NCBI GenBank assembly: GCA_003021085.1
Contig: PXRE01000005.1
Span: 3,433 to 67,432 of the forward strand
DNA length: 64,000 nucleotides
Origin: Halobacteriales archaeon QS_1_68_20
GTDB lineage: Archaea > Halobacteriota > Halobacteria > Halobacteriales > PXRE01
Direction: 5' to 3'
Program-made: the position numbers and the translations under genes
Notes under the pieces: generated by a model
Told to the model about the DNA's origin: nothing
Database searches by the model: none
The model's input: the letters and a program-made list of their open reading frames with translations, nothing else
In this document: positions 1 through 64,000 of the stretch, piece after piece
Layout of the letters: each line of letters begins with the position of its first letter
Numbering within the stretch: the stretch's first letter is position 1

Positions 1-467
1 TCGACGGTACCGCCGTCGTGGACGCCGACGCCCTCCAGGTCGTCCCGGACGTCGACACCGACGCCACGCTGATCTGCACGCCCCACCAGGGCGAACTCGT
101 CGGGATGGGCGGGGAGACGGCCGACGACTGGCGCGAGCGGGCCGGCCTGGTCGAGGAGTTCGCCGCCGACCTCGGGGCGGTCCTGCTGGTGAAGGGCCGC
201 CACGACGTGATCAGCGACGGCGAGACCACACGGGTCAACCGGACCGGAAACCCAGGCATGACCGTCGGCGGGACCGGCGACGTGCTCGCCGGCGTGACGG
301 GAGCGCAGGCGAGCACGCTCGACCCGCTAGACGCCGCCGCGGTCGGCGCCTACGTCAACGGCCGCGCCGGCGATCTGGCCCGCGAGGAAGTCGGCGGCTT
401 CGGCCTGCTGGCGACCGACCTCCCGGAGTTCGTTCCCGCGGCGACGTGGGGTGGTGACGATGACTGA
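1..467 (+). CDS. ADP-dependent NAD(P)H-hydrate dehydratase (YjeF C-terminal / carbohydrate kinase family), 3' part; 5' end lies outside the window
   Basis: The frame is open from the window edge (track ORF 18..467). Motifs LLVKG, GNPGMTVGGTGDVLAG. Its stop overlaps the moaC start. Confidence 0.7.
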   Translation, partial: DGTAVVDADALQVVPDVDTDATLICTPHQGELVGMGGETADDWRERAGLVEEFAADLGAVLLVKGRHDVISDGETTRVNRTGNPGMTVGGTGDVLAGVTGAQASTLDPLDAAAVGAYVNGRAGDLAREEVGGFGLLATDLPEFVPAATWGGDDD

Positions 468-939
468 GGACGATCTGACCCACACCGACGAGTCCGGCGA
501 CGTGCAGATGGTCGACGTGGGCGACAAGCCCGACACCCGCCGGCGGGCGGTCGCCCGGGGGACCATCCGGTTGCGGCCCTCGACTGTCGAGGCGGTCCGG
601 GAAGACGGCGTCGATAAGGGCGACGTCCTCGCGACGGCCAGGGTCGGTGCCGTCCAGGCGGTCAAGCACACCTGGGAGACCATCCCGATGTGCCACCAGA
701 TCCCGATCACGAACGTCGACACGGACTTCGAGGTCGGCGACGACCGGATCACCCTGGAGGTGGCGGTCGAGACCACCGGCAAGACCGGGTGCGAGATGGA
801 GGCCCTGGAGGGGGTGACGACCGGCCTGAACGTCGTCTGGGACATGGTGAAAGCCGCCGAGAAGGACGACGACGGGCAGTACCCAGAGACACGGATCGAG
901 GACGTCGGGGTGGTCGAGAAGGAGAAACGCGAGGTGTAG
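451..939 (+). CDS. moaC: cyclic pyranopterin monophosphate synthase MoaC
   Basis: 162 aa ORF with typical MoaC sequence (VDVGDKPDTRRRAVA, IPMCHQIP, TGKTGCEMEALEG). Alternative ATG start at 460. Confidence 0.85.
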   Translation: MVTMTEDDLTHTDESGDVQMVDVGDKPDTRRRAVARGTIRLRPSTVEAVREDGVDKGDVLATARVGAVQAVKHTWETIPMCHQIPITNVDTDFEVGDDRITLEVAVETTGKTGCEMEALEGVTTGLNVVWDMVKAAEKDDDGQYPETRIEDVGVVEKEKREV

Positions 940-1029
940 ATTTCGAGGAGGGCGGCATCGACTTCCTCCGTCTCACTAACTGCTCAGTATTCTGCCCGGC
1001 GCGTCGGAGAGCCTCCTCTCACGTGCGGT

Positions 1030-1053
1030 GGCGCGCGCTGGCTCGCGCGCGCC
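1030..1053. repeat. 24-bp GC hairpin GGCGCGCGC-N6-GCGCGCGCC between convergent genes; equals the joined termini of the longer repeats at 6312..6623 and 14152..14361
   Basis: Read directly: ggcgcgcgc tggctc gcgcgcgcc. Lies between the moaC stop (939) and the rhodanese stop (1108). Confidence 0.6.
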
Positions 1054-1107
1054 GTGACGTCGAAGTCGCATCGCGAGAAACGGTGCCTCGACCGCCGTAC
1101 TCACCCG

Positions 1108-1464
1108 TCACCACGGAGCCTCGGAAGCGGACCCGGTGTCCGAGTCGCGCTGTTCCAGGTCGGCCTCCCAGGCGTCGTACCCTCCTTCCAGGTTGAGGAC
1201 GCGGGCGTCGTCGTCGACGCCCTCGTAGGACTGGATGAGCCTGGCGGCCTGCCTGGAACTCTGGCCCAGCGGGCAGGCGACCACGATCTCGTCCTCCCAG
1301 TCCACGTCGGCCATCTCCTGGGGCAGGTGGGCGAACGGCAGGTTGATCGCCCCCGGGATGTGGCCCCGATCGTACTTCCGGCGCCCGCGGATGTCGACCA
1401 CCTGGACCTCGTCGCCGTCTTCCAGCCGTTCCGCGAGTTCGGCCGGCGTGATCTCGTCGACCAT
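1108..1464 (-). CDS. rhodanese-like sulfurtransferase domain protein
   Basis: Within track ORF 1108..1617. Internal ATG at 1464 gives MVDEITPAELAERL...; rhodanese features DIRGRRKYDRGHIPGAINLP and active-site loop ACPLGQSS. The upstream part of the ORF is low-complexity. Confidence 0.75.
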   Translation of the reverse strand: MVDEITPAELAERLEDGDEVQVVDIRGRRKYDRGHIPGAINLPFAHLPQEMADVDWEDEIVVACPLGQSSRQAARLIQSYEGVDDDARVLNLEGGYDAWEADLEQRDSDTGSASEAPW

Positions 1465-1615
1465 GCTGGCCGGCAGTTGCCCCCGGAGTCGCTTAGTCCC
1501 ATCGCTGCCGCCCCCGTCGTCGCCCTCACTGCCGTCGGACCGGACGCCGACGGTGCATCCGGAATTCGGTACGAGAAACACAGCCGTTATAGGCGGTCGT
1601 GGCCTACTGGCGGCC

Positions 1616-2254
1616 ATGCAAGGTACCCCCAGCGTCGTCGGCGTCAGCGGCAGTCTCCGGGACGGGAGTTACACCCGGGCGGCGCTGACGCACGCGCTGG
1701 CGGCGGCCGAGGACGCGGGCGCCAGCGCGGAGTTGATCGACCTCCGGGAGTACGACCTCCCGCTGTTCGACCCGGACGTCGACGACGAGGACGCCGGTGA
1801 CGCCGTCGAACTCAAGCGGAAGGTCCGGGAGGCCGACGGCGTTCTCCTCGGGTCGCCGGTGTACCACGGGTCGTACTCCTCTGCGTTCCGGAACTTCCAC
1901 GACTACTGTAGCTTCGACGAGTACGAGGACACGGTCGTCGGCCTGCTCGTCGTCGCCGGCGGCGGCACCATCGCCAGCACGCTCGATCACATGCGGGTCA
2001 CGGTCCGCGGGGTCCACGGCTGGGTGCTGCCCCACCAGGTCGGCATCCGGAACGCCTACCAGCAGTTCGAGTCCGTGGACGAACCGCTGGCCACCCTCTC
2101 GGACGGGACGCCCGTCGACCGGCAGTTCGTCGACGACGACCTCCGGGAGCGCACGGAGAAACTCGGCCGGAAACTCGTCGAGAACCTCCGGACCGGCCCC
2201 CACCCCCCGGCCAGCGAGTGGACGGCCGGCGAGGACTCGGCCGCCGACGATTGA
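1616..2254 (+). CDS. NADPH-dependent FMN reductase family protein
   Basis: ATG at 1616 inside track ORF 1235..2254. Sequence MQGTPSVVGVSGSLRDGSYTR...LLGSPVYHGSYSSAFRNFHDY is typical of the FMN_red family. Confidence 0.8.
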   Translation: MQGTPSVVGVSGSLRDGSYTRAALTHALAAAEDAGASAELIDLREYDLPLFDPDVDDEDAGDAVELKRKVREADGVLLGSPVYHGSYSSAFRNFHDYCSFDEYEDTVVGLLVVAGGGTIASTLDHMRVTVRGVHGWVLPHQVGIRNAYQQFESVDEPLATLSDGTPVDRQFVDDDLRERTEKLGRKLVENLRTGPHPPASEWTAGEDSAADD

Positions 2255-2274
2255 GGCCGAGCGACGAGAGACGG

Positions 2275-2538
2275 CTATTCGAATTCGACCGGTTGGCCGG
2301 ACTCGACCAGACGCTCTTTCTGCCGGCGCGGTAGCTCCTTGATCTCGTACTCGCGGGACATCGCGGCGGACTTCGAGTCGAACCGCTCGACGTGGACGAC
2401 CTCCAGGGGCGTCCGTCCCCGGACGTACTTCGCACCGTCGCCCGCCTCGTGCTCGCGGACGCGCCGCTCTACGTCGGTGGTGTAGCCGGTGTAGTACGAG
2501 CCGTCGGCACACTCCAAAATGTACACGAAGTGTGTCAC
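2275..2538 (-). CDS. GIY-YIG nuclease family protein (UPF0213-like)
   Basis: 87 aa; starts FVYILECADGSYYTGYTTDVERRVREH, the GIY-YIG signature. Confidence 0.85.
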   Translation of the reverse strand: MTHFVYILECADGSYYTGYTTDVERRVREHEAGDGAKYVRGRTPLEVVHVERFDSKSAAMSREYEIKELPRRQKERLVESGQPVEFE

Positions 2539-2581
2539 GGAGGGCAGTTCGGCGGACGACCCGGTAGTGGTTTCGGTCGGC

Positions 2582-2731
2582 TCACGCCCGGCGGGCGCGG
2601 TCGCGATGTACCTCTGCGATACCGGCGTTCGCCGAACAGCTCGGACACGCGTGTAGCTCCCCGTCCGCGTCCGAGAAGACGCGGGCGAATCGGTCCGAAA
2701 CGTGCGAGCCGCAGTGATCGCAGGTTGGCAT
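2582..2731 (-). CDS. small zinc-ribbon protein (CxxC...CxxC)
   Basis: Internal ATG at 2731 gives MPTCDHCGSHVSDRFARVF...HACPSCS, a common small haloarchaeal Zn-finger architecture. Confidence 0.5.
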   Translation of the reverse strand: MPTCDHCGSHVSDRFARVFSDADGELHACPSCSANAGIAEVHRDRARRA

Positions 2732-3088
2732 TCGTTCCCATCTGGCAGGGTATCTGCCAGTGAACCGAATTAGGCGTCTAATACTTAAATACTCTTTCCG
2801 AATTCTCACCCAATTTCGTCATTCGAGAACTTTTCTTCGGCCATGGGACACTATTTTACAGAACACGGGGTGGAGAGCACGCGAACGACAAGAGAATTTT
2901 TTCACACCGCTCCCTTCCTGCGGCTTTCCGTGTTCGACCCCCGGATACGTCAGATTTCGTGGGTGTGAGTGGCTGTCGCCCGGATCGAAGTGACAGAGTG
3001 TCGAAATTCCCGCCGCCATGATCCGGCGAAACTCGCCGGTTGCCCGCCGCCAACCGGCGTCCTCAGGCCCCCTCGCGGGGAGATTTGG

Positions 3089-3101
3089 GAACGCTTATAA
3101 A
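3089..3101 (+). promoter_or_regulatory. BRE/TATA box (GAACGCTTATAAA) for the leaderless gene at 3126
   Basis: The AT-rich box starts about 31 nt upstream of the ATG. The same AACGCTTAT 9-mer recurs at 30706 and 37526 in the same position relative to gene starts. Confidence 0.55.
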
Positions 3102-3125
3102 TGGGGATAGCCAATTCCAGCGCGT

Positions 3126-3293
3126 ATGGCAGACCTCATCGTCAAAGCCGCCGTGAAGGAAGCGCTCGACGACAAGAACGTTGCTTCGGACTTCTACGAC
3201 GCTCTCGACGACCGCGTCGAGCAACTGCTCGATGACGCGGCACGGCGCGCCGAGGCCAACGACCGCAAGACCGTCCAGCCCCGCGACCTGTAA
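3126..3293 (+). CDS. small histone-fold-like protein (DUF1931-like), 55 aa
   Basis: Not in the ORF track (<60 aa). Hand translation: MADLIVKAAVKEALDDKNVASDFYDALDDRVEQLLDDAARRAEANDRKTVQPRDL. Good codon bias, TATA at -28. Confidence 0.6.
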   Translation: MADLIVKAAVKEALDDKNVASDFYDALDDRVEQLLDDAARRAEANDRKTVQPRDL

Positions 3294-3389
3294 GGGCCAA
3301 CCCCCTTTCTCCGTTCCCTTGCCGGACAGCCACGGGCATCTCGATCCCGGGCCGTCCGGCGGCGTTTTTCGGACCGGGAGCCGTCGGTG

Positions 3390-4073
3390 CTAGCACTCCC
3401 GGACCCGCGCACCGTCCCCGGTCCCGACCACGACGTCGTCGGCCAGTCCGACGAACAGGCCGTGCTCGACGACGCCCGGGACCGCAGAGAGGTCCGCGGC
3501 CAGTGCGGCCGGGTCCGGGATTGTACCGAACTCGCAGTCCAGCACCAGGTTCCCGTTGTCGGTCACGACGGGCCCGTCCTTGCGCTCGGCGGACCGGAGC
3601 GTCGGATCCCCGCCCAGGTCGCGTGCCCGGTCGGCAACCACCGTCCGGGCATCCGGTAGTACCTCGACCGGGACCGGGTGGTCCAGCGCGTCGGCCTCCT
3701 TCGAGGGGTCGACCACGACGACGAACCGGTCGGCCGCGGCGTCGACGTACTTCTCGCGGGCGTGGGCGGCGCCGCCGCCCTTGACGAGGTCGCCGTCGGC
3801 GACCTGGTCGGCCCCGTCGATGGCCACGTCCGGGGTCGCCTCGTCGAGGTCGGCCAGTGGAATCCCGGCCTCGCGGGCCAGTTCGCGCGACTGGAACGAG
3901 GTCGGAATCCCGCGGCAGTCCAGGCCCGAATCGACGTCCCGGCCCAGCGCCCTGATCGCGTGGGCGGCGGTGCTGCCCGTCCCGAGGCCGACGACGTCGC
4001 CGTCGTCGACGAACTCGGCCGCTCGCTCGCCCGCCGTTCGCTTCGCCGCTTCGCTACCCCCGCTGGCTTTCAT
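3390..4073 (-). CDS. rpiA: ribose-5-phosphate isomerase A
   Basis: Motifs [40 protein letters not shown] at 4073 (MKASGG) chosen; the track ORF extends to 4100. Confidence 0.85.
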
Positions 4074-4165
4074 GTCCGGACGAACCCGCTCGCGGGACAA
4101 AAAGCTACGTCGACCGTCCCGGCAGTTCCGACGGTCTTTTTGATCGGCCGTCGTACGGTTCGGTC

Positions 4166-4960
4166 ATGCAGGACAGTGACGTGGCCGTCTCGCTGACGGA
4201 CGTGCGGAAGACCTACCAGCTCGGCGAGCCGGTCCACGCGCTGGACGGCGTGAGCCTGGAGATTCCCCGGGGGAGCTACACCGCCGTCATGGGACCGAGC
4301 GGCTCCGGCAAGAGCACGCTGTTGAACCTCGTCGGGTGCCTGGACACCCCGACCGAGGGGACGGTGACCGTCGACGGCCGGGAGACCAGCGACCTCCGGG
4401 AGACGGAACTGGCCCGCATCCGCGGCGAGGAGGTCGGGTTCGTCTTCCAGACGTTCAACCTGATGCCGCGGCTGACGGCCCGCGAGAACGTCGCCCTCCC
4501 GCTGGTGTTCCAGGACGTGAGCAAGGACGAGCGCCACGAGCGCGCCGAGGCGATGCTGGAGCGGGTGGGACTGGGCGACCGCGTCGACCACCGGCCGAAC
4601 GAACTGTCCGGCGGCCAGCGCCAGCGCGTCGCCGTCGCGCGGGCGCTGATCGCCGACCCCGCGATCTTGCTGGCCGACGAACCGACTGGCAACCTCGACA
4701 CTGACACGGGCGCGAAGATCATGGCGCTGTTCGAGGAACTGTACGACGAAGGCAACACCATCCTCATGGTCACCCACGAGCGCCACGTCGCGGAACACGC
4801 CGAGCGCATCGTCCACCTGCTGGACGGCGAAGTCGAGGCGGTGGAGGAACTGTCCGGTGCCGGCCGGCCGACGGGCGCTGAAGTCGGTGACGGGAGCGGT
4901 GCTGGTGGTCCCGGCGACGACGGCCGCGGTGACGCCGAGGAGGGAGGTGAGCGGGCGTGA
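4166..4960 (+). CDS. ABC transporter ATP-binding protein (MacB/LolD-like)
   Basis: Walker [10 protein letters not shown], signature LSGGQRQR, Walker B LLADEPT. Confidence 0.9.
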
Positions 4961-6204
4961 AACTCGGCGCCGCGTTCGGGATGGCCTGGCGGGCGATCAA
5001 GGGCCACAAACTCCGGTCGACGCTGACCACGCTGGGCATCGTCATCGGCATCGCGGCGGTCATCACGTTCGTCACCCTGGGCGCGAGTCTGTCGGCGGCC
5101 ATCGTCGGCGACGTCGGCGCGGGCGAGGCCCAGACGATGAACGTGTGGGCCGGCCCCGAGGACACACAGGGTGGCGGCGGCCCCGGCTTCGGCGCGCAGC
5201 CGGTGTTCACCGAGCACGACCTCGACCGACTGCGGAACGTCGAGGGCGTCGAGTCGGTGATCCCCTACGGCCAGGTCGCCACGACCGCCGTCGGCCACGA
5301 CGGCGACCGCGTCGCCACCAGCGGCGTCGTCGCCACGACGCCCGCCTACTTCGACGACGCCGAGTTCCGCGAGGGCGGCTCCTTCGAGCCGGGAACCCGT
5401 CAGGTCGTGCTCAACCCGGCGGCCGCCGAGCAGTTCGAGCAGAACGCCACCGTCGGGAGCACGGTCACCATCACCCTTGCGAACGGGTCGACCGTCGACG
5501 CGGAGGTGGCCGGCGTCCTCGACAGTTCCGAGGGTCAGTCCGCCTTCGAGGGCTTCGGCGGGTCCCCGCGGATCTACGTCTCCACGGACCCGTTCTACTC
5601 GACCCAGGTCGAGAGTCCCTCCCAGAGTGAAACCCAGCGGGTGTACTCGCTGTTGCTCGTGCGGGCCAGCGACCCCGAGACGGTCGAGGCGACCCAGGAC
5701 CGCGTCCGGGGGTACCTCGAAGACGAATCCGACGCCGCGGACCTGGCGCCCGAGGACTACCAGTTCGAGGTCCAGACCAGCGAGGAGTTGCTGGAGCAGT
5801 TGCAGGACGTCCTCGACCGGTTGACCGCGTTCGTCACCGGCATCGCGGTGCTGTCGCTGATCGTCGGCGCCATCGGCATCGCCAACATCATGCTGGTCTC
5901 CGTGACCGAGCGGACCCGCGAGATCGGGATCATGAAGGCCGTCGGCGCGAAGAAACGCGACGTCCTCACGCTGTTCCTCGTGGAGGCGAGCGTCATCGGC
6001 ATCATCGGCGCCGTCATCGGGACGTTGCTGGGAATCGTCGGCGGGTGGGCGGTCACCACCCTGCTGGACTTCCCGCTGACGTTCCCCGTCGAGTGGTTCC
6101 CCATCGCCGTCGTGGTCGGCGTCGCCGTGGGCGTGCTCTCGGGACTCTACCCCGCCTGGAGCGGTGCCCGGACCGACCCCATCGAGGCGCTGCGGTACGA
6201 GTGA
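4957..6204 (+). CDS. ABC transporter permease, FtsX/MacB-type
   Basis: 415 aa. N-terminal TM, large periplasmic-type domain, C-terminal FtsX-like 3-TM bundle. 4-nt overlap with the ATPase gene. Confidence 0.85.
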
Positions 6205-6311
6205 TCGGGACGAGTGGCATCGTCGAACAAGGCGTTTCGGTGACTGTGGACGCATCGGCCGCTCAGCTTCTCGTACGTCCGCCGGGCCTGGCCTGGTCGG
6301 CCTACCCACGT

Positions 6312-6623
6312 GGCGCGCGCTGGTGAGCGTGCCGAGCACTGCGAGGCCGCGAACCAGAGCCGCGCGAGGTCCCCGCGAGCGTGCGAGCGGGGGCTCGTCA
6401 GAGCTCGCTCTGACGGTGGACGAGTAACGCAGTCGGCTGGGGAGGGTGTGGCCATCCCTAGGTCAAGTGGTCGCTAGTGTTCACGGTTCGAACGGGCAAC
6501 GCAAGCGGCATGCAAACCTAGGGATGTCCACGCCCTCCCCAACCGATTGCGGTGCTCGGGGCGCTCACGTCCGTTCGCGCCACCTGCGCTCCTCATCCCC
6601 CTCCCGCGTAGCTCGCGCGCGCC
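6312..6623. repeat. GC-rich MITE-like intergenic repeat, family A full copy, with GGCGCGCGC/GCGCGCGCC termini and an internal long palindrome
   Basis: Left part ggcgcgcgctggtgagcgtgccgagcactgcgaggccgcgaacc matches 14197..14228. The core ggctggggagggtgtggccatccctagg ... cctagggatgtccacgccctccccaacc is an inverted repeat. The core is also found at 14255.. and 57206... Confidence 0.7.
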
Positions 6624-6713
6624 AGGGAGCCAGATTCGGACTGCGAAAAACTCGTGTGTCGTTGACGGTGAGCGACCGGCGTTTCCTTAAGTAGTTTCGA
6701 GAACTAATAAGGG

Positions 6714-7148
6714 TCAGTCGTCTACGTCCTCGACGGGTTCCAGCCGCCTGCCGACACTCAGCAGTCGCCAGACCGCCGCCGCGAGCACCGCCCCGGTGGC
6801 GTTGGCGGTCGCGTCGACGAGGTCGAACGACCGGAAGGGGAGGCCGTACTGGACGGACTCCACGACCAGGCCGAACCCGACGGCGGCGCCCACCGCGATT
6901 ACGAGTCGCGTCCGCGAGCGTGCTGGGACGGCGTACGCGACGGTGACCGCCAGGCCGCCGTAGGCGACTGCGTGGACCCACTTGTCCATCCCGACGAGGC
7001 CCAGTGGACCGAGGACGGCGGCCGCTTCCGGGGGCCGCGTGACCGACACCGCGAAGATGGCGGCGGCGACGGCCACTGCGGCCGCCGCGCGGACGGGCCA
7101 GGGGAGCAGGGGAACGCGCACGACTCCGCGAACGCGGTCGACCGTCAA
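6714..7148 (-). CDS. VanZ family membrane protein
   Basis: 4 TM segments; motifs DKWVHAVAYGG and DLVDATANATG. Confidence 0.6.
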   Translation of the reverse strand: MTVDRVRGVVRVPLLPWPVRAAAAVAVAAAIFAVSVTRPPEAAAVLGPLGLVGMDKWVHAVAYGGLAVTVAYAVPARSRTRLVIAVGAAVGFGLVVESVQYGLPFRSFDLVDATANATGAVLAAAVWRLLSVGRRLEPVEDVDD

Positions 7149-7223
7149 AAGGGAGGTGGATCGTCAGGAGAAAGCGACGGAGGAAACGAGAAGCCGCCCA
7201 CAGAGGGGAGCGGACGTGACCGC

Positions 7224-7973
7224 CTAGTCGTCGTCCGAGGCGGCGTCGAAGGGGTCACGGGAGAACGCCTGGCCGAGGCCGGACTGTTCGAGCATGAACC
7301 CCTCCGACACCCGGCCGGCACCCGGCGCGAGCACGCGCTCGCCGTCCTCGTCGGACCCCGCGTCGGCCCCAGCGAGTTCCTCGGCACGGTCCAGCGCGGC
7401 GTCGACCACCTCGTCGTCGGGGACGACCGCGGCGAGCAGCCCCCAGTCGGCCATCTCCTCGGCGTCGTACTTCTCGCCGGTGAACATCATCTCGTAGGCG
7501 CGTCCCCGGCCGACGATGGCGGGGAGCCGCTGGGTCGCCCCGGCGCCGGGGATGAGGCCGTGAGTGATCTCCGGCAGGCCGTACTCGCTGGACTCGCCGC
7601 CGATGCGGACGTCGGCGGTCAGCGCCAGTTCGAGGCCGCCGCCGAGCGCGAGGCCGTCGACCGCAGCCATGACCGGCGCCGACAGCGACTCGATGGCGTC
7701 CATGACTTCCTGGGCCTGGCGGGCGACGGACTCGCCGGCGGTCTGGTCGTCCCGCCGGGCGATGGGCGCCCGCGTGTCCATCCCGATGGAGAACGAGCGG
7801 CTCCCGGCACCCGCCAGGACGACCGCGTCGGGGTCCTCGGCGGCCAGGCGGTCGGTCGCGGCCTGCAGGTCCTCGATCATCTGCTCGTTGATTGCGTTGA
7901 GCCGCGACCGCCGCTCTAGCCGCAGGCGGTAGACGTCGTTTCTGGGTTCGGACAGCGAGAGCGTCTCGAACAT
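7224..7973 (-). CDS. enoyl-CoA hydratase/isomerase (crotonase) family protein
   Basis: ATG at 7973 (MFETLSL...) inside track ORF 7224..8432. Motifs AAVDGLALGGGLELAL and LPEITHGLIPGAGATQRL (catalytic Glu retained). Confidence 0.85.
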   Translation of the reverse strand: MFETLSLSEPRNDVYRLRLERRSRLNAINEQMIEDLQAATDRLAAEDPDAVVLAGAGSRSFSIGMDTRAPIARRDDQTAGESVARQAQEVMDAIESLSAPVMAAVDGLALGGGLELALTADVRIGGESSEYGLPEITHGLIPGAGATQRLPAIVGRGRAYEMMFTGEKYDAEEMADWGLLAAVVPDDEVVDAALDRAEELAGADAGSDEDGERVLAPGAGRVSEGFMLEQSGLGQAFSRDPFDAASDDD

Positions 7974-7975
7974 GG

Positions 7976-8773
7976 TCAGGTGCGGTCGTCGACGCAGGCG
8001 GCCAGTGACCGGCCGGACCCGGCGCCGAGGTCGACGTCCGGGTCCGACACCGACGTCGCGGCGCGGACGGCGTGTTTCATGTGCTCGAAGGCGTCGGTCG
8101 GCCGCCCGGCGAACTCCGTCGCCAGCGCCAGCGCCCGGTCGAGGACGGCGTCGTCGTCGACGACGTAGTTCAGCAGTCCCCAGTCGGCCATCGTCTCGGC
8201 GTCGAAGGTCCGGTCGGAGTGGACGAACTCGCGGGTTCGGTCGCGGCCGACCGTTGCGACGAGCCGTTTCGTCACGCCGGTCGCCCGGAGACGCCGCGGC
8301 GGGACTCCGCCACAGCAGTACTCGCTGGACGCGCCGCCGATCCGGAGGTCGGTGCACAGCGCCAGCGCCATGCCGTAGCCCCGGACGTTGCCGCGGGGCG
8401 CGCCGATGACCGGCACGCCCAGGGTCGCGCACGCGTCACAGGTCGCCTGCAGTTCCTGCTCGGCGCCGTACCCGTCGTCGTCGCCGTCCGCGTCGTCCTC
8501 GGTGATCGCGAACGCTTCCGGTTCGCCGGTGACGACGATGGCGTTCGGCTCCACCTCGCTGGTCGCCCGGCAGGCCCGCCGGAGTTCCGACCGGAACTCC
8601 CAGTCGTACGTGCCCGCCGCGAGTTCGGTGACGGCGACGCCCTCGTCGGTCACGTCGACCGACACGCGCCGGCCGTCGTACACCGACGACCCGTCCGCGA
8701 ATGCCTGCCGTTCGATCTGTCGTTTGGAATCCGGTTCTCCCTCGTCCGTGGTTGGCTCCCGTCGATAGCTCAT
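7976..8773 (-). CDS. crotonase-fold protein, divergent paralog of 7224..7973 (catalytic Glu region not conserved)
   Basis: ATG at 8773 overlaps the fabG-like stop (ATGA). It aligns by eye to the downstream paralog (IGGASSEYCCGGVPPRRLRATGVTKRL vs IGGESSEYGLPEITHGLIPGAGATQRL). Confidence 0.65.
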   Translation of the reverse strand: MSYRREPTTDEGEPDSKRQIERQAFADGSSVYDGRRVSVDVTDEGVAVTELAAGTYDWEFRSELRRACRATSEVEPNAIVVTGEPEAFAITEDDADGDDDGYGAEQELQATCDACATLGVPVIGAPRGNVRGYGMALALCTDLRIGGASSEYCCGGVPPRRLRATGVTKRLVATVGRDRTREFVHSDRTFDAETMADWGLLNYVVDDDAVLDRALALATEFAGRPTDAFEHMKHAVRAATSVSDPDVDLGAGSGRSLAACVDDRT

Positions 8774-9531
8774 GCTAGCTGACCACCGTCGATCCTGAAC
8801 ACCTCTCCGTTGACGTACGATGCGCGCTCCGACGCGAGGAAGACGACGCACTCCGCGACTTCCTCGGGGTCGGCTTCCCGGCCCTGGGGAATCGACCCCT
8901 GGGACGCCTCGTCGAACCCGCCCTCCTGCAGGTCCTCGTAGGTCGCCGTCTGCACCAGCCCGGGTGCGACGGCGTTGATGCGGACGTCCCGGCCACCGAG
9001 TTCTCGGGCGGTCGAGCGTGTGAATCCTTCGATCCCGGCTTTGCTCGCTGCGTAGGCAGTCTGCCCCGGCCAGCTACTGCTTCCCGCGATGCTACTGATG
9101 TTGACGACGCTGCCTGCCTCGCCGCGTAGCATCGACCGGACGGCCCGCCGGGTGCAGTTGAACGTGCCGGTCAGGTTCGTCTCGATGGTCCTGGTCCACT
9201 CTTCGGGGTCCATCCGGACCACCAGTCCCATCGACATGACGCCGGCGTTGTTGACCAGCACCGTCACCTGGCCGTGGTCGTCCTCCACGGCGTCGAACGC
9301 CTCGTCGACGGCGCCGTAGTCCCTGACGTCGACCTGCCGGGTCGACACCTCGCCGGGGGCATCCGCGAACGCCGTCTCGGTCTCGGCCGCGGCCTCCTCG
9401 TTGCTGTAGTAACAGGCCACGACGGTCGCGCCGCGGGCCGCGAACGCCTCCGTGATCGCTCGGCCGATGCCGCGGGTGCCGCCCGTGACCAGGACCACCT
9501 CGTCGGCCATCCGGTCGGGCGCGTCAGTCAT
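8770..9531 (-). CDS. fabG: 3-oxoacyl-[ACP] reductase-like SDR
   Basis: TGGTRGIG, NNAG, YAASKAG motifs; 8-nt overlap with the fabD-like gene. Confidence 0.8.
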   Translation of the reverse strand: MTDAPDRMADEVVLVTGGTRGIGRAITEAFAARGATVVACYYSNEEAAAETETAFADAPGEVSTRQVDVRDYGAVDEAFDAVEDDHGQVTVLVNNAGVMSMGLVVRMDPEEWTRTIETNLTGTFNCTRRAVRSMLRGEAGSVVNISSIAGSSSWPGQTAYAASKAGIEGFTRSTARELGGRDVRINAVAPGLVQTATYEDLQEGGFDEASQGSIPQGREADPEEVAECVVFLASERASYVNGEVFRIDGGQLA

Positions 9532-10441
9532 CGCCGAACCCCGCCTCGGCGTCAGCCGGCGTCTCGATGGCGACCGCCTCCAGGTCCGAGTCGATCCTGG
9601 AGACGAGGTCGGCCAGCACGCCCGCAGGCGGCATCTCGACGACGCGTTCGACGCCCATCTCCCCGAGTCGCTCGACGGCCGCGACCCACTGGATCGGCGA
9701 GACGAGTTGCTCTGGCAGGTCCCGCTGGGGCACCTCGGCGCGCTCGTACGGTTCCGCGCGGGTGTCCGAGACCACCGGCACCGAGGGATCCGAGAACTCG
9801 AACCGCTCGACGATGTCCGCCAGCCGGTCGGCCGCCGGTTCCATGACCGGCGAGTGCGAGGCCGTCGCCACGTCGAGTTCGCTCAGGACGACCCGGCCGC
9901 CCGCCTCCTCGATCCGGTCGCAGACGGCGTCGACGGCGTCCTCGCGGCCGCTGACCAGCGTCTGCCGCGGGCCGTTGTACGCGCCCACGCTGACGCCGTC
10001 GACCTCGCTCGCCGCGTCCTCGACCGTCTCGGGATCCGCCAGCGACACCGCGACCATCTTCCCGGGCCCTGCAGTCTCCTCGGCGTCGGCCATGGCCTGG
10101 CCTCGCTCGGCGGCGAACTGTGCCGCGTCCGGGCGCGAGAGCACGTCGGCGACGCCCATGGCGGTGATCTGTCCGAGGCTGTGGCCGGTCACGACGTCCG
10201 GCGTGGCGCCGTACCGCTTCTGGACGGCGTCGGTCGCCACGATGCCTGTCGTCAGCACCGCCTGGAGCATGTTCGGCACCTCCAGCAACGTGTCCGTGTC
10301 GGCGTCGAGCAACAGCGACTCCAGGTCGTCGTCCTCGAAGCGGTCCAGGGCCGCCTCGACCTCCGGCCAGGCGTCGAGGAACGGCGCGAGCATTCCCGGT
10401 TGCTGGGTGCCGCCGCCCGGATAGACGAACGCCGTCTTCAC
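9524..10441 (-). CDS. fabD: malonyl-CoA:ACP transacylase-like acyltransferase
   Basis: GHSLGQITA nucleophile elbow, GPRQTLVSG, ASHSPVMEPA; 305 aa. Confidence 0.8.
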   Translation of the reverse strand: MKTAFVYPGGGTQQPGMLAPFLDAWPEVEAALDRFEDDDLESLLLDADTDTLLEVPNMLQAVLTTGIVATDAVQKRYGATPDVVTGHSLGQITAMGVADVLSRPDAAQFAAERGQAMADAEETAGPGKMVAVSLADPETVEDAASEVDGVSVGAYNGPRQTLVSGREDAVDAVCDRIEEAGGRVVLSELDVATASHSPVMEPAADRLADIVERFEFSDPSVPVVSDTRAEPYERAEVPQRDLPEQLVSPIQWVAAVERLGEMGVERVVEMPPAGVLADLVSRIDSDLEAVAIETPADAEAGFGDD

Positions 10442-10986
10442 GCCCGCTCACCTCCGTCGACCGCGACGACCTGCGCGACGGCGACGTCGGCCTCGCCGTC
10501 GTGGCTCAGGCTGACGTCCAGTTCCGGGACCGTCCCGCCGAACGACTCGGCCAGCGCCTCGCGCGCTGTCGCCCCGAGGTCGAAGCGGGGCCGGGGGTCG
10601 CCCCGGGCGACCTCGATGCTGGCGAACGGCACGGCGTCGTCGGTCGACAGCAGTTTGTAGAACGCCTCCTTCGCGGCCCACCGCGCGGCGTAGTGCTGGG
10701 CGGGGTCGCGGGTGCCCTCGCAGTAGGCACGCTCTGCCTCGGTGAACGCCCGCTCCTTGATCCCGGCGGCGACCGACTCGTCGAACCCCCGGAACGTGGC
10801 GACCGACTGCACGTCGACGCCGGTCCTGACCCGGGGGTCGGCGTCCCCGCCGACGTCCCTGGCGATTCGCTCGCGGACCCCGGCGGTCCGCTCGCGGTCG
10901 TCCGGCCGGTAGGCGTGCCCGTCGCCGGTTCGGCGGGCACCCTGGCTCCGCGCTGACTGACCGTCCTCGATTGGCTCCGACACCAT
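10438..10986 (-). CDS. acpS: 4'-phosphopantetheinyl transferase (AcpS-type holo-ACP synthase) with an N-terminal extension of about 60 aa
   Basis: GVDVQSV, FTEAERAYC, ARWAAKEAFYKLL, VSLSHDGEADVAVAQVV match the AcpS pattern. 4-nt overlap with the fabD-like gene. Confidence 0.7.
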   Translation of the reverse strand: MVSEPIEDGQSARSQGARRTGDGHAYRPDDRERTAGVRERIARDVGGDADPRVRTGVDVQSVATFRGFDESVAAGIKERAFTEAERAYCEGTRDPAQHYAARWAAKEAFYKLLSTDDAVPFASIEVARGDPRPRFDLGATAREALAESFGGTVPELDVSLSHDGEADVAVAQVVAVDGGERA

Positions 10987-10992
10987 GGTTCG

Positions 10993-12210
10993 TTACGTCG
11001 ACTCGAAGACGAGCGCCCCGTTGGTCCCGCCGAAACCGAAGGAGTTGCTCAGCGCGACGTCGACGTCGGCGTCGCGGGCTTCGGTCACGACCGGCACCGG
11101 GCAGTCGTCGTCCCTGTTCTCGCAGTTCTTCGTCGGGGGCATGACCCCCTCGTCGACGGCGTTGACGGTGAACGCCGCCTCGATGGCCCCGCTGGCTCCG
11201 TACGGGTGGCCGACGAGTGACTTCGTGCTGGTCACCGGCGGGCAGTCGTCGAACACCGCGTTCAGCCCCGTCGACTCGTGGACGTCGCCCGTCGGCGTCC
11301 CGGTCGCGTGGGCGTTCACGTGGTCCACGTCGGCGGGGTCGACGTCCGCGTCCGCCAGCGCGGCCTCGACCGCCTTCCGCATCCCGGCGGCGTCGTCCGG
11401 GGGCTTCGTCGGGTGGGAGGCGTCGGCGCTCAGGCCGGCCCCGCCCAGCGTCGCCAGGGGGGTCGCGCCTCGTTGCTCGGCGTGCTCGCGGGATTCGAGC
11501 ACGAGGACCGCCGCGCCCTCGCCGACGACCGTGCCGTCGCGGTCCTCGTCGAAGGGCCGGCAGGCCGCCTCGGGCTCGTCGTCGCGGGTGCTCAGCCCCC
11601 GCAGTGCGCCGAAGGTGCCGAGGATGGTCGGCGTGAACGTCTCGGCACCGCCTGCCAGCATGACGTCGGCCCGTCCCGTCCTGATGTCGCTGGCGGCGTC
11701 GCTGATGGCGTGCGCGCCGGCCGCACAGGCCGTCGTCGGCGTGCGGTTCGGCCCGTGGGCGTCGAACTCGATGCTGACGTGGCCTGCCGCCAGGTTCGGC
11801 AGGTACCGGATGATCGCGCGGGGGGAGACGCGGTCACCGGCGGCGACCTGCTCGGCGTACTCCTCGAACTCCAGGGCGCCACCCATCGCCGTCCCGATGC
11901 TGGTGCCGACCGTGGTCGACCCGCGGTCGTCGCCGGACCGGTCGAGGTCGGCGTCCGTCAGCGCCTCCTCGGCCGCGCGGACGGCGAACTGCGTGAACCG
12001 ACCCATCCGGCGGGAGTCGGCCAGCTCCCACTCGTCGGGGTCGGCGTCCACCTCGAACGCGACGTTCGGGATCTTGGGGTACTCCGAAGCGTCGAAGAGA
12101 GTAATCGGTCCGGCGCCGCTGTCGCCACGTTTCACCGCCGACCAGGTCTCGTCGAAGTCCTCGCCGGCCGCGGTGACGGCTCCCAGGCCCGTGACTACGA
12201 CGTCGGTCAT
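10993..12210 (-). CDS. fabF: beta-ketoacyl-[ACP] synthase II-like (Cys-His-His elongating KS)
   Basis: TTACAAG (active Cys), HATGTPTGD, KSLVGHPYGASG, NSFGFGGTNGALVF. Confidence 0.9.
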   Translation of the reverse strand: MTDVVVTGLGAVTAAGEDFDETWSAVKRGDSGAGPITLFDASEYPKIPNVAFEVDADPDEWELADSRRMGRFTQFAVRAAEEALTDADLDRSGDDRGSTTVGTSIGTAMGGALEFEEYAEQVAAGDRVSPRAIIRYLPNLAAGHVSIEFDAHGPNRTPTTACAAGAHAISDAASDIRTGRADVMLAGGAETFTPTILGTFGALRGLSTRDDEPEAACRPFDEDRDGTVVGEGAAVLVLESREHAEQRGATPLATLGGAGLSADASHPTKPPDDAAGMRKAVEAALADADVDPADVDHVNAHATGTPTGDVHESTGLNAVFDDCPPVTSTKSLVGHPYGASGAIEAAFTVNAVDEGVMPPTKNCENRDDDCPVPVVTEARDADVDVALSNSFGFGGTNGALVFEST

Positions 12211-12455
12211 GCCCGCAGCTTCTGCTGGACGAGCTCCTTGAGATCCCCGACCGTCTCGAGTTCTTCCAGTTTCTCGTCGGGAATGGAGATGTCGTGCTCC
12301 ATCTCGATGATCTCGACCACCTCGATCACCGCGATGGAGTCAAGATCCAGGCCCTCGGATCCGAGCGGCGTGTCGTCCTCGTACTCGCCTGCCTCGATCC
12401 CGGTCGCCGTGGCGATGACCTCTTCCACGGACGTGTCAGCCTCCGTTTGTGACAT
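12207..12455 (-). CDS. acyl carrier protein
   Basis: Contains LDLDSIAVIEVV (the DSx phosphopantetheine-attachment motif); acidic, about 82 aa from the ATG at 12455 (track ORF extends to 12479). 4-nt overlap with the KS gene. Confidence 0.8.
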   Translation of the reverse strand: MSQTEADTSVEEVIATATGIEAGEYEDDTPLGSEGLDLDSIAVIEVVEIIEMEHDISIPDEKLEELETVGDLKELVQQKLRA

Positions 12456-12785
12456 GGCTAACAGGAGGGGACTCTCCATTGCTACTTAATATTTGCGTCT
12501 AACGCCCGGTGAACACAATTAGGTCGTGGAAAACGAACGTTCTTAGTTCCTAGATTTTAAGCAACGGTTCCGGTTATATACGTTCGATTACCTAACGGTA
12601 ACCACCCCCGACGGACCCCCGGCCGAGGACGACGGTCACCCGCCGGCCCCGGTCGTCGGACGAAACGGCGGGACGGCGACGGGAAATCATGCTGATCTAC
12701 CTGCTCGGGCGCCCGGACCGTCGAGGTGACCACCGACTGCCGGTACGCCGAGCTGTGCGCTCTCGCCGGCGAATATTCTAGATGA

Positions 12786-13175
12786 TTAGTGCTCAACGAA
12801 CTCGATCAGGATGCCGCCCGTCGAGCGTGGGTGGAGGAAGGCGACGTCGTGGCCCCAGGCGCCCGGGCGGGGTTCCTCGTCCACCAGGCGGACGCCCGCC
12901 TCGCGCGCGGTGTCCAGGGCCGCCTCGATGTCGTCGGTCTCCAGCGCGAGGTGGTGGATGCCGGGGCCGTTCCGTTCGAGGTACCGCGGGATGGATCCGC
13001 CGGCGTCCTCGGTCGGTTCCAGCAGTTCGAAGTAGCCGTTGCCGAACTCGAGGAAGGTGATTCGCAGGTCGTCGAACACTTCCTCGTGGGCGACCGGGGC
13101 GTCGAACAGGTCGCTGTAGCGGTCGGCGAGTTCCGCGGCGTCGTCGGTGGCGATTCCAGCGTGATCGAAGCGCAT
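12786..13175 (-). CDS. methylmalonyl-CoA epimerase / VOC (glyoxalase) family protein
   Basis: 129 aa: MRFDHAGIATDD...GIHHLALETDDIEAAL...HPRSTGGILIEFVE. Confidence 0.8.
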   Translation of the reverse strand: MRFDHAGIATDDAAELADRYSDLFDAPVAHEEVFDDLRITFLEFGNGYFELLEPTEDAGGSIPRYLERNGPGIHHLALETDDIEAALDTAREAGVRLVDEEPRPGAWGHDVAFLHPRSTGGILIEFVEH

Positions 13176-13336
13176 ACCAACCCGTACGTTCGCTCACAAG
13201 AAAAACGTTGGAGGCTCGACGGGACGACCGAATTTTCCCCGGCGACAACGTTTTTGTACTGATAGGTCGGTGCAGAAAACGTGGCAGTTACGCGCGACCG
13301 AACGGAGGTCGCCGCTGGACGACGGTGAGCAACACG

Positions 13337-14113
13337 ATGTACGACTTCGAGGGCGAGACGGTGCTGGTCACGGGCGGAACGAGAGGTATCGGCAAGGAGG
13401 CCGGTCGCCTGTTCCTCGAACACGGCGCGACGGTCGTCCTGAACTACCACGACGACGACGAGGCCGCCGAGCAGGCCCGTTCGGACCTGTCCTCGACCGG
13501 TCCCGGCGAGGTTCACCTCGGCAAGTTCGATGTCGCCGACGAGGTGGCCGTCGACGAGGCCGTGGAAGCCATCTGGGAGGAGTACGGCCCTATCCGGCAT
13601 CTCGTGAACAACGCGGGCGTGCTGGCCAACGTCGGCCCCCTCGTGGGCATGGAAAGGGACGACTGGGACAGCGTCGTCGACGTGAACCTCGGCGGCGCGT
13701 TCAACGTCGTCCGCGCCGTCGGCAAGCGGATGGTGCTGGCGGGCATCGACGGGAGCATCGTCAACGTCTCCAGCATCACCGCCAGGCGCGGATTCCCCGG
13801 CGAGATCCACTACGGTGCCAGCAAGGGCGGCCTGGTTTCGATGACCCGCGCGCTCGCCCGCGAACTCGGTCGCCGGAACATCCGCGTCAACGTCGTCCTC
13901 CCCGGGTACACGAAGACGTCGATGGCCGACACCGGCCACTTCCCCGGGGCGGACTTCGAGGACTTCCGCGAGAAGGAACTCTCCCGGGTTCCCCTGGAGC
14001 GGCGGATGGCCGACCCCGAAGAGGTGGCGGAGGTCATCGTCTTCGTCGCCAGCGACCGCGCGAGCTACATGACCGGGTCCGAGATCCGGGTCGACGGCGG
14101 ACGACTCGCTTGA
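13337..14113 (+). CDS. SDR family oxidoreductase (FabG-like)
   Basis: ATG at 13337 (MYDFEGETVLVTGGTRGIG); NNAG, YGASKGG motifs. Confidence 0.85.
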   Translation: MYDFEGETVLVTGGTRGIGKEAGRLFLEHGATVVLNYHDDDEAAEQARSDLSSTGPGEVHLGKFDVADEVAVDEAVEAIWEEYGPIRHLVNNAGVLANVGPLVGMERDDWDSVVDVNLGGAFNVVRAVGKRMVLAGIDGSIVNVSSITARRGFPGEIHYGASKGGLVSMTRALARELGRRNIRVNVVLPGYTKTSMADTGHFPGADFEDFREKELSRVPLERRMADPEEVAEVIVFVASDRASYMTGSEIRVDGGRLA

Positions 14114-14151
14114 TCGGTCGTGGGTCGAGTAGCAGATTGACCTGGGCTCCC

Positions 14152-14361
14152 GGCGCGCGCGAGCAACGTGCGCGAGGGACGAGTTGAGCGTCCGGGTGCG
14201 CGTGCCGAGCACCGCGAGGCCGCGAACCCCGGCCGAACGAGGAGGCTGGGGAGGGTGTGGCCATCCCCAACCGATTGCGCTCCTCACTTCGTTCCGGTGC
14301 TCATCCCTCGCGCAGTGTTTGTTCGCGGTCGCCGAGGGCGACACGCTCACCAGCGCGCGCC
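14152..14361. repeat. GC-rich MITE-like intergenic repeat, family A, internally collapsed copy
   Basis: Same termini (ggcgcgcgc ... gcgcgcgcc) as 6312..6623. Shares gtgccgagcaccgcgaggccgcgaacc and ggctggggagggtgtggccatcc-ccaaccgattgcg. The two halves are mutually inverted. Confidence 0.7.
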
Positions 14362-14458
14362 GGGGCGGTTGGACGTGCTGGCCGTATCACTGGCCGGTAT
14401 CCGGACCTGGCACGTTCACGTCCCGTAGCGATTTGGTCGCGGCGTGCGATGAGTAGGT

Positions 14459-15190
14459 ATGCCACGGACAGCGGTGATCGCCGGGGTCGGCCCCGGCCTG
14501 GGCGAGTCGATAGCGCGCAAGTTCGCGGACGAGGGGTGCTCGGTCGGCCTGTTCGCGCGCTCGGAAGACTACCTCGACGAACTCGCCGCGGACCTGCCGG
14601 GCGAGGCCCTGGCGGTTCCGACCGACCTCACCGACCCCGACGCGATCAGGGCGGGGTTCGACGCGGTGCGCGAGGATCTCGGCCCCGTGGACGTGCTGGT
14701 CAACCACGCCAGCGCAGGGTCCTGGAAGGGCCTGCTGGACGCCAGCGTCGAGGAGTTCGAGCGCGCGTTCCACGTCAACGGCCGGGGCGCGTTCGTCTGC
14801 TCGCAGGAAGCCGTCTCCGACATGCTCGGCCAGGAGGGACGCGGGGCAGAAGCCGACCAGGACGACGAAGCCGGCGGGACGATTATCTTCACTGGCGCGA
14901 CGTCGGCGGTCCGCGGGCGGGAAGGCGCTATCGGCTTCTCCGCCGCCAAGTTCGCCGCCCGGGGGATGGCCGAGTCCATGGCCCGGGAGTTCGGCCCCGA
15001 GGGCGTCCACGTCGCCCACGTCGTCGTCGACGGCCAGATCCGCACGCCGCAGGCCCGCGAGTCCGACCGCCCCGCACACGAGTTCTTCGACCCCGACGAG
15101 ATCGCGGAGACCTACTGGCACCTCGTGGAACAGGACCGCTCGGCGTGGACGCTGGAACTGGACCTCCGGCCCCACGTCGAGGAGTTCTGA
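14459..15190 (+). CDS. SDR family oxidoreductase
   Basis: AGVGPGLGESIA glycine-rich loop, FSAAKFAARG (YxxxK-like region); 243 aa. Confidence 0.75.
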   Translation: MPRTAVIAGVGPGLGESIARKFADEGCSVGLFARSEDYLDELAADLPGEALAVPTDLTDPDAIRAGFDAVREDLGPVDVLVNHASAGSWKGLLDASVEEFERAFHVNGRGAFVCSQEAVSDMLGQEGRGAEADQDDEAGGTIIFTGATSAVRGREGAIGFSAAKFAARGMAESMAREFGPEGVHVAHVVVDGQIRTPQARESDRPAHEFFDPDEIAETYWHLVEQDRSAWTLELDLRPHVEEF

Positions 15191-15299
15191 GCGGCCGGAC
15201 CCCCGGTACCATCGCCCGACGGCGGCCGGTCACCCCAGGGTTTTAAAAAGGCAGGCGGACAGACAGTTAACGAGTACGGCTGGTCGGTGGAGTAATACG

Positions 15300-16328
15300 A
15301 TGTCTGGATACGATTCCTCATCCGCGGACGGGGGACGGACGGCCGAGGAGGCGTTCCTCTTGATCGCGCCGGTCCCGTCGCTGATGCTGTACGAGGACGG
15401 GCGGGTCAGCGCCTGGAACGAGGCCGCCGAGGACCTGTTCGGCTGGAGCGAACCGGAAGTGCTCGGGCGCATTCCGCCGTTCGTGCAGGCGTCCGAGCGC
15501 GGGCGCTGGCGCGAGCACATGGAGCGCGCCCTGGACGGCGAGCGCGTCCAGGGCGCGGAGTTCTCCCTGCGGACCATCCGGGGCGGCAAGATCCGGGCGA
15601 CTGTCTCGATGGCCGCCTTCTCGGGCGACGTTGGATCGGTGCTGGTGGTCATCCAGGACCGGACGCGGCTGGTCGAACTGACCCACGAGGTCCGGCTGTT
15701 CAACCGCGTCCTGCGGCACAACCTCCGCAACGACCTCAACCTCGTCACCGGCTACGCCGAGATGCTGGCGGGGGAACTGGACGACGACCGCCTGCGCTCG
15801 ATGGCCATCGAGATCAGGGAGAACGCCGACGAGGTGCTGGCCATCGGCGACACCGCCCGCGAACTGGACGCCGTCGTCGGCGGCATCCAGGACCTCAAGG
15901 TCGTCCAGCTAGACGAGATCGTCCGGACGCTGGTGGCTGACTACCGGTCCGTGGCGACCGTCGACTGTGATCTGTCGCCGGTGCGCGCCCGGGCCATCCC
16001 GGGCGTGGACATGGCCATCGACCACCTGCTGGAGAACGCCCTCCAGCACAACGACGCCGACGACCCCCACGTCGAGGTCACCGTCCGGACGACCGTCGAG
16101 GACGACGAGCGCTGGGCGGAGGTGGTCGTCGCGGACAACGGCCCCGGCATCCCCGAGGCCGAACGCGAGGTGCTGACCGAGGGCGCGGAGACGGCCCTCC
16201 ACCACGGGAGCGGCCTCGGCCTGTGGCTGGTGTATTGGATCGTCCAGAAGACGAACGGCGAACTGGCGTACGAACCGAACGACCCAAAGGGGAGCGTCGT
16301 CACGCTCCGACTGCTCGCGGACCGATGA
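15300..16328 (+). CDS. PAS domain sensor histidine kinase
   Basis: N-terminal PAS-like region, H-box VLRHNLRNDLN, HATPase_c motifs ENALQHN, DNGPGIP, GSGLGLWLV. Confidence 0.85.
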   Translation: MSGYDSSSADGGRTAEEAFLLIAPVPSLMLYEDGRVSAWNEAAEDLFGWSEPEVLGRIPPFVQASERGRWREHMERALDGERVQGAEFSLRTIRGGKIRATVSMAAFSGDVGSVLVVIQDRTRLVELTHEVRLFNRVLRHNLRNDLNLVTGYAEMLAGELDDDRLRSMAIEIRENADEVLAIGDTARELDAVVGGIQDLKVVQLDEIVRTLVADYRSVATVDCDLSPVRARAIPGVDMAIDHLLENALQHNDADDPHVEVTVRTTVEDDERWAEVVVADNGPGIPEAEREVLTEGAETALHHGSGLGLWLVYWIVQKTNGELAYEPNDPKGSVVTLRLLADR

Positions 16329-16374
16329 TCGGCCGGAAACGTAATGACCGAGCAGGTCGTGTTTTAGTATTGTC

Positions 16375-18987
16375 ATGACGGCGGAGGGTGACCTCGGCCC
16401 GTTCGACCGGGTCGGCGACCGACTCGCCGACGCGTCACTGGAGGATCCGGGGACCTACTGGCGGACGGGGTTCACGCTCGCCGCCGTCGACGCCGGGTAC
16501 GCCTTCGAGCGGACGGCCGACGTCACGTCCGTCCTCGCTGAACTCCGGGAGGGCGACGTGGCGGTCGTCGGCGCCCCCGGCGTCGGCAAGAGCACCGCCT
16601 GCAAGCAGGTCGCCTGCCGGTGGCGCGAGGACGACGGCCCGGTCTACTACGCCGAGGCCCCCGACGCGGACGCCGACCTCTCCCGACTGGTCGACCGCAT
16701 CCACGACGCCGAGGGCCACGCGCTCGTCGTCCTCGAAACCGCCGTCGGGGACGACGGGACGCTGGCGTCGGCGCTGCTGGACCGCTCGTCTGCCCGCGAG
16801 GACGTGAGCGTCCTCCTGGAGGTCCACCGCCCGGCGGTCGACGAACCGGGCGGCGACGAGGCCACCGTGGCACGGGAACTGCTCGCCGCGACGTCGACCC
16901 ACGAACTGCCGGCGCTGGACCGCGAGGCGTTCGAGGCCGCCGTCGAGCACTTCGAGACGGTCACCGGGGACGCGGTCGTCCAGCCGGCGGGAACCATCTT
17001 CGACGACATCCGCCAGCGCGGCGTCGAGGGGAACGAACTCCTGCACCTGGCCCACCGGGTGAGCGCCGACGGCGAGAGCAGTTTCCACCGGGCCGTCCAG
17101 CACGAGTACGAACGGTGTGCGGCCGCACCGGATCCGGTGGGCGACATCGCGTTGCTGGTCAACCTCCTCAACGCGGCGGACCTCCCGCTGTACTCGGAGT
17201 TGCTGTTCGCCGTGGACGCACCCAACGAGGCCGTCGACGAGGCCATCGACCGACTCCTGGACGACGTCCTCTTCCGGCAGGTGGGCCGGCCCGCCTTCGC
17301 CTCCTACCACCGCCTGTGGTCGGCGCTGTACCTCGAACAGTTCCTCGAACGCGCCGAGGACCCCCACGAGCGGTTCGCGGAGGCCGTCGGCGCCATCCTG
17401 CGGGCGATGGATCCCGACGAGCGCGACCGGTTGTGGTCGTGGGTGCTCGAACACGCGACCCACGGACCGGCCGACGAATCGCCGGCAGACGACGGCGACG
17501 GCGACGACATCCTCACGTCCGACGCCCGGACGAAGACGACGGCCGTGGGGACGACCGCCCGCGTCGTCGAGCAACTGTTCGCCGTCGGGACCCGGTGGCC
17601 GGACCTGGCGCCGCTGTTCGGGACCAGCGAACGCGACGCGCTCCCGCTGGCAGAGCACTGCTCGACGGTCACCCGGACCCGGGCCGTCTCGACCCACGGG
17701 CGGATGTACTTCGACCGCGGCGACTTCGAGGCGGCCCTCCAGGAGTTCGAGCACGCCCAGCAGTTGCTGGAGGCTGCCACCGACGTCTCCCCGCGACTGG
17801 CCGACCGGTTCCGGATCGACTACTTCGTCGACCGCGGGCGGGTCGCCGTCCGGCGGGGCAAGTTCGACCGCGCGGACTCGTGCTACCGGGCGGCTCACGA
17901 GATGGCGACCGACCTCGGGGACCGCCGGGGCCGCGCCCGGGCGCACATGCACCTCGGGGTCACGGCCGTCAAGTCCGGTGACCTGTCGGCGGCGGTGGCC
18001 CACCTCACCGCCGGCGAGCGCCTGTTCCGGGACTGCGACGACGCCTTCGGCGTGGCGAAGTCGCTCGGCCGACTCGGGGTCGCCCGCCTGCACCGGGGCG
18101 AACTCGACGCGGCGACGGACGCCCTCGAACGGGCCATCGAGCAGTTCCAGCGACTCGGCGACCGGATGAACGTCGCCCGCTACCGGAACAACCTCGGCAT
18201 CGTGGCGATGTCCAGGGGCGACTACGAGACGGCGGCCGCCCACTACCGCCAGAGCCTCCGGATGAACCGCGAGAGCGGCAACCGCGCCGGCGTCGCCAAG
18301 AACAACCTCAACCTCGGGAACCTCTCGATGAAGCGCGACGACGACGAGGCGGCGAGGCGACACTTCCAGGAGGCCCTGTCGGTCGCCCGGTCGCTCGGCG
18401 ACCGCGACACCGAGTCGACCGCGCGCAACAACCTCGGCGTGCTGGCGGCCGACCGCGGGGACCTGGACGCCGCAGTCAGTTACTTCCGCCAGAGCCTGGA
18501 CATCTGCCGCACCACGGGCAACCGCCGGGGCGAGGCCCGCGCGCTGAACAACCTCGGCGACGTCGCCCGCGAGCGCGGCGACCTCGACGAGGCCGAATCC
18601 TACCACCGCGAGAGCCTCGAGATCCGCCGGGAGACCGGCGAGGCCGAGGGGCGGGCGAACTGCCACCGGATGCTCGGCCGCTGTGCGCTCGCCCGTGAGG
18701 ACCTGGACGCGGCCGAAGACCAGTTGCGGACCGCCCTCGACCGGTACGCCGAACTCGGCGACGACGTCGAGCGTGCCCAGACGCTCCGCCTGCTCGCCCG
18801 GGTCGCCCGCGAGCGCGGCGACGTCGACGCGGCGCTGGACCGCCTGGTCGAGAGCGTCGAACTGTTCGGTCGCACGGCCTCGGACCGCCGCGAGGAGACC
18901 GTCGAGGAACTGGAGGCGCTGGCCGCCGAGCACGACCGCGAGGTGCCGGTGGGTCCGCTTGCTGACGCGGGCGAGTCGCCGTCCTGA
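16375..18987 (+). CDS. STAND-like P-loop NTPase with a C-terminal array of about 9 tetratricopeptide repeats
   Basis: Walker A GAPGVGKST at about aa 67, hydrophobic-acidic Walker B-like ALVVLE. The C-terminal 400 aa consist of 40-aa repeats of type ARxxNNLGxVAxxRGDLDEAxxYxxxSLxI. Confidence 0.8.
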   Translation: MTAEGDLGPFDRVGDRLADASLEDPGTYWRTGFTLAAVDAGYAFERTADVTSVLAELREGDVAVVGAPGVGKSTACKQVACRWREDDGPVYYAEAPDADADLSRLVDRIHDAEGHALVVLETAVGDDGTLASALLDRSSAREDVSVLLEVHRPAVDEPGGDEATVARELLAATSTHELPALDREAFEAAVEHFETVTGDAVVQPAGTIFDDIRQRGVEGNELLHLAHRVSADGESSFHRAVQHEYERCAAAPDPVGDIALLVNLLNAADLPLYSELLFAVDAPNEAVDEAIDRLLDDVLFRQVGRPAFASYHRLWSALYLEQFLERAEDPHERFAEAVGAILRAMDPDERDRLWSWVLEHATHGPADESPADDGDGDDILTSDARTKTTAVGTTARVVEQLFAVGTRWPDLAPLFGTSERDALPLAEHCSTVTRTRAVSTHGRMYFDRGDFEAALQEFEHAQQLLEAATDVSPRLADRFRIDYFVDRGRVAVRRGKFDRADSCYRAAHEMATDLGDRRGRARAHMHLGVTAVKSGDLSAAVAHLTAGERLFRDCDDAFGVAKSLGRLGVARLHRGELDAATDALERAIEQFQRLGDRMNVARYRNNLGIVAMSRGDYETAAAHYRQSLRMNRESGNRAGVAKNNLNLGNLSMKRDDDEAARRHFQEALSVARSLGDRDTESTARNNLGVLAADRGDLDAAVSYFRQSLDICRTTGNRRGEARALNNLGDVARERGDLDEAESYHRESLEIRRETGEAEGRANCHRMLGRCALAREDLDAAEDQLRTALDRYAELGDDVERAQTLRLLARVARERGDVDAALDRLVESVELFGRTASDRREETVEELEALAAEHDREVPVGPLADAGESPS

Positions 18988-18993
18988 ACCGGC

Positions 18994-19746
18994 TCAGACC
19001 GGTGCGAGCAGTTCCAGGGTCAGGTCGCTCGTGAGGTAGACGTACAGCAGGAGGATCTGGATGGCGTTGAACAGGCCGTGAACCACGGTCGGGACGACCA
19101 GGTTCTCGGTGCGGGCGTACACCCACCCGAACACCAGCGACCCGGCGAAGATCAGCGCCACCATGACCCCGGTCGCCCGGAGGTCGGGGTTGTAGTACAC
19201 CGGCAGGTGGACGACGGCGAAGACGAGACTGGCGAGAACGACCGCTGCCCCTTTGCCGTAGGCGCCGTAGAGGCGCTTCTGGACGACGTTGCGGAACACC
19301 AGTTCCTCGACGGGCGCGTTGACGAACAGCACCAGCGGTACCAGCACCAGCAAGAAGGAGGGGCCGCCGGAGAACGCCGGTTCCAGCGCCGCGTTCGGCG
19401 TCGTCGGCAGGCCGAGCAGTTCGACGACGGCGCCGAGTCCGGTCAGCGCGGCGAACCCGCCGACGGTCCCGCCCACGACGTACAGCAGGTCCCGGCGCGT
19501 CGGCGTCCGGACGTCGAGGTACGACCACCCTCTCCCCGACCACCTGAGGTACCCCCAGACCGCCAGCACCATCCCCGCGTAGGAGGCGACGAACAGCACG
19601 ACGACGTTCTCGGGCGCCGCCGTCTCGCCCGGTTCGATCCCGAACGCCAGGACCGCCGGGACCGCCGCGACGACCTGCATGACCATCGCGGCGACCGCGA
19701 CCCCGAGGGCCACGGCGGCGGCGCGGAGTTTCCCCGGTCCGTTCAT
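18994..19746 (-). CDS. CPBP family intramembrane glutamic endopeptidase (CAAX protease/Abi-like)
   Basis: EELVFRN, FAVVH, VHGLFNA motifs. ATG at 19746 chosen inside track ORF 18994..19803. Confidence 0.75.
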   Translation of the reverse strand: MNGPGKLRAAAVALGVAVAAMVMQVVAAVPAVLAFGIEPGETAAPENVVVLFVASYAGMVLAVWGYLRWSGRGWSYLDVRTPTRRDLLYVVGGTVGGFAALTGLGAVVELLGLPTTPNAALEPAFSGGPSFLLVLVPLVLFVNAPVEELVFRNVVQKRLYGAYGKGAAVVLASLVFAVVHLPVYYNPDLRATGVMVALIFAGSLVFGWVYARTENLVVPTVVHGLFNAIQILLLYVYLTSDLTLELLAPV

Positions 19747-19849
19747 GTCCGGGAGTTGGGGGCACCGACTGATAAAGGTCAACCTACTCGCCGACGCTCT
19801 CACCGGCGCGCTAAAACGTTTTCAGTGTCCGTGCCCTCCCTAGCTTCTG

Positions 19850-21118
19850 ATGCCGAGGTTCCGGGCGTTCGCCGACAGCAGACGCGTCAACGCCGTCACC
19901 AACTGGCTGGCGACGGTGGTGCTACTCGTCGCGGCGGCCGCGCTCGCGGTCGCCGGCCAGCGCCTCTGGCCGCTGTTCGCCCTCGTCGCCGTGGGCGTCG
20001 TCGCCGTGCCACCGGCCCGCACGCGGGACCCGTGGGTCACCCTGCCGGCCGAACTGGTCGTGCTGGTCGCGGCACCCGTCGTGACCCGCGCCGCGGGGGT
20101 CACGACCAGCGTGACGCCGTTCGTCGCAGTGGCGGCGCTGGCCCTGCTGGTCGTGATCGACCTCGACGCGTTCACCTCCCTGGAGATGACCCCCGGGTTC
20201 GCCGTCGCGTTCGTCGTGGTCACGACGATGGCCTTCGCCGGCACCTGGGCCATCGCGGAGTTCGCCGCCGACGCGCTGCTGGGCACCTCCTACGTCGGGG
20301 GCCAGCGCGAGACGAACCTCGACCTGCTCACCGCGACGCTCGTTGGCGTGCTCGCGGGCGTCGCCTTCACGGCGTACTTCCGGGAGGCCGGCCGGGTCGG
20401 CTACCTCCGGGAGGCGTCGGCCACCCGTCGGGTCGACGGAGTGGAGGACGCCACCGGAACCACGGGGACCGACGGTGCCGACGAGGAGGACGGCGTCGAA
20501 CACTCGCCGGCCTACCGCACGGCCATCCGGGCGTTGCAACTCCTGCTTGTGGGCATCGTCGGCTACTCGGTGGTGGTCCTGAACGGGGGCCTGTTCGTCA
20601 ACAGCGCCGTCCCCCTGGCGCTGACGCTGCTGCCGTCTGCCGTTCGGCGCCGGTACGGCTACCCGATGTACGCCGGCCTGGCGCTGTTGATCTCGCTGGC
20701 CGCCACGCTGCACGCCGTCGGCGCGCTCGGCCCCTACAGCACCGTCGGGTGGTACGACAGCGTCACGCACGCGCTGTCCTCGACGCTGGTCGCCGGCGTC
20801 GGCTACGCCCTCGCCCACGCCCTCGAACTCCACACCGACGAGGTGTCCTTCTCCCCGCGGTTCCGGGCGGCGTTCGTCGTACTGTTCGTCCTCGCAGTCG
20901 GGGTGCTCTGGGAACTGCTGGAGTTCGGCACCGGTGTCCTCTCGGCGGTCGTCGGGGCCGGCGACGTGCTGGCGCAGTACGGCGTCGAGGACATCGTCTA
21001 CGACCTGGTGTACAACACCGTCGGCGCGCTGCTGGTCGCGCTGTGGGGAACGGGGCTCTTCCGGCAACCGGCCCGGGTGCTGTCCGCGGGGGTCGGCGGC
21101 CTGTTCCAGCGGGAGTGA
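19850..21118 (+). CDS. multi-pass membrane protein, function unknown
   Basis: 422 aa, about 10 hydrophobic segments, haloarchaeal codon bias. No motif recognised with confidence. Confidence 0.5.
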   Translation: MPRFRAFADSRRVNAVTNWLATVVLLVAAAALAVAGQRLWPLFALVAVGVVAVPPARTRDPWVTLPAELVVLVAAPVVTRAAGVTTSVTPFVAVAALALLVVIDLDAFTSLEMTPGFAVAFVVVTTMAFAGTWAIAEFAADALLGTSYVGGQRETNLDLLTATLVGVLAGVAFTAYFREAGRVGYLREASATRRVDGVEDATGTTGTDGADEEDGVEHSPAYRTAIRALQLLLVGIVGYSVVVLNGGLFVNSAVPLALTLLPSAVRRRYGYPMYAGLALLISLAATLHAVGALGPYSTVGWYDSVTHALSSTLVAGVGYALAHALELHTDEVSFSPRFRAAFVVLFVLAVGVLWELLEFGTGVLSAVVGAGDVLAQYGVEDIVYDLVYNTVGALLVALWGTGLFRQPARVLSAGVGGLFQRE

Positions 21119-21195
21119 GACGGCGGCCGAGGACCGCGACGGCCCCCTGCGGGCGGGTGCGTCCGTGCCTGTTCGTGACACCGGGAACGCCCGAC

Positions 21196-22323
21196 TTACT
21201 CCAGGCGCTCGTTGACGGCGTCGGCGTCGTACGCCAGCGCCAGTTCCCGCGAGCGGCCGCGCCCGTCGACGTCGGCGTACTCCGTCTCGACGATGCCCAG
21301 CTGTTCGAGTTTGTTGATGATCTCGGAGTAGCGAGTGTACCCGAGGCCGGTCTCGTCGTGGAACGCCTCGTAGACGTCGCCGGCTTGCCCGCCGTCGTGG
21401 TCCGCGATGACCCGGACGAGCGACCGTTCGCTGTCCGACAGCGCCTGCAGGCTGTGGCTGAGGTGGACGTACTTCGACTGCTCGTAGGCCTCCTCGACGT
21501 CCTCGATGCTGACGGTCCGGGAGGCGCGCATCTCGGCGTTTAGCCCGGCCCGCCGCAGCAGGTCGATGCCGACCCGGAGGTCGCCGCTCTCGGCGGTCAA
21601 CTCGGCGACCCGGTCGAGCACCTCGGGGCCGATAACGTCCTCGTGGAAGCCCCGCTCGACCCGCTCGCCCAGGATGTCGACGATCTCGCCCTCGCCGTAC
21701 ACGGGGAAGTACACCTCCTCCGGGCGGAACACGGACTGGACGCGGCCGTCCAGTTCCTCGATGACCTCCAGCGACAGGTCCGAGGAGACGACGATGACGC
21801 CGATCCGGGCGCCGCCCTGGGTCTCGTGGGCCCGCAGGAGCGAGTACAGGGTGTCGGAGGCCTCGCTCTCGTAGAACAGGTAGTTCACGTCGTCCAGCGC
21901 CACCACCAGCACCTCGTCGTCCTCGACGAGTTTGTCGGTGACCTGGCCGAACAGTTTCTTGAACGAGACGCCCGAGGAGGGCGGTTCGTAGTCGAAGATG
22001 CCCTCGAACACCCGCGAGAAGACCGAGTACCGCGTCGAGTCGACCTGGCAGTTGACCCGGACCGTCCGTACCCCCGACTGGGTGGCGAGTTCGTCGAATA
22101 CCTTGTAGACGGCCGTTGTCTTGCCCGTGCCGGGCGGCCCCTGGACCAGGCAGTTCAGCGGCCGCGACCCCCGGACGGCCGGCCGCAGCGCGTACTTCAG
22201 GCTCTCCATCTGGCTCTCCCGGTGCTTGAACGTCTCCGGGACGTAGTCGATCTCGAAGACGTGCTCGTTGCGGAACACGGACTCGTCCCACGACAGCATG
22301 TCGTCGCCAGGGTCGCCGCCCAT
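21196..22323 (-). CDS. Orc1/Cdc6 family replication initiation protein
   Basis: Walker A GPPGTGKT, Walker B VVALDDVN, C-terminal winged helix. Typical N-terminus VFRNEHVFEIDYVPETFKHRESQ. Confidence 0.9.
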   Translation of the reverse strand: MGGDPGDDMLSWDESVFRNEHVFEIDYVPETFKHRESQMESLKYALRPAVRGSRPLNCLVQGPPGTGKTTAVYKVFDELATQSGVRTVRVNCQVDSTRYSVFSRVFEGIFDYEPPSSGVSFKKLFGQVTDKLVEDDEVLVVALDDVNYLFYESEASDTLYSLLRAHETQGGARIGVIVVSSDLSLEVIEELDGRVQSVFRPEEVYFPVYGEGEIVDILGERVERGFHEDVIGPEVLDRVAELTAESGDLRVGIDLLRRAGLNAEMRASRTVSIEDVEEAYEQSKYVHLSHSLQALSDSERSLVRVIADHDGGQAGDVYEAFHDETGLGYTRYSEIINKLEQLGIVETEYADVDGRGRSRELALAYDADAVNERLE

Positions 22324-22459
22324 ATCACTTCCACCTAGCTCGCGGGGTCACTTAATGATTCGGCAGTCGGCTTCGTCGGCGGCCAGCGAGCGGAATTCGG
22401 GAGACACGACGGACTTCGTTTGCGTCCGGACGACTCGAAAATGGTGCTGGCACCCCGGA

Positions 22460-22753
22460 TTACTCGTCGTCGCTCGACTCGTCCGTCCGCGTTCGCTCGT
22501 CGTCCCCCGGCCCGTCGGACCGCGCCTCCTCCTCCTCGTCCAGTAGTGGTGACTCCCGGAGCTCCCTGGGGTCGGGCCGTTCGTCCTCGTGGTGGCGCGC
22601 GGCTTCCAGCTGGCTGTTCACGAGTCGGTTGACCTGTTCGCCCCAGACCTCGTCGGGATGGGTTCGGACGTACTCCGCCCACCGGAGTACTTGCTGGATG
22701 CGCTGCTCGCGGTTGCGAGCGTGTTTCTCAGCGAGTTCGTCGGAGTTCGTCAT
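22460..22753 (-). CDS. hypothetical acidic protein, 97 aa
   Basis: ATG at 22753 (MTNSDELAEKHARNREQ...). Overlaps the upstream nucleotidyltransferase-fold gene by 26 nt, implying one operon. Confidence 0.4.
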   Translation of the reverse strand: MTNSDELAEKHARNREQRIQQVLRWAEYVRTHPDEVWGEQVNRLVNSQLEAARHHEDERPDPRELRESPLLDEEEEARSDGPGDDERTRTDESSDDE

Positions 22754-23324
22754 AGTCGTCCTCGACGCCGAGTCGTTCGACGTACCGTTCGAGCGTGCTG
22801 GTGTCGAGATTCCCTTCGGCCGTGCGGTAGAGGTGGATGGCGTCCTCGACGTCCTTCTGTGCACCCATGCCGAGTTTGTAGGCGATCTGGAGTTCCAGTT
22901 CGCCGATCCGGATCTCCTCGCCCGCGAGTCGAACGGTCGTCGTCTCTCGCAACGACGTCCGGTCGTACTCGTCGGTCGAGAACTTCAGTTCGACGTTCGG
23001 GACGAGGTGGCCGTCCTCCGCGACGCGAAACGGTAGTTCGTCCGCGAGGGTCCCGTGTAACCGGTCGAGCGGCATCGCGGATCCCCAGAACCCGGCGTCC
23101 TGGAGTTTGCTGGCGAGTTCGTCGGCGGTCGTTTCGTCGAACCGCTCGACCAGCACGTCGATGTCCTCGGTCGCGCGTGCCCGGCCGAACAGGACCGCCA
23201 CGTAGCCGCTGACGGCCGCGTACTCGATACCGACGTCGTCCAGGACGGCTACCACGTCCAGCAGCAACCGGTCGAGGTCGCTCGGCTCCCTCGAAATGAC
23301 GACCTCGTCACCGGTGAACTCCAT
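22728..23324 (-). CDS. nucleotidyltransferase-fold protein (MNT/AbiEii-like)
   Basis: SGYVAVLFGRARATEDIDVLV fits the G[SG]-x9-12-DxD minimal nucleotidyltransferase signature; 198 aa. Confidence 0.5.
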   Translation of the reverse strand: MEFTGDEVVISREPSDLDRLLLDVVAVLDDVGIEYAAVSGYVAVLFGRARATEDIDVLVERFDETTADELASKLQDAGFWGSAMPLDRLHGTLADELPFRVAEDGHLVPNVELKFSTDEYDRTSLRETTTVRLAGEEIRIGELELQIAYKLGMGAQKDVEDAIHLYRTAEGNLDTSTLERYVERLGVEDDYDELRRTR

Positions 23325-23399
23325 GCCCGGGATAGCGACCGGGAGCTACTTGAATCCGGGGATGGATCGCACCCTGGCCGGACGTTCCCGACGTTCGTC

Positions 23400-24276
23400 C
23401 TAGCAGTCGTACCAGCCCACGTGGTTCATGTGGTACACCATCTCGTCGCCGAGGGTGTCGAGGTAGCAGGAGTGGCAGTCGCCCACCTGCGAGGTCGCGT
23501 CGTAGTCGTGGTAGTTACAGGGCGTGTCGTTGCCGGACTCGGCGCCCGTCGCGCCCAGCGCCTGGTCGAACTCGTAGGTGTTGTAGATCCACTCCAGGGT
23601 GTCGTCCTCCTCGCTGACGTAGTTGAACGTCGCCGTCGTCTCCTCCCGGATGGCGTAGGCCGTCTCGGGCCACTCGAAGGTCGGTGCCTCGTTGTCCTGG
23701 GCGGCGCCGAGGAAGTGCGTCGAGGTCACCTCGAATCCGGGGTCCTCCCACCGACTCCAGCCGTCGACCTCCCGCAGGGCCTTCAACAGCACTTGCGCGC
23801 CCAGCGAGTGGATGACGACGCGAACCGGGTAACTGGGGCAACTCCCTTTGATCTGGACCAGGGCGTGGGCGAGCGCGTGGCCGTTGCCCTGTGCGATGGA
23901 CTCGCCGGCCTCCCAGTCGTTGCCGGTGTCGGAGTCCCAGGTGTACCCGACCACCGTCCCGGAGACCCGGCACCGACGAGGGAGTCCTCGGCCTCGTGCC
24001 GCTTGTCGTGCGCGTCGCTCTCGTCGTTGCGTCACCCGTGGACGAAGATGGTCACGTCGCTGGCGCAGGCGGTGTCGATGCCCGGAACGGCGCCGTTGGT
24101 CTCGAACTCCCACTTGGTGTACCCGGATTTCAGTTCCCCGGAGTCGGTATCGTAGTGGCCACGCGTCGAGATGACGGGCATCCCGGTGGCCGAGGCGGGC
24201 GAGGAGAGCGCGCCCACCGTCGCTACCCTGTAGTCGCCGTACCTGTACGCTTCAGGAACTGCCGTCTGTCGATCAT
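23400..24276 (-). pseudogene. Tat-signal alpha/beta hydrolase (DUF900-like), disrupted by frame changes and an in-frame TGA
   Basis: ATG at 24276 gives MIDRRQFLKRTG (twin-Arg signal), which then stops. The sequence continues in a second frame (24032..24325, ...TIFVHG then TGA) and a third (23400..24113, ...GTVVGYTWDSD...VIHSLGAQV, the GxSxG nucleophile). Confidence 0.6.
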
Positions 24277-24774
24277 GGTCTGGCTCCCTGGGGCCGCTCA
24301 CAGTTGGGCACCACTGGACGCCCACGGCCCACGTGCAGTGGCGACCTGGCCTGTGTGGCTTGCTGGCACGGCCCCCGAGAGTAATTTACGAACTAATAGC
24401 TTATAAAAATTCACGAAAATAAGGTGAACTTGGCTGTGGTTGGTTAGTCACTGAACTGGAGGTGTCGGCTTCTTGCTCTTATATTGGTCTCGACCGAATA
24501 TAATATATTTAAAGAAACAGGGGGGAAGCGGCCGATCCTGGCTTATAAGCCGAGCGAGTGGACGGTCCGGTGGAGTTCGCCGTCAGAGGTATCCGACGAG
24601 GGTCTCGACGGCCTGATCGAGCACGCCGTCTCGAATTCGGCACACGTAGTCGGTCATCAGGTTCGGTTTGAGCGACGCCACCGCATTCGCCTGGTGGAAC
24701 GTGACGATGCTGGGTGGTGATACGTTACCCGTCGAACTGCCCTGTAACGGACTCGAAACGAACAATCGTCGGCC

Positions 24775-26754
24775 TCACTCCTCGAACTTCTCCAGCAGTC
24801 CCTCGTAGAACGCCGCCTCCTCGTCGCCGTCCTCGGCCAGTTTCTCGACGATCAACTCCGGCGTCGAGCGCGCGAGGTGGTCCTTGACGGGCGAGCGGTT
24901 CACCACGAGGTCGCCGTCCGCCAGGCCCTTCGCCTCGATGCCGTCGACCTGGACGTCGAAGTCCGCGACCTCCCGGATCTCGCCGGCGAGGTGGGAGACG
25001 AACACCGCCGTCGCCTCGCCGCGCAACGCCTCCAGGATGCCCGCCATGATGATGGCGCTGGCGCCGGGTTCGGTGATCGACTCCAGTTCGTCCACCAGCA
25101 CGAGGCGGCCGTCCGCGCCCTCGACGAGGTCGCCGAACTGCCGCAGGGTCGACTCGAAGGCCCCGGCGTCCAGCGTCCCCTGGGTCGCGGCGTGGTAGTG
25201 CAACTCCTCGAACCGCTCGACGCGGGCGGATTCGACCGGGACGGGCATCCCCATGTGGGCCAGCACGACCACCGCCGCCACGAGGTCCAGAAGCGAGGTC
25301 TTGCCACCGCTGTTGACCCCCGAGAGCAGGGTGACGCCGTCGACGTCGTAGTCGACGGGGTCGACCGCCTCGAACGGTTCGTCCAGCAGCGGCGACCGGC
25401 CGCCCGCGATGGCGACGCCGCGGCCGCCGAACTTCGGCAAGGTAGCGTCGAAGTCACGTGCGAACCGCGCGACCGCCAGTTCCACGTCCAGTTCCAGTGC
25501 CCGCCGGACCAGCGACTCGGCGGCCTCGCGCTCGTCGGCCAGCGTCGCGGCGAGTTCGCGCTTCAACTCCGTGGCCCGGCGGTCCCGGGCGCCGGTCAAC
25601 TCCTCGCGCAGGCGGTTGACGGCCGCGCCGTCGTGCCCGACCGGGAACGTCGGTTGCTCGGGGAACGCCCGGCGGGCGATGTCGGCCTCCGCGCCCTCCA
25701 GGTCCAGGGCGTCCACGAGGTGGTCCCGGGCAGCCTGGATGGCACCCTCGAACTCCTCGGTGAGTTCCCGCGACAGTAGCGAGTCGACGCCGGCGCCCTG
25801 CTCGACCAGCGAGAGGAGGTCCGCCCCTTCGACGGTGACGTCGCGCTCGCGGATCGCACCGCGCAACCGGTCGTTGGCGACGGTCTCGGCGGCGTCGACG
25901 GCGGCGTCCAGGTCGTCGATGGCGGCCGTCAGGCGGTCGAGTTCGTCGTCGCCCTCGACGGTCCCGTCGGTGCCGACCCGTTCGAGGGCGTCCTCCAGGG
26001 CGTCGAGGTCGGTCGGCGGGTCGAGGTCGGCCGCGCGGTGGACGCCGATGGCGGCCTGCAGTCGGTCGCGGTTGTCCGCGAAGAACGCGAGGGTCCGCTC
26101 GGGAACGATCTCCTCGGGGTTCTGGAGCGCCGTGGGTTCGACCCGGACGTCGCCTTCCACGTCGACGCCGGCGAACGCCTCGTCCAGCGCGATTACCGTC
26201 GCGTATCCACGGGCGAGTTCCGCGAGGTCGCGGGCGTCCTCGACGACTTCGACGCTGACCTCCGGGAGCGCCTCGCGGGCCTCGGCGTAGCGCTCGGCGT
26301 CGGTCGTCGCCAGACAGCGGTCCCGGACGCGGACGTCCCCCGCCGAGGACAGGGGTGCGACGCCGGACAGCGCCTCCAGCACCCCGGAGTCGGGGTCGCG
26401 CTCGACCGCATCGCGGGCGAACGCCCGCACCTCCTCGATGCGGGACTCGCTGGCGCTGGGGTAGAACGTCTCCAGGCGCTTCTCGGCGTAGGTCGTCACC
26501 GTCCGGTCTTTCAGGAGCGTCAGCACCTCCCGGTACACCTCCCGCGCGCGGTCGGTCGCCAGTAACCGTCCGTCGTCGCCGTGGCGTTCGCGGTTGGCCG
26601 CGCGGGCGATCTGGGCCGCCCGGCCCTCCGTGACGCCGGGCGCCCGCGCGAGCGCCGCCACGTCGCCCTCCTGTAGCGCGCGCTCGGGGTCGTCGAGGTC
26701 CGCCAGCGCCTCGGCCGTCTTCTCGCCCACGCCGGAGATGTCCGTCAGGTCCAT
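24775..26754 (-). CDS. archaeal MutS-like ATPase (MutS domain V protein with N-terminal helix-hairpin-helix)
   Basis: ATG at 26754 (MDLTDISGVGEKTAEAL). Walker A GVNSGGKTSLLD, Walker B LVLVDELESITEPG. Confidence 0.85.
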   Translation of the reverse strand: MDLTDISGVGEKTAEALADLDDPERALQEGDVAALARAPGVTEGRAAQIARAANRERHGDDGRLLATDRAREVYREVLTLLKDRTVTTYAEKRLETFYPSASESRIEEVRAFARDAVERDPDSGVLEALSGVAPLSSAGDVRVRDRCLATTDAERYAEAREALPEVSVEVVEDARDLAELARGYATVIALDEAFAGVDVEGDVRVEPTALQNPEEIVPERTLAFFADNRDRLQAAIGVHRAADLDPPTDLDALEDALERVGTDGTVEGDDELDRLTAAIDDLDAAVDAAETVANDRLRGAIRERDVTVEGADLLSLVEQGAGVDSLLSRELTEEFEGAIQAARDHLVDALDLEGAEADIARRAFPEQPTFPVGHDGAAVNRLREELTGARDRRATELKRELAATLADEREAAESLVRRALELDVELAVARFARDFDATLPKFGGRGVAIAGGRSPLLDEPFEAVDPVDYDVDGVTLLSGVNSGGKTSLLDLVAAVVVLAHMGMPVPVESARVERFEELHYHAATQGTLDAGAFESTLRQFGDLVEGADGRLVLVDELESITEPGASAIIMAGILEALRGEATAVFVSHLAGEIREVADFDVQVDGIEAKGLADGDLVVNRSPVKDHLARSTPELIVEKLAEDGDEEAAFYEGLLEKFEE

Positions 26755-26971
26755 TCGGGCCGCCCATACGCAGGCCGGCCACATTAGCCGTTGTGGGTCC
26801 GGAGTGAAAGTGAAAATCCGCCGACAGTACCGGAGAGTACCCGGGAACACGAACGGTCGCAAACCGGCCGCGGTGACGATGATGCTGGCATGGACGCAAC
26901 TTCATTCCACCGTTTCGTAACCGACGACGGACGCTCGCGTGGCGGTTACTTCCGATGAATACCTGCAGAAA

Positions 26972-26980
26972 GCATTTATC
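26972..26980 (+). promoter_or_regulatory. TATA-like box (GCATTTATC) about 25 nt upstream of the GTG at 27002
   Basis: Only AT-rich element in the spacer; the spacing fits a leaderless transcript. Confidence 0.35.
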
Positions 26981-27001
26981 GTCACCCCGAAAACGCCCGT
27001 C

Positions 27002-28224
27002 GTGCGTCTCCGATACGTCCTCCTTTCGGTCCTTGCCTGTACCGCCCTTTTGGCACCCGTCGCGGGCGGAAGTCCCCAGCCGAAGTACGTTTGTGGCGTC
27101 TGTAGCGACCACCTTGAACACACCGCCGAGGATCACGGTGTCGCCCTCACGGTCGCCAGCGGGGAACTCGACGTCCGCGTCTACGAGGACGGCGACGCCC
27201 ACTGGACGGCCGGGTCGAACTCCGATCAGGCGCCGACGCGCTTCGGTCGGAGCCGTCACTTCGCGCCGCAACCGTCCGCGACGTGCTCGACAGTTACGTC
27301 ACGGTCGTGGACGACTACCGGAACCTCGACAGCAGCGTGGAGGGCGACGTGCTCGTCGCCACGTTCGACGTCCCCGACGTGGCCAGTCGCGGGGTCGGCG
27401 GCGTCCTGCTCGTCGACTACTTCCACGCCGAGGGGGACGGCGGGTACTATCTCGTCCACGACGTTCCGATGACACTCCGGGGGCCGGACGGAACGGTGAT
27501 CAGCAACCAGCCGCCCGGCGCGACGGTCGACGGCAACGCCGCCACCTGGAGCAACGAGGAGACACTCACCGACGAGACCTACGTCGCGTTCGCACCGGGC
27601 CGGGGACCGATTCCATGGCTAACTACCCGGGCCACCATCGCGGTCGACCCCGCCCTTCGTCCTGAGCGACCTCGTTACCGTGTCGTTGTTGCCCGTCATG
27701 ATCCTGGCGGTGACGGTCGGCCTGCTCGCGGCCGTTCCCAGTCGATTCGACGGTCGCAGTATCCGTCGGCCTCTCTCGATGGGCGTGATCGGGGTCGGAT
27801 TAGCCACAATTTCGCTGCTGGCGACCCAGGGGTTGCTCGTCAGCCCGTCCGCGCTCGGCCAGCTGCCGGCCCTGGCGGCGCTGGCCTACCTCGGTGCCGG
27901 GGTGGCAGTGTTCCTGGATGTGGACGACGTCGGCCCTCGCCGCGCAACGGCCATCGCCCTGGCGTCGACGGTCGGCAGTGCAACGTTCGTTTTCGGCGTC
28001 GTACACCGGCCGCCGCCGGGACGCTCGTGCCGGTGACGCCGACGTTTCTCGTGTTGCCGCTGTTGCTGTTCCTTCCGTTCGGCGCCGGGACCCGGCGGAG
28101 CCGACGAACCTTCGCAACCGTGGCTTACGTCCTGCTCGGGTCGATCCCGGTCGCGATGCTCCCCGTGGTTCCAATCCTCGGACGGCAGGCCGCTCCCGGC
28201 GACGAGGAAGGGTCGCGTGCGTGA
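27002..28224 (+). pseudogene. secreted/membrane-anchored protein of unknown function, split over three frame changes
   Basis: Signal-peptide start (M)RLRYVLLSVLACTALLAPVAGG in frame 2. Continues as GRVELRSGADALRS...VLDSYVTVVDDY in frame 1 (break near 27205). Then back to frame 2 for the TM region SLLPVMILAVTVGLL (break near 27650), and to frame 1 for the final TMs (break near 28010). Confidence 0.5.
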
Positions 28225-28430
28225 GGGGACAACCCGGTGGAGTGGGCGGGTACCGCCCAGTCTGTCCGAAACCGACGCGGCCGGGCGACCTCACGACCGC
28301 GGTCTGTTGACGGACTTCGTGGCGAACAGACGGCACTCTCCCTCGCGCGGCGGCGTGCCGTGCTATCGCGGACGCCGCGCGGTGACTCGTCAGCGCACGG
28401 CGGCCGTGGTCCCGGGATGGTACTTGAAAT

Positions 28431-29075
28431 TCAGTACGTCCCCCGCCCCTCGCGCTCGGCCCGCGGGGCCTCCCGGACGACCGAACAGTCCTCGATTATC
28501 TCGACTTCGTCGCCGTCGGCCCTGAATTCGGTGATCGAGCAGTTCTCGACGTCCAGGCCGTGGACGGCTTCGACCACGTCCAGGTCGCGGAGGTGCCCCA
28601 GCACGATCCGGATTGGACCGCCGTGGGTGACCACGGCGGCGGTCCCCTCCGTCTCGCCGAGCAGTCGGTCGAAGGCGTCGAGGACCCGCTCGCGGGCGCC
28701 CAGGAGGCTCTCCCCGGACTCGGGTTCGACCTCTGCGGCAACGTAGCCCACCTGCCCGAGCGCGAACTCGGGGTGGCCGTCGAACAGATCCTCGTAGGAC
28801 AGGCCCTGGTAGACGCCGAAACTCCGCTCGCGCCACCCGCCGTCGAACGTCGTCGTCGCGCCCGTCTCGCGGGCGACCACACGGGCGGTCTCTTTCGTCC
28901 GCCTGAGGTCGGAGGCGACCACGCGGTCGACGTCGTACTCCGTCGCGAGGTGGGCCGCGACCGCGGCGGCCTGCTCGCGGCCCCGTTCGGACAGCGAGAC
29001 CGGCGCCCACCCCTGGATGCGTTTCTCTCGGTTCCAGGGCGTCTCCCCGTGGCGGACCAGCAGGACCGTCGTCAT
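28431..29075 (-). CDS. histidine phosphatase family protein (phosphoglycerate mutase-like)
   Basis: LVRHGETPWN catalytic RHG motif; 214 aa. Confidence 0.85.
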   Translation of the reverse strand: MTTVLLVRHGETPWNREKRIQGWAPVSLSERGREQAAAVAAHLATEYDVDRVVASDLRRTKETARVVARETGATTTFDGGWRERSFGVYQGLSYEDLFDGHPEFALGQVGYVAAEVEPESGESLLGARERVLDAFDRLLGETEGTAAVVTHGGPIRIVLGHLRDLDVVEAVHGLDVENCSITEFRADGDEVEIIEDCSVVREAPRAEREGRGTY

Positions 29076-29181
29076 CGTCTCCGGATTTCGGTCCCGGCCG
29101 AATCAACCTGTCCGTTGCGGCCGGTCGCTCCCCGGCGGCGCAGTCGCAGTCACTTTCACGCAGGCGCGCCAACGGGGAGAC

Positions 29182-29304
29182 ATGGCGTCTACCTGGCTCG
29201 TGGGGAATCTCGAGCGTGCGGTCGTCTGGCTGGTCACGCTGGCGCTGGCCGCCGTCGCCGTCTCGCTGGTCCAGTACGGCGGCGTTCCAGGCTGGGCACT
29301 CTAG
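29182..29304 (+). CDS. possible 40-aa single-TM peptide
   Basis: ATG at 29182: MASTWLVGNLERAVVWLVTLALAAVAVSLVQYGGVPGWAL. Supported only by hydrophobicity and position. Confidence 0.25.
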   Translation: MASTWLVGNLERAVVWLVTLALAAVAVSLVQYGGVPGWAL

Positions 29305-29308
29305 GACG

Positions 29309-30568
29309 CTACTCGTCGCGGTCCACGTCGTCCCAGCGAACGTCGTCGTACGACCGGTGGCGCTCGCTGTCGAACTGCCGCTCCAGCGTGGTCCGCAGTG
29401 ACTCCTTCTCGTCACGGCTGATCCGCGCGAGGTCGTCGGCCTTCCGGACGGCCAGCGGCGGCCCACGCTCGGCGGCGATCTCGGTGAGCGCCTGCCGGAC
29501 CAGCGCCTCGCGGCGGTCCTCGTCGCGGGTGAACGCGTACGGCGCTTCGAGCCTGAAGACGACGTCCTCCCGGGGGTCGTAGATCACGCAGAAGGTCACC
29601 TCGTAGGCCTCCGGGTCCAGTTCCCGGTCGACGTCCAGATCCTCGCCGTCCTGGCTGAAAACCCGGTCGGTGCCGCCCCGGGACCGGAACCAGCTGGTGA
29701 ACGTCAACTGGTCGGTCCGGCGCTGTAGTTCGCCGCCGACCTCCTCGTGGCGTTCGAGGATCTGCCGGAACAGGGCGGCGTCGTCCACCCACGGCGCCGT
29801 CGTCTTCTTCCGCAACGTCCGCGTGATGGCCTTCGCGCCGGGGTTCTTGACGAAGCCGACCAGCGGGACGTCACGGCCGACGAACCGCTCGACCAGGCGG
29901 ACGTAGTTGCGGACGACGTCTCGGGGCAGGTCCTCGTCGACGAGCAACTGCCTGAGTTCCGGGTCCCGGTCCAGCCAGTTGAGCATCCCCGTCGGGTACA
30001 GCGGGCCGTCGAGGTACAGCAGGTCCTCGACCTCGTCGGCGTTCCCCAGGGCGTGTTTGCTCTCGGCGAGGTACAGTGCCAGCGCGTGGACGACCGCCTC
30101 CTCGTAGCGGTTCACCCGGGGCACTTGGATGAACCGCTGGCGGCAGTACCCCTCGTCTTCGTTCTGCCAGTCGGTGTCGAGGTCGCTGGCGGGGTCGCCC
30201 GTGTGGGCGGTCATCACGATGGTCCGCTCGCGGTGCAGTTCGAGGTCCGACGGGCAGGCGGCCATCGCCGCCTGGGCGACGTCCAGCACCAGGCCGTTCT
30301 TGAACGTCGTCGGGTTGATCGTCCCCGAGTCGAGGCCGTGGGTCGTCTCGAACTCCCCGCCCCGGAGCGCCACGTCGTCGATCTCCGTCGAGCGCCGCCG
30401 GAGGTCCCCGAGCGGTTCCAGAACGACCCGGCCGTCGTCCCAGAGGGGGTCGAGGAGCTCCGCCCAGACGGTCGCCGCCACCTCCCGGTGCTCGGACTCG
30501 TCGACGTCGTGGCTGACGTTGCGAGCGAGGCGCGCGATGCCGTCGAAGTGCACCGGGTCCAGCGTCAC
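29309..30568 (-). CDS. NurA-domain nuclease-like protein
   Basis: 419 aa. Overall resemblance to haloarchaeal NurA (MTLDPVHF..., HGLDSGTINP, LYLDGPLYPTG). Assignment is from memory of the family, not a search. Confidence 0.55.
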   Translation of the reverse strand: MTLDPVHFDGIARLARNVSHDVDESEHREVAATVWAELLDPLWDDGRVVLEPLGDLRRRSTEIDDVALRGGEFETTHGLDSGTINPTTFKNGLVLDVAQAAMAACPSDLELHRERTIVMTAHTGDPASDLDTDWQNEDEGYCRQRFIQVPRVNRYEEAVVHALALYLAESKHALGNADEVEDLLYLDGPLYPTGMLNWLDRDPELRQLLVDEDLPRDVVRNYVRLVERFVGRDVPLVGFVKNPGAKAITRTLRKKTTAPWVDDAALFRQILERHEEVGGELQRRTDQLTFTSWFRSRGGTDRVFSQDGEDLDVDRELDPEAYEVTFCVIYDPREDVVFRLEAPYAFTRDEDRREALVRQALTEIAAERGPPLAVRKADDLARISRDEKESLRTTLERQFDSERHRSYDDVRWDDVDRDE

Positions 30569-30704
30569 GTTACCCCCATCTCACCCGGGGGCGAAAAACG
30601 GTTCGGGCGAGGACGCCGTCGCGCTCGCCGCGTCGGCGGTCCCCGTCGTTTCGGCCGTCTGGCGCCTTCGCGCCGTTGACTCGGGGCCGAGTAAATAATT
30701 ATAA

Positions 30705-30715
30705 GAACGCTTATG
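30705..30715 (+). promoter_or_regulatory. BRE/TATA box (GAACGCTTATG) for the leaderless gene at 30741
   Basis: Same AACGCTTAT motif as at 3090 and 37526, about 30 nt upstream of the ATG. Confidence 0.5.
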
Positions 30716-30740
30716 TTTCGTGGCGGTCCAGCCGCGAGCG

Positions 30741-30992
30741 ATGAACGAGCGGCCCCGCGGGGACGGGCGGGCGGAACGCATCGTCGACTGGCGGACCACC
30801 GAGGACGGCGTCGAACTGTTCGACGCGGAGGAGCCAGGCGCCTGGATCGCCATGGAGTTCCGCGCCGGCATCTCGCCCGAGCACCGACTGTTCGCCGTCT
30901 GCACGGAGTGCGGGTTCACCGCGCCCCAGCGCGTCCCGCCGGGCACGCGGATGGTCTGTGGCTCCTGCGACGCGGAAATTGGCGACGACTGA
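30741..30992 (+). CDS. small zinc-ribbon protein
   Basis: MNERPRGDG...FAVCTECGF...MVCGSCDAEI (CxxC...CxxC). The ATG at 30741 is preferred over the GTG at 30720 because of TATA spacing. Confidence 0.5.
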   Translation: MNERPRGDGRAERIVDWRTTEDGVELFDAEEPGAWIAMEFRAGISPEHRLFAVCTECGFTAPQRVPPGTRMVCGSCDAEIGDD

Positions 30993-31035
30993 GCGGGTCG
31001 GAAGCCTCTTGCCAGCACCGGTCCAGCGACGGGGT

Positions 31036-32220
31036 ATGGACCGGGAACTCGTCGCTGAGAAGACCGAACAGGCCCGCGAGGCGGTCGCGGAGAGCGACGC
31101 CGACGCCTGGCTGACGTTCGCCCGCGAGACGACCGAGATCGCCGAACCCTGTCTGCCCTACCTCCTGGGGTTCGACGTCGTCTGGCCGACGGTCGTGCTG
31201 GTGATCCCGGACCGATCGGCGGTGGTGCTGGGCCGCCACGACGCCCCCAACGCGGAGCGACTCGACGTCCACGACGTCTCCCCCTACGACGAGTCGATGG
31301 CCGACCCCGTGGCGGACCTGCTCGCCGCGACCGACCCCGACCGGATCGCCGTCAACTACTCCGAGGACGACGTGGTCGCCGACGGTCTCACCCACGGGAT
31401 GTACCGTCGGCTGGAGGGGCTTCTCGACGACGCCGGCTTCGACGGCGAGTTGACCAGCGCCGAGTCTATCGTCGGGGCGGTCAGGGGCCGGAAGTCCCCG
31501 ACCGAGCGCGGGCGAGTCCGGGAGGCCGCCGAACGCACCGAAGGGCTGTTCGCGGAGATGGCCGACGAGTGGAACCCGGACTGGACCGAGGCCGACGTCT
31601 CCGAGTTCCTCCACGACCGGATGCGCGAGGAAGGCTACGGGTCGGCGTGGTCGTGGGACTACTGCCCGACGGTCCACGCGGGCGGCGACGTCGAGGTGGG
31701 CCACACGCTACCCGGCGACCGGACCGTTCCGCAGGGCGAACTCCTGCACGTCGACTTCGGCGTCACCCACGATGGGTACGCTGCCGACGTACAGCGCGTC
31801 TATTTCCGGCCCGAGGAACCGGACGGGGAGGCGCCCGACGACCTCCAGGCCGCCTTCGCGGACGTGCGCGCGGCCATCGACGCCGGGCGCGAACTGCTCG
31901 AACCGGGCGTCCAGGGCCACGAAGTCGACGCCGCCGCCCGCGAGGAACTGACCGACCGCGGGTGGCCAGCGTTCCAGCACGCCTTCGGCCACCAGGTCGG
32001 GCGCAACGCCCACGACGGCGGGACGCTTCTCGGCCCGCTCTGGGACCGCTACGGCGACCAGCCCCGCGGCGAGGTCCGGGCGGGCGAGATTTACACCGTC
32101 GAGCTGGGCGTCGACACCGAGTTCGGCTACGTCGGCCAGGAGGAGATGGTGCGGGTGATCGATGGGGGCCACGAGTTCGTGGTGGGGCCCCAGACCGAGT
32201 TGCGGCGGCTATCGCCGTGA
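31036..32220 (+). CDS. M24 family metallopeptidase (Xaa-Pro aminopeptidase-like)
   Basis: ATG at 31036 (MDRELVAEK). Metal-ligand regions HVDFGVTHDGYAADV, FGHQVGRNAHDG, YTVELG. Confidence 0.85.
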   Translation: MDRELVAEKTEQAREAVAESDADAWLTFARETTEIAEPCLPYLLGFDVVWPTVVLVIPDRSAVVLGRHDAPNAERLDVHDVSPYDESMADPVADLLAATDPDRIAVNYSEDDVVADGLTHGMYRRLEGLLDDAGFDGELTSAESIVGAVRGRKSPTERGRVREAAERTEGLFAEMADEWNPDWTEADVSEFLHDRMREEGYGSAWSWDYCPTVHAGGDVEVGHTLPGDRTVPQGELLHVDFGVTHDGYAADVQRVYFRPEEPDGEAPDDLQAAFADVRAAIDAGRELLEPGVQGHEVDAAAREELTDRGWPAFQHAFGHQVGRNAHDGGTLLGPLWDRYGDQPRGEVRAGEIYTVELGVDTEFGYVGQEEMVRVIDGGHEFVVGPQTELRRLSP

Positions 32221-32240
32221 ATTGCCAGAGGTCGATGCCC

Positions 32241-32558
32241 CTACTCCCCCCGTAGCTGTCTCACGAGGTTGAGGTGCATGAGGTGGAGGTGCATCCCGAT
32301 CCCGAACAGCAACAGCCCCGTCCCGACGAAGATCAGCGGGAGGAGGATCGCGTCGACCGCGCTCTCGACGCTTCCGAGGTTGGCTGGCAGCCGCCCGACG
32401 ACCGAGAGGACGAGCGCGCCGACGACGCCGAGCCCGAGTTTGAGGAGCCGGGAGTACTGCTCGACCTGCTCGATGCGGTCCTCGATGTCGGCAGTACCGG
32501 GAGTTCCGTCACGAGCCACAACGAGACAGGGGGACTCGCCGTATTTACGCCGTTTCAC
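32241..32558 (-). CDS. hypothetical 2-TM membrane protein
   Basis: 105 aa ORF with two hydrophobic helices; no family recognised. Confidence 0.4.
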   Translation of the reverse strand: MKRRKYGESPCLVVARDGTPGTADIEDRIEQVEQYSRLLKLGLGVVGALVLSVVGRLPANLGSVESAVDAILLPLIFVGTGLLLFGIGMHLHLMHLNLVRQLRGE

Positions 32559-32688
32559 CGCCCTGGAGTGTGTTCGCCGGCCGCCGGGGCGGCGACCATG
32601 CTACCCGCTCGTCCGATTACCTGGCTCCGTCGAAGCCGTTCAGGATCGAACGGACACCTAATTACGACTGGCGACCGACCCTCCCGAC

Positions 32689-34332
32689 ATGGACGTAGCC
32701 CTGGTGATCCTCGACGGCTGGGGCCTCGGACCGACGGACGATCCGGACCACCGCAACGCCGTCGAGACGGCCGAGACGCCGAACTTCGACCGCTACGCCG
32801 ACGCCGGCGCCTACGGGACCCTGGAGGTCTCCGGGCGCGCGGTCGGGCTGCCGGACGCCCAGATGGGCAACAGCGAGGTCGGTCACCTCAACGTCGGCGC
32901 GGGCCGGGTGGTCTACCAGGAGTACACCCGGATCAACGATTCCATCACCGCCTCCGACCTCGACACCCTGGGCGACCTGGAGGCCTCCGGCGCCGGGAAC
33001 GTGCCCGACGAACCGTTCGACGAGAACCCCGCCCTGCTCGCGGCGTTCGAGCACGCCCGCGAGCACGACGGCCGGGTCCACTTCATGGGGCTGGTCAGCG
33101 ACGGCGGCGTCCACTCGGACTACGAGCACCTGTTCGCGCTGATCGAGATGGCAGACGACCTCGGCGTCGACGCGGTCACTCACGCGTTCACCGACGGCCG
33201 GGACACCGACCCCGAGAGCGGCGCCGGCTACCTCCGGGACCTCGAAGCCGTCGTCGACCGCTACGGGACCGGCGAGGTCGCCACCGTCTCCGGGCGCTAC
33301 TACGCGATGGACCGCGACCGCAACTGGGACCGGACGAGACGCGCCTACGACGTCATCACGCGACGCGTGGTGAGCAATCAGAACCCGGAGAATTCTGATG
33401 ACGCCATGGTGAACCGCCAGGCCGAGTTCGAGGCGCCCTCGGCGGTCGAATCGTCCTACGACCGCGGGACGACCGACGAGTTCGCCGAACCCACCCTCGT
33501 CAGCGGCGAACCGGCCCTGGAGGACGGCGACGGGGTAGTATTCTTCAACTTCCGGGCCGACCGCGCCCGCCAGTTGACCCGGATGCTCGCGGACCTGCCG
33601 CCCGAGGACGACTCGGTGGCCGAATCGGGGACCACCTGGCCGGATCCGCCCGAGGTGACGGTGACGACGATGACCGAGTACGACCGGACGTTCGACCTCC
33701 CGGTGGCGTTCGAACCGCACCAGCCCGGGGACGTGCTGGGCGAGGTGCTGGCCGACGTCGGCTACAGTCAGTTGCGCATCGCCGAGTCCGAGAAGTACGC
33801 CCACGTCACCTACTTCCTCAACGGCGGCCGCGAGGTGGAGTTCGACGGCGAAATTCGCCGCATCGTCGAGAGCCCCGACGTGCCGACCTACGACCAGCAG
33901 CCCGAGATGAGCGCCCCGGAGGTCACCGACACCGCCATCGAGTGCATCGAGGATCGGGACCCGGACGTGATGGTCCTGAACTACGCGAACCCGGACATGG
34001 TCGGCCACACCGGCGACTACGAGGCGGCGACCACCGCCGTCGAAGCCGTCGACGAGCAACTGGGCCGACTCGTGGACGCCTGCCAGGAGGCGGGCGCCCA
34101 CGTCCTGCTCACCGCCGACCACGGCAACGCCGACGACATGGGCACCGAGGAGGACCCACACACTGCCCACACCTACAACGACGTGCCGCTCGTGTACCTC
34201 GCGCCCGACGGGACCGACGGCGGGAACCGAATCCGGGGCGGTGGCCGACTGGCGGACGTCGCGCCGACGATGCTGGCGTTGCTGGGGATCGACGAGCCCG
34301 AGGCGATGACCGGGGAGGAGTTGTTGACCTAG
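32689..34332 (+). CDS. gpmI: 2,3-bisphosphoglycerate-independent phosphoglycerate mutase
   Basis: ILDGWG, MGNSEVGHLNVGAGR, TADHGNAD motifs; 547 aa. Confidence 0.9.
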   Translation: MDVALVILDGWGLGPTDDPDHRNAVETAETPNFDRYADAGAYGTLEVSGRAVGLPDAQMGNSEVGHLNVGAGRVVYQEYTRINDSITASDLDTLGDLEASGAGNVPDEPFDENPALLAAFEHAREHDGRVHFMGLVSDGGVHSDYEHLFALIEMADDLGVDAVTHAFTDGRDTDPESGAGYLRDLEAVVDRYGTGEVATVSGRYYAMDRDRNWDRTRRAYDVITRRVVSNQNPENSDDAMVNRQAEFEAPSAVESSYDRGTTDEFAEPTLVSGEPALEDGDGVVFFNFRADRARQLTRMLADLPPEDDSVAESGTTWPDPPEVTVTTMTEYDRTFDLPVAFEPHQPGDVLGEVLADVGYSQLRIAESEKYAHVTYFLNGGREVEFDGEIRRIVESPDVPTYDQQPEMSAPEVTDTAIECIEDRDPDVMVLNYANPDMVGHTGDYEAATTAVEAVDEQLGRLVDACQEAGAHVLLTADHGNADDMGTEEDPHTAHTYNDVPLVYLAPDGTDGGNRIRGGGRLADVAPTMLALLGIDEPEAMTGEELLT

Positions 34333-34410
34333 TAGCCGGTCTCGTTCGGTTCGGAGTGAACGTGGCGCCAACGACGACGTTACCGGCAACGAGGGCGTCC
34401 GCTGGAACGG

Positions 34411-34662
34411 TCACTTGCTGGCGATCCACTCCCGGGCCTCCGTCACGTCGTCGGTGACCCGCATCTCACCGTCGAAGTCCGCCGCACCGTCGACGATCAG
34501 TTTCGAGGCGGTCTTCGACTGGAAGTACCCCAGAAGGTCGTTGGCCCCCTGGCGGAACTGCTCGCCTGCGGCGACGTCGTTCCACGTGAAGACGACCGCC
34601 CGGAGGCCGTCGCCGAACTCGACCGTGGACAGTTCGGTCTCGGTGTCCACCGTCCGAGACAC
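34411..34662 (-). CDS. small conserved-domain protein, shortened paralog of 34775..35203
   Basis: GTG at 34662 gives (M)SRTVDTETELSTVEFGDGLRAVVFTWNDVAAGEQFRQGANDLL, parallel to MPRTVENETELYTVEWDDDLDAVLFTWEEFASGERFREGANDLL of the neighbour. Confidence 0.45.
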   Translation of the reverse strand: MSRTVDTETELSTVEFGDGLRAVVFTWNDVAAGEQFRQGANDLLGYFQSKTASKLIVDGAADFDGEMRVTDDVTEAREWIASK

Positions 34663-34774
34663 GTCACGCTGACGACGAACGTCACGAACGAGCGTAGTGG
34701 CCGATCCGGGGGAACTCGGCCGGCCGGGAGAATGACGAACCAGCCCCGGCGGCATGCCACCGTCGAGTGGCCGG

Positions 34775-35203
34775 CTACCCCATCTCAGCCGGCTTCGGCT
34801 GGTAGGGATCCGCGAGCCACTCGCGGGCAGTCTCGACGCCGGGGGCGACGTACATCGTGTGCGGGAAATCCGAGACCGTCTCGGCGAACCGCTCCATGTC
34901 CATCTCGGCGATGACGCTATCCTTGTGGACCATGGCGGCGTACTCAAGGCCGGCGTCGAGCGCCTCCGGAATCCACTCCCGCATGAGTCACTGCGTGTCC
35001 TCCTCGCGGTGGCCCCGGATGCCGCTCGTATCGACGAGCATCTTCGAACTGTCCCGGTCCTGGAAGCACTCCAGGAGGTCGTTGGCGCCCTCGCGGAACC
35101 GCTCGCCGGAGGCGAACTCCTCCCACGTGAAGAGGACCGCGTCGAGGTCGTCGTCCCACTCGACCGTGTACAGTTCGGTCTCGTTCTCCACCGTCCGAGG
35201 CAT
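34775..35203 (-). pseudogene. 143-codon reading frame interrupted by one in-frame TGA (34988..34990); otherwise two adjacent ORFs
   Basis: Minus strand reads ...REEDTQ TGA L M R E W I P E..., all in one frame. Track ORFs 34988..35503 and 34775..34984 are the two halves. Confidence 0.5.
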
Positions 35204-35541
35204 ACTGGTACAACGACGAACGAACAAGCGTACTGGCCGACCTGCCGCCGACGATGTTGGCCCAGCAGGTCGTCGAGAACCCGGCGACGACCGTCGGGGA
35301 GCGCCTGCCAGCGTAGCCCGCGCCCACCGTCGCCGGGAGCGAAGCAGCCGCCGGCGGTGAGACACCAGCGATTTGCGGCAGGCGTTCCAAGCGCCCCGGG
35401 CTGTCACTCGCCGAGGAGTTCGAACTCCAGGGCGACCGCACGTCCGTCTATCGGTTCGTCGAGGGCCACGGCCCGGTCGACCCGTCGCTGGTCGCCAAGG
35501 CAACCGACGTCGATCCCGAGTCGTTCCACCACCTCGTCGCC

Positions 35542-36135
35542 ATGCTGCAACGCGACGACTTGCTCGAAGCGACCGAGGACGGACGGCTCGTGGTGGCCGT
35601 CCACCCCGGCGAGGCAGAGTCGTTCTCGGAGGGGGGCGTCGACTACGAGATTCGGCCGGCCCGCAAGTCGGACCTCTCGGGGCTGGTCGGGGTCATCCGG
35701 CAGGTGTGCGAGGACGGGGCGTCCGTCGTCGCCCGGGAGCTGGCCGACCGGCTCGTCTACGAGGACATCGTCGTCCGGCGAACCCCGACCCGCTCGCGGG
35801 TGGTCTTCGTCGGGACGGTGTCGGACGAGGTCGTCGGCTGGAGTGACGTCGAACTCGCGGACCACCCGCGGCTGTCCGGGACCGCCGAACTGACCGTCGG
35901 GGTCATCGACGCGTACCGCCGCCACGGAATCGGGAGCCACCTGGTCCAGCGCGGGGTCACGTGGGCGGGCACCGAGGGATGCCGGAAGATCTACCAGAGC
36001 GTCCCGGCCCCGAACGAGACCGGGATCGCGTTCCTGGAGACCAACGGCTGGGAGGTCGAAGCCGTCCGCGAGGACCACTACCAGCTCGACGGGGAGCTCG
36101 CCGACGAGGTGATGCTCGCCCGGAGGATCGAGTGA
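35542..36135 (+). CDS. GNAT family N-acetyltransferase
   Basis: Acetyl-CoA motif VIDAYRRHGIGSHLV. The in-frame upstream stretch 35317..35541 encodes a winged-helix-like segment but has no ATG/GTG/TTG. Confidence 0.7.
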   Translation: MLQRDDLLEATEDGRLVVAVHPGEAESFSEGGVDYEIRPARKSDLSGLVGVIRQVCEDGASVVARELADRLVYEDIVVRRTPTRSRVVFVGTVSDEVVGWSDVELADHPRLSGTAELTVGVIDAYRRHGIGSHLVQRGVTWAGTEGCRKIYQSVPAPNETGIAFLETNGWEVEAVREDHYQLDGELADEVMLARRIE

Positions 36136-36209
36136 CGTCGTCGGCTCCACGGCGATTCGACGGTCGGTTCGCCGGAACGCACATCTCCCTGGCGACCGCA
36201 GTGACGGGC

Positions 36210-36953
36210 ATGTCCGACGACCGGCCGCTGACCGGCGACGCGGCGATCGTGACCGGCGCGAGTTCCGGCGTCGGCGCGGCCACGGCGCGGGCGCTGGCGG
36301 CCGACGGCGCCCACGTGGCGCTGGCCGCCCGCCGCCAGCAGCGCCTCGACGAACTGGCAAACGAACTGGAAGCCGACCACGGCGTCGACGCCCTGGCGGT
36401 GCCAACGGACGTCCGCGACGAGGACGCGGTCGAGGCGCTGGTGGAAGCGACCGTCGAGGAGTTCGGCGCCCTGGACGTGCTGGTGAACAACGCCGGCCTC
36501 GCCAGGGGCCGGGACGTCGAGACGATGGCCACCGAGGACTACCGGGCGATGCTAGACACGAACGTCGACGGCGTCTTCTACGCGACGCGGGCGGCACTGC
36601 CGCACCTCCGGGAGCGCGAGGGGAACCTGATCTTCGTCGGGAGTTTCGCCGGCCAGTACCCCCGGCCGTTCAACCCGGTCTACGCGGCGACGAAGTGGTG
36701 GGTCCGGGGGTTCGCGCTGAGCGTCGAGGCCAGCGTCGGCGACGAGGGCGTAGCCGTCACGGTGGTCAACCCCTCGGAAGTACGCACGGAGTTCGGCAGC
36801 GACTACGGCGACCCCTTCGCCGAGCGGTTCGACCCCGGCGAGGTCACCGAACCCGAGGAGGTTGCCGCCGCCATCGCGTTCGCTGCCCGGCAGGACGGGT
36901 CGACCGTCAGCGAACTCGACCGCTACCGCCGGGACAAGCTATCGTTCTTCTGA
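36210..36953 (+). CDS. SDR family oxidoreductase
   Basis: ATG at 36210 (MSDDRPLTGDAAIVTGASSGVG); NNAG, YAATKWW motifs. Confidence 0.85.
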   Translation: MSDDRPLTGDAAIVTGASSGVGAATARALAADGAHVALAARRQQRLDELANELEADHGVDALAVPTDVRDEDAVEALVEATVEEFGALDVLVNNAGLARGRDVETMATEDYRAMLDTNVDGVFYATRAALPHLREREGNLIFVGSFAGQYPRPFNPVYAATKWWVRGFALSVEASVGDEGVAVTVVNPSEVRTEFGSDYGDPFAERFDPGEVTEPEEVAAAIAFAARQDGSTVSELDRYRRDKLSFF

Positions 36954-36961
36954 GCGGGGGC

Positions 36962-37210
36962 TCAGCGGTCGTCGCCGATCCGCTTGCCCGCCTCGAAGAC
37001 CGCCACGGTGGTCACGGCGAACCCCACGGCCGCGACCATCCCGACGGCCGCGGCGGCCGACCCTGCGGCGAGCGCTGCGGCGACGCCGACGAGGACGCCG
37101 CCGACGAGGCCGAACCCGGCGGCGACCAGCAGGGCCAGCGTGGCGGAGTCACCGACGGCCGCCAGTCGTTCCACCGGGCGTTCCACGGCGTCGTCTTGAG
37201 CTACCGTCAT
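36962..37210 (-). CDS. small Gly/Ala-rich 2-TM membrane protein
   Basis: ATG at 37210 (MTVAQDDAVERPV...) followed by two hydrophobic helices. Confidence 0.4.
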   Translation of the reverse strand: MTVAQDDAVERPVERLAAVGDSATLALLVAAGFGLVGGVLVGVAAALAAGSAAAAVGMVAAVGFAVTTVAVFEAGKRIGDDR

Positions 37211-37524
37211 GGTCCCCTCATTTCTGTTGGAGGACTTAAACCCGGGACACGATTGCCTGCCGTCCACCACGGTTTAATTCAGTTTAAATTAGAAGTAAAC
37301 TGACTCTCGACGGATTAGATGGCGTGATTTGCGATCTACGGACGGGCCGGACGAGTCGAGCGAACCGGGCGTCCGTCGCGTCGTCGACCCCCGTGGCATT
37401 CCGGTGTTCGTTCGGCCGGATCGGATCGGTGGTTTGAACCGGCGTCGTTCCGAAAGAATCGACGAGGGGACGCGTCGTCGCCGCTCGCGCGTTCGGGGCG
37501 CGGTCGCAGCATTTGAGCCGAAGC

Positions 37525-37535
37525 AAACGCTTATG
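37525..37535 (+). promoter_or_regulatory. BRE/TATA box (AAACGCTTATG) for the leaderless gene at 37559
   Basis: Third copy of the AACGCTTAT motif, about 28 nt upstream of the ATG. Confidence 0.5.
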
Positions 37536-37558
37536 TGCGGCGATGGATACCGAGACAC

Positions 37559-37963
37559 ATGGACGACATTTTCGTCGCACGGTTGATGACGCCCGATCCG
37601 TACACGGTCGACCCGGATACGCTGGTCGAGGACGCCGCGGAGGCGATGCTCGAGCGGGGAATCGGTTCGGTGCTGGTCGCCGACGAGGACAACCGACTGG
37701 AGGGGATCCTGACGAACACGGACTTCGTGCAGATCGTCGCGGAGCGCAAACCCAAAGACCAGACGGCCGTGTCGGCGTACATGACCACCGACGTCGTGAC
37801 CGCGGGTGCACAGGACCCGATCACGGAGGCGGCGGACGCGATGATCGAACGCGGGTTCCACCACCTGCCGGTCGTCGACGAGGAGGAGGGCGTCATCGGC
37901 ATCGTCTCGACGACGGACCTGACGGCCTACCTGTCGGAAGTCCAGTCGCCCAGTCCGGCCTGA
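37559..37963 (+). CDS. CBS domain pair protein
   Basis: Two CBS repeats (MTPDPYTVDPDT...GIGSVLVADE; MTTDVVTAGAQD...HHLPVVDEEEGVIGIVSTTD). Confidence 0.85.
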   Translation: MDDIFVARLMTPDPYTVDPDTLVEDAAEAMLERGIGSVLVADEDNRLEGILTNTDFVQIVAERKPKDQTAVSAYMTTDVVTAGAQDPITEAADAMIERGFHHLPVVDEEEGVIGIVSTTDLTAYLSEVQSPSPA

Positions 37964-38139
37964 CCCGAACCGCACCGACTAGAACCGCCGCCTCCCGACC
38001 TTTTATCATCTTCTCGAAAACCAATTAGAACGTAATATATCGACCATTGGATAATACCTGGCTAGTAATATTGGAAAACTCCGGTTATATTCTTAAAGTA
38101 CACGCGAATTCTCGCTGGGGTGTCACGGGAGGGACGAGG

Positions 38140-40097
38140 ATGGGATGTCCATTTCACGAATCCGACGGCGAGGCGGACGAGGATCGACCGGCGGCGGTGC
38201 GCGGCCCGGACGAGCAGGGGGTCGACCGCCGCGAGTTCACGAAGTCGGCGCTGGTGATCGGTGGCACCAACGCGCTGGCGACGGCGGTGGGCCTGTACGG
38301 GATGCCGGACACTGCGGCGGCAGAACCGGTCGGCGTGGCCCAGCGTAACGACCGCCAGCACGCCTGGGACGCCTTCGAAGCCGAGACGCGGGGCACCACC
38401 GTCCCGCCGGCCCACCACCTGATCCTGCTGGCCGACTACGGGGGGTCGGGCGAACCCTCACCCGGCCACCGCAAGCAGGCGACGGGCGCTTTCCGGCACC
38501 TGGAGGAGGCCTTCGAGTGGAGTCACCGGGGCCTGCTGTTCACCGTAGGGTACTCCCCGGCGTACTTCGACAGGTTCGACGAGGACCTGCCGTACGGTCC
38601 GGACCCCGACGGCGGCGCGGGCCTCCAGCGTCCCGAGACGACCATCGAGACGACCGCGATGGCCCACGAGGACCCCACGGCCGCACCTACGACGTCGTCG
38701 TCCACATGGCGAGCGACCACGTCCAGAACCTGCTGGCCGGGGAGGCGGCGCTGGGGGGCGAGAAACGCGAGGTCAACTGCGTCCGCTTCCGGGACACCCT
38801 CGGGGGCGTGTTCACCAGGCCGGAGTCGTACCCCGAGCGGCACACCGGGTTCGCGGGCCGCGAGAACCTTCGTGAGCAGCTGGACTCGACCGACTTCGAC
38901 GCCGACCGCGTCCCCGACGAGTCCGACCGCTCCATGGGGTTCGACCCGCTGTACGAGAACAGCGTCCCCCGCGAGACCAACGCGACCATCGTCGGGAACC
39001 AGAAACTCGTCGAACCCGCCCAGAAACTCGCACGCGCACGGTTCGACCTGGAGAACCGCCTGACCGACGACGCCGAGGGCCTGCCGACCGAGGAGCGCGA
39101 CGACGACCTGCGGGGCCACGACGGCGACCAGGAACTGGAGACGGTGATGCTCCGGCGGGACATCGACACCACCGACGGGAACCGGCCGGGCGTCCACTTC
39201 GTCGGCCTGATGCGGTTCAACGGCTACATGACCTACATGCGCCAGGCGATGAACGGCGTGGGGTTCGACACTGCGGCCTTCGGTCCGGACGACGACCGCC
39301 GCATCCAGCACGACGACGTCGAGGTCGACCAGCAGGACAACGGCATCGCCAACTACCTCACCACCCGGCGGCGGGGCAACTTCCCCGTGCCGCCGATCTC
39401 GCTCCGTGCGTTGCCCCATCCCCGGGCGCACGAGGCTACCGTCGACGTCCGGCGGGACGGCGACGCCTACGTCGTCACCGTCGACGCGGTGGAGGGCGGC
39501 GGCCGTCTCGACTCCGAGACCGTCAGGTTCGGCCACTACCGCGCCGTCAACCGCGGCGGCACGGCCCCGGCGACCGTCTCCCGCAAGCGTGGCACGCTCA
39601 CGTTCGAGTTTCCCGCGGACGGGACGGGGCTGGACGACGGCGGCCGGGCGAGACTGTTCGGGAACGAGCAGGGCACCCGCCGACCGGTCACCGGGACCGC
39701 AGACCTGTCGCGTCAGGACGAAAACGGGAAGGGGGAGGAGCCCGACCGCCCCCGCATGGAACCCGGCCGCGTCGTCGAGGACGCCGAACTCCGCAGCGCC
39801 GTGGTGGTGACGCCGCTGTTGCTCGTACTCCTCCTGACCTCCGGGTTCGGAACCGCTCCGGTCGCCGCGGCCGTCGGCCTCGTCTTCGGGCCGGTCGTCA
39901 CCTCCGTCAAGAACGTCCTCATCCGCGACGAGTTCCGGCAGGGCGCGTTCGTCCTGCTGGTCGTGGGCCTCGTCGGCGGACTGGCGTTCGTCGGCTACCT
40001 AGTCGAACTGCTGTGGCTACTCGTGGGGTACAACGTGGGGACTGCGGCGGTCGGCCTCTACGAGCGGCGTGTGCGGCCGCTGGTCGGTTCGGGGTAA
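38140..40097 (+). pseudogene. Tat-signal protein, possibly Dyp-peroxidase-related, with C-terminal TM helices; one frameshift near 38675
   Basis: ATG at 38140, twin-Arg VDRREFTKSAL. Frame 38047..39063 is sensible up to ...TAMAHEDP. Frame 38517..40097 is sensible from ...TYDVVVHMASDHVQNLL onward. The break is at a cccc run. The family call is weak (MLRRDIDTTDG...VHFVGLMRF resembles the Dyp C-terminal region). Confidence 0.5.
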
Positions 40098-40388
40098 CCG
40101 CCAGGCGGAAAATCAAACGTGACGGTCGGAAACGCTCAGTCGGAGTCTCGTTCGTCCCGGTCGGAACGCTGCCGGCCCTTCGCAACCCGCTCTCCCCCTC
40201 TCAGGAGGCTTTCCTCCGCTCGCTGGCGGTCGGACTGACCTCGGCCGGGATCGTCATCGGTCATTGTAGTGATCAGTTGCCGGGTTTAGCATCATAGTCC
40301 TTCGTACCGCCCCGGAACATCTCACGGGTTCTTGACTCGTACGCCGCCCGTCCATGTTCGTCGACGAGACGTGGTTCCGCTATCCGCC

Positions 40389-41952
40389 TTAAGTGTTCGT
40401 CCCGTCGAGCGTATCGTACACCACGTCGCCGTCCACGACCGTCGCCGCGACGTCGATGTCACGAATCTCGTGGTCGTCCTCCCAGGGCGACCGCTCCAGC
40501 ACCACCAGGTCCGCCCGTTTGCCTTCCTCGACGGTCCCGAGGCGGTCCTCGTCGAAGCCAGCGTACGCACCCCCGAGGGTGTACGCGCGCAGGGCCTCGG
40601 TCACCGTGAGACGCTGGCGCTCGTCGGGCGCGTGGACGGCGTGGTGGACGCCCGCCAGCGGCCCCAGCGGCATGGAGTCGCTACCGAACGCCAGCGGGAC
40701 GCCGGCGTCCAGCAGGTCGCGGTAGCGGTTCGAACGCCGCCGGCGAGTCTCGCCGAGGCGCTGGTCGTAGAGGCCGCCCTCGCCGGCCCACTGCAGGAAG
40801 TTCGGCTGGCAGGAGGCGACCATCCCCGCGTCGGCCATCCGCTCTGCGTGCTCGTCGTCGAACAGTTCGACGTGCTCGATCCGGTGGCGGGCCGCGCCGG
40901 GGTCGTCGGTGGCCGCGTAGCACTCGACCACGAGGTCGACGGCCTCGTCCCCGATGGCGTGGGTGACCATCTGGAGGCCGGCGTCGTCGACCCGCTCGAC
41001 CAGTTCGCTGAAGTCGTCGGGGTCGACGACCCACTGGCCGCGGCCGTCGTCGTCGCGGTCGGCCGGGTCGGCGCCGGCGTAGGGTTCGGTGACCTTCGCC
41101 GTCCGTCCGCCGAAACTGCCGTCGGTGAAGCTCTTGATCCCGCCGACGTCGACGAGGCCCCCGCCGTAGTTCGTGCGGAGGCCGGTCTCCAGCACCGCGT
41201 CGAGGTGGTCGCTCCAGTAGTCGATGCGGACCCGGAGGTCCAGCTCCCCGGCGCGGTCGAGTTCGCGGTAGACCCGCGGGGCGTACGAGTCCCGGACCTT
41301 CTCGTGGACGCAGGTGACCCCGAGTTCGAGCGCTCGGTCCCGGGCCGCGGTCACGAGGTCCCGAGTTTCGGCGACGTCGTCGCCGACGGCTTCTCGGACG
41401 ACGCCGACCGCGTCCTCGACGACGACGCCGGTGGGGTCGCCATCCTCGAACTCGACGTCGTCCTCCGGGAGGGCCTCGCGGAGTCGGTCGAGGCCGACCG
41501 AGTTCAGCGTCGCCGTGTGCATGTCCACGCGATAGGCGACGACGGGTCGCTCGTCGCTGACGCGGTCGAGGTCGCCCTTCCGGAGGTACCGGCCCTCTGG
41601 CCAGTCGCTCTCGTCCCAGCCGAACCCCTGGAGCCACTCGCGGTCGTCGGGGGCGTCCTCGCGGAGCGTCTCGACGGCGTCGTCGACCGAGTCGGCGGCC
41701 GAGAGGTCCGCGTGGACGACGTACTGGCCGGTCGACTCCATGTGCGTGTGGGCGTCCACGAAGCCCGGGAGGACGACGCGGCCGTCGAGGTCGATCACGT
41801 CCGTCTCGACGCCGGCGAGGAAGTCGACCTCGTAGGCTGACCCCACCCGGACGATCTCGCCGTCACGGACGGTCGCCCCACGGACTCCCCGGCGGCGGTG
41901 CGAGCGTGTGGACCTCGGCGTTCGTGAGGACGAGGTCCGCTTGCTGGGTCAT
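40389..41952 (-). pseudogene. amidohydrolase family (Amidohydro_3-like) metal-dependent hydrolase with an N-terminal frameshift near 41850-41880
   Basis: ATG at 41952 gives MTQQADLVLTNAEVHTLAPPPG..., then stops. The main frame (40389..41846) continues ...VRDGEIVRVGSAYEVDF...PGFVDAHTH. Confidence 0.65.
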
Positions 41953-42092
41953 ACCCGTGAGGCCGGGAGCGAGCGAGAAAGACGTTTGGGAACCGGGCGT
42001 TCGATACGCTGCTTCCTTCGTCTTTTCGTCTCTTCGTCGGCGACGCCAGAATGCCTCGCTCTCTTTGCGACCTACAGCTTGGACGATACCGC

Positions 42093-42215
42093 CCAGAAAG
42101 CCCCCGCCCGCTCGACCCGTCGGGTCTCGCTGCGCTCCTCGGTCGCTTCGCTCCCTGCGGTGCTTGCGTCGTCCGGGCGGGGTCGAGCGCACGGCCCCTT
42201 TCAGTCCCACCCGAC
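42093..42215. repeat. GC-rich intergenic repeat, family B module
   Basis: ccagaaagcccccgcccgctcgac...tcgctgcgctcctcggtcgc...gcggtgctt...cggcccctttcagtcccacccgac aligns with 56871..57033 in the same orientation. Internal inverted repeat gcccgctcgaccc / ggggtcgagcgc. Confidence 0.6.
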
Positions 42216-42304
42216 GTGGATCGTGCCGGACACCATCGCCTGTGTGAACGGTTCCTCTCGACTCCGCCAGAAGGCTTATCCTCGGTACGTGACGCCTGGA
42301 AGAC

Positions 42305-43585
42305 ATGTCTCCGGCCGGTGGCCGTCCTGGTGTAGGCTCCGAACTCGGTCGGCGGGAGTTCCTCGCGGCGACGGGCCTGGCGGTCGGCGCGTCGCTCGGC
42401 GGGTGTTCGGAGAACCGGGAGACGCCCGAACCCTTGCCGGAAGTCACGGACGGCGACTGGCCGATGGTCCACCGCTCGCGGACCCACCGGCGAACGCTGC
42501 CGGACGCCTCGGCGCCCTCGTCGTCGCCCAGCGAGGTCTGGCGCCGGGAGTTCGACCCGATTGTGAACCGCGTCCTGTCCGTCGGCGACCGCCTGCTGGT
42601 CGGCGTCGGGGCGAGTCTGTCGACCTACGAGACCCGGACCGTCGCGCTGGACCCCGAAACGGGGGAGACCCTGTGGGACCGCCCGGAGCGACTGGGCAAC
42701 GCCGTCGTCGACGGGACGATGGTTCGCGGCGGGTCGGCGGTCGTCGCACGGGATTTAGAGGACGGGGCAGTCCGCTGGCGCCACGAGACGCCGACCGTCC
42801 GGGGTGGCGTCCACGGCGACGTCACGAAGAGCGCCGTCGCCTATCCGCCCGCGGTCCACGACGGGACCGTGTACGTCGCCGTCGGCGCCCCGACGGACAT
42901 CCGGCCGTCTGTCCGGCGCGGGGGGTTGCCGAGGGTCCTCGCCCTCGACCTGGCCACCGGCGAACGCCGCTGGACGTACCGCTTCGAGGAGGGAACGGAG
43001 GGCGTCCTGCCGACGGCCGTGACCGTCGACGCCGACCGCATCTACGTCGCGGACCGGGCACTCGACCCGGCGAGCGGCGAACCCGTCTGGCGCTACCGGG
43101 CGGACGCCGACCGACCGGAGTACGCACCCCCGACGGTCGGGCGGGACGTGGCGTACCTCTACGCCACGGCGAGTCCGTTCGTGGCGGCCGTCGACGCCGA
43201 GACCGGCGAGACGGAGTGGCGGACGGACGCGGTTCCCGCTGGCGCTGACGCGGACTGTCCGGTCACGCTCGCGGACGGCCGGGTGTACTGCGGCGGGGTG
43301 GCGCTGGACGCTGGGACCGGGGACCGCGAATGGAGCCAGTGGGAGCACGCTGGCGTCCACGCGCCCGTGGGCGAACGGACGTACACGGTCAGGCGGACCG
43401 ACGGACTGGACCCGGTGGCGGTCGCGGTGGACGCGGCGACCGGCGAACCGGCCTGGAAGGAGCAGTTGCTCCCGGAGTTCGACCACTCGCGGTTCCTGGA
43501 ACCGCCCGTGGTCGGGGACGGACGGGTGTACGTCGCCGGCAGCGAGGCGAACCAGGTCAGCGGGGCCGTCGCCGCCTTCGAGTAG
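42305..43585 (+). CDS. PQQ-like beta-propeller repeat lipoprotein with Tat signal
   Basis: RREFLAATGLAVGASLGGCS (twin-Arg plus lipobox), then repeated ...D.ETGE..W... blades. Confidence 0.8.
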   Translation: MSPAGGRPGVGSELGRREFLAATGLAVGASLGGCSENRETPEPLPEVTDGDWPMVHRSRTHRRTLPDASAPSSSPSEVWRREFDPIVNRVLSVGDRLLVGVGASLSTYETRTVALDPETGETLWDRPERLGNAVVDGTMVRGGSAVVARDLEDGAVRWRHETPTVRGGVHGDVTKSAVAYPPAVHDGTVYVAVGAPTDIRPSVRRGGLPRVLALDLATGERRWTYRFEEGTEGVLPTAVTVDADRIYVADRALDPASGEPVWRYRADADRPEYAPPTVGRDVAYLYATASPFVAAVDAETGETEWRTDAVPAGADADCPVTLADGRVYCGGVALDAGTGDREWSQWEHAGVHAPVGERTYTVRRTDGLDPVAVAVDAATGEPAWKEQLLPEFDHSRFLEPPVVGDGRVYVAGSEANQVSGAVAAFE

Positions 43586-43685
43586 GAACCGCTCGCACAC
43601 CCGCCGCAAACCGCGTGTCCGGGTCGGTCGCGGTGGCCGTCGCCCGCGACTGTCACCGTCTCCGCGTCGGCAGGTCCCGGCTCGG

Positions 43686-44855
43686 CTACGCTTCCTGCGC
43701 GGACCCGACAGATCGGAGGTCGACGGGGTCGTCCTGCAGGTCGATCACGTGATCCGGCTTCGGTCCGGTCTTGAACAGGCCCAGCTCCGCGTCGGTGTTA
43801 GCGACCACCTCGTCGACCGATCGGAGCCACTCGCGGGTCTCAGGCGTTAGCTCTGCAAACGTGCCGACCCCGTAGTTGTCCACGTCCAGGTAATCGAGGA
43901 ACGTGATGGCGATCTTGTCGGGGTCGTTGAGTTCGATCGCCTCCCGGAACTGCTGCCAGGACCACTCGAAGACGCGCCGGTTGCGTTCGGTCACGCTCGC
44001 GAGCTCGGTCGGCGGCTCGTCGTGGCCGGCACGCTCGGCGATGGTCTCGAAGTCGATCTCCTCGGTGTCCATCGGCCCCGAGTTCTCTCCGGCGCGGATC
44101 GGGTACGTCCGGAAGACGACCCAGACGTCCCGGACCGCAGATGGCGGGAGCCCCGCCGACGAGAGGAACGACGACGCGGTGCAGTCCCGGGAGGTCGTGA
44201 ACGGGTAGTGGTTGCTCTGGTTCATCGAGAGCTGGGTCCCCTGGGTCCCCTCCACGATGACCGACTCGCCCCTGCGGCCGTACTCCAGGAGCCGGCTGGC
44301 GACCCGGCTGTCGACGTACGGCTGTAGTTCCGGACGGTCCTCGGCGAGGTCGGCGCTGCCTGCGCTCCGCCAGATCTTCTCGCTCCGGACCGCCCCACAG
44401 CCGTGAACCGTGGAGCCGATCTCCTCACCGAGACTCCGGTCGCGCTCGAGCTCGCGGTGGCCCTCGTCGATGATCGCCGCCTTCGGGTCGACGTAGATCC
44501 GGTCGCGAGTCCCCTCGCCGTGGAGGTCCACGAGGCGCTCGATCTCGTCCTGGATCTCCCCGAGTCCGAACGAGGATTCGGCGGCCATCAGCAGATCGAC
44601 CTCCGGGTCGACGATGCCGGGCGACGGGATGACCTGCTGGATGTGCGGCGACTCGTCGGCGTCGTAGACGGTGTGACCGGCGTTCGACGAACCGGGGCGA
44701 ACCGCGCCACCGTACTGGTTCCGTCTCGCGAGATGGCCCGCCACTGCACCCTTCCCCTCGCTCCCTGCCTGGCCGCCGACGACGACGTCTGCGAATCCCT
44801 GGGGGGGTTCCGCGATGTTCACGTTCGCTCGAGATTCTGTCCTATCAATTGACAT
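43686..44855 (-). CDS. divergent adenylosuccinate synthetase (PurA) family ligase
   Basis: PurA landmarks are present but altered: P-loop GGQAGSEGKG (canonical GxQWGDEGKG), SNAGHTV, IGSTVHGCGA, EGTQGTQLS, YPFTTSRD, VTERNRRVFEW (canonical TTGRxRRxGW). Confidence 0.75.
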   Translation of the reverse strand: MSIDRTESRANVNIAEPPQGFADVVVGGQAGSEGKGAVAGHLARRNQYGGAVRPGSSNAGHTVYDADESPHIQQVIPSPGIVDPEVDLLMAAESSFGLGEIQDEIERLVDLHGEGTRDRIYVDPKAAIIDEGHRELERDRSLGEEIGSTVHGCGAVRSEKIWRSAGSADLAEDRPELQPYVDSRVASRLLEYGRRGESVIVEGTQGTQLSMNQSNHYPFTTSRDCTASSFLSSAGLPPSAVRDVWVVFRTYPIRAGENSGPMDTEEIDFETIAERAGHDEPPTELASVTERNRRVFEWSWQQFREAIELNDPDKIAITFLDYLDVDNYGVGTFAELTPETREWLRSVDEVVANTDAELGLFKTGPKPDHVIDLQDDPVDLRSVGSAQEA

Positions 44856-44994
44856 TATACCTGACCGTATCCCGCTAATGTCGCGAAGCTATTAATTTTA
44901 ACTAATCTCAAATAGTATTAGGAAGAAAAAATTATTGGCATGGATACACTCGGCGGAACGATACGTGCCGGCCGCGAGCAGGGCCGTTGCGGCC

Positions 44995-45022
44995 GTCCAG
45001 GCCTTCAGGCCCCGGCCTGGAC
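44995..45022 (-). terminator. perfect 9-bp stem hairpin (GTCCAGGCC-N10-GGCCTGGAC) just downstream of the UbiA gene
   Basis: Read directly; located 24-51 nt past the stop at 45046. Function as a terminator is inferred. Confidence 0.35.
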
Positions 45023-45045
45023 GACGAGCTCGGGCCGGACCGTCC

Positions 45046-46086
45046 TCACACGTACACGCCAGCGTACGCCCCCATGAGCGCCAGGAGGTAGACCGCGTTG
45101 ACGATGTCGATCCGGTACAGCGTCGAGACGGTGCTCGTGTCGAAGACGTACAGGACGCCCGACGCGACGATGCCGAGCACGAGGAACCCGGCCAGCGCCA
45201 GCGGGTCCGCAACGCCGAGCAGCACCCCGCCGGCCACGTACGACACCGGGAAGCTCACCATGAGGTACTTGGTCGCGCGCTCGCGGCCCACCTTGACGAC
45301 GAAGTTCTCGACGCCGGACTTGGCGTCGTGTTCGGCGTCCTTGAGGTCCTTGTAGGACATGTTCAGCGCCATGAACAGGAACACGACGGCGGCGAGCCGC
45401 GTCGACTCCGTGGTCGGGGCATCGACGACCGCCGCGCTCCCCAGCAGCACGCCCGCGACGCCCATCAGGCCCGCGGAGACCATGCTGGTGACCACGCCTC
45501 CTTTGAGCCTGATCGGCGGAACCGAGTAGAGGACGTTGATGACGATCATCCAGATGGCACCGGCGACGGCGTACAGGTTGATGGCTGCCGCGAACCCGCC
45601 CCCGGCGATCCAGAGGACGACCGCGGCCACGAACGCCTCCCGGTCGGTCAGCTCGCCCTGGGCGGTCGCCCGGTGGGGGCTGGCGTGTTCGTCGGTCTCC
45701 CTGTCGAAGACGTCGTTCATGAACCACGAACCACACCACGTCAGCGCCAGCGCCCCGGCACCGGCCACGATGGTCGTCGCCGACGGGACCGCGTTCCCGG
45801 TCCCAACCATCTCGAAGACGATGCTGACCGCGAACAGCGCCCAGAATGCGATCACTGCCGACATCATCTTGGCCGTGCGCCTGCCGAGGAGCTTCGCCTT
45901 CCGGGGCTGGGTCACCGCGTACGCTGCGTAGGAGACGCCCAGCACTCCGGTGATCGCACCTACGAGAACCGTCGACGAGATCGGAACGACCGCACTCACG
46001 GCCGGGACACCTCCCACGGCTGATCGACGAGCGCGTCCGAGTCCTCCGGTACCTTCGACATGTCTCCCGATAGCAGCCCTTTCCAT
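45046..46086 (-). CDS. UbiA family membrane prenyltransferase
   Basis: First Asp-rich motif NDVFDRETDEH followed by HRATAQGELT; second motif YKDLKDAEHDAKSG; 8-9 TM helices. Confidence 0.85.
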   Translation of the reverse strand: MERAAIGRHVEGTGGLGRARRSAVGGVPAVSAVVPISSTVLVGAITGVLGVSYAAYAVTQPRKAKLLGRRTAKMMSAVIAFWALFAVSIVFEMVGTGNAVPSATTIVAGAGALALTWCGSWFMNDVFDRETDEHASPHRATAQGELTDREAFVAAVVLWIAGGGFAAAINLYAVAGAIWMIVINVLYSVPPIRLKGGVVTSMVSAGLMGVAGVLLGSAAVVDAPTTESTRLAAVVFLFMALNMSYKDLKDAEHDAKSGVENFVVKVGRERATKYLMVSFPVSYVAGGVLLGVADPLALAGFLVLGIVASGVLYVFDTSTVSTLYRIDIVNAVYLLALMGAYAGVYV

Positions 46087-46127
46087 TTATTGCTTTTCTA
46101 AAATAAATTACCTGTCGTGTTCCCAAA

Positions 46128-46136
46128 CTTTATATT
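46128..46136 (+). promoter_or_regulatory. TATA box (CTTTATATT) about 26 nt upstream of the ATG at 46158, within a 70-bp AT-rich divergent promoter region
   Basis: Spacer 46087..46157 is strongly AT-rich. A mirror box ATTTATTTTA on the minus strand lies about 20-25 nt from the UbiA start. Confidence 0.5.
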
Positions 46137-46157
46137 GTTTGTTGTCACTTCCTCTCC

Positions 46158-47132
46158 ATGGTGTACGTAGGAGTTGATCACTCGACGACTGGCGTGAAAG
46201 TAGGGATACTGGACGGCGACGAGGAGCAAACGGCGTTCACGCTCGACCGGGCCCGCCTCGGGGACGGGAGCGTCACCCTCCTCGACGCGCTCTCCGAGCG
46301 CGTGACCACTGACGCCATCGACCGGGCGGCGATCACCTACAGCTGGGGCAACGGCATCGCGTCCATCCAGGACATCGAGCGGACCGACAATCGGGGGATC
46401 AAGGATCACATCGGCGCGGGGTACGAACTCGGCGGGGGCACTGCCGCCTACGACGAGCTCGAAGCGTCGTCCGTGCCGGCCGTGGTGATCCCGGGGGTCC
46501 ACAGGGAACTCCCACCGCTGCACCCGTACTTCAGCCACTACTCGGCGCTGGCCGGCGGCGACAAGGTGGCCGCGATCCGGTACGCCCAGCACCGACTGGC
46601 CGACGAGACCGACGGCGAGGAGTTCATCTGGGCGTGCGCGAGCTCCTCCTGCATGGCCGGACTCGTCTCCGACGGTGCGCTCCGTGGCTTCTTCCACTGG
46701 ATGGGGCTGATGCATGGGTGGCCCGACCCGGAGGCGTTGCGGGAGATGGACGAGGACCGGGTCGAGGACGTCCTGATGCGGTGTGGCGTTCTCCACCGCT
46801 CGGGCCTGGAGTTCGACGAGATCAGGGAGACGCCCGACGAGCAAGCGATGGAGATGTGCTACTGGGCGACGGTCCACAACATCTACTCCCTGGTGCCGTT
46901 CGCCCACGAGACCGGCGGCGGGCCGCCGGAGGCGATCGCCCTCACCGGACGGTTGACCCGGGTCGACGAGCCGGACCTGTCCGGCCGGGTCGCCGAGACC
47001 TGCTCGGACGTGGCTCCCACCTACCGGTGTGGCGAGTACAGCTCGGCGTACGGAGCCGCCCACGTTGCCCGCGACGTCGACCGCGGCGAACCGGACGTCC
47101 TCGGCATCCCCGTCGCGGAGGGTCTGGCATGA
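46158..47132 (+). CDS. ASKHA-fold (sugar kinase/Hsp70/actin-like) protein, DUF1464/UPF0285-like
   Basis: N-terminal phosphate-1 motif VYVGVDHSTTGVKVGI; 324 aa. Family name recalled, not searched. Confidence 0.55.
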   Translation: MVYVGVDHSTTGVKVGILDGDEEQTAFTLDRARLGDGSVTLLDALSERVTTDAIDRAAITYSWGNGIASIQDIERTDNRGIKDHIGAGYELGGGTAAYDELEASSVPAVVIPGVHRELPPLHPYFSHYSALAGGDKVAAIRYAQHRLADETDGEEFIWACASSSCMAGLVSDGALRGFFHWMGLMHGWPDPEALREMDEDRVEDVLMRCGVLHRSGLEFDEIRETPDEQAMEMCYWATVHNIYSLVPFAHETGGGPPEAIALTGRLTRVDEPDLSGRVAETCSDVAPTYRCGEYSSAYGAAHVARDVDRGEPDVLGIPVAEGLA

Positions 47133-47674
47133 GCCGGATCTTCGTCGCCGGGCCGATCGACTACCGACCGCTGAACGAGGTCGTCGACTACCGGCTGCGG
47201 CTCGCCGACTTGGTGCGGGAGGAGGGGCACTCGCTCGTCGACCAGTACTCCGGCGCCCTCGAACGGGTGGCCGACATCGACTTCGGCGGCGGACCCGTCG
47301 ACCTCGACGAGATCCGGGACGTCATCGCCTCGCTCCCGGACGAGCCGTACGTGGAGGCGCTCAGACACGCCATCGACGAGCACTCGCTGCTCGCAGTGGT
47401 CCAGTCGCCGGGCCTCGTTCCCGAGGAGATGCCGCCAGAGATCGTCGAGGCGCTCGTCCACCGTGACCTCGAGCTGGTCGAGGAGGCCGACGCCGTCCTG
47501 GCGTACCTCCCGCGGCCGTCCTGTGGGACGACGGCCGAGATCGTCCACGCCCACGACCTCGGGCTCCCCATCGTCGTCGTCAGCGAGGAACCGCCCACGT
47601 TCATCCGGTACTACGCCGACGAGGTGCTGACCGACGAGGCCGACGCGATCGCCGCGCTGGAGGACTACGTCTAG
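47129..47674 (+). CDS. nucleoside 2-deoxyribosyltransferase-like (Rossmann-like N-glycosidase/transferase fold) protein
   Basis: ATGA overlap with the upstream gene. MSRIFVAGPI start and LPRPSCGTTAEIVHAHDLGLPIVVV match the family pattern xxGTxxExGxA with the catalytic Glu. Confidence 0.5.
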   Translation: MSRIFVAGPIDYRPLNEVVDYRLRLADLVREEGHSLVDQYSGALERVADIDFGGGPVDLDEIRDVIASLPDEPYVEALRHAIDEHSLLAVVQSPGLVPEEMPPEIVEALVHRDLELVEEADAVLAYLPRPSCGTTAEIVHAHDLGLPIVVVSEEPPTFIRYYADEVLTDEADAIAALEDYV

Positions 47675-47709
47675 GGGCCGGTTCGCACTCGTACACGGGA
47701 ACGTGACCC

Positions 47710-48585
47710 CTAGGGGGTCCTGACGGTGAACGAGAGGCCGCCCCGCTGGTCGCCCGGGAAGTCCCCGTGGTCGTACGCCGCCGCGATCGCGTCGCCGAGC
47801 TCCCGACACCGCTGCTCGGTCTCCGGCGACAGTCCGGCACAGAGGAGGTGTGACCCGACCAGCCCCGGGTCCGTGGAGAGTCCGTGGTTCGCGGGGGCCT
47901 CCAGCGCGAGCTCGCCACACCAGGCCGAACTCGCGTCGTCGAGCTGCTCGCGGACCTCCTCGCGGACGTGCTCCCACCGTCGCTCGATGGCCTCGGCGGA
48001 CTCGAAGCCGTACCACAGCAACGCCACGTCGCCGCGGGCGGCAACGTCGGCGAACAGTTCGATGGGGGTCAGGCCGGCTGGATCCGTCGCCGCGAACGTC
48101 TCGAACGGGTCGACGTGGACGACGTCGGTCCCGTCACCGTCGGCAGCGATGCCAGCAGCCACCCCGGAGAGGCCGTCGGCGGGGACGGCGTTCACCGCCG
48201 ACGAGCAGTCCCGTCTCGACGCTTCCTCGCGGATGGAGTCGAGACACCCGGGGTCGACGTCGAAGAAGTAGTAGTCGGCGGCGTCACCCAGGACGCCCAT
48301 CGCGAGCGCGGGCGACCCCAGGTACGTCTCCGGGTCAGTCCGACTGTCGTTCGCCTCGCTGAACAGCGTCGTGTACGTCGCCGAGTCCAGCGCGGGGACG
48401 TCGCGGCTGCGTGCGAGGTACCGGCCGGCGCCGAACTGGCGCTCGTCGGCTTCGTCCATCGCGTATCTCGCCGCCCCGGCGTGGGTCTCCCAGAACCGGT
48501 CGGGCCGCTCTTCGTCGAGGATCGCACACGTCAGCAGGTGCTTCCAGACGTCTCCGACGTTGCCGAAGTGGTGGTTTCCGATCAT
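47710..48585 (-). CDS. RlmJ-like (DUF519) SAM-dependent methyltransferase-fold protein with altered motif IV
   Basis: ATG at 48585 inside track ORF 47710..49158. HHFGNVGDVWKH, ETHAGAARY, YLGSPAL and LLWYGF parallel E. coli RlmJ. The DPPY position reads DPFE. Confidence 0.6.
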   Translation of the reverse strand: MIGNHHFGNVGDVWKHLLTCAILDEERPDRFWETHAGAARYAMDEADERQFGAGRYLARSRDVPALDSATYTTLFSEANDSRTDPETYLGSPALAMGVLGDAADYYFFDVDPGCLDSIREEASRRDCSSAVNAVPADGLSGVAAGIAADGDGTDVVHVDPFETFAATDPAGLTPIELFADVAARGDVALLWYGFESAEAIERRWEHVREEVREQLDDASSAWCGELALEAPANHGLSTDPGLVGSHLLCAGLSPETEQRCRELGDAIAAAYDHGDFPGDQRGGLSFTVRTP

Positions 48586-50687
48586 GGTTGCTCTCGCAAT
48601 CGAACGACGATGGCGACTGCAACGGCCAGCACCAGAAGGTTGGCGACGAGCCAGGGCGGCACCGGCAGCGACTCGTCCGCCGGCCCGGGACGGTCCGGGG
48701 ACGTGTCCACGCCGGCCGCGTCCGCGTACGCCGACAGCGCCAGCAGCGCTGCCGCCTGGGTCCACGCCTCGTCGACGTACGTTGGCGGAGCGCCCTGGTA
48801 CATGACGGGCGAGGCCGCCCACGAGCCGTCGGGGCGCTGGGTGTCCAGCAGGTACTGGACGCCGGCGCGGACCGCGGGGTGGTCCGGCGAGTACCCCGCC
48901 GCGAGCAACGCCTGCAGCGCCCACGCGGTCTGCTCTGGCGTGGACGGCGCCGACAGGTACTGGGCGTCGTCCCACCCCGGGAAAGTGCCGCCTTCGAGGA
49001 TCCCCTCGCCCCACCCGCCGTCGGGGTTCTGGCGCTCGACGAGCGCGGCGGCGGCCTCCTGGATCTCGGGGCGGTTCGGGTCGACGCCGACGCCGACCAG
49101 TCCCTGGATCACCCTGCTCGTCCCGTAGGTGTACCGCACGCCCCACTTCGCCGGCCACATCTCGGTCCGGTCACGTGCGCCGAGCAGGTAGTCGACGGCC
49201 GCCCTGACGGAGGCGTTGTTCTCGACGGTGTACCCGTGGGCCCCCAGCGACATGAGGACGTGCCCGTTCGTCCCTGGGACCGGCTCGTCGCCGAACAGCG
49301 TGCGGTAGAGGCCTCGGTCCAGCTCCTCACGGAGGTCCGATTGCTCGCTCTCGTTCAGCGGATCGAAGTCGGTCGACCACGTCGACCAGGTTCCGTCCTC
49401 GTTCTGGACGTCGAAGAGGAACGTCACCGAGTCCGCCACGACCATCTCGTCGTACGGCGCGAGGGTCCTGGTCACGACCGCCGTCTCTCCCCAGTTGCTC
49501 TGCAGTTCGGGTTTGTACGACCAGCCGTGGCCGTAGTGGCTGCGGAACGGCAGCGGCGGTCGATCCAGCGTCAGGTTCCTGCGCGTCCGGTAGACGTTCG
49601 TGGTCGTCCTGGCGTCGACCAGCCACTGGGCGGCGTCCTTGACGGTCTCGTTGTCGGGGGACAGTCCCGAGCTCGTCAGCGCCTGCACCGTCCAGGCGGT
49701 GTCCCAGACGGGGGTCCGGAAAGCGACGAACCGGCCGCTCGGGGCCTGCCTGTTCTCCTCCAGCCACCGGGTGGCGATCCGGATCGGGTCGTCGTCGACC
49801 TCGTAGCCCGCCTCGTGGAGCGCCAGTACGGCGTACATCGTGTCGAACGCGGTCGCCCAGGCGCCGCTGGTCTGGCGGCGCTTCAGGAGGACCTCGGTGA
49901 GGGCTTCCTTGGCGTCCTCTTCGTCCGTGGAGACGTTCGAGCGCACCTCCAGCGACAGGACGTTCAGACTGATCATCGTGTCCAGCGCGTTGTGGTTGAC
50001 GGCGTGGTCGGTCGGGGAGAACTCACCCTCGAAGGCAGGCGTCAACAGCAACAGCCCCGGCAGCTCCTTGAGGGTCTCGTTCGGGAACAGCTCCCCGGCC
50101 GAGCGGCGCTCGTCCATCAGCGTGTAGAACAGCCGCGTCCGGTAGAGGAAGATCTCGTCCCTCGGGGTCTCGGCCTCCACGTCGACGAGGCTCGCGTTCG
50201 CCCGGTCGAGTTCGCTGCGGATCGCCCGCCGCTCGGCCTGGTACTCGCCGTCGAGTTCGGACAGCAACAGCAGTCCGGCGTAGTTGGCGATGGTGTCGTT
50301 CCACCCGCCGTCCGGTTGCCGTCGCTGCAGCACGTACTCCACCGCGCGCCGCTTGCTCTCGGAGTCGATGCCCAGTCGCTCGAGTACGAGTGCGTACTCG
50401 ATCGTGTACCTGAGGTCCCAGGGACGCAGCCCGCCCATGGAGATGTTCGACGCCCAGTGGTCGCCGGTCCTGTTGGGGCTGTCGAGGATGTACGACCGGG
50501 AGTCATCGACCGCCTGGGCCACCGCGGTGTCCGTCGGTGAAGCCGCGTCTGCCGGCGAACGAGCCGACGCCTGCGCGATCGGACCGAACTGCGCAGTCAG
50601 AAACAGAACGCAGACGGCGAGTACCTTGACGGTCCCCGTGACTGCGGCCAGCCGGTTCCGTCGCCCGGCCGCTCGCGTACCCTTCAT
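48582..50687 (-). CDS. squalene-hopene cyclase family protein A, membrane-anchored, DxDD motif degenerate (SNWGETA)
   Basis: QW repeats (RRQPDGGWND, VQNEDGTWS, RQNPDGGWGE, TQRPDGSW). C-terminal STPEQTAWALQAL...RAGVQYLLDTQRPDGSW closely parallels bacterial SHC. N-terminal signal/anchor and C-terminal TM. ATGA overlaps on both sides. Confidence 0.8.
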   Translation of the reverse strand: MKGTRAAGRRNRLAAVTGTVKVLAVCVLFLTAQFGPIAQASARSPADAASPTDTAVAQAVDDSRSYILDSPNRTGDHWASNISMGGLRPWDLRYTIEYALVLERLGIDSESKRRAVEYVLQRRQPDGGWNDTIANYAGLLLLSELDGEYQAERRAIRSELDRANASLVDVEAETPRDEIFLYRTRLFYTLMDERRSAGELFPNETLKELPGLLLLTPAFEGEFSPTDHAVNHNALDTMISLNVLSLEVRSNVSTDEEDAKEALTEVLLKRRQTSGAWATAFDTMYAVLALHEAGYEVDDDPIRIATRWLEENRQAPSGRFVAFRTPVWDTAWTVQALTSSGLSPDNETVKDAAQWLVDARTTTNVYRTRRNLTLDRPPLPFRSHYGHGWSYKPELQSNWGETAVVTRTLAPYDEMVVADSVTFLFDVQNEDGTWSTWSTDFDPLNESEQSDLREELDRGLYRTLFGDEPVPGTNGHVLMSLGAHGYTVENNASVRAAVDYLLGARDRTEMWPAKWGVRYTYGTSRVIQGLVGVGVDPNRPEIQEAAAALVERQNPDGGWGEGILEGGTFPGWDDAQYLSAPSTPEQTAWALQALLAAGYSPDHPAVRAGVQYLLDTQRPDGSWAASPVMYQGAPPTYVDEAWTQAAALLALSAYADAAGVDTSPDRPGPADESLPVPPWLVANLLVLAVAVAIVVRLREQP

Positions 50688-50935
50688 ATCCGGGTGACGA
50701 CCAGGTTGTAGACGAACGCGATCACACCTCCCGTGATGGCTCCGTCTACGAACCCGGCGACTGCGCCTGCTACTCCACCCACCAGCGACGGCGCGAAGCC
50801 GGGGTAGTGCGAGGAGAACAGGTCGACGAACGCCTCACCGTGACCGAACATCGCCGCCCAGCCCATGAACAGCATGTAGATCGCCCACATGATGCCGAAC
50901 CCGACGGCGAATCCCTTGATGCTGAGTTTCGACAT
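50684..50935 (-). CDS. small 2-TM membrane protein (83 aa), paralog of 51043..51300
   Basis: Shared pattern YPGFxPxxxGxVAGAxxGFxDGAIxGxxxAxVYN with the neighbour. ATGA overlap with the cyclase-like gene. Confidence 0.6.
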   Translation of the reverse strand: MSKLSIKGFAVGFGIMWAIYMLFMGWAAMFGHGEAFVDLFSSHYPGFAPSLVGGVAGAVAGFVDGAITGGVIAFVYNLVVTRI

Positions 50936-51042
50936 CGGTTACACTCCCGGGCGTCCTGCCCTGTTCGTCGGATCGTTCGAACACCTGCACTGTCGACCGT
51001 TCTGCGTGTTCCGTGCTTCGTGCATCGTATCGTTCCCTCGAT

Positions 51043-51300
51043 CTAGTCGTCCAGGTCCGCTATGCCGTTGTACACAACTGCGAGGATCGCCCCTTTGATC
51101 GCTCCGTCGAGGAATCCCCAGGCTGCACCTGCGACGCTGCCGATCATGGTCGGTCCGAACCCTGGATAGACCGGAGCGATGGCCTCGACGACGAAACTGG
51201 TCCCGGCGTCGGCCGTCGCTGCCAGTCCAGCATACAGCATGAACACCGACCACATGGCACCGAACGCCGCCGCGAAGGACGGTACGTTCAGCCGAATCAT
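51043..51300 (-). CDS. small 2-TM membrane protein (85 aa), paralog of 50684..50935
   Basis: ATG at 51300 (MIRLNVPSFAAAFGAMW) chosen by alignment to the paralog and by a TTTAATAAAT box about 30 nt upstream. The track ORF extends to 51345. Confidence 0.55.
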   Translation of the reverse strand: MIRLNVPSFAAAFGAMWSVFMLYAGLAATADAGTSFVVEAIAPVYPGFGPTMIGSVAGAAWGFLDGAIKGAILAVVYNGIADLDD

Positions 51301-51545
51301 CGATGAGCTAACCAATCTTCCGTGATTTATTAAAACCTTCGACATTTATACGGGCCTCCGCTGAAAAACCCTTCCCCGCGGCCGAGGCGGGGCCTGGGCC
51401 CGCGCTCGTGGTGTCAGAACCGGGATCCCCGGTTCCGTCAGACGGCGTTCTGGCCGTTGTATCCACGACGAACTGCGTTTATTGTACTATCTATTTATTA
51501 GATTAGTAAGGCTTATTGACTTCTGATCGACAACTAGTGAGGGAA

Positions 51546-53576
51546 ATGCTGATCGGCGGAAAGAGAGTGAGCGCAATTGCGTTTGCATTGTTGCTGGTCA
51601 CGTCGATGGTTGGTACGGCGATCACGCTCGGCGTCACCGCGGCGGCGGACTCGGACGCGGCCGGACCATCCGAGGCCGAGGTCCAGCAAGCCGTCGACGA
51701 CTCTCGCCAGCACCTCCTGAACTCGATGGAGGACGACCACTGGGCATCTGCCGTCCGATCGGGCCGAAACGGTATCTGGGACGTCAGGTGGTCGATCTAC
51801 TACGCGGTGATGCTCGAACGCCTGGACGCGAAGCCGAAGAGCCAGCAGGCGGCGATCGACTGGGTGCTCTCGAAACGGAACTCGAACGGTGGGTGGAACG
51901 ACACCGTCGCCAACTACGGTGCGTTGCTACTGTTCGAGGAGATGAACACCGACCAGTACGACGACGTCGTCGCGGACGTCAGGGCAGAGAACCAGCGCAA
52001 CGACATCTCGCTGGTCTCGGGGAACGCCAGTCAGGGCCAGTCGTTCGTGGAGGACAACCTCCGCCTGAAACTCCTGTACGGCCTGATGAGCGACAGATAC
52101 ACCAACGAACAGCTGTTCCAGGACGGCAATCCCGGCGGGTTCGGCGAACTCGGTGGGATGACCCCCGCGTTCGAGAACGGCTTCCACCCGAACAAGTCCT
52201 TCGTCATGCCGGACACGGTCGACCTGACGCTGAGCATGACCACGATCGGTCTGGCCATCGAGCGCGACAACGGGTGGGAGCGAGGCAACAGGAGCGAGGA
52301 GCTGAACCGGACCGCGGAGCTGCTGCTCGCCCGCCGGCTACCCAGCGGCGTCTGGGCGACGTCGATCGACAACATCTTCGCCGTGCTGGCGCTCAACGAG
52401 GCGGGCTACGACGCCGACGACCCCGAGATCTCCCGGGCGCTGGATATGATGGCGGAAACCCGGCAAGCGTCCAACGGCAGGATCATCGGGTTCAAGCTGT
52501 CGGTCTGGGACACCGCCTGGTCCATGCACGCCCTCGTGGAGAGCGGCGTGTCGCCGAAGCACGAGAAGCTCCAGTCCGCGGCGCAGTGGCTCTACGACGC
52601 TCGCGCGTCTCCCCCGTCCCAGAAGCGCGCGGACGTCCCCCTCAAGCGGCCCCCGATCCCGTTCCGCCCGAACTTCGGGAAGGGCTGGGGGTACAAGCCG
52701 CACATGTACAGCGACTGGGACGACACGGCGGTCGCCGTCGTCGCGCTCGAACCCTACGACGACCGCATCGTCGAGGAGCACATCCAGTACCTCTTCGACG
52801 TGCAGAACTCCGACGGTAGCTGGGCCGCGTTCGTGACGGACTTCGAGCCGCTCAACGAGTCCGAGCGCGAGGATGTCATCGAACGAGGCGGCGAGGACCT
52901 GTACGTGCAGCTGTTCACGACCCACCAGTCGCCGGACGTGACCGGCCACGTCCTCAAGGCCCTCGGGTCACACGGGTACACCGTCGAGAACAACGCCTCC
53001 GTCAGGGCGGCCGTCGACTTCCTGATGAACGCCCGCGACGACACCGGCATGTGGCGGGCCGTCTGGGGCAAGGGCTACGTCTACGGGACCAGCCGCGTCC
53101 TCATGGGCATGAAAGCCGTCGGCGTCGACATGAACCAGGCGGCGATCCAGGAAGCTGCGGGGGCGCTCGCTGCTCGCCAGAACCCCGACGGCGGCTGGGG
53201 CTACCGCAACGGTCCCTCGGAGCCGACCTACACCGCCTGGGTCGTCGAGGGGCTGCTCGCGGCGGGGTACTCGCCGGACCACCCCGCGGTCCGCGCCGGC
53301 GTCCAGTACCTGCTGGACACCCAGCGCCCCGACGGCTCCTGGAAAACCACGAAGATGATGCACAACCTGGAGCGGCTGGAGTACAGCCTCTCCGTGTTCA
53401 CGCAAGCCAGCGTCCTGTCGGCGCTGTCAGCGTACGCCGACGCGCGTGGCGTCCCCATCGACCCCGACCACGAATCCAGCCCGCTGGACGACCTCGCGTT
53501 TCCCCTCGCCGTGATCGGCGCCCAGGTCGCGTTCGTCGCGGTCGGGGTGCTGGTCGCCCGTCGGCGTTCGCCCTGA
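51546..53576 (+). CDS. squalene-hopene cyclase family protein B, membrane-anchored, intact DxDDTA motif
   Basis: SDWDDTAVAVVAL at nt 52713..52730 matches the class II terpene cyclase proton-donor motif. QW repeats (KRNSNGGWND, VQNSDGSWA, RQNPDGGWG, TQRPDGSW). N-terminal TM and C-terminal TM plus RRRSP. ATG at 51546 preferred over the TTG at 51516. Confidence 0.8.
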   Translation: MLIGGKRVSAIAFALLLVTSMVGTAITLGVTAAADSDAAGPSEAEVQQAVDDSRQHLLNSMEDDHWASAVRSGRNGIWDVRWSIYYAVMLERLDAKPKSQQAAIDWVLSKRNSNGGWNDTVANYGALLLFEEMNTDQYDDVVADVRAENQRNDISLVSGNASQGQSFVEDNLRLKLLYGLMSDRYTNEQLFQDGNPGGFGELGGMTPAFENGFHPNKSFVMPDTVDLTLSMTTIGLAIERDNGWERGNRSEELNRTAELLLARRLPSGVWATSIDNIFAVLALNEAGYDADDPEISRALDMMAETRQASNGRIIGFKLSVWDTAWSMHALVESGVSPKHEKLQSAAQWLYDARASPPSQKRADVPLKRPPIPFRPNFGKGWGYKPHMYSDWDDTAVAVVALEPYDDRIVEEHIQYLFDVQNSDGSWAAFVTDFEPLNESEREDVIERGGEDLYVQLFTTHQSPDVTGHVLKALGSHGYTVENNASVRAAVDFLMNARDDTGMWRAVWGKGYVYGTSRVLMGMKAVGVDMNQAAIQEAAGALAARQNPDGGWGYRNGPSEPTYTAWVVEGLLAAGYSPDHPAVRAGVQYLLDTQRPDGSWKTTKMMHNLERLEYSLSVFTQASVLSALSAYADARGVPIDPDHESSPLDDLAFPLAVIGAQVAFVAVGVLVARRRSP

Positions 53577-53619
53577 GGTCGCGGTGACCCACCGGGATCG
53601 GCGACAGTAACGCACCGCC

Positions 53620-53900
53620 GTCTTCGCTCGTCGCGCACCGTCTTTTCGTCACTGTTCCATCTCGTCGCACACCGTTCTCCGGCTACCGTCTCTCTCGTCG
53701 CATACCCGCCTCCGATCACCGTCCCTCTCGTCGCGCACCGCTTCTCGTCGTCCTCCCATCTCGTCGTGTCCCGTCTTCTCGTCGCTATTCCGGCTCGCTT
53801 TGCGCCGGCCCCGCCTCGCTATTCCATCCCGTCGTGCCCTGTCCTCTGGTCGCCATTCCATCCCGTCGCGCACCGGCCCCTCCTCGCTGTCCTATCTCTC
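53620..53900. repeat. degenerate tandem array, about 8-9 units of 33-34 bp built on the motif CTCGTCGC(G/A)CACCG
   Basis: CTCGTCG(C/T) occurs at 53627, 53661, 53694, 53727, 53744, 53760 and 53778, with weaker copies to about 53890. Units are contiguous (no spacers). Confidence 0.7.
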
Positions 53901-54003
53901 GACGGGACGCTGTTGACCGCTCCGGAGGAGCTGTTCGTCGGTCGGGGCCTCCGGCCGGTAGAGGACCAGGGGGCAGGGACTTCCGGGACGGCGGTCCAGG
54001 CGG

Positions 54004-54762
54004 TTACTGGTGAACCCGGGTCTTGTGGTGGAACGCCAGCGTCGCGAGGATGGTGGTCGCGCCGAGGTACGCGACGGCCCAGCCGACGTCGGCGGCGGCG
54101 ATCTGCTCGGTGTACGTCGCGTCGAAGGCGATCTGGAGCGGGTAGTACCCAGGGAGGAACGTCATCCAGGCGTCGGGGTTGCCGCGGGTGATCATCGGGT
54201 TCTGGAAGATGAGAATGTCGAGCATCGGTGCGAACAGCATCGCGTACATGCCACCGAGGGTGTTCAGGACCGACCCGACCAGGACGCCGATCATGCCGTA
54301 GGTGAGACCGGCCACGAGCATCGCGACGACGAACCAACCCACGAGCGACGGCGTCAGGAAGAACATCATGACGACCAGCGAGGTCACGATGACCGCCAGC
54401 GAGATGACGCCGAGCAGGACGAGCCGCGAGGTGATGACCTCCCACGATCGGTAGCCGACCAGCACGAGGCGTCCGTCGTTCTCCTCGCCGCTTTGCATCA
54501 TGAACATCCCGGCGATCCCGGCGACCAGCGCACACACCATCGGCGTCATCAGCACGGTGTAGATCTCCGGCATGGGCTTGGAGATCGAGATGACGAGTCC
54601 GTCGACTTTCACCCACAGCGGAATCTCGTCGCCCGGAGCGACGAAGTTGATGAGCGCGATGAAGTAGATGGGAAGGTAGAGTACGAGCGACATGAGGACG
54701 TGGTTGCGGAGGCGTTCCTTGACGCCGACGACGAAGGCGGTGGTGACCCGGTGGTTGCTCAT
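54004..54762 (-). CDS. ABC-2 type transporter permease
   Basis: 252 aa, 6 TM; 4-nt overlap with the upstream permease gene. Confidence 0.75.
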   Translation of the reverse strand: MSNHRVTTAFVVGVKERLRNHVLMSLVLYLPIYFIALINFVAPGDEIPLWVKVDGLVISISKPMPEIYTVLMTPMVCALVAGIAGMFMMQSGEENDGRLVLVGYRSWEVITSRLVLLGVISLAVIVTSLVVMMFFLTPSLVGWFVVAMLVAGLTYGMIGVLVGSVLNTLGGMYAMLFAPMLDILIFQNPMITRGNPDAWMTFLPGYYPLQIAFDATYTEQIAAADVGWAVAYLGATTILATLAFHHKTRVHQ

Positions 54763-55496
54763 TGCAGGACACCTCCGCTACCCTCGCTCATCGCCCGGGA
54801 GAAGACCACGGTAGCGGCCACGAGCAGGACGAGGACGTACAGGACCGCCATCAGCAGGTGGTCGGACTCGACGGTGCCGTCGAACGCGGCAGCTTCGAGG
54901 ACGTGGTGGGAGTGGTACAGCGGGAAGAACTGCGGGAGGATCGATCCCCAGTCGACCAGCCCGCTGGCGAAGATGGTGTCGGAGTCGGCGACGAACACGA
55001 GCGCCAGCGACCCCTCGAGTTCACCCGGGAGGATCGAGCCGATGAGTACGCCGATGAGGCCGTACGTGAACCCGGCCAGCACGAGGCCCCCGAAGGTCAA
55101 CAGCGTAGACTCCGGCGGGTTGAACTGACTGAACACGACGAACGAGACCGTCGCGATGAACGCGCTGACGCCGATGACCGTCGCCAGCCGCGTCGCGAGC
55201 AGGTCCAGCTTCGGGAACCCGGCGATGACGAGTCGCCGGTCGGCGTCGTACGCACCGATGACCTGGAACAGGCCGAACAGGCCGGTCAGGAACGCGGTTG
55301 CGAACATCGCTCCGTTCACCTGGCCGAGTTGCACCGGCGACCGGTCGTCCAGCAGCGAGGCCGGCACCGCTTCCATGGCGATCCCGTACCCCTGGATCAC
55401 CAGCGGCGGGATGACCACGAGCAGCACGACGTTCATCGGGTTCCTGTAGAACGACCGGACGAACACGCGGATTCCCAACGTCCGGTTACTCGTCAT
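54759..55496 (-). CDS. ABC-2 type transporter permease
   Basis: 245 aa, 6 TM; overlaps the ATPase gene by 11 nt. Confidence 0.75.
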   Translation of the reverse strand: MTSNRTLGIRVFVRSFYRNPMNVVLLVVIPPLVIQGYGIAMEAVPASLLDDRSPVQLGQVNGAMFATAFLTGLFGLFQVIGAYDADRRLVIAGFPKLDLLATRLATVIGVSAFIATVSFVVFSQFNPPESTLLTFGGLVLAGFTYGLIGVLIGSILPGELEGSLALVFVADSDTIFASGLVDWGSILPQFFPLYHSHHVLEAAAFDGTVESDHLLMAVLYVLVLLVAATVVFSRAMSEGSGGVLQ

Positions 55497-56163
55497 CAGT
55501 CCCCTCCTCGTGCAGGACTCCCTCCCGGAGCTTGTAGATGCGGTCGAACCGGTCCTGCTCGTTGACGAAGTGCGAGATGATGACGATCCCGGTGCCGCTG
55601 TCGACCAGTTCCTCGGTCAGCTCCCAGAAGGCGAGGTACGTCTCCCAGTCGAACCCGGTGTACGGCTCGTCCAGCAGCAGGACATCGGGGTCGTGCATGA
55701 GCGCGATCCCCAGGTTGACCTTCTGGCGATTCCCACCGCTGAGGTTCTCGACGCGGTAGTCGACGTACTCCTCGAAGTCGAGGCGCTCGGCCATCCGCGA
55801 GACGGCGTCGTCGACCTCCGACTCGGACATCCCGTAGCCCCTGCCGAACAGGTCGAACGTCTCCCGAACCGTCAGTCGGTCGTACAGCAGCGTCTCCTGG
55901 GGGCACCACCCGATCCGCCCGTTACGGTCGACGTTCCCGGCGTCGTGGTTGAGGGTTCCGACGAGGATCTTCATCAGGGTCGACTTCCCGCTCCCGTTCT
56001 CGCCGACGACGCCGACGATCTCGCCGGGATACAGGTCGAAGTCGGTACCGGTCAGCACCTCGACGGTCTGGCCGTAGTGCGGTATCGTCGAACTGTAACT
56101 TTTTTCGATGCCACGCGCTCGAATCACCGGGTTGGTTCCTTCGCTGTTCGTTTTATTCGGCAT
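55486..56163 (-). CDS. ABC transporter ATP-binding protein
   Basis: Walker A GENGSGKST, signature LSGGNRQK, Walker B LLLDEP. ATG at 56163; alternative at 56190. Confidence 0.85.
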   Translation of the reverse strand: MPNKTNSEGTNPVIRARGIEKSYSSTIPHYGQTVEVLTGTDFDLYPGEIVGVVGENGSGKSTLMKILVGTLNHDAGNVDRNGRIGWCPQETLLYDRLTVRETFDLFGRGYGMSESEVDDAVSRMAERLDFEEYVDYRVENLSGGNRQKVNLGIALMHDPDVLLLDEPYTGFDWETYLAFWELTEELVDSGTGIVIISHFVNEQDRFDRIYKLREGVLHEEGTDDE

Positions 56164-56218
56164 TGACCGAATATTTCGAACAAAGCACATTAGGCGTTTC
56201 GGGACGTACTAACGGTTA

Positions 56219-56806
56219 ATGAGCAACGGTGCGGAGACGAACGACACCGGCGCGGTCGACGAGGACAGTTCCGGTGCTGCAGACGACCGTCAACCGGAGG
56301 TCGAAGCAGCCCGCCAGAAAGTAATCGGTGCGATGGAGCGGTCCGCGGAGGTGTACGGCCTCAACCGGAGTTACGGGCGGCTGTACGGGATCCTCTACTT
56401 CCAGGACGACCCCGTGTCGCTGGACGAGTTGACCGACCGCAGCGGCTACGCGAAGTCGACGGTGTCGACGGCGATGAAGAAACTCGAACGGCTCCACCTG
56501 GTCCACCGCAGATCCGTGCCTGGCGAGGGCAAGAAGGCGTTCTTCGAGGCCGAACGGGAGTTCTGGCAGGTCATCCAGGAGTTGCTCCGCCACGAGGTGA
56601 AACGCGAGATCGACATCATGACCCGCGCGCTGGACGAGGCCGAACAGCGACTGGAGGCGGCCGAGGACGAGCGGGCCGAGCAGGACCTGGAGAAGGTCCG
56701 GCACCTCGAACGGATGTTCGGCCGGGGCGAACGCCTGGTGAACGTGCTGACCGGGTCGTCGGTCGAGCGGTTGACTTCGTTGCTGGAGCGGTTGCGGCGG
56801 GAGTAG
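56219..56806 (+). CDS. winged-helix transcriptional regulator (GbsR/MarR-like), divergent from the ABC-2 operon
   Basis: YGLNRSYGRLYGILYFQDDPVSLDELTDRSGYAKSTVSTAMKKLERLHLV is the wHTH core; C-terminal coiled-coil-like region. Confidence 0.7.
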   Translation: MSNGAETNDTGAVDEDSSGAADDRQPEVEAARQKVIGAMERSAEVYGLNRSYGRLYGILYFQDDPVSLDELTDRSGYAKSTVSTAMKKLERLHLVHRRSVPGEGKKAFFEAEREFWQVIQELLRHEVKREIDIMTRALDEAEQRLEAAEDERAEQDLEKVRHLERMFGRGERLVNVLTGSSVERLTSLLERLRRE

Positions 56807-56870
56807 GCGGTCGGATTTCTGTGGTGGAATTCGTTCGGGCGCTCCGTTGGGGTAGCTTTGCCGCCGACAG

Positions 56871-57262
56871 CCAGAAAGCCCCCCGCGCTCGACTCGCGCG
56901 GCTCGCTGCGGTCCTCGCTCCTTCCGGTGCTTCCCCCGCGAGAGCGACGCTTTCGCTGGCTCCCGCTCACGTTCGTTCGCGGGAACGTCGCCGGGCGTCG
57001 TCGACCCCGCGGCCCCCTTCAGCCCCACCCGACAGCTCGGGCAAACCACCAGCCTCCCCAGCCGACTGCGCTCCTCACTCCGTTGCGGTGCTCGTCCACC
57101 GGGAGAACGAGTTCTCCCGAGCCTCCGGCTCGCACGGCTCGCCGGAGACACCGTCAGAGCAAGCTCTCCCGGTGGTCCGGCGGCGGGGCTTGGCCCGCCC
57201 CCTACGGCTGGGGAGGCGTGAGGTTGACCCCTAGGTCCAGTGGTCGCTAGCGTTCCCGGTCT
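56871..57262. repeat. composite GC-rich intergenic repeat: family B module (56871..57033) followed by family A core segments
   Basis: 56871..57033 aligns with 42093..42215. cctccccagccgactgcgctcctcactccgttgcggtgctcg matches 14264..14305. ggctggggaggcgtgaggttgacccctaggtccagtggtcgctagcgttcccggt matches 6435..6487. Confidence 0.65.
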
Positions 57263-57346
57263 GACGTACCACAATTACCGATAGGGAATCACTCCCCCCA
57301 ATCGAGAGTGAAAAGGTTCCTGACGCCAGGCCCCGAACCCAGGAAC

Positions 57347-57991
57347 ATGACCACGTCCCCGGAGGACCACGGCGCCCGGTTCGACGAGAAGGCCGACGAG
57401 TACGACGACGACCACCCGCCGGAGTACGAGAACTGCCTGTCGCTCGTGCTCGACCACGCCCGCGCGCGACTCGAGGAAGGCGACGTCGTGCTGGACCTCG
57501 GCGCCGGCACGGGCGCGGTGGCGCTGGCGCTGGCGACGGGCGACCCCCGGCCCGGCCGCGCCGTCGGCAGGGACGTCAGCGAGGGGATGCTCGACCGCGC
57601 CCGCGAGAAGGCCACCGAGCGGGGCGTCGAAAACGTCGAGTTCGGTGAGGGCCGTTTCCGGGAACCGAACTACGACGACCGGGTCGACCTCGTGGTCTCG
57701 AACTTCGCCATGCACCACCTGAGCGACGACGAGAAGCGCGAGGCCCTGCGGGAAATCGCGGACCTCGGCGCGCGGACGGTCGTCCTCGGGGACGTGATGC
57801 TGTTCGGGGAAGCCGACCCGAGCGAACCGTTTTACGACCCCGCGGTGGACGACCCCGCGACCGTGGGCGTGCTGGCGGACGCGTTCACCGACGCCGGGTT
57901 CCCGCTGACGGCCGTCGCCCCCGTCCACGACCAGGTCGGCGTGCTCGTGGGCGAGCGGGTTCCCGACGGCGAGATGCCGGGTGATCGCTGA
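57347..57991 (+). CDS. class I SAM-dependent methyltransferase
   Basis: VLDLGAGTGAV motif I. ATG at 57347 (GTG at 57308 is possible). Its stop overlaps the next start (TGATG). Confidence 0.8.
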   Translation: MTTSPEDHGARFDEKADEYDDDHPPEYENCLSLVLDHARARLEEGDVVLDLGAGTGAVALALATGDPRPGRAVGRDVSEGMLDRAREKATERGVENVEFGEGRFREPNYDDRVDLVVSNFAMHHLSDDEKREALREIADLGARTVVLGDVMLFGEADPSEPFYDPAVDDPATVGVLADAFTDAGFPLTAVAPVHDQVGVLVGERVPDGEMPGDR

Positions 57992-58470
57992 TGCCGACGC
58001 TCCCGAAGCACCTCCGGCCGCGGTGGCGGTACCTGGGGGTCGGCATCGAGGCGTGGCCGGACGCCGACCTCTCGCAGCGGGCGTTCCAGCGGCACCTCTG
58101 GTACGAAGCCCAGAACTTGCTGGGCGACGTCGGCAGCGCCGGGGCGGACCTGCGGGTGCTGACGTTCCGGTACGAGCGCGGTGGCGGCGAAGCGGTGATC
58201 CGGACGCGTCGCGGGCAGGTCGAGCAGGCGCGAGCGGCGCTTGCCTGCCTGGACGAAGTGGACGGCGACCCGGTCGGCCTCCGAGTCCGGGGCGTCAGCG
58301 GGACGGTCCGTGGCTGTGAAGAAAAGTATTTAGGACGCGGACGGGAATCTCCGCAGGAGAGAACAGTCGCGTACCGCGGCGCCGAACGGGACGCCGTCGT
58401 CCGGGGCGACCGGACCGACGTGCGACTCGACGGGCGGTTCGTGGGCGCGACGCATCTCGACCTCGAGTGA
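57991..58470 (+). CDS. RNase P protein component 2 (Pop5/Rpp14 family)
   Basis: LPKHLRPRWRYLGV N-terminus is typical of archaeal Pop5. Conserved position upstream of psmA. Confidence 0.8.
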   Translation: MPTLPKHLRPRWRYLGVGIEAWPDADLSQRAFQRHLWYEAQNLLGDVGSAGADLRVLTFRYERGGGEAVIRTRRGQVEQARAALACLDEVDGDPVGLRVRGVSGTVRGCEEKYLGRGRESPQERTVAYRGAERDAVVRGDRTDVRLDGRFVGATHLDLE

Positions 58471-58474
58471 TACT

Positions 58475-59227
58475 ATGCAGGGACAAGCCCAACAGCAGGC
58501 CTACGACCGCGGGATCACGATCTTCTCGCCGGACGGTCGCCTCTACCAGGTCGAGTACGCCCGCGAAGCGGTCAAGCGCGGCACCGCGAGCATCGGCGTC
58601 CGAACCGAGGAGGGCGTCGTACTGGCGGTGGACAAACGCATCCGTTCGCCGCTCCTGGAAGGCGAGAGCGTCGAGAAGTTGCACAAGGCCGACGACCACG
58701 TCGGCATCGCCTCGGCGGGCCACGTCGCCGACGCCCGCCAGTTGATCGACTTCGCGCGGCGTCAGTCACAGGTCAACCGCCTGCGCTACGACGAACCCAT
58801 CGGCATCGAGACGCTGACCAAGGAAGTCACCGACCACATCCAGCAGTACACCCAGGTCGGCGGCGCCCGTCCGTTCGGCGTGGCGCTGATCGTCGGCGGC
58901 GTCGAGGACGGCCAGCCGCGCCTGTTCGAGACCGACCCCTCCGGCACCCCCTACGAGTGGAAGGCGCTGGCCGTCGGTGCCGACCGCGGCGAGATCGAGG
59001 ACTACCTCGAAGAGCACTACGACGAGGGCATGGAACTGGCCGACGGCATCGCGCTGGCGCTGGAGGCGCTGGCCTCGGTCAACGACGACGGCCTCACCGC
59101 CGAGGGCATCGGCATGGCCACCGTGGCCGTCGACGAGCAGTACCGCGAACTGCCCGAGGACGAGATCAGGGACTACCTCGCTGAACTCGAACTGCTGGCC
59201 GAAGAGGAAGAGGGAGAAGAGGAGTAG
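58475..59227 (+). CDS. psmA: proteasome subunit alpha
   Basis: YDRGITIFSPDGRLYQVEYAREAVKRG signature; 250 aa with an acidic tail. Confidence 0.95.
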   Translation: MQGQAQQQAYDRGITIFSPDGRLYQVEYAREAVKRGTASIGVRTEEGVVLAVDKRIRSPLLEGESVEKLHKADDHVGIASAGHVADARQLIDFARRQSQVNRLRYDEPIGIETLTKEVTDHIQQYTQVGGARPFGVALIVGGVEDGQPRLFETDPSGTPYEWKALAVGADRGEIEDYLEEHYDEGMELADGIALALEALASVNDDGLTAEGIGMATVAVDEQYRELPEDEIRDYLAELELLAEEEEGEEE

Positions 59228-59354
59228 TCCCGCCCAGGGACCCGTTTCTCCGACTTCGACCCGGTAGCCACGGGACCGATAGCTACTCGCGTCAGGTGCG
59301 ACGGCGTCGAGGTGCTGGAACGCCGCCAGCACGGTCGCTCGTCGGCCGTGGGAT

Positions 59355-59386
59355 GTATATGAAAATATGCACATATGTTCATATAC
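59355..59386. promoter_or_regulatory. 32-bp AT-rich nested palindrome GTATATGAA-A-ATATG-CA-CATAT-G-TTCATATAC
   Basis: Read directly. 9-bp outer arms and 5-bp inner arms are perfect complements. Lies in the psmA/DUF1684 spacer, 70-90 nt upstream of the next start. Confidence 0.5.
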
Positions 59387-59456
59387 TCATCGACGGTGAT
59401 CCGGGAGTCCCGCACGAAGCCCTGCGCCGCCAGCAATCGGCAAAACGTTCACGCTG

Positions 59457-60038
59457 GTGGCAGACGAACGGCCGGGTATGGACACCGAGGACTGGCGCCG
59501 CGAACTGGCGGCCGAACGCGAACAGAAAGACGAGTTCCTGGGCGAACACCAGCAGTCACCGCTGCCCGGTGACGCCCGGGCGGCGTTCGAGGGCCTGCCG
59601 TACTACGACCCCGACCCGGACCTGCGGTTCGAACCCTCCCTGGAGGAGCACGAGGACAAGGCCCCGGTGACCGTGGCGACCACTGCCGACAACGACCAGG
59701 AGTACCTCCGGTGGGGGGAGTTCGTCTTCGAAGTCGACGGCGAGCAGCAGTCCCTGGAGGCGTACAGGTCCGACCCGGAGGAGGAGCGGCTCTGGGTGCC
59801 GTTCCGCGACGAGACCAACGGCGAGGAGACCTACGGCGGCGGCCGGTACCTCGACCTGGTCGACCCCGAGGACCGCGCCGGCGACGAGTGGGTGCTGGAT
59901 TTCAACCGCGCGTACACCCCCTTCTGCGTCTACTCGGACCTCTACGAGTGCCCGATGGTCCCCGGCGAGAACTGGCTCGAAGTGGCCATCGAGGCTGGCG
60001 AGAAGGTCCCGTACCTCGACGTCGGCGAGGGCCACTGA
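59457..60038 (+). CDS. DUF1684 domain protein
   Basis: LPYYDPDPDLRF, GGGRYLD, NRAYTPFCVYSDLYECP are characteristic. Alternative ATG at 59478. Confidence 0.75.
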   Translation: MADERPGMDTEDWRRELAAEREQKDEFLGEHQQSPLPGDARAAFEGLPYYDPDPDLRFEPSLEEHEDKAPVTVATTADNDQEYLRWGEFVFEVDGEQQSLEAYRSDPEEERLWVPFRDETNGEETYGGGRYLDLVDPEDRAGDEWVLDFNRAYTPFCVYSDLYECPMVPGENWLEVAIEAGEKVPYLDVGEGH

Positions 60039-60852
60039 CGGCCCGGCCGACCGGTGCCCGGTGGGTCGGGTCGCCCGTCACCGCTCCAGGAACCCCCTGG
60101 CGAGTCGCTGTTCGGCCCGCCGGAGGCGGTAGGACCGAATCACTCATCGATCCGAGTGCCACGGACGACAAGGCGAGTCGCTGTTCGGCCCGCCGGAGGC
60201 GGTAGGACAGCGTCGACCGCGGCACGTCCAGGCGCGCGGCGAGGTCGTCCACGTCGATCTGCCGGGGAATCTCGTAGTAGCCGTGGTCGATGGCGGCCTC
60301 CAGCGCCGCGCGCTGTTCGGGCGACACCTCCGCCGAGGGGGCGGCGAACGGCCGCCAGTCGGTCGCCTGGCCGACGTGGTCGAAGTGGAAGGAGACGTCG
60401 TCGCCGAGGAGTTCGCTCGCCGCCCGGCAGAACGCTCCGGTCCCCGCACCGTTGGGCATGAGGACGCCCCAGCGCGCGCGGTCGCCGGCCCGCTCGTTCT
60501 CGAACACGAGGCCGCCGTCGAAGTGCCGGGCCGCCAGCGCCGGGACCGAGCGCGGCGGGTCGCCGTCGCGGTACCGGGAGTAGATCACTCGCCGACCGTC
60601 CTCGCTGGCGAGCACCTCGGCGTCGTGATCGCCCCCGTCGGCTTCTGGCCGCAACTGCCAGCATCCCCACTCCGCGATGGTCGCTTCGAGGTCCGACACC
60701 CCCGCCGGCGGCCCGTCGACGCGGCGCCAGACCCTGTCGCCGGCCGCGAAACAGACCAGCGACCGCAACGCCAGGTTTGGGTGGTCGATCAGGCAGTCCG
60801 CGAGACGGTCGGCCCCACGTTCGTAGGTCAACTCGAACGTGAGTTCTCGCAT
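59902..60852 (-). CDS. Bat-type (HTH_10) transcriptional regulator with its 3' end altered by a 73-bp duplication
   Basis: C-terminal HTH LEAAIDHGYYEIPRQIDVDDLAARLDVPRSTLSYRLRRAEQRLA. The present frame runs on to 59902 and overlaps the convergent DUF1684 gene by 137 nt. An ancestral stop is inferred at 60078..60080. Confidence 0.7.
   Translation of the reverse strand: MRELTFELTYERGADRLADCLIDHPNLALRSLVCFAAGDRVWRRVDGPPAGVSDLEATIAEWGCWQLRPEADGGDHDAEVLASEDGRRVIYSRYRDGDPPRSVPALAARHFDGGLVFENERAGDRARWGVLMPNGAGTGAFCRAASELLGDDVSFHFDHVGQATDWRPFAAPSAEVSPEQRAALEAAIDHGYYEIPRQIDVDDLAARLDVPRSTLSYRLRRAEQRLALSSVALGSMSDSVLPPPAGRTATRQGVPGAVTGDPTHRAPVGRAVSGPRRRRGTGPSRQPRWPLRASSRRGPSGTRRGPSRRRRGCTRG
60099..60208. 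repeat. 37-bp perfect direct repeat (60099..60135 and 60172..60208) separated by a 36-bp spacer
   Basis: ggcgagtcgctgttcggcccgccggaggcggtaggac is read twice. On the minus strand it encodes SYRLRRAEQRLA in one copy and a shifted frame in the other. Confidence 0.8.
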
Positions 60853-61127
60853 CGCCGTCCCGTACGGTCCCTACGGTAGTAAGCACGAGTGTCGGGCGGC
60901 TGAACGGACGGATTGTCGCACGCCAATCGAAGGCTCATGACCGTCCGCCGGCTAGGTGCGCCGATGGCGAGTGACCACGACCGCGACGGGGGACCCGAGG
61001 TCGGCCCCGATGGCGGGACCGAGGTCGACGGGGGGACGGAGGTGGCCCACGGCGGAGAGACCGACGTCGCCCACGAGGGGTACCCCCGGCATCCGGCGGT
61101 GGCCTCCTCCTGGCGACGGTCGCCGGG

Positions 61128-61770
61128 ATGGCCCGGGAGACGTTCGTCGTCGAGGACTCGCTGTTGCACAACACCTGGCCGTTCCAGGGCGTCGAGCGGA
61201 CGAAACTCGGCGTCTGGATCTTCCTGGCGTCGGACGTGGTGGTGTTCGGCGCGCTCATCGGCTCGTACGTCTTCACCCGGGTCGCCTACGGCTGGCAGAA
61301 CTGGCACCACTTCCTCCCCGCCGAACACGTCGTCCTGCCGGGGCTGATCAACACCTACCTGCTGTTGGCCAGTTCGTTCTCGGTCGTGCTGGCGCTGGTC
61401 GCCGCCGAGAAGCGGAGTCGCGCCGGGGTCGTCACCGGCCTGGTGACGACGCTGGTGTTCGGTATCGGCTTCCTGATCAACAAGGGCATCGAGTGGAGTC
61501 ACTTCCAGCACATCCACACCGAGACGTTCCCCAACGGCTGGTGGGTCGGCACGAACCCCCGCGTCGTCGACGTTCTACCTGACGACGGGCATGCACGCCC
61601 TCCACGTCATCCTGGGCCTGCTGATGTTGCTCTGGATGATCCCGCGCGCGTGGCGTGGCGCGTACACCCGCGGCCACGACGGCGACAAGCCCATCGAGTA
61701 CTTCGGGCTGTACTGGCACTTCGTCGACATCGTGTGGCTGTTCCTGTTCCCGCTGTTCTACATCCTGTAG
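61128..61770 (+). pseudogene. heme-copper oxidase subunit III-like protein with a frameshift near 61560
   Basis: Frame 61128.. is sensible up to ...[12 protein letters not shown] second frame then gives [19 protein letters not shown]...[23 protein letters not shown], stopping at 61768..61770. The break is at a ccccc run. Confidence 0.6.
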
Positions 61771-61988
61771 CGGGTTCTCGGTGAATTCGGATTTCGATGG
61801 TGTTTCTGCCAGTCGAACTGGGATCGACGGCGCGCGTGAGGAACGCGCGCGCCGACCGCACGATCACGATCCCGCAAACTGGACGACCACAGTCGACCAC
61901 AGGGCAGACGGTCGATTCCAGCTTTCGGCCGCCCAAAAACAGTACGCGCGGCGATAATTCTTATTGGGCCGACCCCGCTACACCGCCC

Positions 61989-62804
61989 ATGGGGCTGCTC
62001 GTGGAACTGTCGCTCGTCTTCGTCGCCGGCCTGGTAACTGCGCTGGCGACGGGCCTGGGCGCGATTCCGTTCTTCTTCGCCGAGGAGATCAGCGACCGCT
62101 GGAACGTCGTGCTGTGGGGCCTGGCGTCCGGGATCATGGTGTCGGCATCGCTGTTCGGCCTGGTGCTGGAGGGCCTGGCAGCGTCCAGCGGCCTCCCCGT
62201 CGGGATGCTCATCGGCCTCGGCGCGGGCGTCCTGCTCGTGGTCGTCAGCCACGACGTGCTAGAGGCCACGGACGTCGACCCGCGGGCCTACGAGGAGGCG
62301 GACTTCCGGAAACTCGTGTTGATCCTGGGCATCCTCACCGTCCACAGTTTCCCGGAGGGGGTGGCCATCGGCGTCTCCTTCGCGGACCTGGCGTTCGACG
62401 TCGAGAACGCCGTCCGGATCGGCGGGTTCGCCGTGCCGTTGCTGGCGGTGTTCATGACCGTCGCCATCTCGATCCACAACGTCCCGGAGGGGACGGCCAT
62501 CTCCATCCCGCTCCGGACGATGGGGGTGAGCGAACCGAAGATGGTCTGGTGGGCGGTGTTCTCCTCGCTCCCGCAACCGATCGGGGCCGTCCTCGCGTAC
62601 TACTTCGTCAGTCTCGCCCGGGCGTTGCTGCCGTTCGGCTTCGGGTTCGCCGCCGGGGCGATGGTCTACCTCGTGCTGACCGAGTTCGTCCCGGAGGCAC
62701 TGGACCTCGGGACGGGGCTCCCGGGTGGCGGCCGGCGCGAGTTGTTCGCGGGACTGGCCGTCGGCGTGGCGGTGATGGTGCCGCTGGTGCTCGTGCAGGT
62801 TTGA
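61989..62804 (+). CDS. ZIP family metal transporter
   Basis: ATG at 61989 (MGLLVELSLVF). HSFPEGVAIG and IHNVPEGTAISIP motifs. Confidence 0.85.
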   Translation: MGLLVELSLVFVAGLVTALATGLGAIPFFFAEEISDRWNVVLWGLASGIMVSASLFGLVLEGLAASSGLPVGMLIGLGAGVLLVVVSHDVLEATDVDPRAYEEADFRKLVLILGILTVHSFPEGVAIGVSFADLAFDVENAVRIGGFAVPLLAVFMTVAISIHNVPEGTAISIPLRTMGVSEPKMVWWAVFSSLPQPIGAVLAYYFVSLARALLPFGFGFAAGAMVYLVLTEFVPEALDLGTGLPGGGRRELFAGLAVGVAVMVPLVLVQV

Positions 62805-62894
62805 CGAGTCCGCCAGCCAATTCGCGAGGGATGTCGTACGCCGTCGACCACCCCCGGCCACAGCGTTATCCGGTTCGACGGCCTAGTCTCGAAC

Positions 62895-63491
62895 GTGGCT
62901 GACGACAAGCGAGGGAGACAAGCAAGCGCGTGACGCCCAACGACGCCAGCGGGAGCGCGAGGTGCAGGAGGAACTGCGGCGGCGGGACGAACCGGAACCG
63001 ACGGCCAACGCGGCCGAACTCACCGCACTGGAGGAAGAACTCGACGGCCTGGACTTCCCAGCGACGGGGCCGAGGTCGTTTCGGCGGCCGGGGACCGCGA
63101 AGTCGAGTCGGCCGAGGGAACATACACGGTCGCCGAGTTGGTCCCGGAGACCGACGCGGAGACGTTCGACTCCCCTTCGGCCGTCCGGGTGCAGGTCCCG
63201 CGGCCGACGGTCGCCGGAGCGATGAAGCGGGTCCTGGAAGCCGCCGCGTCGCTCCAGGACGCTGATTTGGGTGGCTCCCGGCGGAAGGCCTACGAGAAGA
63301 CCTTCCGGGAACTCGCGGCGGTCGACGCCGTCGACGAGGACGAGGGAATCGAGGCCGTCGCCGACTGGATCGTCGAGCAGATGCAGGAGGACGGGAACCT
63401 CCCCGGCTCACGAGCGGTGCGCCGCCGGGCGGTGAAGTTCTGCCGGGAGAACGGCTACCGGGTCCGCAACGACGAGTGGCTGGGCATCTAG
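62895..63491 (+). pseudogene. DUF5789-like conserved haloarchaeal protein split by two frame changes (near 62915 and 63068)
   Basis: GTG at 62895 gives (M)ADDKRGRQASA then a stop. The next frame gives DKQARDAQRRQREREVQEELRRRDEPEP...LDFPATG. The third gives AEVVSAAGDREVESAEGTYTVAELVPETDAETFDSP... to 63491. Confidence 0.5.
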
Positions 63492-63576
63492 ACCGGTACC
63501 GACGCCGACCCGTACCCGGCCGGGGCGTTCGGCCGCGCCGGTCACCTATTTCCACCACCCGGTCCAATCACCGGCC

Positions 63577-64000
63577 ATGCGCGACGAACTGCGGGCGGGC
63601 GTCGCAATCTACAACGCCGGGGAGTACCACGCCGCCCACGACGCCTGGGAGGACTACTGGCTGGACCTCGATGCCGGCACCGACGACGAGCGCCTGCTCC
63701 ACGGCCTGATCCAGTTCACGGCCGCCATGCACCACGCCCGCAACTGCAACTGGACGGGGCTGTCCGGCCTCGTCGAGTGCGCCCGCGAGTACCTCGACGG
63801 CCTGCCGGCGGACTACCGGGGGATCGACCTCGCCACGGTCCGGGCGTACCTCGACGCGCTCCACGAGGACCCCGAGTACGTCGAGCGGGTCGCCCCGCCG
63901 GCGCTGACCCACGAGGGGGAAGCGCTGGCGCTCTCGGATCTGGACTTCCCCGCGGCGGCAATCGCCGCGGCGGTGTTCGCGGAGGAGAAACCTGGCTTCG
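63577..64000 (+). CDS. DUF309 domain protein, 3' end outside the window
   Basis: ATG at 63577: MRDELRAGVAIYNAGEYHAAHDAWEDYWL...LLHGLIQFTAAMHH. The frame is open to the window edge. Confidence 0.7.
   Translation, partial: MRDELRAGVAIYNAGEYHAAHDAWEDYWLDLDAGTDDERLLHGLIQFTAAMHHARNCNWTGLSGLVECAREYLDGLPADYRGIDLATVRAYLDALHEDPEYVERVAPPALTHEGEALALSDLDFPAAAIAAAVFAEEKPGF

Follow-up and report, generated by a model that had tools for sequence, protein, structure and literature searches.

The window, a stretch of 64,000 nucleotides, contains two neighboring genes, A and B, which are transcribed divergently from a common intergenic region and encode homologs of squalene-hopene cyclase (SHC) with 45% identity to each other along the entire length (Table 1). 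The NCBI annotation places the start of B at ATG 51546, and the resulting 676-aa product matches the protein BRC81_02090 from Halobacteriales archaeon QS_1_68_20 at 100%; an alternative TTG start at 51516 would give 686 aa. A TATA-like AT-rich box lies ∼40–50 nt 5' of ATG 51546. Gene A is embedded in an S1-S2-A-X operon, and the holin label that HMM scores attach to S1 and S2 was set aside for want of PHROG support.

Table 1. Features of the A/B locus, by position in the window.
Feature	Coordinates	Strand	Details
UbiA-family prenyltransferase	45046..46086	-	in no curated subfamily; conserved cluster member
UPF0285/methanogenesis-marker-12-like (ASKHA/BadF-type) protein	46158..47132	+	conserved cluster member
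Nucleoside-2-deoxyribosyltransferase-like (NDT-like) protein	47129..47674	+	conserved cluster member
X, distant RlmJ-like methyltransferase homolog	47710..48585	-	291 aa; start overlaps A stop; conserved 3' of A-type ortholog in locus L001
A, SHC-like paralog without the general acid	48582..50687	-	701 aa; A-type lineage; predicted exported and C-terminally anchored
A, C-terminal TM helix and RLREQP tail	48582..48659	-	helix residues 679-697
Gene-conversion tract, A arm	48819..48929		pairs with 53232-53342 in B
NWGETA of A	49479..49496	-	residues 398-403; D374 to N, D376 to G, D377 to E
A, N-terminal signal	50562..50687	-	basic GRRNRL, hydrophobic core, AQASA; hydropathy and motif scan
S2, small membrane protein	50684..50935	-	83 aa; stop overlaps A start; NCBIfam holin_4 72.5 bits (cut-off 70)
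S1, paralog of S2	51043..51345	-	first gene of operon; holin_4 HMM score 66.6 bits
B, SHC-like class II terpene-cyclase homolog	51546..53576	+	676 aa; DWDDTA intact; predicted exported and C-terminally anchored
B, N-terminal Sec-type signal or anchor	51546..51650	+	MLIGGKRVSAIAFALLLVTSMVGTAITLGVTAAAD; hydropathy; low AF2 pLDDT
DWDDTA of B	52713..52730	+	residues 400-405 of 686-aa B; equals AacSHC D374-V-D376-D377-T-A
Gene-conversion tract, B arm	53232..53342		pairs with 48819-48929 in A
B, C-terminal TM helix and ARRRSP tail	53499..53576	+	helix residues 662-680
ABC-2-type exporter	54004..56190	-	permeases 54004-54762, 54759-55496; DrrA-like ATPase 55486-56190
MarR-type regulator	56219..56806	+	62% identical ortholog in Halorussus cluster

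Much of this neighborhood is conserved. Halocatena marina, Halorussus caseinilyticus and metagenomic contigs have orthologs of the UbiA, UPF0285, NDT-like, ABC ATPase, two permease and MarR genes beside their SHC-like genes, with the ABC-2 exporter orthologs lying directly upstream of an SHC-like gene in other genomes. Clusters in other genomes add genes for an MMPL/sterol-sensing RND protein, a polyprenyl synthase, a P450 and a 3beta-HSD-like protein. The P450 and 3beta-HSD-like neighbors are cytoplasmic enzymes, a point that counts against chemistry outside the cell. No MMPL or polyprenyl synthase was found among the ORFs examined here (all of the window screened for ORFs by codon bias, selected ORFs by Pfam); two candidates for these roles proved to be a STAND/TPR protein (870-aa ORF, 16375-18987) and a PAS histidine kinase (342-aa ORF, 15300-16328), and an amidohydrolase at 40389-41846 is not orthologous to that of the other clusters. 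Nor is UPF0285 a constant companion of SHC-like genes, as it stands alone in Halosimplex aquaticum and Halorientalis brevis.

The two genes also share a C-terminal block, LLAAGYSPDHPAVRAGVQYLLDTQRPDGSW, that the earlier note had read as a conserved SHC feature. The identity itself holds, but plain conservation does not explain it: the tract is 97% identical at the nucleotide level and 100% at third positions, against 60% and 54% for the whole genes, and is therefore read as local gene conversion between the inverted genes.

Fold and active site

Both proteins match Pfam SQHop_cyclase_C at ∼1e-50, and their AF2 models (pLDDT 85.3 and 85.6, pTM 0.84) predict the two-domain class II cyclase fold, a beta-gamma double alpha/alpha-barrel. 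In Foldseek searches of the PDB the SHC of Alicyclobacillus acidocaldarius (AacSHC) ranks first for both (E ∼1e-23 to 1e-24, TM 0.74–0.75, ∼660–690 columns), and drimenyl-PP synthase and OSC rank below it; the best 42 matches of A and B are all class II cyclases or cyclase-fold proteins (TM up to 0.78), and domain searches add weak TED/pectate-lyase matches. The QW repeats ascribed to the pair were found in both, with five strict cores (Qx2-5GxW) in A and three in B, compared with eight distinct ones in AacSHC.

The DWDDTA of B aligns residue for residue with the DxDDTA motif of AacSHC ('ysDwDDTAv' with 'ypDvDDTAv'; PDB phmmer, E 6e-36), so the equivalence proposed from the DNA alone is borne out in both sequence and structure. 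B retains D374/D376/D377, D313, W312, D447, H451, W485, W489 and Y495, and Phe replaces Y420. Across 22 aligned B-type sequences DWDD is intact in all but one (21/22; P0022 has DWDT), T378, W485 and Y495 are invariant, and D313 (21), H451 (20), W489 (18), D447 (14) and W312 (13) are kept to varying degrees. The alignment likewise upholds the loss of the central general acid in A, where the substitution at D376 is accompanied by those at D374 and D377. The H451 and Y495 equivalents persist in A and its ortholog P0024 despite the Gly at D376. Given that A holds a Glu at the D377 position, and that an Asp specific to the A-type lineage aligns with Y609 of SHC, another acid in A is possible.

The distal cavity is a different matter. 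Among 31 bacterial SHCs W169, F365, F601, Y609 and Y612 are invariant and I261, P263 and F605 nearly so; the haloarchaeal family carries other residues at all eight and lacks the segment around F166. Column assignments in the N-terminal domain differ between alignments, with Trp at 169 in none of them. Activity of the family is thus not to be assumed. The squalene-hopene cyclase equivalog TIGR01507 scores A at 175.6 bits and B at 157.2 bits, short of its curated cut-off of 431.1. With this cut-off missed and the distal residues replaced, the name SHC is too strong for the two proteins, and by these sequence measures A and B are probably not hopene cyclases.

Export signals and membrane topology

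The N-terminal basic stretch and hydrophobic segment described in the earlier note are present in A and B alike, as is AQASA in A, and both proteins end in a hydrophobic helix followed by a basic tail. GRRNRL of A is non-canonical and GGKR of B is Sec-like, and neither protein has a clear Tat signal. Such export traits were scored by a motif and hydropathy count in 23 haloarchaeal family members, with 111 bacterial SHCs as control. A twin-arginine motif occurs in 12/23 against 2/111, a hydrophobic N-terminus in 17/23 against 2/111, and a C-terminal TM helix with an Arg-rich tail in 20/23 against 0/111. Relatives of A and B carry canonical Tat motifs (SRRGLLAGLA, TRRQVLAATVG, LRRDFLGG, PRRAFLGG); beyond the 12 RR members P0141 bears a Tat lipobox, and P0137, P0020 and P0022 resemble soluble Tat substrates. 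A Pfam scan of nine family N-termini found neither a Tat-signal family nor any other of relevance.

Because Tat motifs and C-terminal anchors are typical of the family and virtually absent from bacterial SHCs, the predicted outward topology of A, B and their family, as suggested originally from the positive-inside rule, is well supported. Some members lack a signal or anchor altogether, including a third paralog in the MAG of A and B, which means that the chemistry need not take place outside the cell. To our knowledge every characterized class II terpene cyclase works either within the cytoplasm or on the cytoplasmic side of the membrane, and we know of none that is extracytoplasmic. Nothing relevant emerged from literature searches on archaeal or exported SHCs or on extracytoplasmic class II terpene cyclases.

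Distribution and the A-type sublineage

The family is monophyletic, haloarchaeal and very rare (∼15 representatives among 1.84 billion proteins), and in trees a long stem branch separates it from bacterial SHC. A profile search of genome contigs with 10 family sequences matched only Halocatena marina. Cultured carriers of the exported type are Halocatena marina, Halorussus caseinilyticus and Halorubellus litoreus, and those of the signal-less type Haloarcula pellucida and Haloarcula sp. JP-L23; NCBI names the cultured homologs only 'prenyltransferase/squalene oxidase repeat-containing protein'. Most carriers have one exported copy per locus examined. In a further assembly there are two paralogs, which lie on separate contigs. 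The third paralog in the MAG of A and B, P0282, has no signal and an intact motif.

Trees place A and B in different subclades as old paralogs rather than recent duplicates, and A forms a separate clade with P0024, a full-length A-type ortholog (61% identical to A, motif NWGDTA) with the same A-X-NDT-UPF0285-UbiA synteny. The contig of P0024 carries no B-type gene in the ∼8.7 kb upstream or the ∼10 kb downstream of it. Another assembly encodes a truncated, 420-aa variant of A, P0025, which is 99% identical to about residue 363; comparison with the window DNA ruled out a frameshift of A as the source of its tail. A has thus lost a catalytic residue while its fold is retained in the model and its NWG[E/D]TA motif, length and synteny are kept in P0024, which makes it, on present sequence and structural predictions, a probable pseudoenzyme under purifying selection, where selection is judged from the conservation between A and P0024 because synonymous sites are saturated.

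Discussion

We lean somewhat toward the reading that A and B belong to a rare haloarchaeal offshoot of the SHC superfamily that is exported and anchored on the outside of the cytoplasmic membrane, with B an active cyclase and A a paralog without the acid. Each protein would be a two-domain alpha/alpha-barrel exported via Tat or Sec and held on the outer membrane face by its C-terminal helix. There is reason to think that B is most likely an active cyclase, as the retention of DWDDT with H451, D447, Y495, W489 and D313 at only 36–60% overall identity is hard to explain by a non-catalytic role. The reaction is probably not squalene to hopene, given the remodeled distal cavity. The substrate may instead be a prenyl lipid produced by the UbiA enzyme of the cluster (and, in other genomes, a dedicated short-chain polyprenyl-PP synthase); the cluster's ABC-2 exporter or, elsewhere, the MMPL/RND protein could carry it to the outer leaflet. 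Alternatively, a membrane-soluble polyene such as squalene might reach the outer leaflet unaided; archaeal squalene synthase is confined to Halobacteria and Poseidoniia (PMC7306690). A would represent an old sublineage in which the general acid was lost and the fold, export signals, anchor and codon bias were kept, and it is most likely a non-catalytic lipid-binding or partner protein, or one with a different chemistry. It is possible, though doubtful, that these parts make up a pathway outside the cell, in which the prenyl-PP synthase and UbiA build a lipid, the ABC-2 or MMPL protein flips or exports it, B-type proteins cyclize it and A-type proteins serve as its surface lipid-binding partners.

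The earlier note's idea of a heterodimer would make the active and the dead paralog an obligate pair, the dead A regulating, positioning or feeding substrate to B at the cell surface. AacSHC is described as a homodimer, the adjacent divergent genes share their intergenic region and their export and anchor architecture, and the gene-conversion tracts attest to a long co-residence. Such a dimer is nevertheless unlikely, since P0024 has no B-type partner over the interval given above, A and B descend from different old subclades and most carriers have a single exported copy per locus (two paralogs elsewhere being on different contigs). Quite unlikely too is that the family comprises no enzyme at all, only an exported alpha/alpha-toroid that binds lipid, polyprenol or glycan, for which one might cite the likeness to other secreted proteins annotated with prenyltransferase/squalene-oxidase repeats, the NCBI naming of cultured homologs, the scores under curated cut-offs, the remodeled cavity with the weak TED/pectate-lyase matches, and the A-type scaffold retained without its acid. 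The conserved B-type catalytic residues argue against this, as do the full two-domain cyclase fold and the isoprenoid-biosynthetic neighbors (UbiA, polyprenyl synthase, P450).

That B is instead a true squalene-hopene or tetrahymanol-type cyclase, making hopanoid-like triterpenoids from host squalene, is very unlikely: SHC is its best match by sequence and fold, haloarchaea have squalene synthase (PMC7306690) and an HpnN-like MMPL with a sterol-sensing domain adjoins orthologs, but the TIGR01507 shortfall, the changes at W169, F365, F601, Y609, Y612, I261 and F605 with the F166 deletion, and the long stem branch all oppose it, and linkage to UbiA and a short-chain prenyl synthase favors a prenylated acceptor over squalene. 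It is highly improbable that A is merely a decaying, functionless pseudogene, as its lost acid and the truncated P0025 might suggest, when its 701-aa ORF is intact with a GC3 of 0.91, as in real genes (codon-bias ORF screen), overlaps its operon neighbors at both start and stop, and has a confident AF2 model and a full-length ortholog with the same degenerate motif and synteny, and when the P0025 tail is no frameshift of the window DNA. Equally hard to credit is the opposite topology, in which the helices at the two ends serve as anchors for barrels that lie in the cytoplasm as in bacterial SHC. The absence of a canonical Tat motif from A and B, the signal-less members and the cytoplasmic side of known class II cyclases speak for it; the net positive charge beside the helices at both termini (N-in, C-in, hence loop out) and the canonical Tat signals and lipobox of close relatives with the same domain speak against it.

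Returning to the favored reading, exported and tethered proteins with a catalytic acid in B, the export signals, anchor and acid together suggest that isoprenoid lipids may be cyclized outside the membrane. If true, the outside-cell pathway would contain a class II terpene cyclase that is the first to be extracytoplasmic, and would be the first polycyclic isoprenoid pathway in Halobacteria; the papers found (PMC7306690, PMC12414744) report no triterpenoid-type cyclase in this group, even though it makes squalene. If B-type proteins are active, terpenoid cyclization would be possible on the outer cell surface, cyclic isoprenoid lipids would have a new source, one that might supply biomarkers in hypersaline sediments, and the locus would offer a natural active/dead paralog pair for studying reuse of the SHC scaffold. 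Since cultured carriers exist, the idea is directly testable.

Comparison with known systems

AacSHC (PDB 1SQC/2SQC/3SQC; TIGR01507) is the closest known relative in kind, sharing with A and B the beta-gamma fold (TM 0.74–0.75) and QW repeats and with B the DxDDTA in register and D313, D447, H451, W485, W489 and Y495. It differs at ∼22% identity, with A and B scoring far under the curated cut-off, and in W169, I261, P263, F365, F601, F605, Y609 and Y612, which A and B replace, as well as in the segment around F166, which they lack; at their ends they add an export signal (N-terminal) and a TM anchor (C-terminal), and they come from an archaeal host and include an acid-less member.

As for export, Gimenez et al. 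2007 (cited in PMC2945643) name three classes of Haloferax Tat substrates in their title. The A/B family resembles the Tat substrates of Haloferax volcanii in spanning soluble, C-terminally anchored and lipoprotein architectures; it differs in that no terpene cyclase is known there and the signals of A and B are Sec-like, with no clear RR.

Three two-domain bacterial enzymes, the drimenyl-PP synthase SsDMS (7XQZ), ent-CPP synthase (5BP8) and Rv3377c (6VPT), share the class II beta-gamma fold and the DxDD acid, and the C15–C20 substrates of prenyl-diphosphate class II cyclases would suit linkage to a short-chain prenyl-PP synthase. Halimadienyl-PP synthases of Asgard archaea indicate that functional class II cyclases are possible in archaea, in a preprint whose available text does not mention Halobacteria (bioRxiv 10.1101/2025.02.07.637177). 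These enzymes, the Asgard ones included, are cytoplasmic and soluble, with Foldseek E values weaker than for SHC (1e-17 or worse). The MstE-type meroterpenoid cyclases (6SBB) are a distant match (E ∼1e-8) and are single-domain, cytoplasmic and cyanobacterial, but they share with the scheme considered here its order of steps, in that a class II cyclase cyclizes the prenyl chain that a UbiA enzyme has first attached to an acceptor.

Fold and family of the two proteins

Both members of the divergent pair, A and B, belong by predicted fold with squalene-hopene cyclase (SHC). The earlier note described an SHC-like pair in which one protein carries DWDDTA and the other NWGETA, and this observation is borne out, down to motif coordinates that prove exact. 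AlphaFold2 models of B (pLDDT 85.3, pTM 0.84) and A (85.6, 0.84) have an identical helix pattern, and confidence is low only over the first 45-50 residues, in a few loops and in the linker preceding the last helix. In Foldseek searches of the PDB the Alicyclobacillus acidocaldarius enzyme (AacSHC) is the top match for both proteins (E 4e-24 and 2e-23; TM 0.74-0.75, 22% identity over ~660-690 columns), followed by drimenyl-PP synthase, oxidosqualene cyclase, Rv3377c, ent-CPP synthase and MstE. A and B share 45% identity over their full length, and each matches Pfam SQHop_cyclase_C at ~1e-50 while reaching only 157-176 bits against a curated hopene-cyclase model with a cut-off of 431. B is 100% identical to BRC81_02090, a 'hypothetical protein' of the Halobacteriales archaeon QS_1_68_20 MAG, and the start annotated at NCBI agrees with an AT-rich, TATA-like box ~40-50 nt upstream. 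Window GC (0.63-0.73) is that of a high-GC haloarchaeon.

The family is small. Word-indexed searches returned only ~24 haloarchaeal relatives (36-61% identity) before the bacterial SHCs (1e-33 to 1e-35). When 1.84 billion representatives were searched exhaustively with a profile, 15 were full-length matches at 665 bits or more; the score then drops sharply, to 357 bits for the next-best full-length match. Relatives at E below 1e-10 number roughly 4,000. With each GTDB species represented by a single genome, a scan turned up Halocatena marina only. Cultured members are named 'prenyltransferase/squalene oxidase repeat-containing protein' at NCBI. Neighbour-joining (NJ) trees recover the haloarchaeal family as monophyletic, with a long stem separating it from bacterial SHCs, although the method is crude and branching order within the family is to be taken cautiously. 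The same MAG holds a third paralog on another contig (P0282; PSP77736.1, BRC81_09600; 657 aa), which has an intact motif (YSDWDDTG) and neither signal peptide nor C-terminal helix.

Features of the pair, its neighbourhood and other window genes
Feature	Position	Strand	Remarks
Bacterial-type fatty-acid/polyketide cassette	7976-12479	-	operon-like row in an archaeon: acyl carrier protein, beta-ketoacyl synthase, 4'-phosphopantetheinyl transferase, acyltransferase (MCAT-like), SDR/ketoreductase, enoyl-CoA hydratase
PAS histidine kinase	15300-16328	+	unrelated to the SHC-like pair
Large STAND-NTPase/TPR protein	16375-18987	+	adjoins the kinase; unrelated to the pair
Divergent adenylosuccinate-synthetase-like gene	43686-44855	-	adjoins UbiA; sub-cut-off for archaeal PurA (251 vs 368 bits) and PurZ (231 vs 300 bits)
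UbiA prenyltransferase	45046-46086	-
UPF0285/methanogenesis-marker-12-like protein	46158-47132	+
NDT-like protein	47129-47674	+
Operon S1-S2-A-X	51345 down to 47710	-
X	47710-48585	-	291 aa; ATGA overlap with A
A	48582-50687	-	ORF, 701 aa
S2	50684-50935	-	83 aa; NCBIfam holin_4 72.5 bits (cut-off 70)
S1	51043-51345	-	~85-100 aa; holin_4 66.6 bits (cut-off 70)
B	51516-53576	+	686 aa from TTG; NCBI start ATG 51546, 676 aa
ABC-2 exporter	54004-56190	-	two permeases and DrrA-like ATPase
MarR regulator	56219-56806	+
NWGETA motif of A	49479-49496
DWDDTA motif of B	52713-52730
A/B inverted repeat	48819-48929 / 53232-53342		111 nt, 92% complementary
Second A/B tract	about 49180-49270 / 52920-53010		up to 86%

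Catalytic motif and cavity of B

That DWDDTA is the structural equivalent of the SHC catalytic motif, as had been proposed from the sequence, is upheld both by phmmer against the PDB, where B 329-610 aligns with AacSHC 310-592 (E 6e-36) and 'ysDwDDTAv' lies over 'ypDvDDTAv', and by an L-INS-i alignment that combines AacSHC with 31 bacterial SHCs and the haloarchaeal proteins, rerun with more sequences. The AacSHC reference, whose numbering is used here, is identical to 1GSZ chain A. D374, D376, D377, T378, W485 and Y495 are retained in all or nearly all of the 22 B-type proteins, D313 in 21, H451 in 20, W489 in 18, D447 in 14 and W312 in 13, and the Y420 column is aromatic (F/Y/W) in 21/22. 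W169, F365, F601, Y609 and Y612, invariant in the bacterial SHCs, are replaced throughout the haloarchaeal family, although the N-terminal-domain columns differ between the two alignments and only the lack of Trp at 169 is safe there. The nearly invariant I261, P263, F434 and F605 are replaced or deleted, and the segment around F166 is absent. The proton-donating end of the cavity is thus conserved and the distal, ring-templating end not, so that B has the look of a functioning class II cyclase rather than of a hopene synthase. The label 'SHC' is best taken to denote descent from SHC within the class II cyclases, without implying a substrate.

Predicted export and topology

In both A and B a basic N-terminus is joined by a strongly hydrophobic segment, and at the C-terminus stand a hydrophobic helix and a basic tail. 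Relatives that share the domain, P0010 and P0019 among them, bear textbook twin-arginine (Tat) signals (SRRGLLAGLA, SRRSLLAAFA, TRRQVLAATVG, LRRDFLGGI, PRRAFLGGV, RRRLLSVLA), which in P0141 end in a lipobox (RRQLLASAAGGVGATAGC) and in P0137, P0020 and P0022 occur without a C-terminal anchor. An RR motif is found in 12/23 haloarchaeal proteins as against 2/111 bacterial SHCs, a hydrophobic N-terminus in 17/23 as against 2/111, and a C-terminal transmembrane (TM) helix in 20/23 as against 0/111. An outward orientation of the family is therefore well supported at the level of predicted signals and anchors. The outward-facing topology predicted in the earlier note holds on this comparative footing, and extends to A and B, whose own signals are Sec-like, by homology and the positive-inside rule. 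This orientation is qualified by a nested subclade (P0140, P0142, P0143; cultured Haloarcula species) that has neither signal nor anchor, and by the likewise signal-less third paralog of the MAG.

Signal peptides or lipoboxes are also present in four second-tier relatives outside Halobacteria (P0145, P0147, P0148, P0151; metagenomic; ~300-357 bits), and P0145 and P0147 additionally have C-terminal TM helices. P0147 and P0151 keep DxDD, P0145 only the DD pair, and P0148 has DWDDVS. Given these signals, export may predate the haloarchaeal family, and the four proteins may be part of a broader, so far undescribed set of SHC-like proteins that are exported.

The acid-less lineage and its relation to B

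A clusters with P0024, a 749-aa protein (61% identity) that carries SNWGDTA and whose contig has the order A-type, X, NDT-like, UPF0285, UbiA. The shared motif and synteny indicate that D374 and D376 were lost long ago and that this state has been stably inherited. A retains its full length, export signal, anchor, H451, Y495 and W312/D313, its GC3 is gene-like (0.91), and it is translationally coupled to S2 and X, all of which speaks for a non-canonical function that has been kept, and against decay. In the A-type alone, the D377 position holds Glu/Asp (E401 in A), the Y609 column Asp, the Y612 column Trp and the E45 column Glu, and an alternative acid may be among these. A 420-aa variant on a 2.7-kb ENA contig of another assembly (P0025) is 99% identical to A up to ~residue 363 and unrelated thereafter; comparison with the window DNA ruled out a frameshift as the source of this tail, and the variant may come from a strain whose A gene is disrupted, or from faulty assembly.

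A and B do not stem from a recent duplication: in NJ trees B groups with P0002 and P0003 and A with P0024 (and, in one of two trees, near P0006-P0009). The C-terminal block common to A and B had been read as conservation, and here the earlier note needs correcting: within the inverted repeat 30 codons in register are identical at 97% of nucleotides and 100% of third positions, against 60% and 54% overall, and orthologs in other genomes lack the A/B-identical block. A and B exchange sequence through short gene-conversion tracts between inverted paralogs, which explains the block. An A-B heterodimer, for which the active/inactive pair had been the argument, would be a possible but rather unlikely arrangement, and the idea is somewhat weakened; on the P0024 contig there is no B-type gene within ~8.7 kb upstream or 10 kb downstream. 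We lean modestly towards a mechanism, built only on sequence, fold and context, in which exported, membrane-tethered B would cyclise a prenyl lipid outside the cell and A would serve as a non-catalytic lipid-binding or partner protein, or perform different chemistry.

Gene neighbourhood

In the window the order is UbiA, UPF0285, NDT-like, the S1-S2-A-X operon, B, ABC-2 exporter and MarR, and tblastn finds orthologs adjoining SHC-like genes elsewhere for UbiA (36-72%), UPF0285 (45-68%), NDT-like (44-65%), the ABC trio (34-68%) and MarR (62%). Halocatena marina, Halorussus caseinilyticus and contig L011 share the order UPF0285, NDT-like, ABC ATPase, permease, permease, SHC-like, MMPL/Patched/sterol-sensing RND, polyprenyl synthase, with UbiA close by. 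Position -5 of the first DDxxD is Tyr in the Halocatena prenyl synthase, which, by the general rules of chain-length determination, suggests a short-chain (C15-C20) product. Neither MMPL nor prenyl synthase is among the window ORFs examined. The Halorubellus litoreus cluster comprises ABC, MMPL, UbiA, P450, SHC-like and 3beta-HSD-like dehydrogenase genes; other contigs with an SHC-like gene have an extra P450 or ABC genes alone; and in Haloarcula sp. JP-L23 a signal-less gene accompanies GT2, a TylF-like methyltransferase, UPF0285 and NDT-like. The association is not absolute, as UPF0285 occurs without an SHC-like gene in Halosimplex and Halorientalis.

S1 and S2, upstream of A, are paralogous small glycine-rich membrane proteins that match no PHROG family and were not found beside SHC-like genes in the other loci compared. 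X is distantly homologous to the rRNA methyltransferase RlmJ (PDB phmmer 1.8e-5), matches nothing in Pfam or NCBIfam, and has an ortholog (49% identity) directly after the A-type gene on the P0024 contig.

Relation to known systems

The literature searched yielded no account of an SHC-like cyclase that is haloarchaeal or exported, and on that ground what would be new is the predicted combination of a class II cyclase scaffold having an extracytoplasmic, membrane-tethered topology with a conserved isoprenoid/export cluster and an acid-less sublineage. Squalene synthase is reported to be confined within Archaea to Halobacteria and Poseidoniia (Santana-Molina et al. 2020, PMC7306690), and the few archaeal sequences mentioned by McShea et al. 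(2025, PMC12414744) fall in an outgroup clade. A 2025-26 preprint shows that class II diterpene cyclases of Asgard archaea are functional (bioRxiv 10.1101/2025.02.07.637177), and the available portion of its text does not mention Halobacteria. Tat reportedly carries most of the haloarchaeal secretome (PMC6525301). The title of Gimenez et al. (2007), a paper cited in PMC2945643, lists classes of Haloferax Tat substrates, and, judged by that title, the three architectures of the haloarchaeal SHC-like family are the same three classes.
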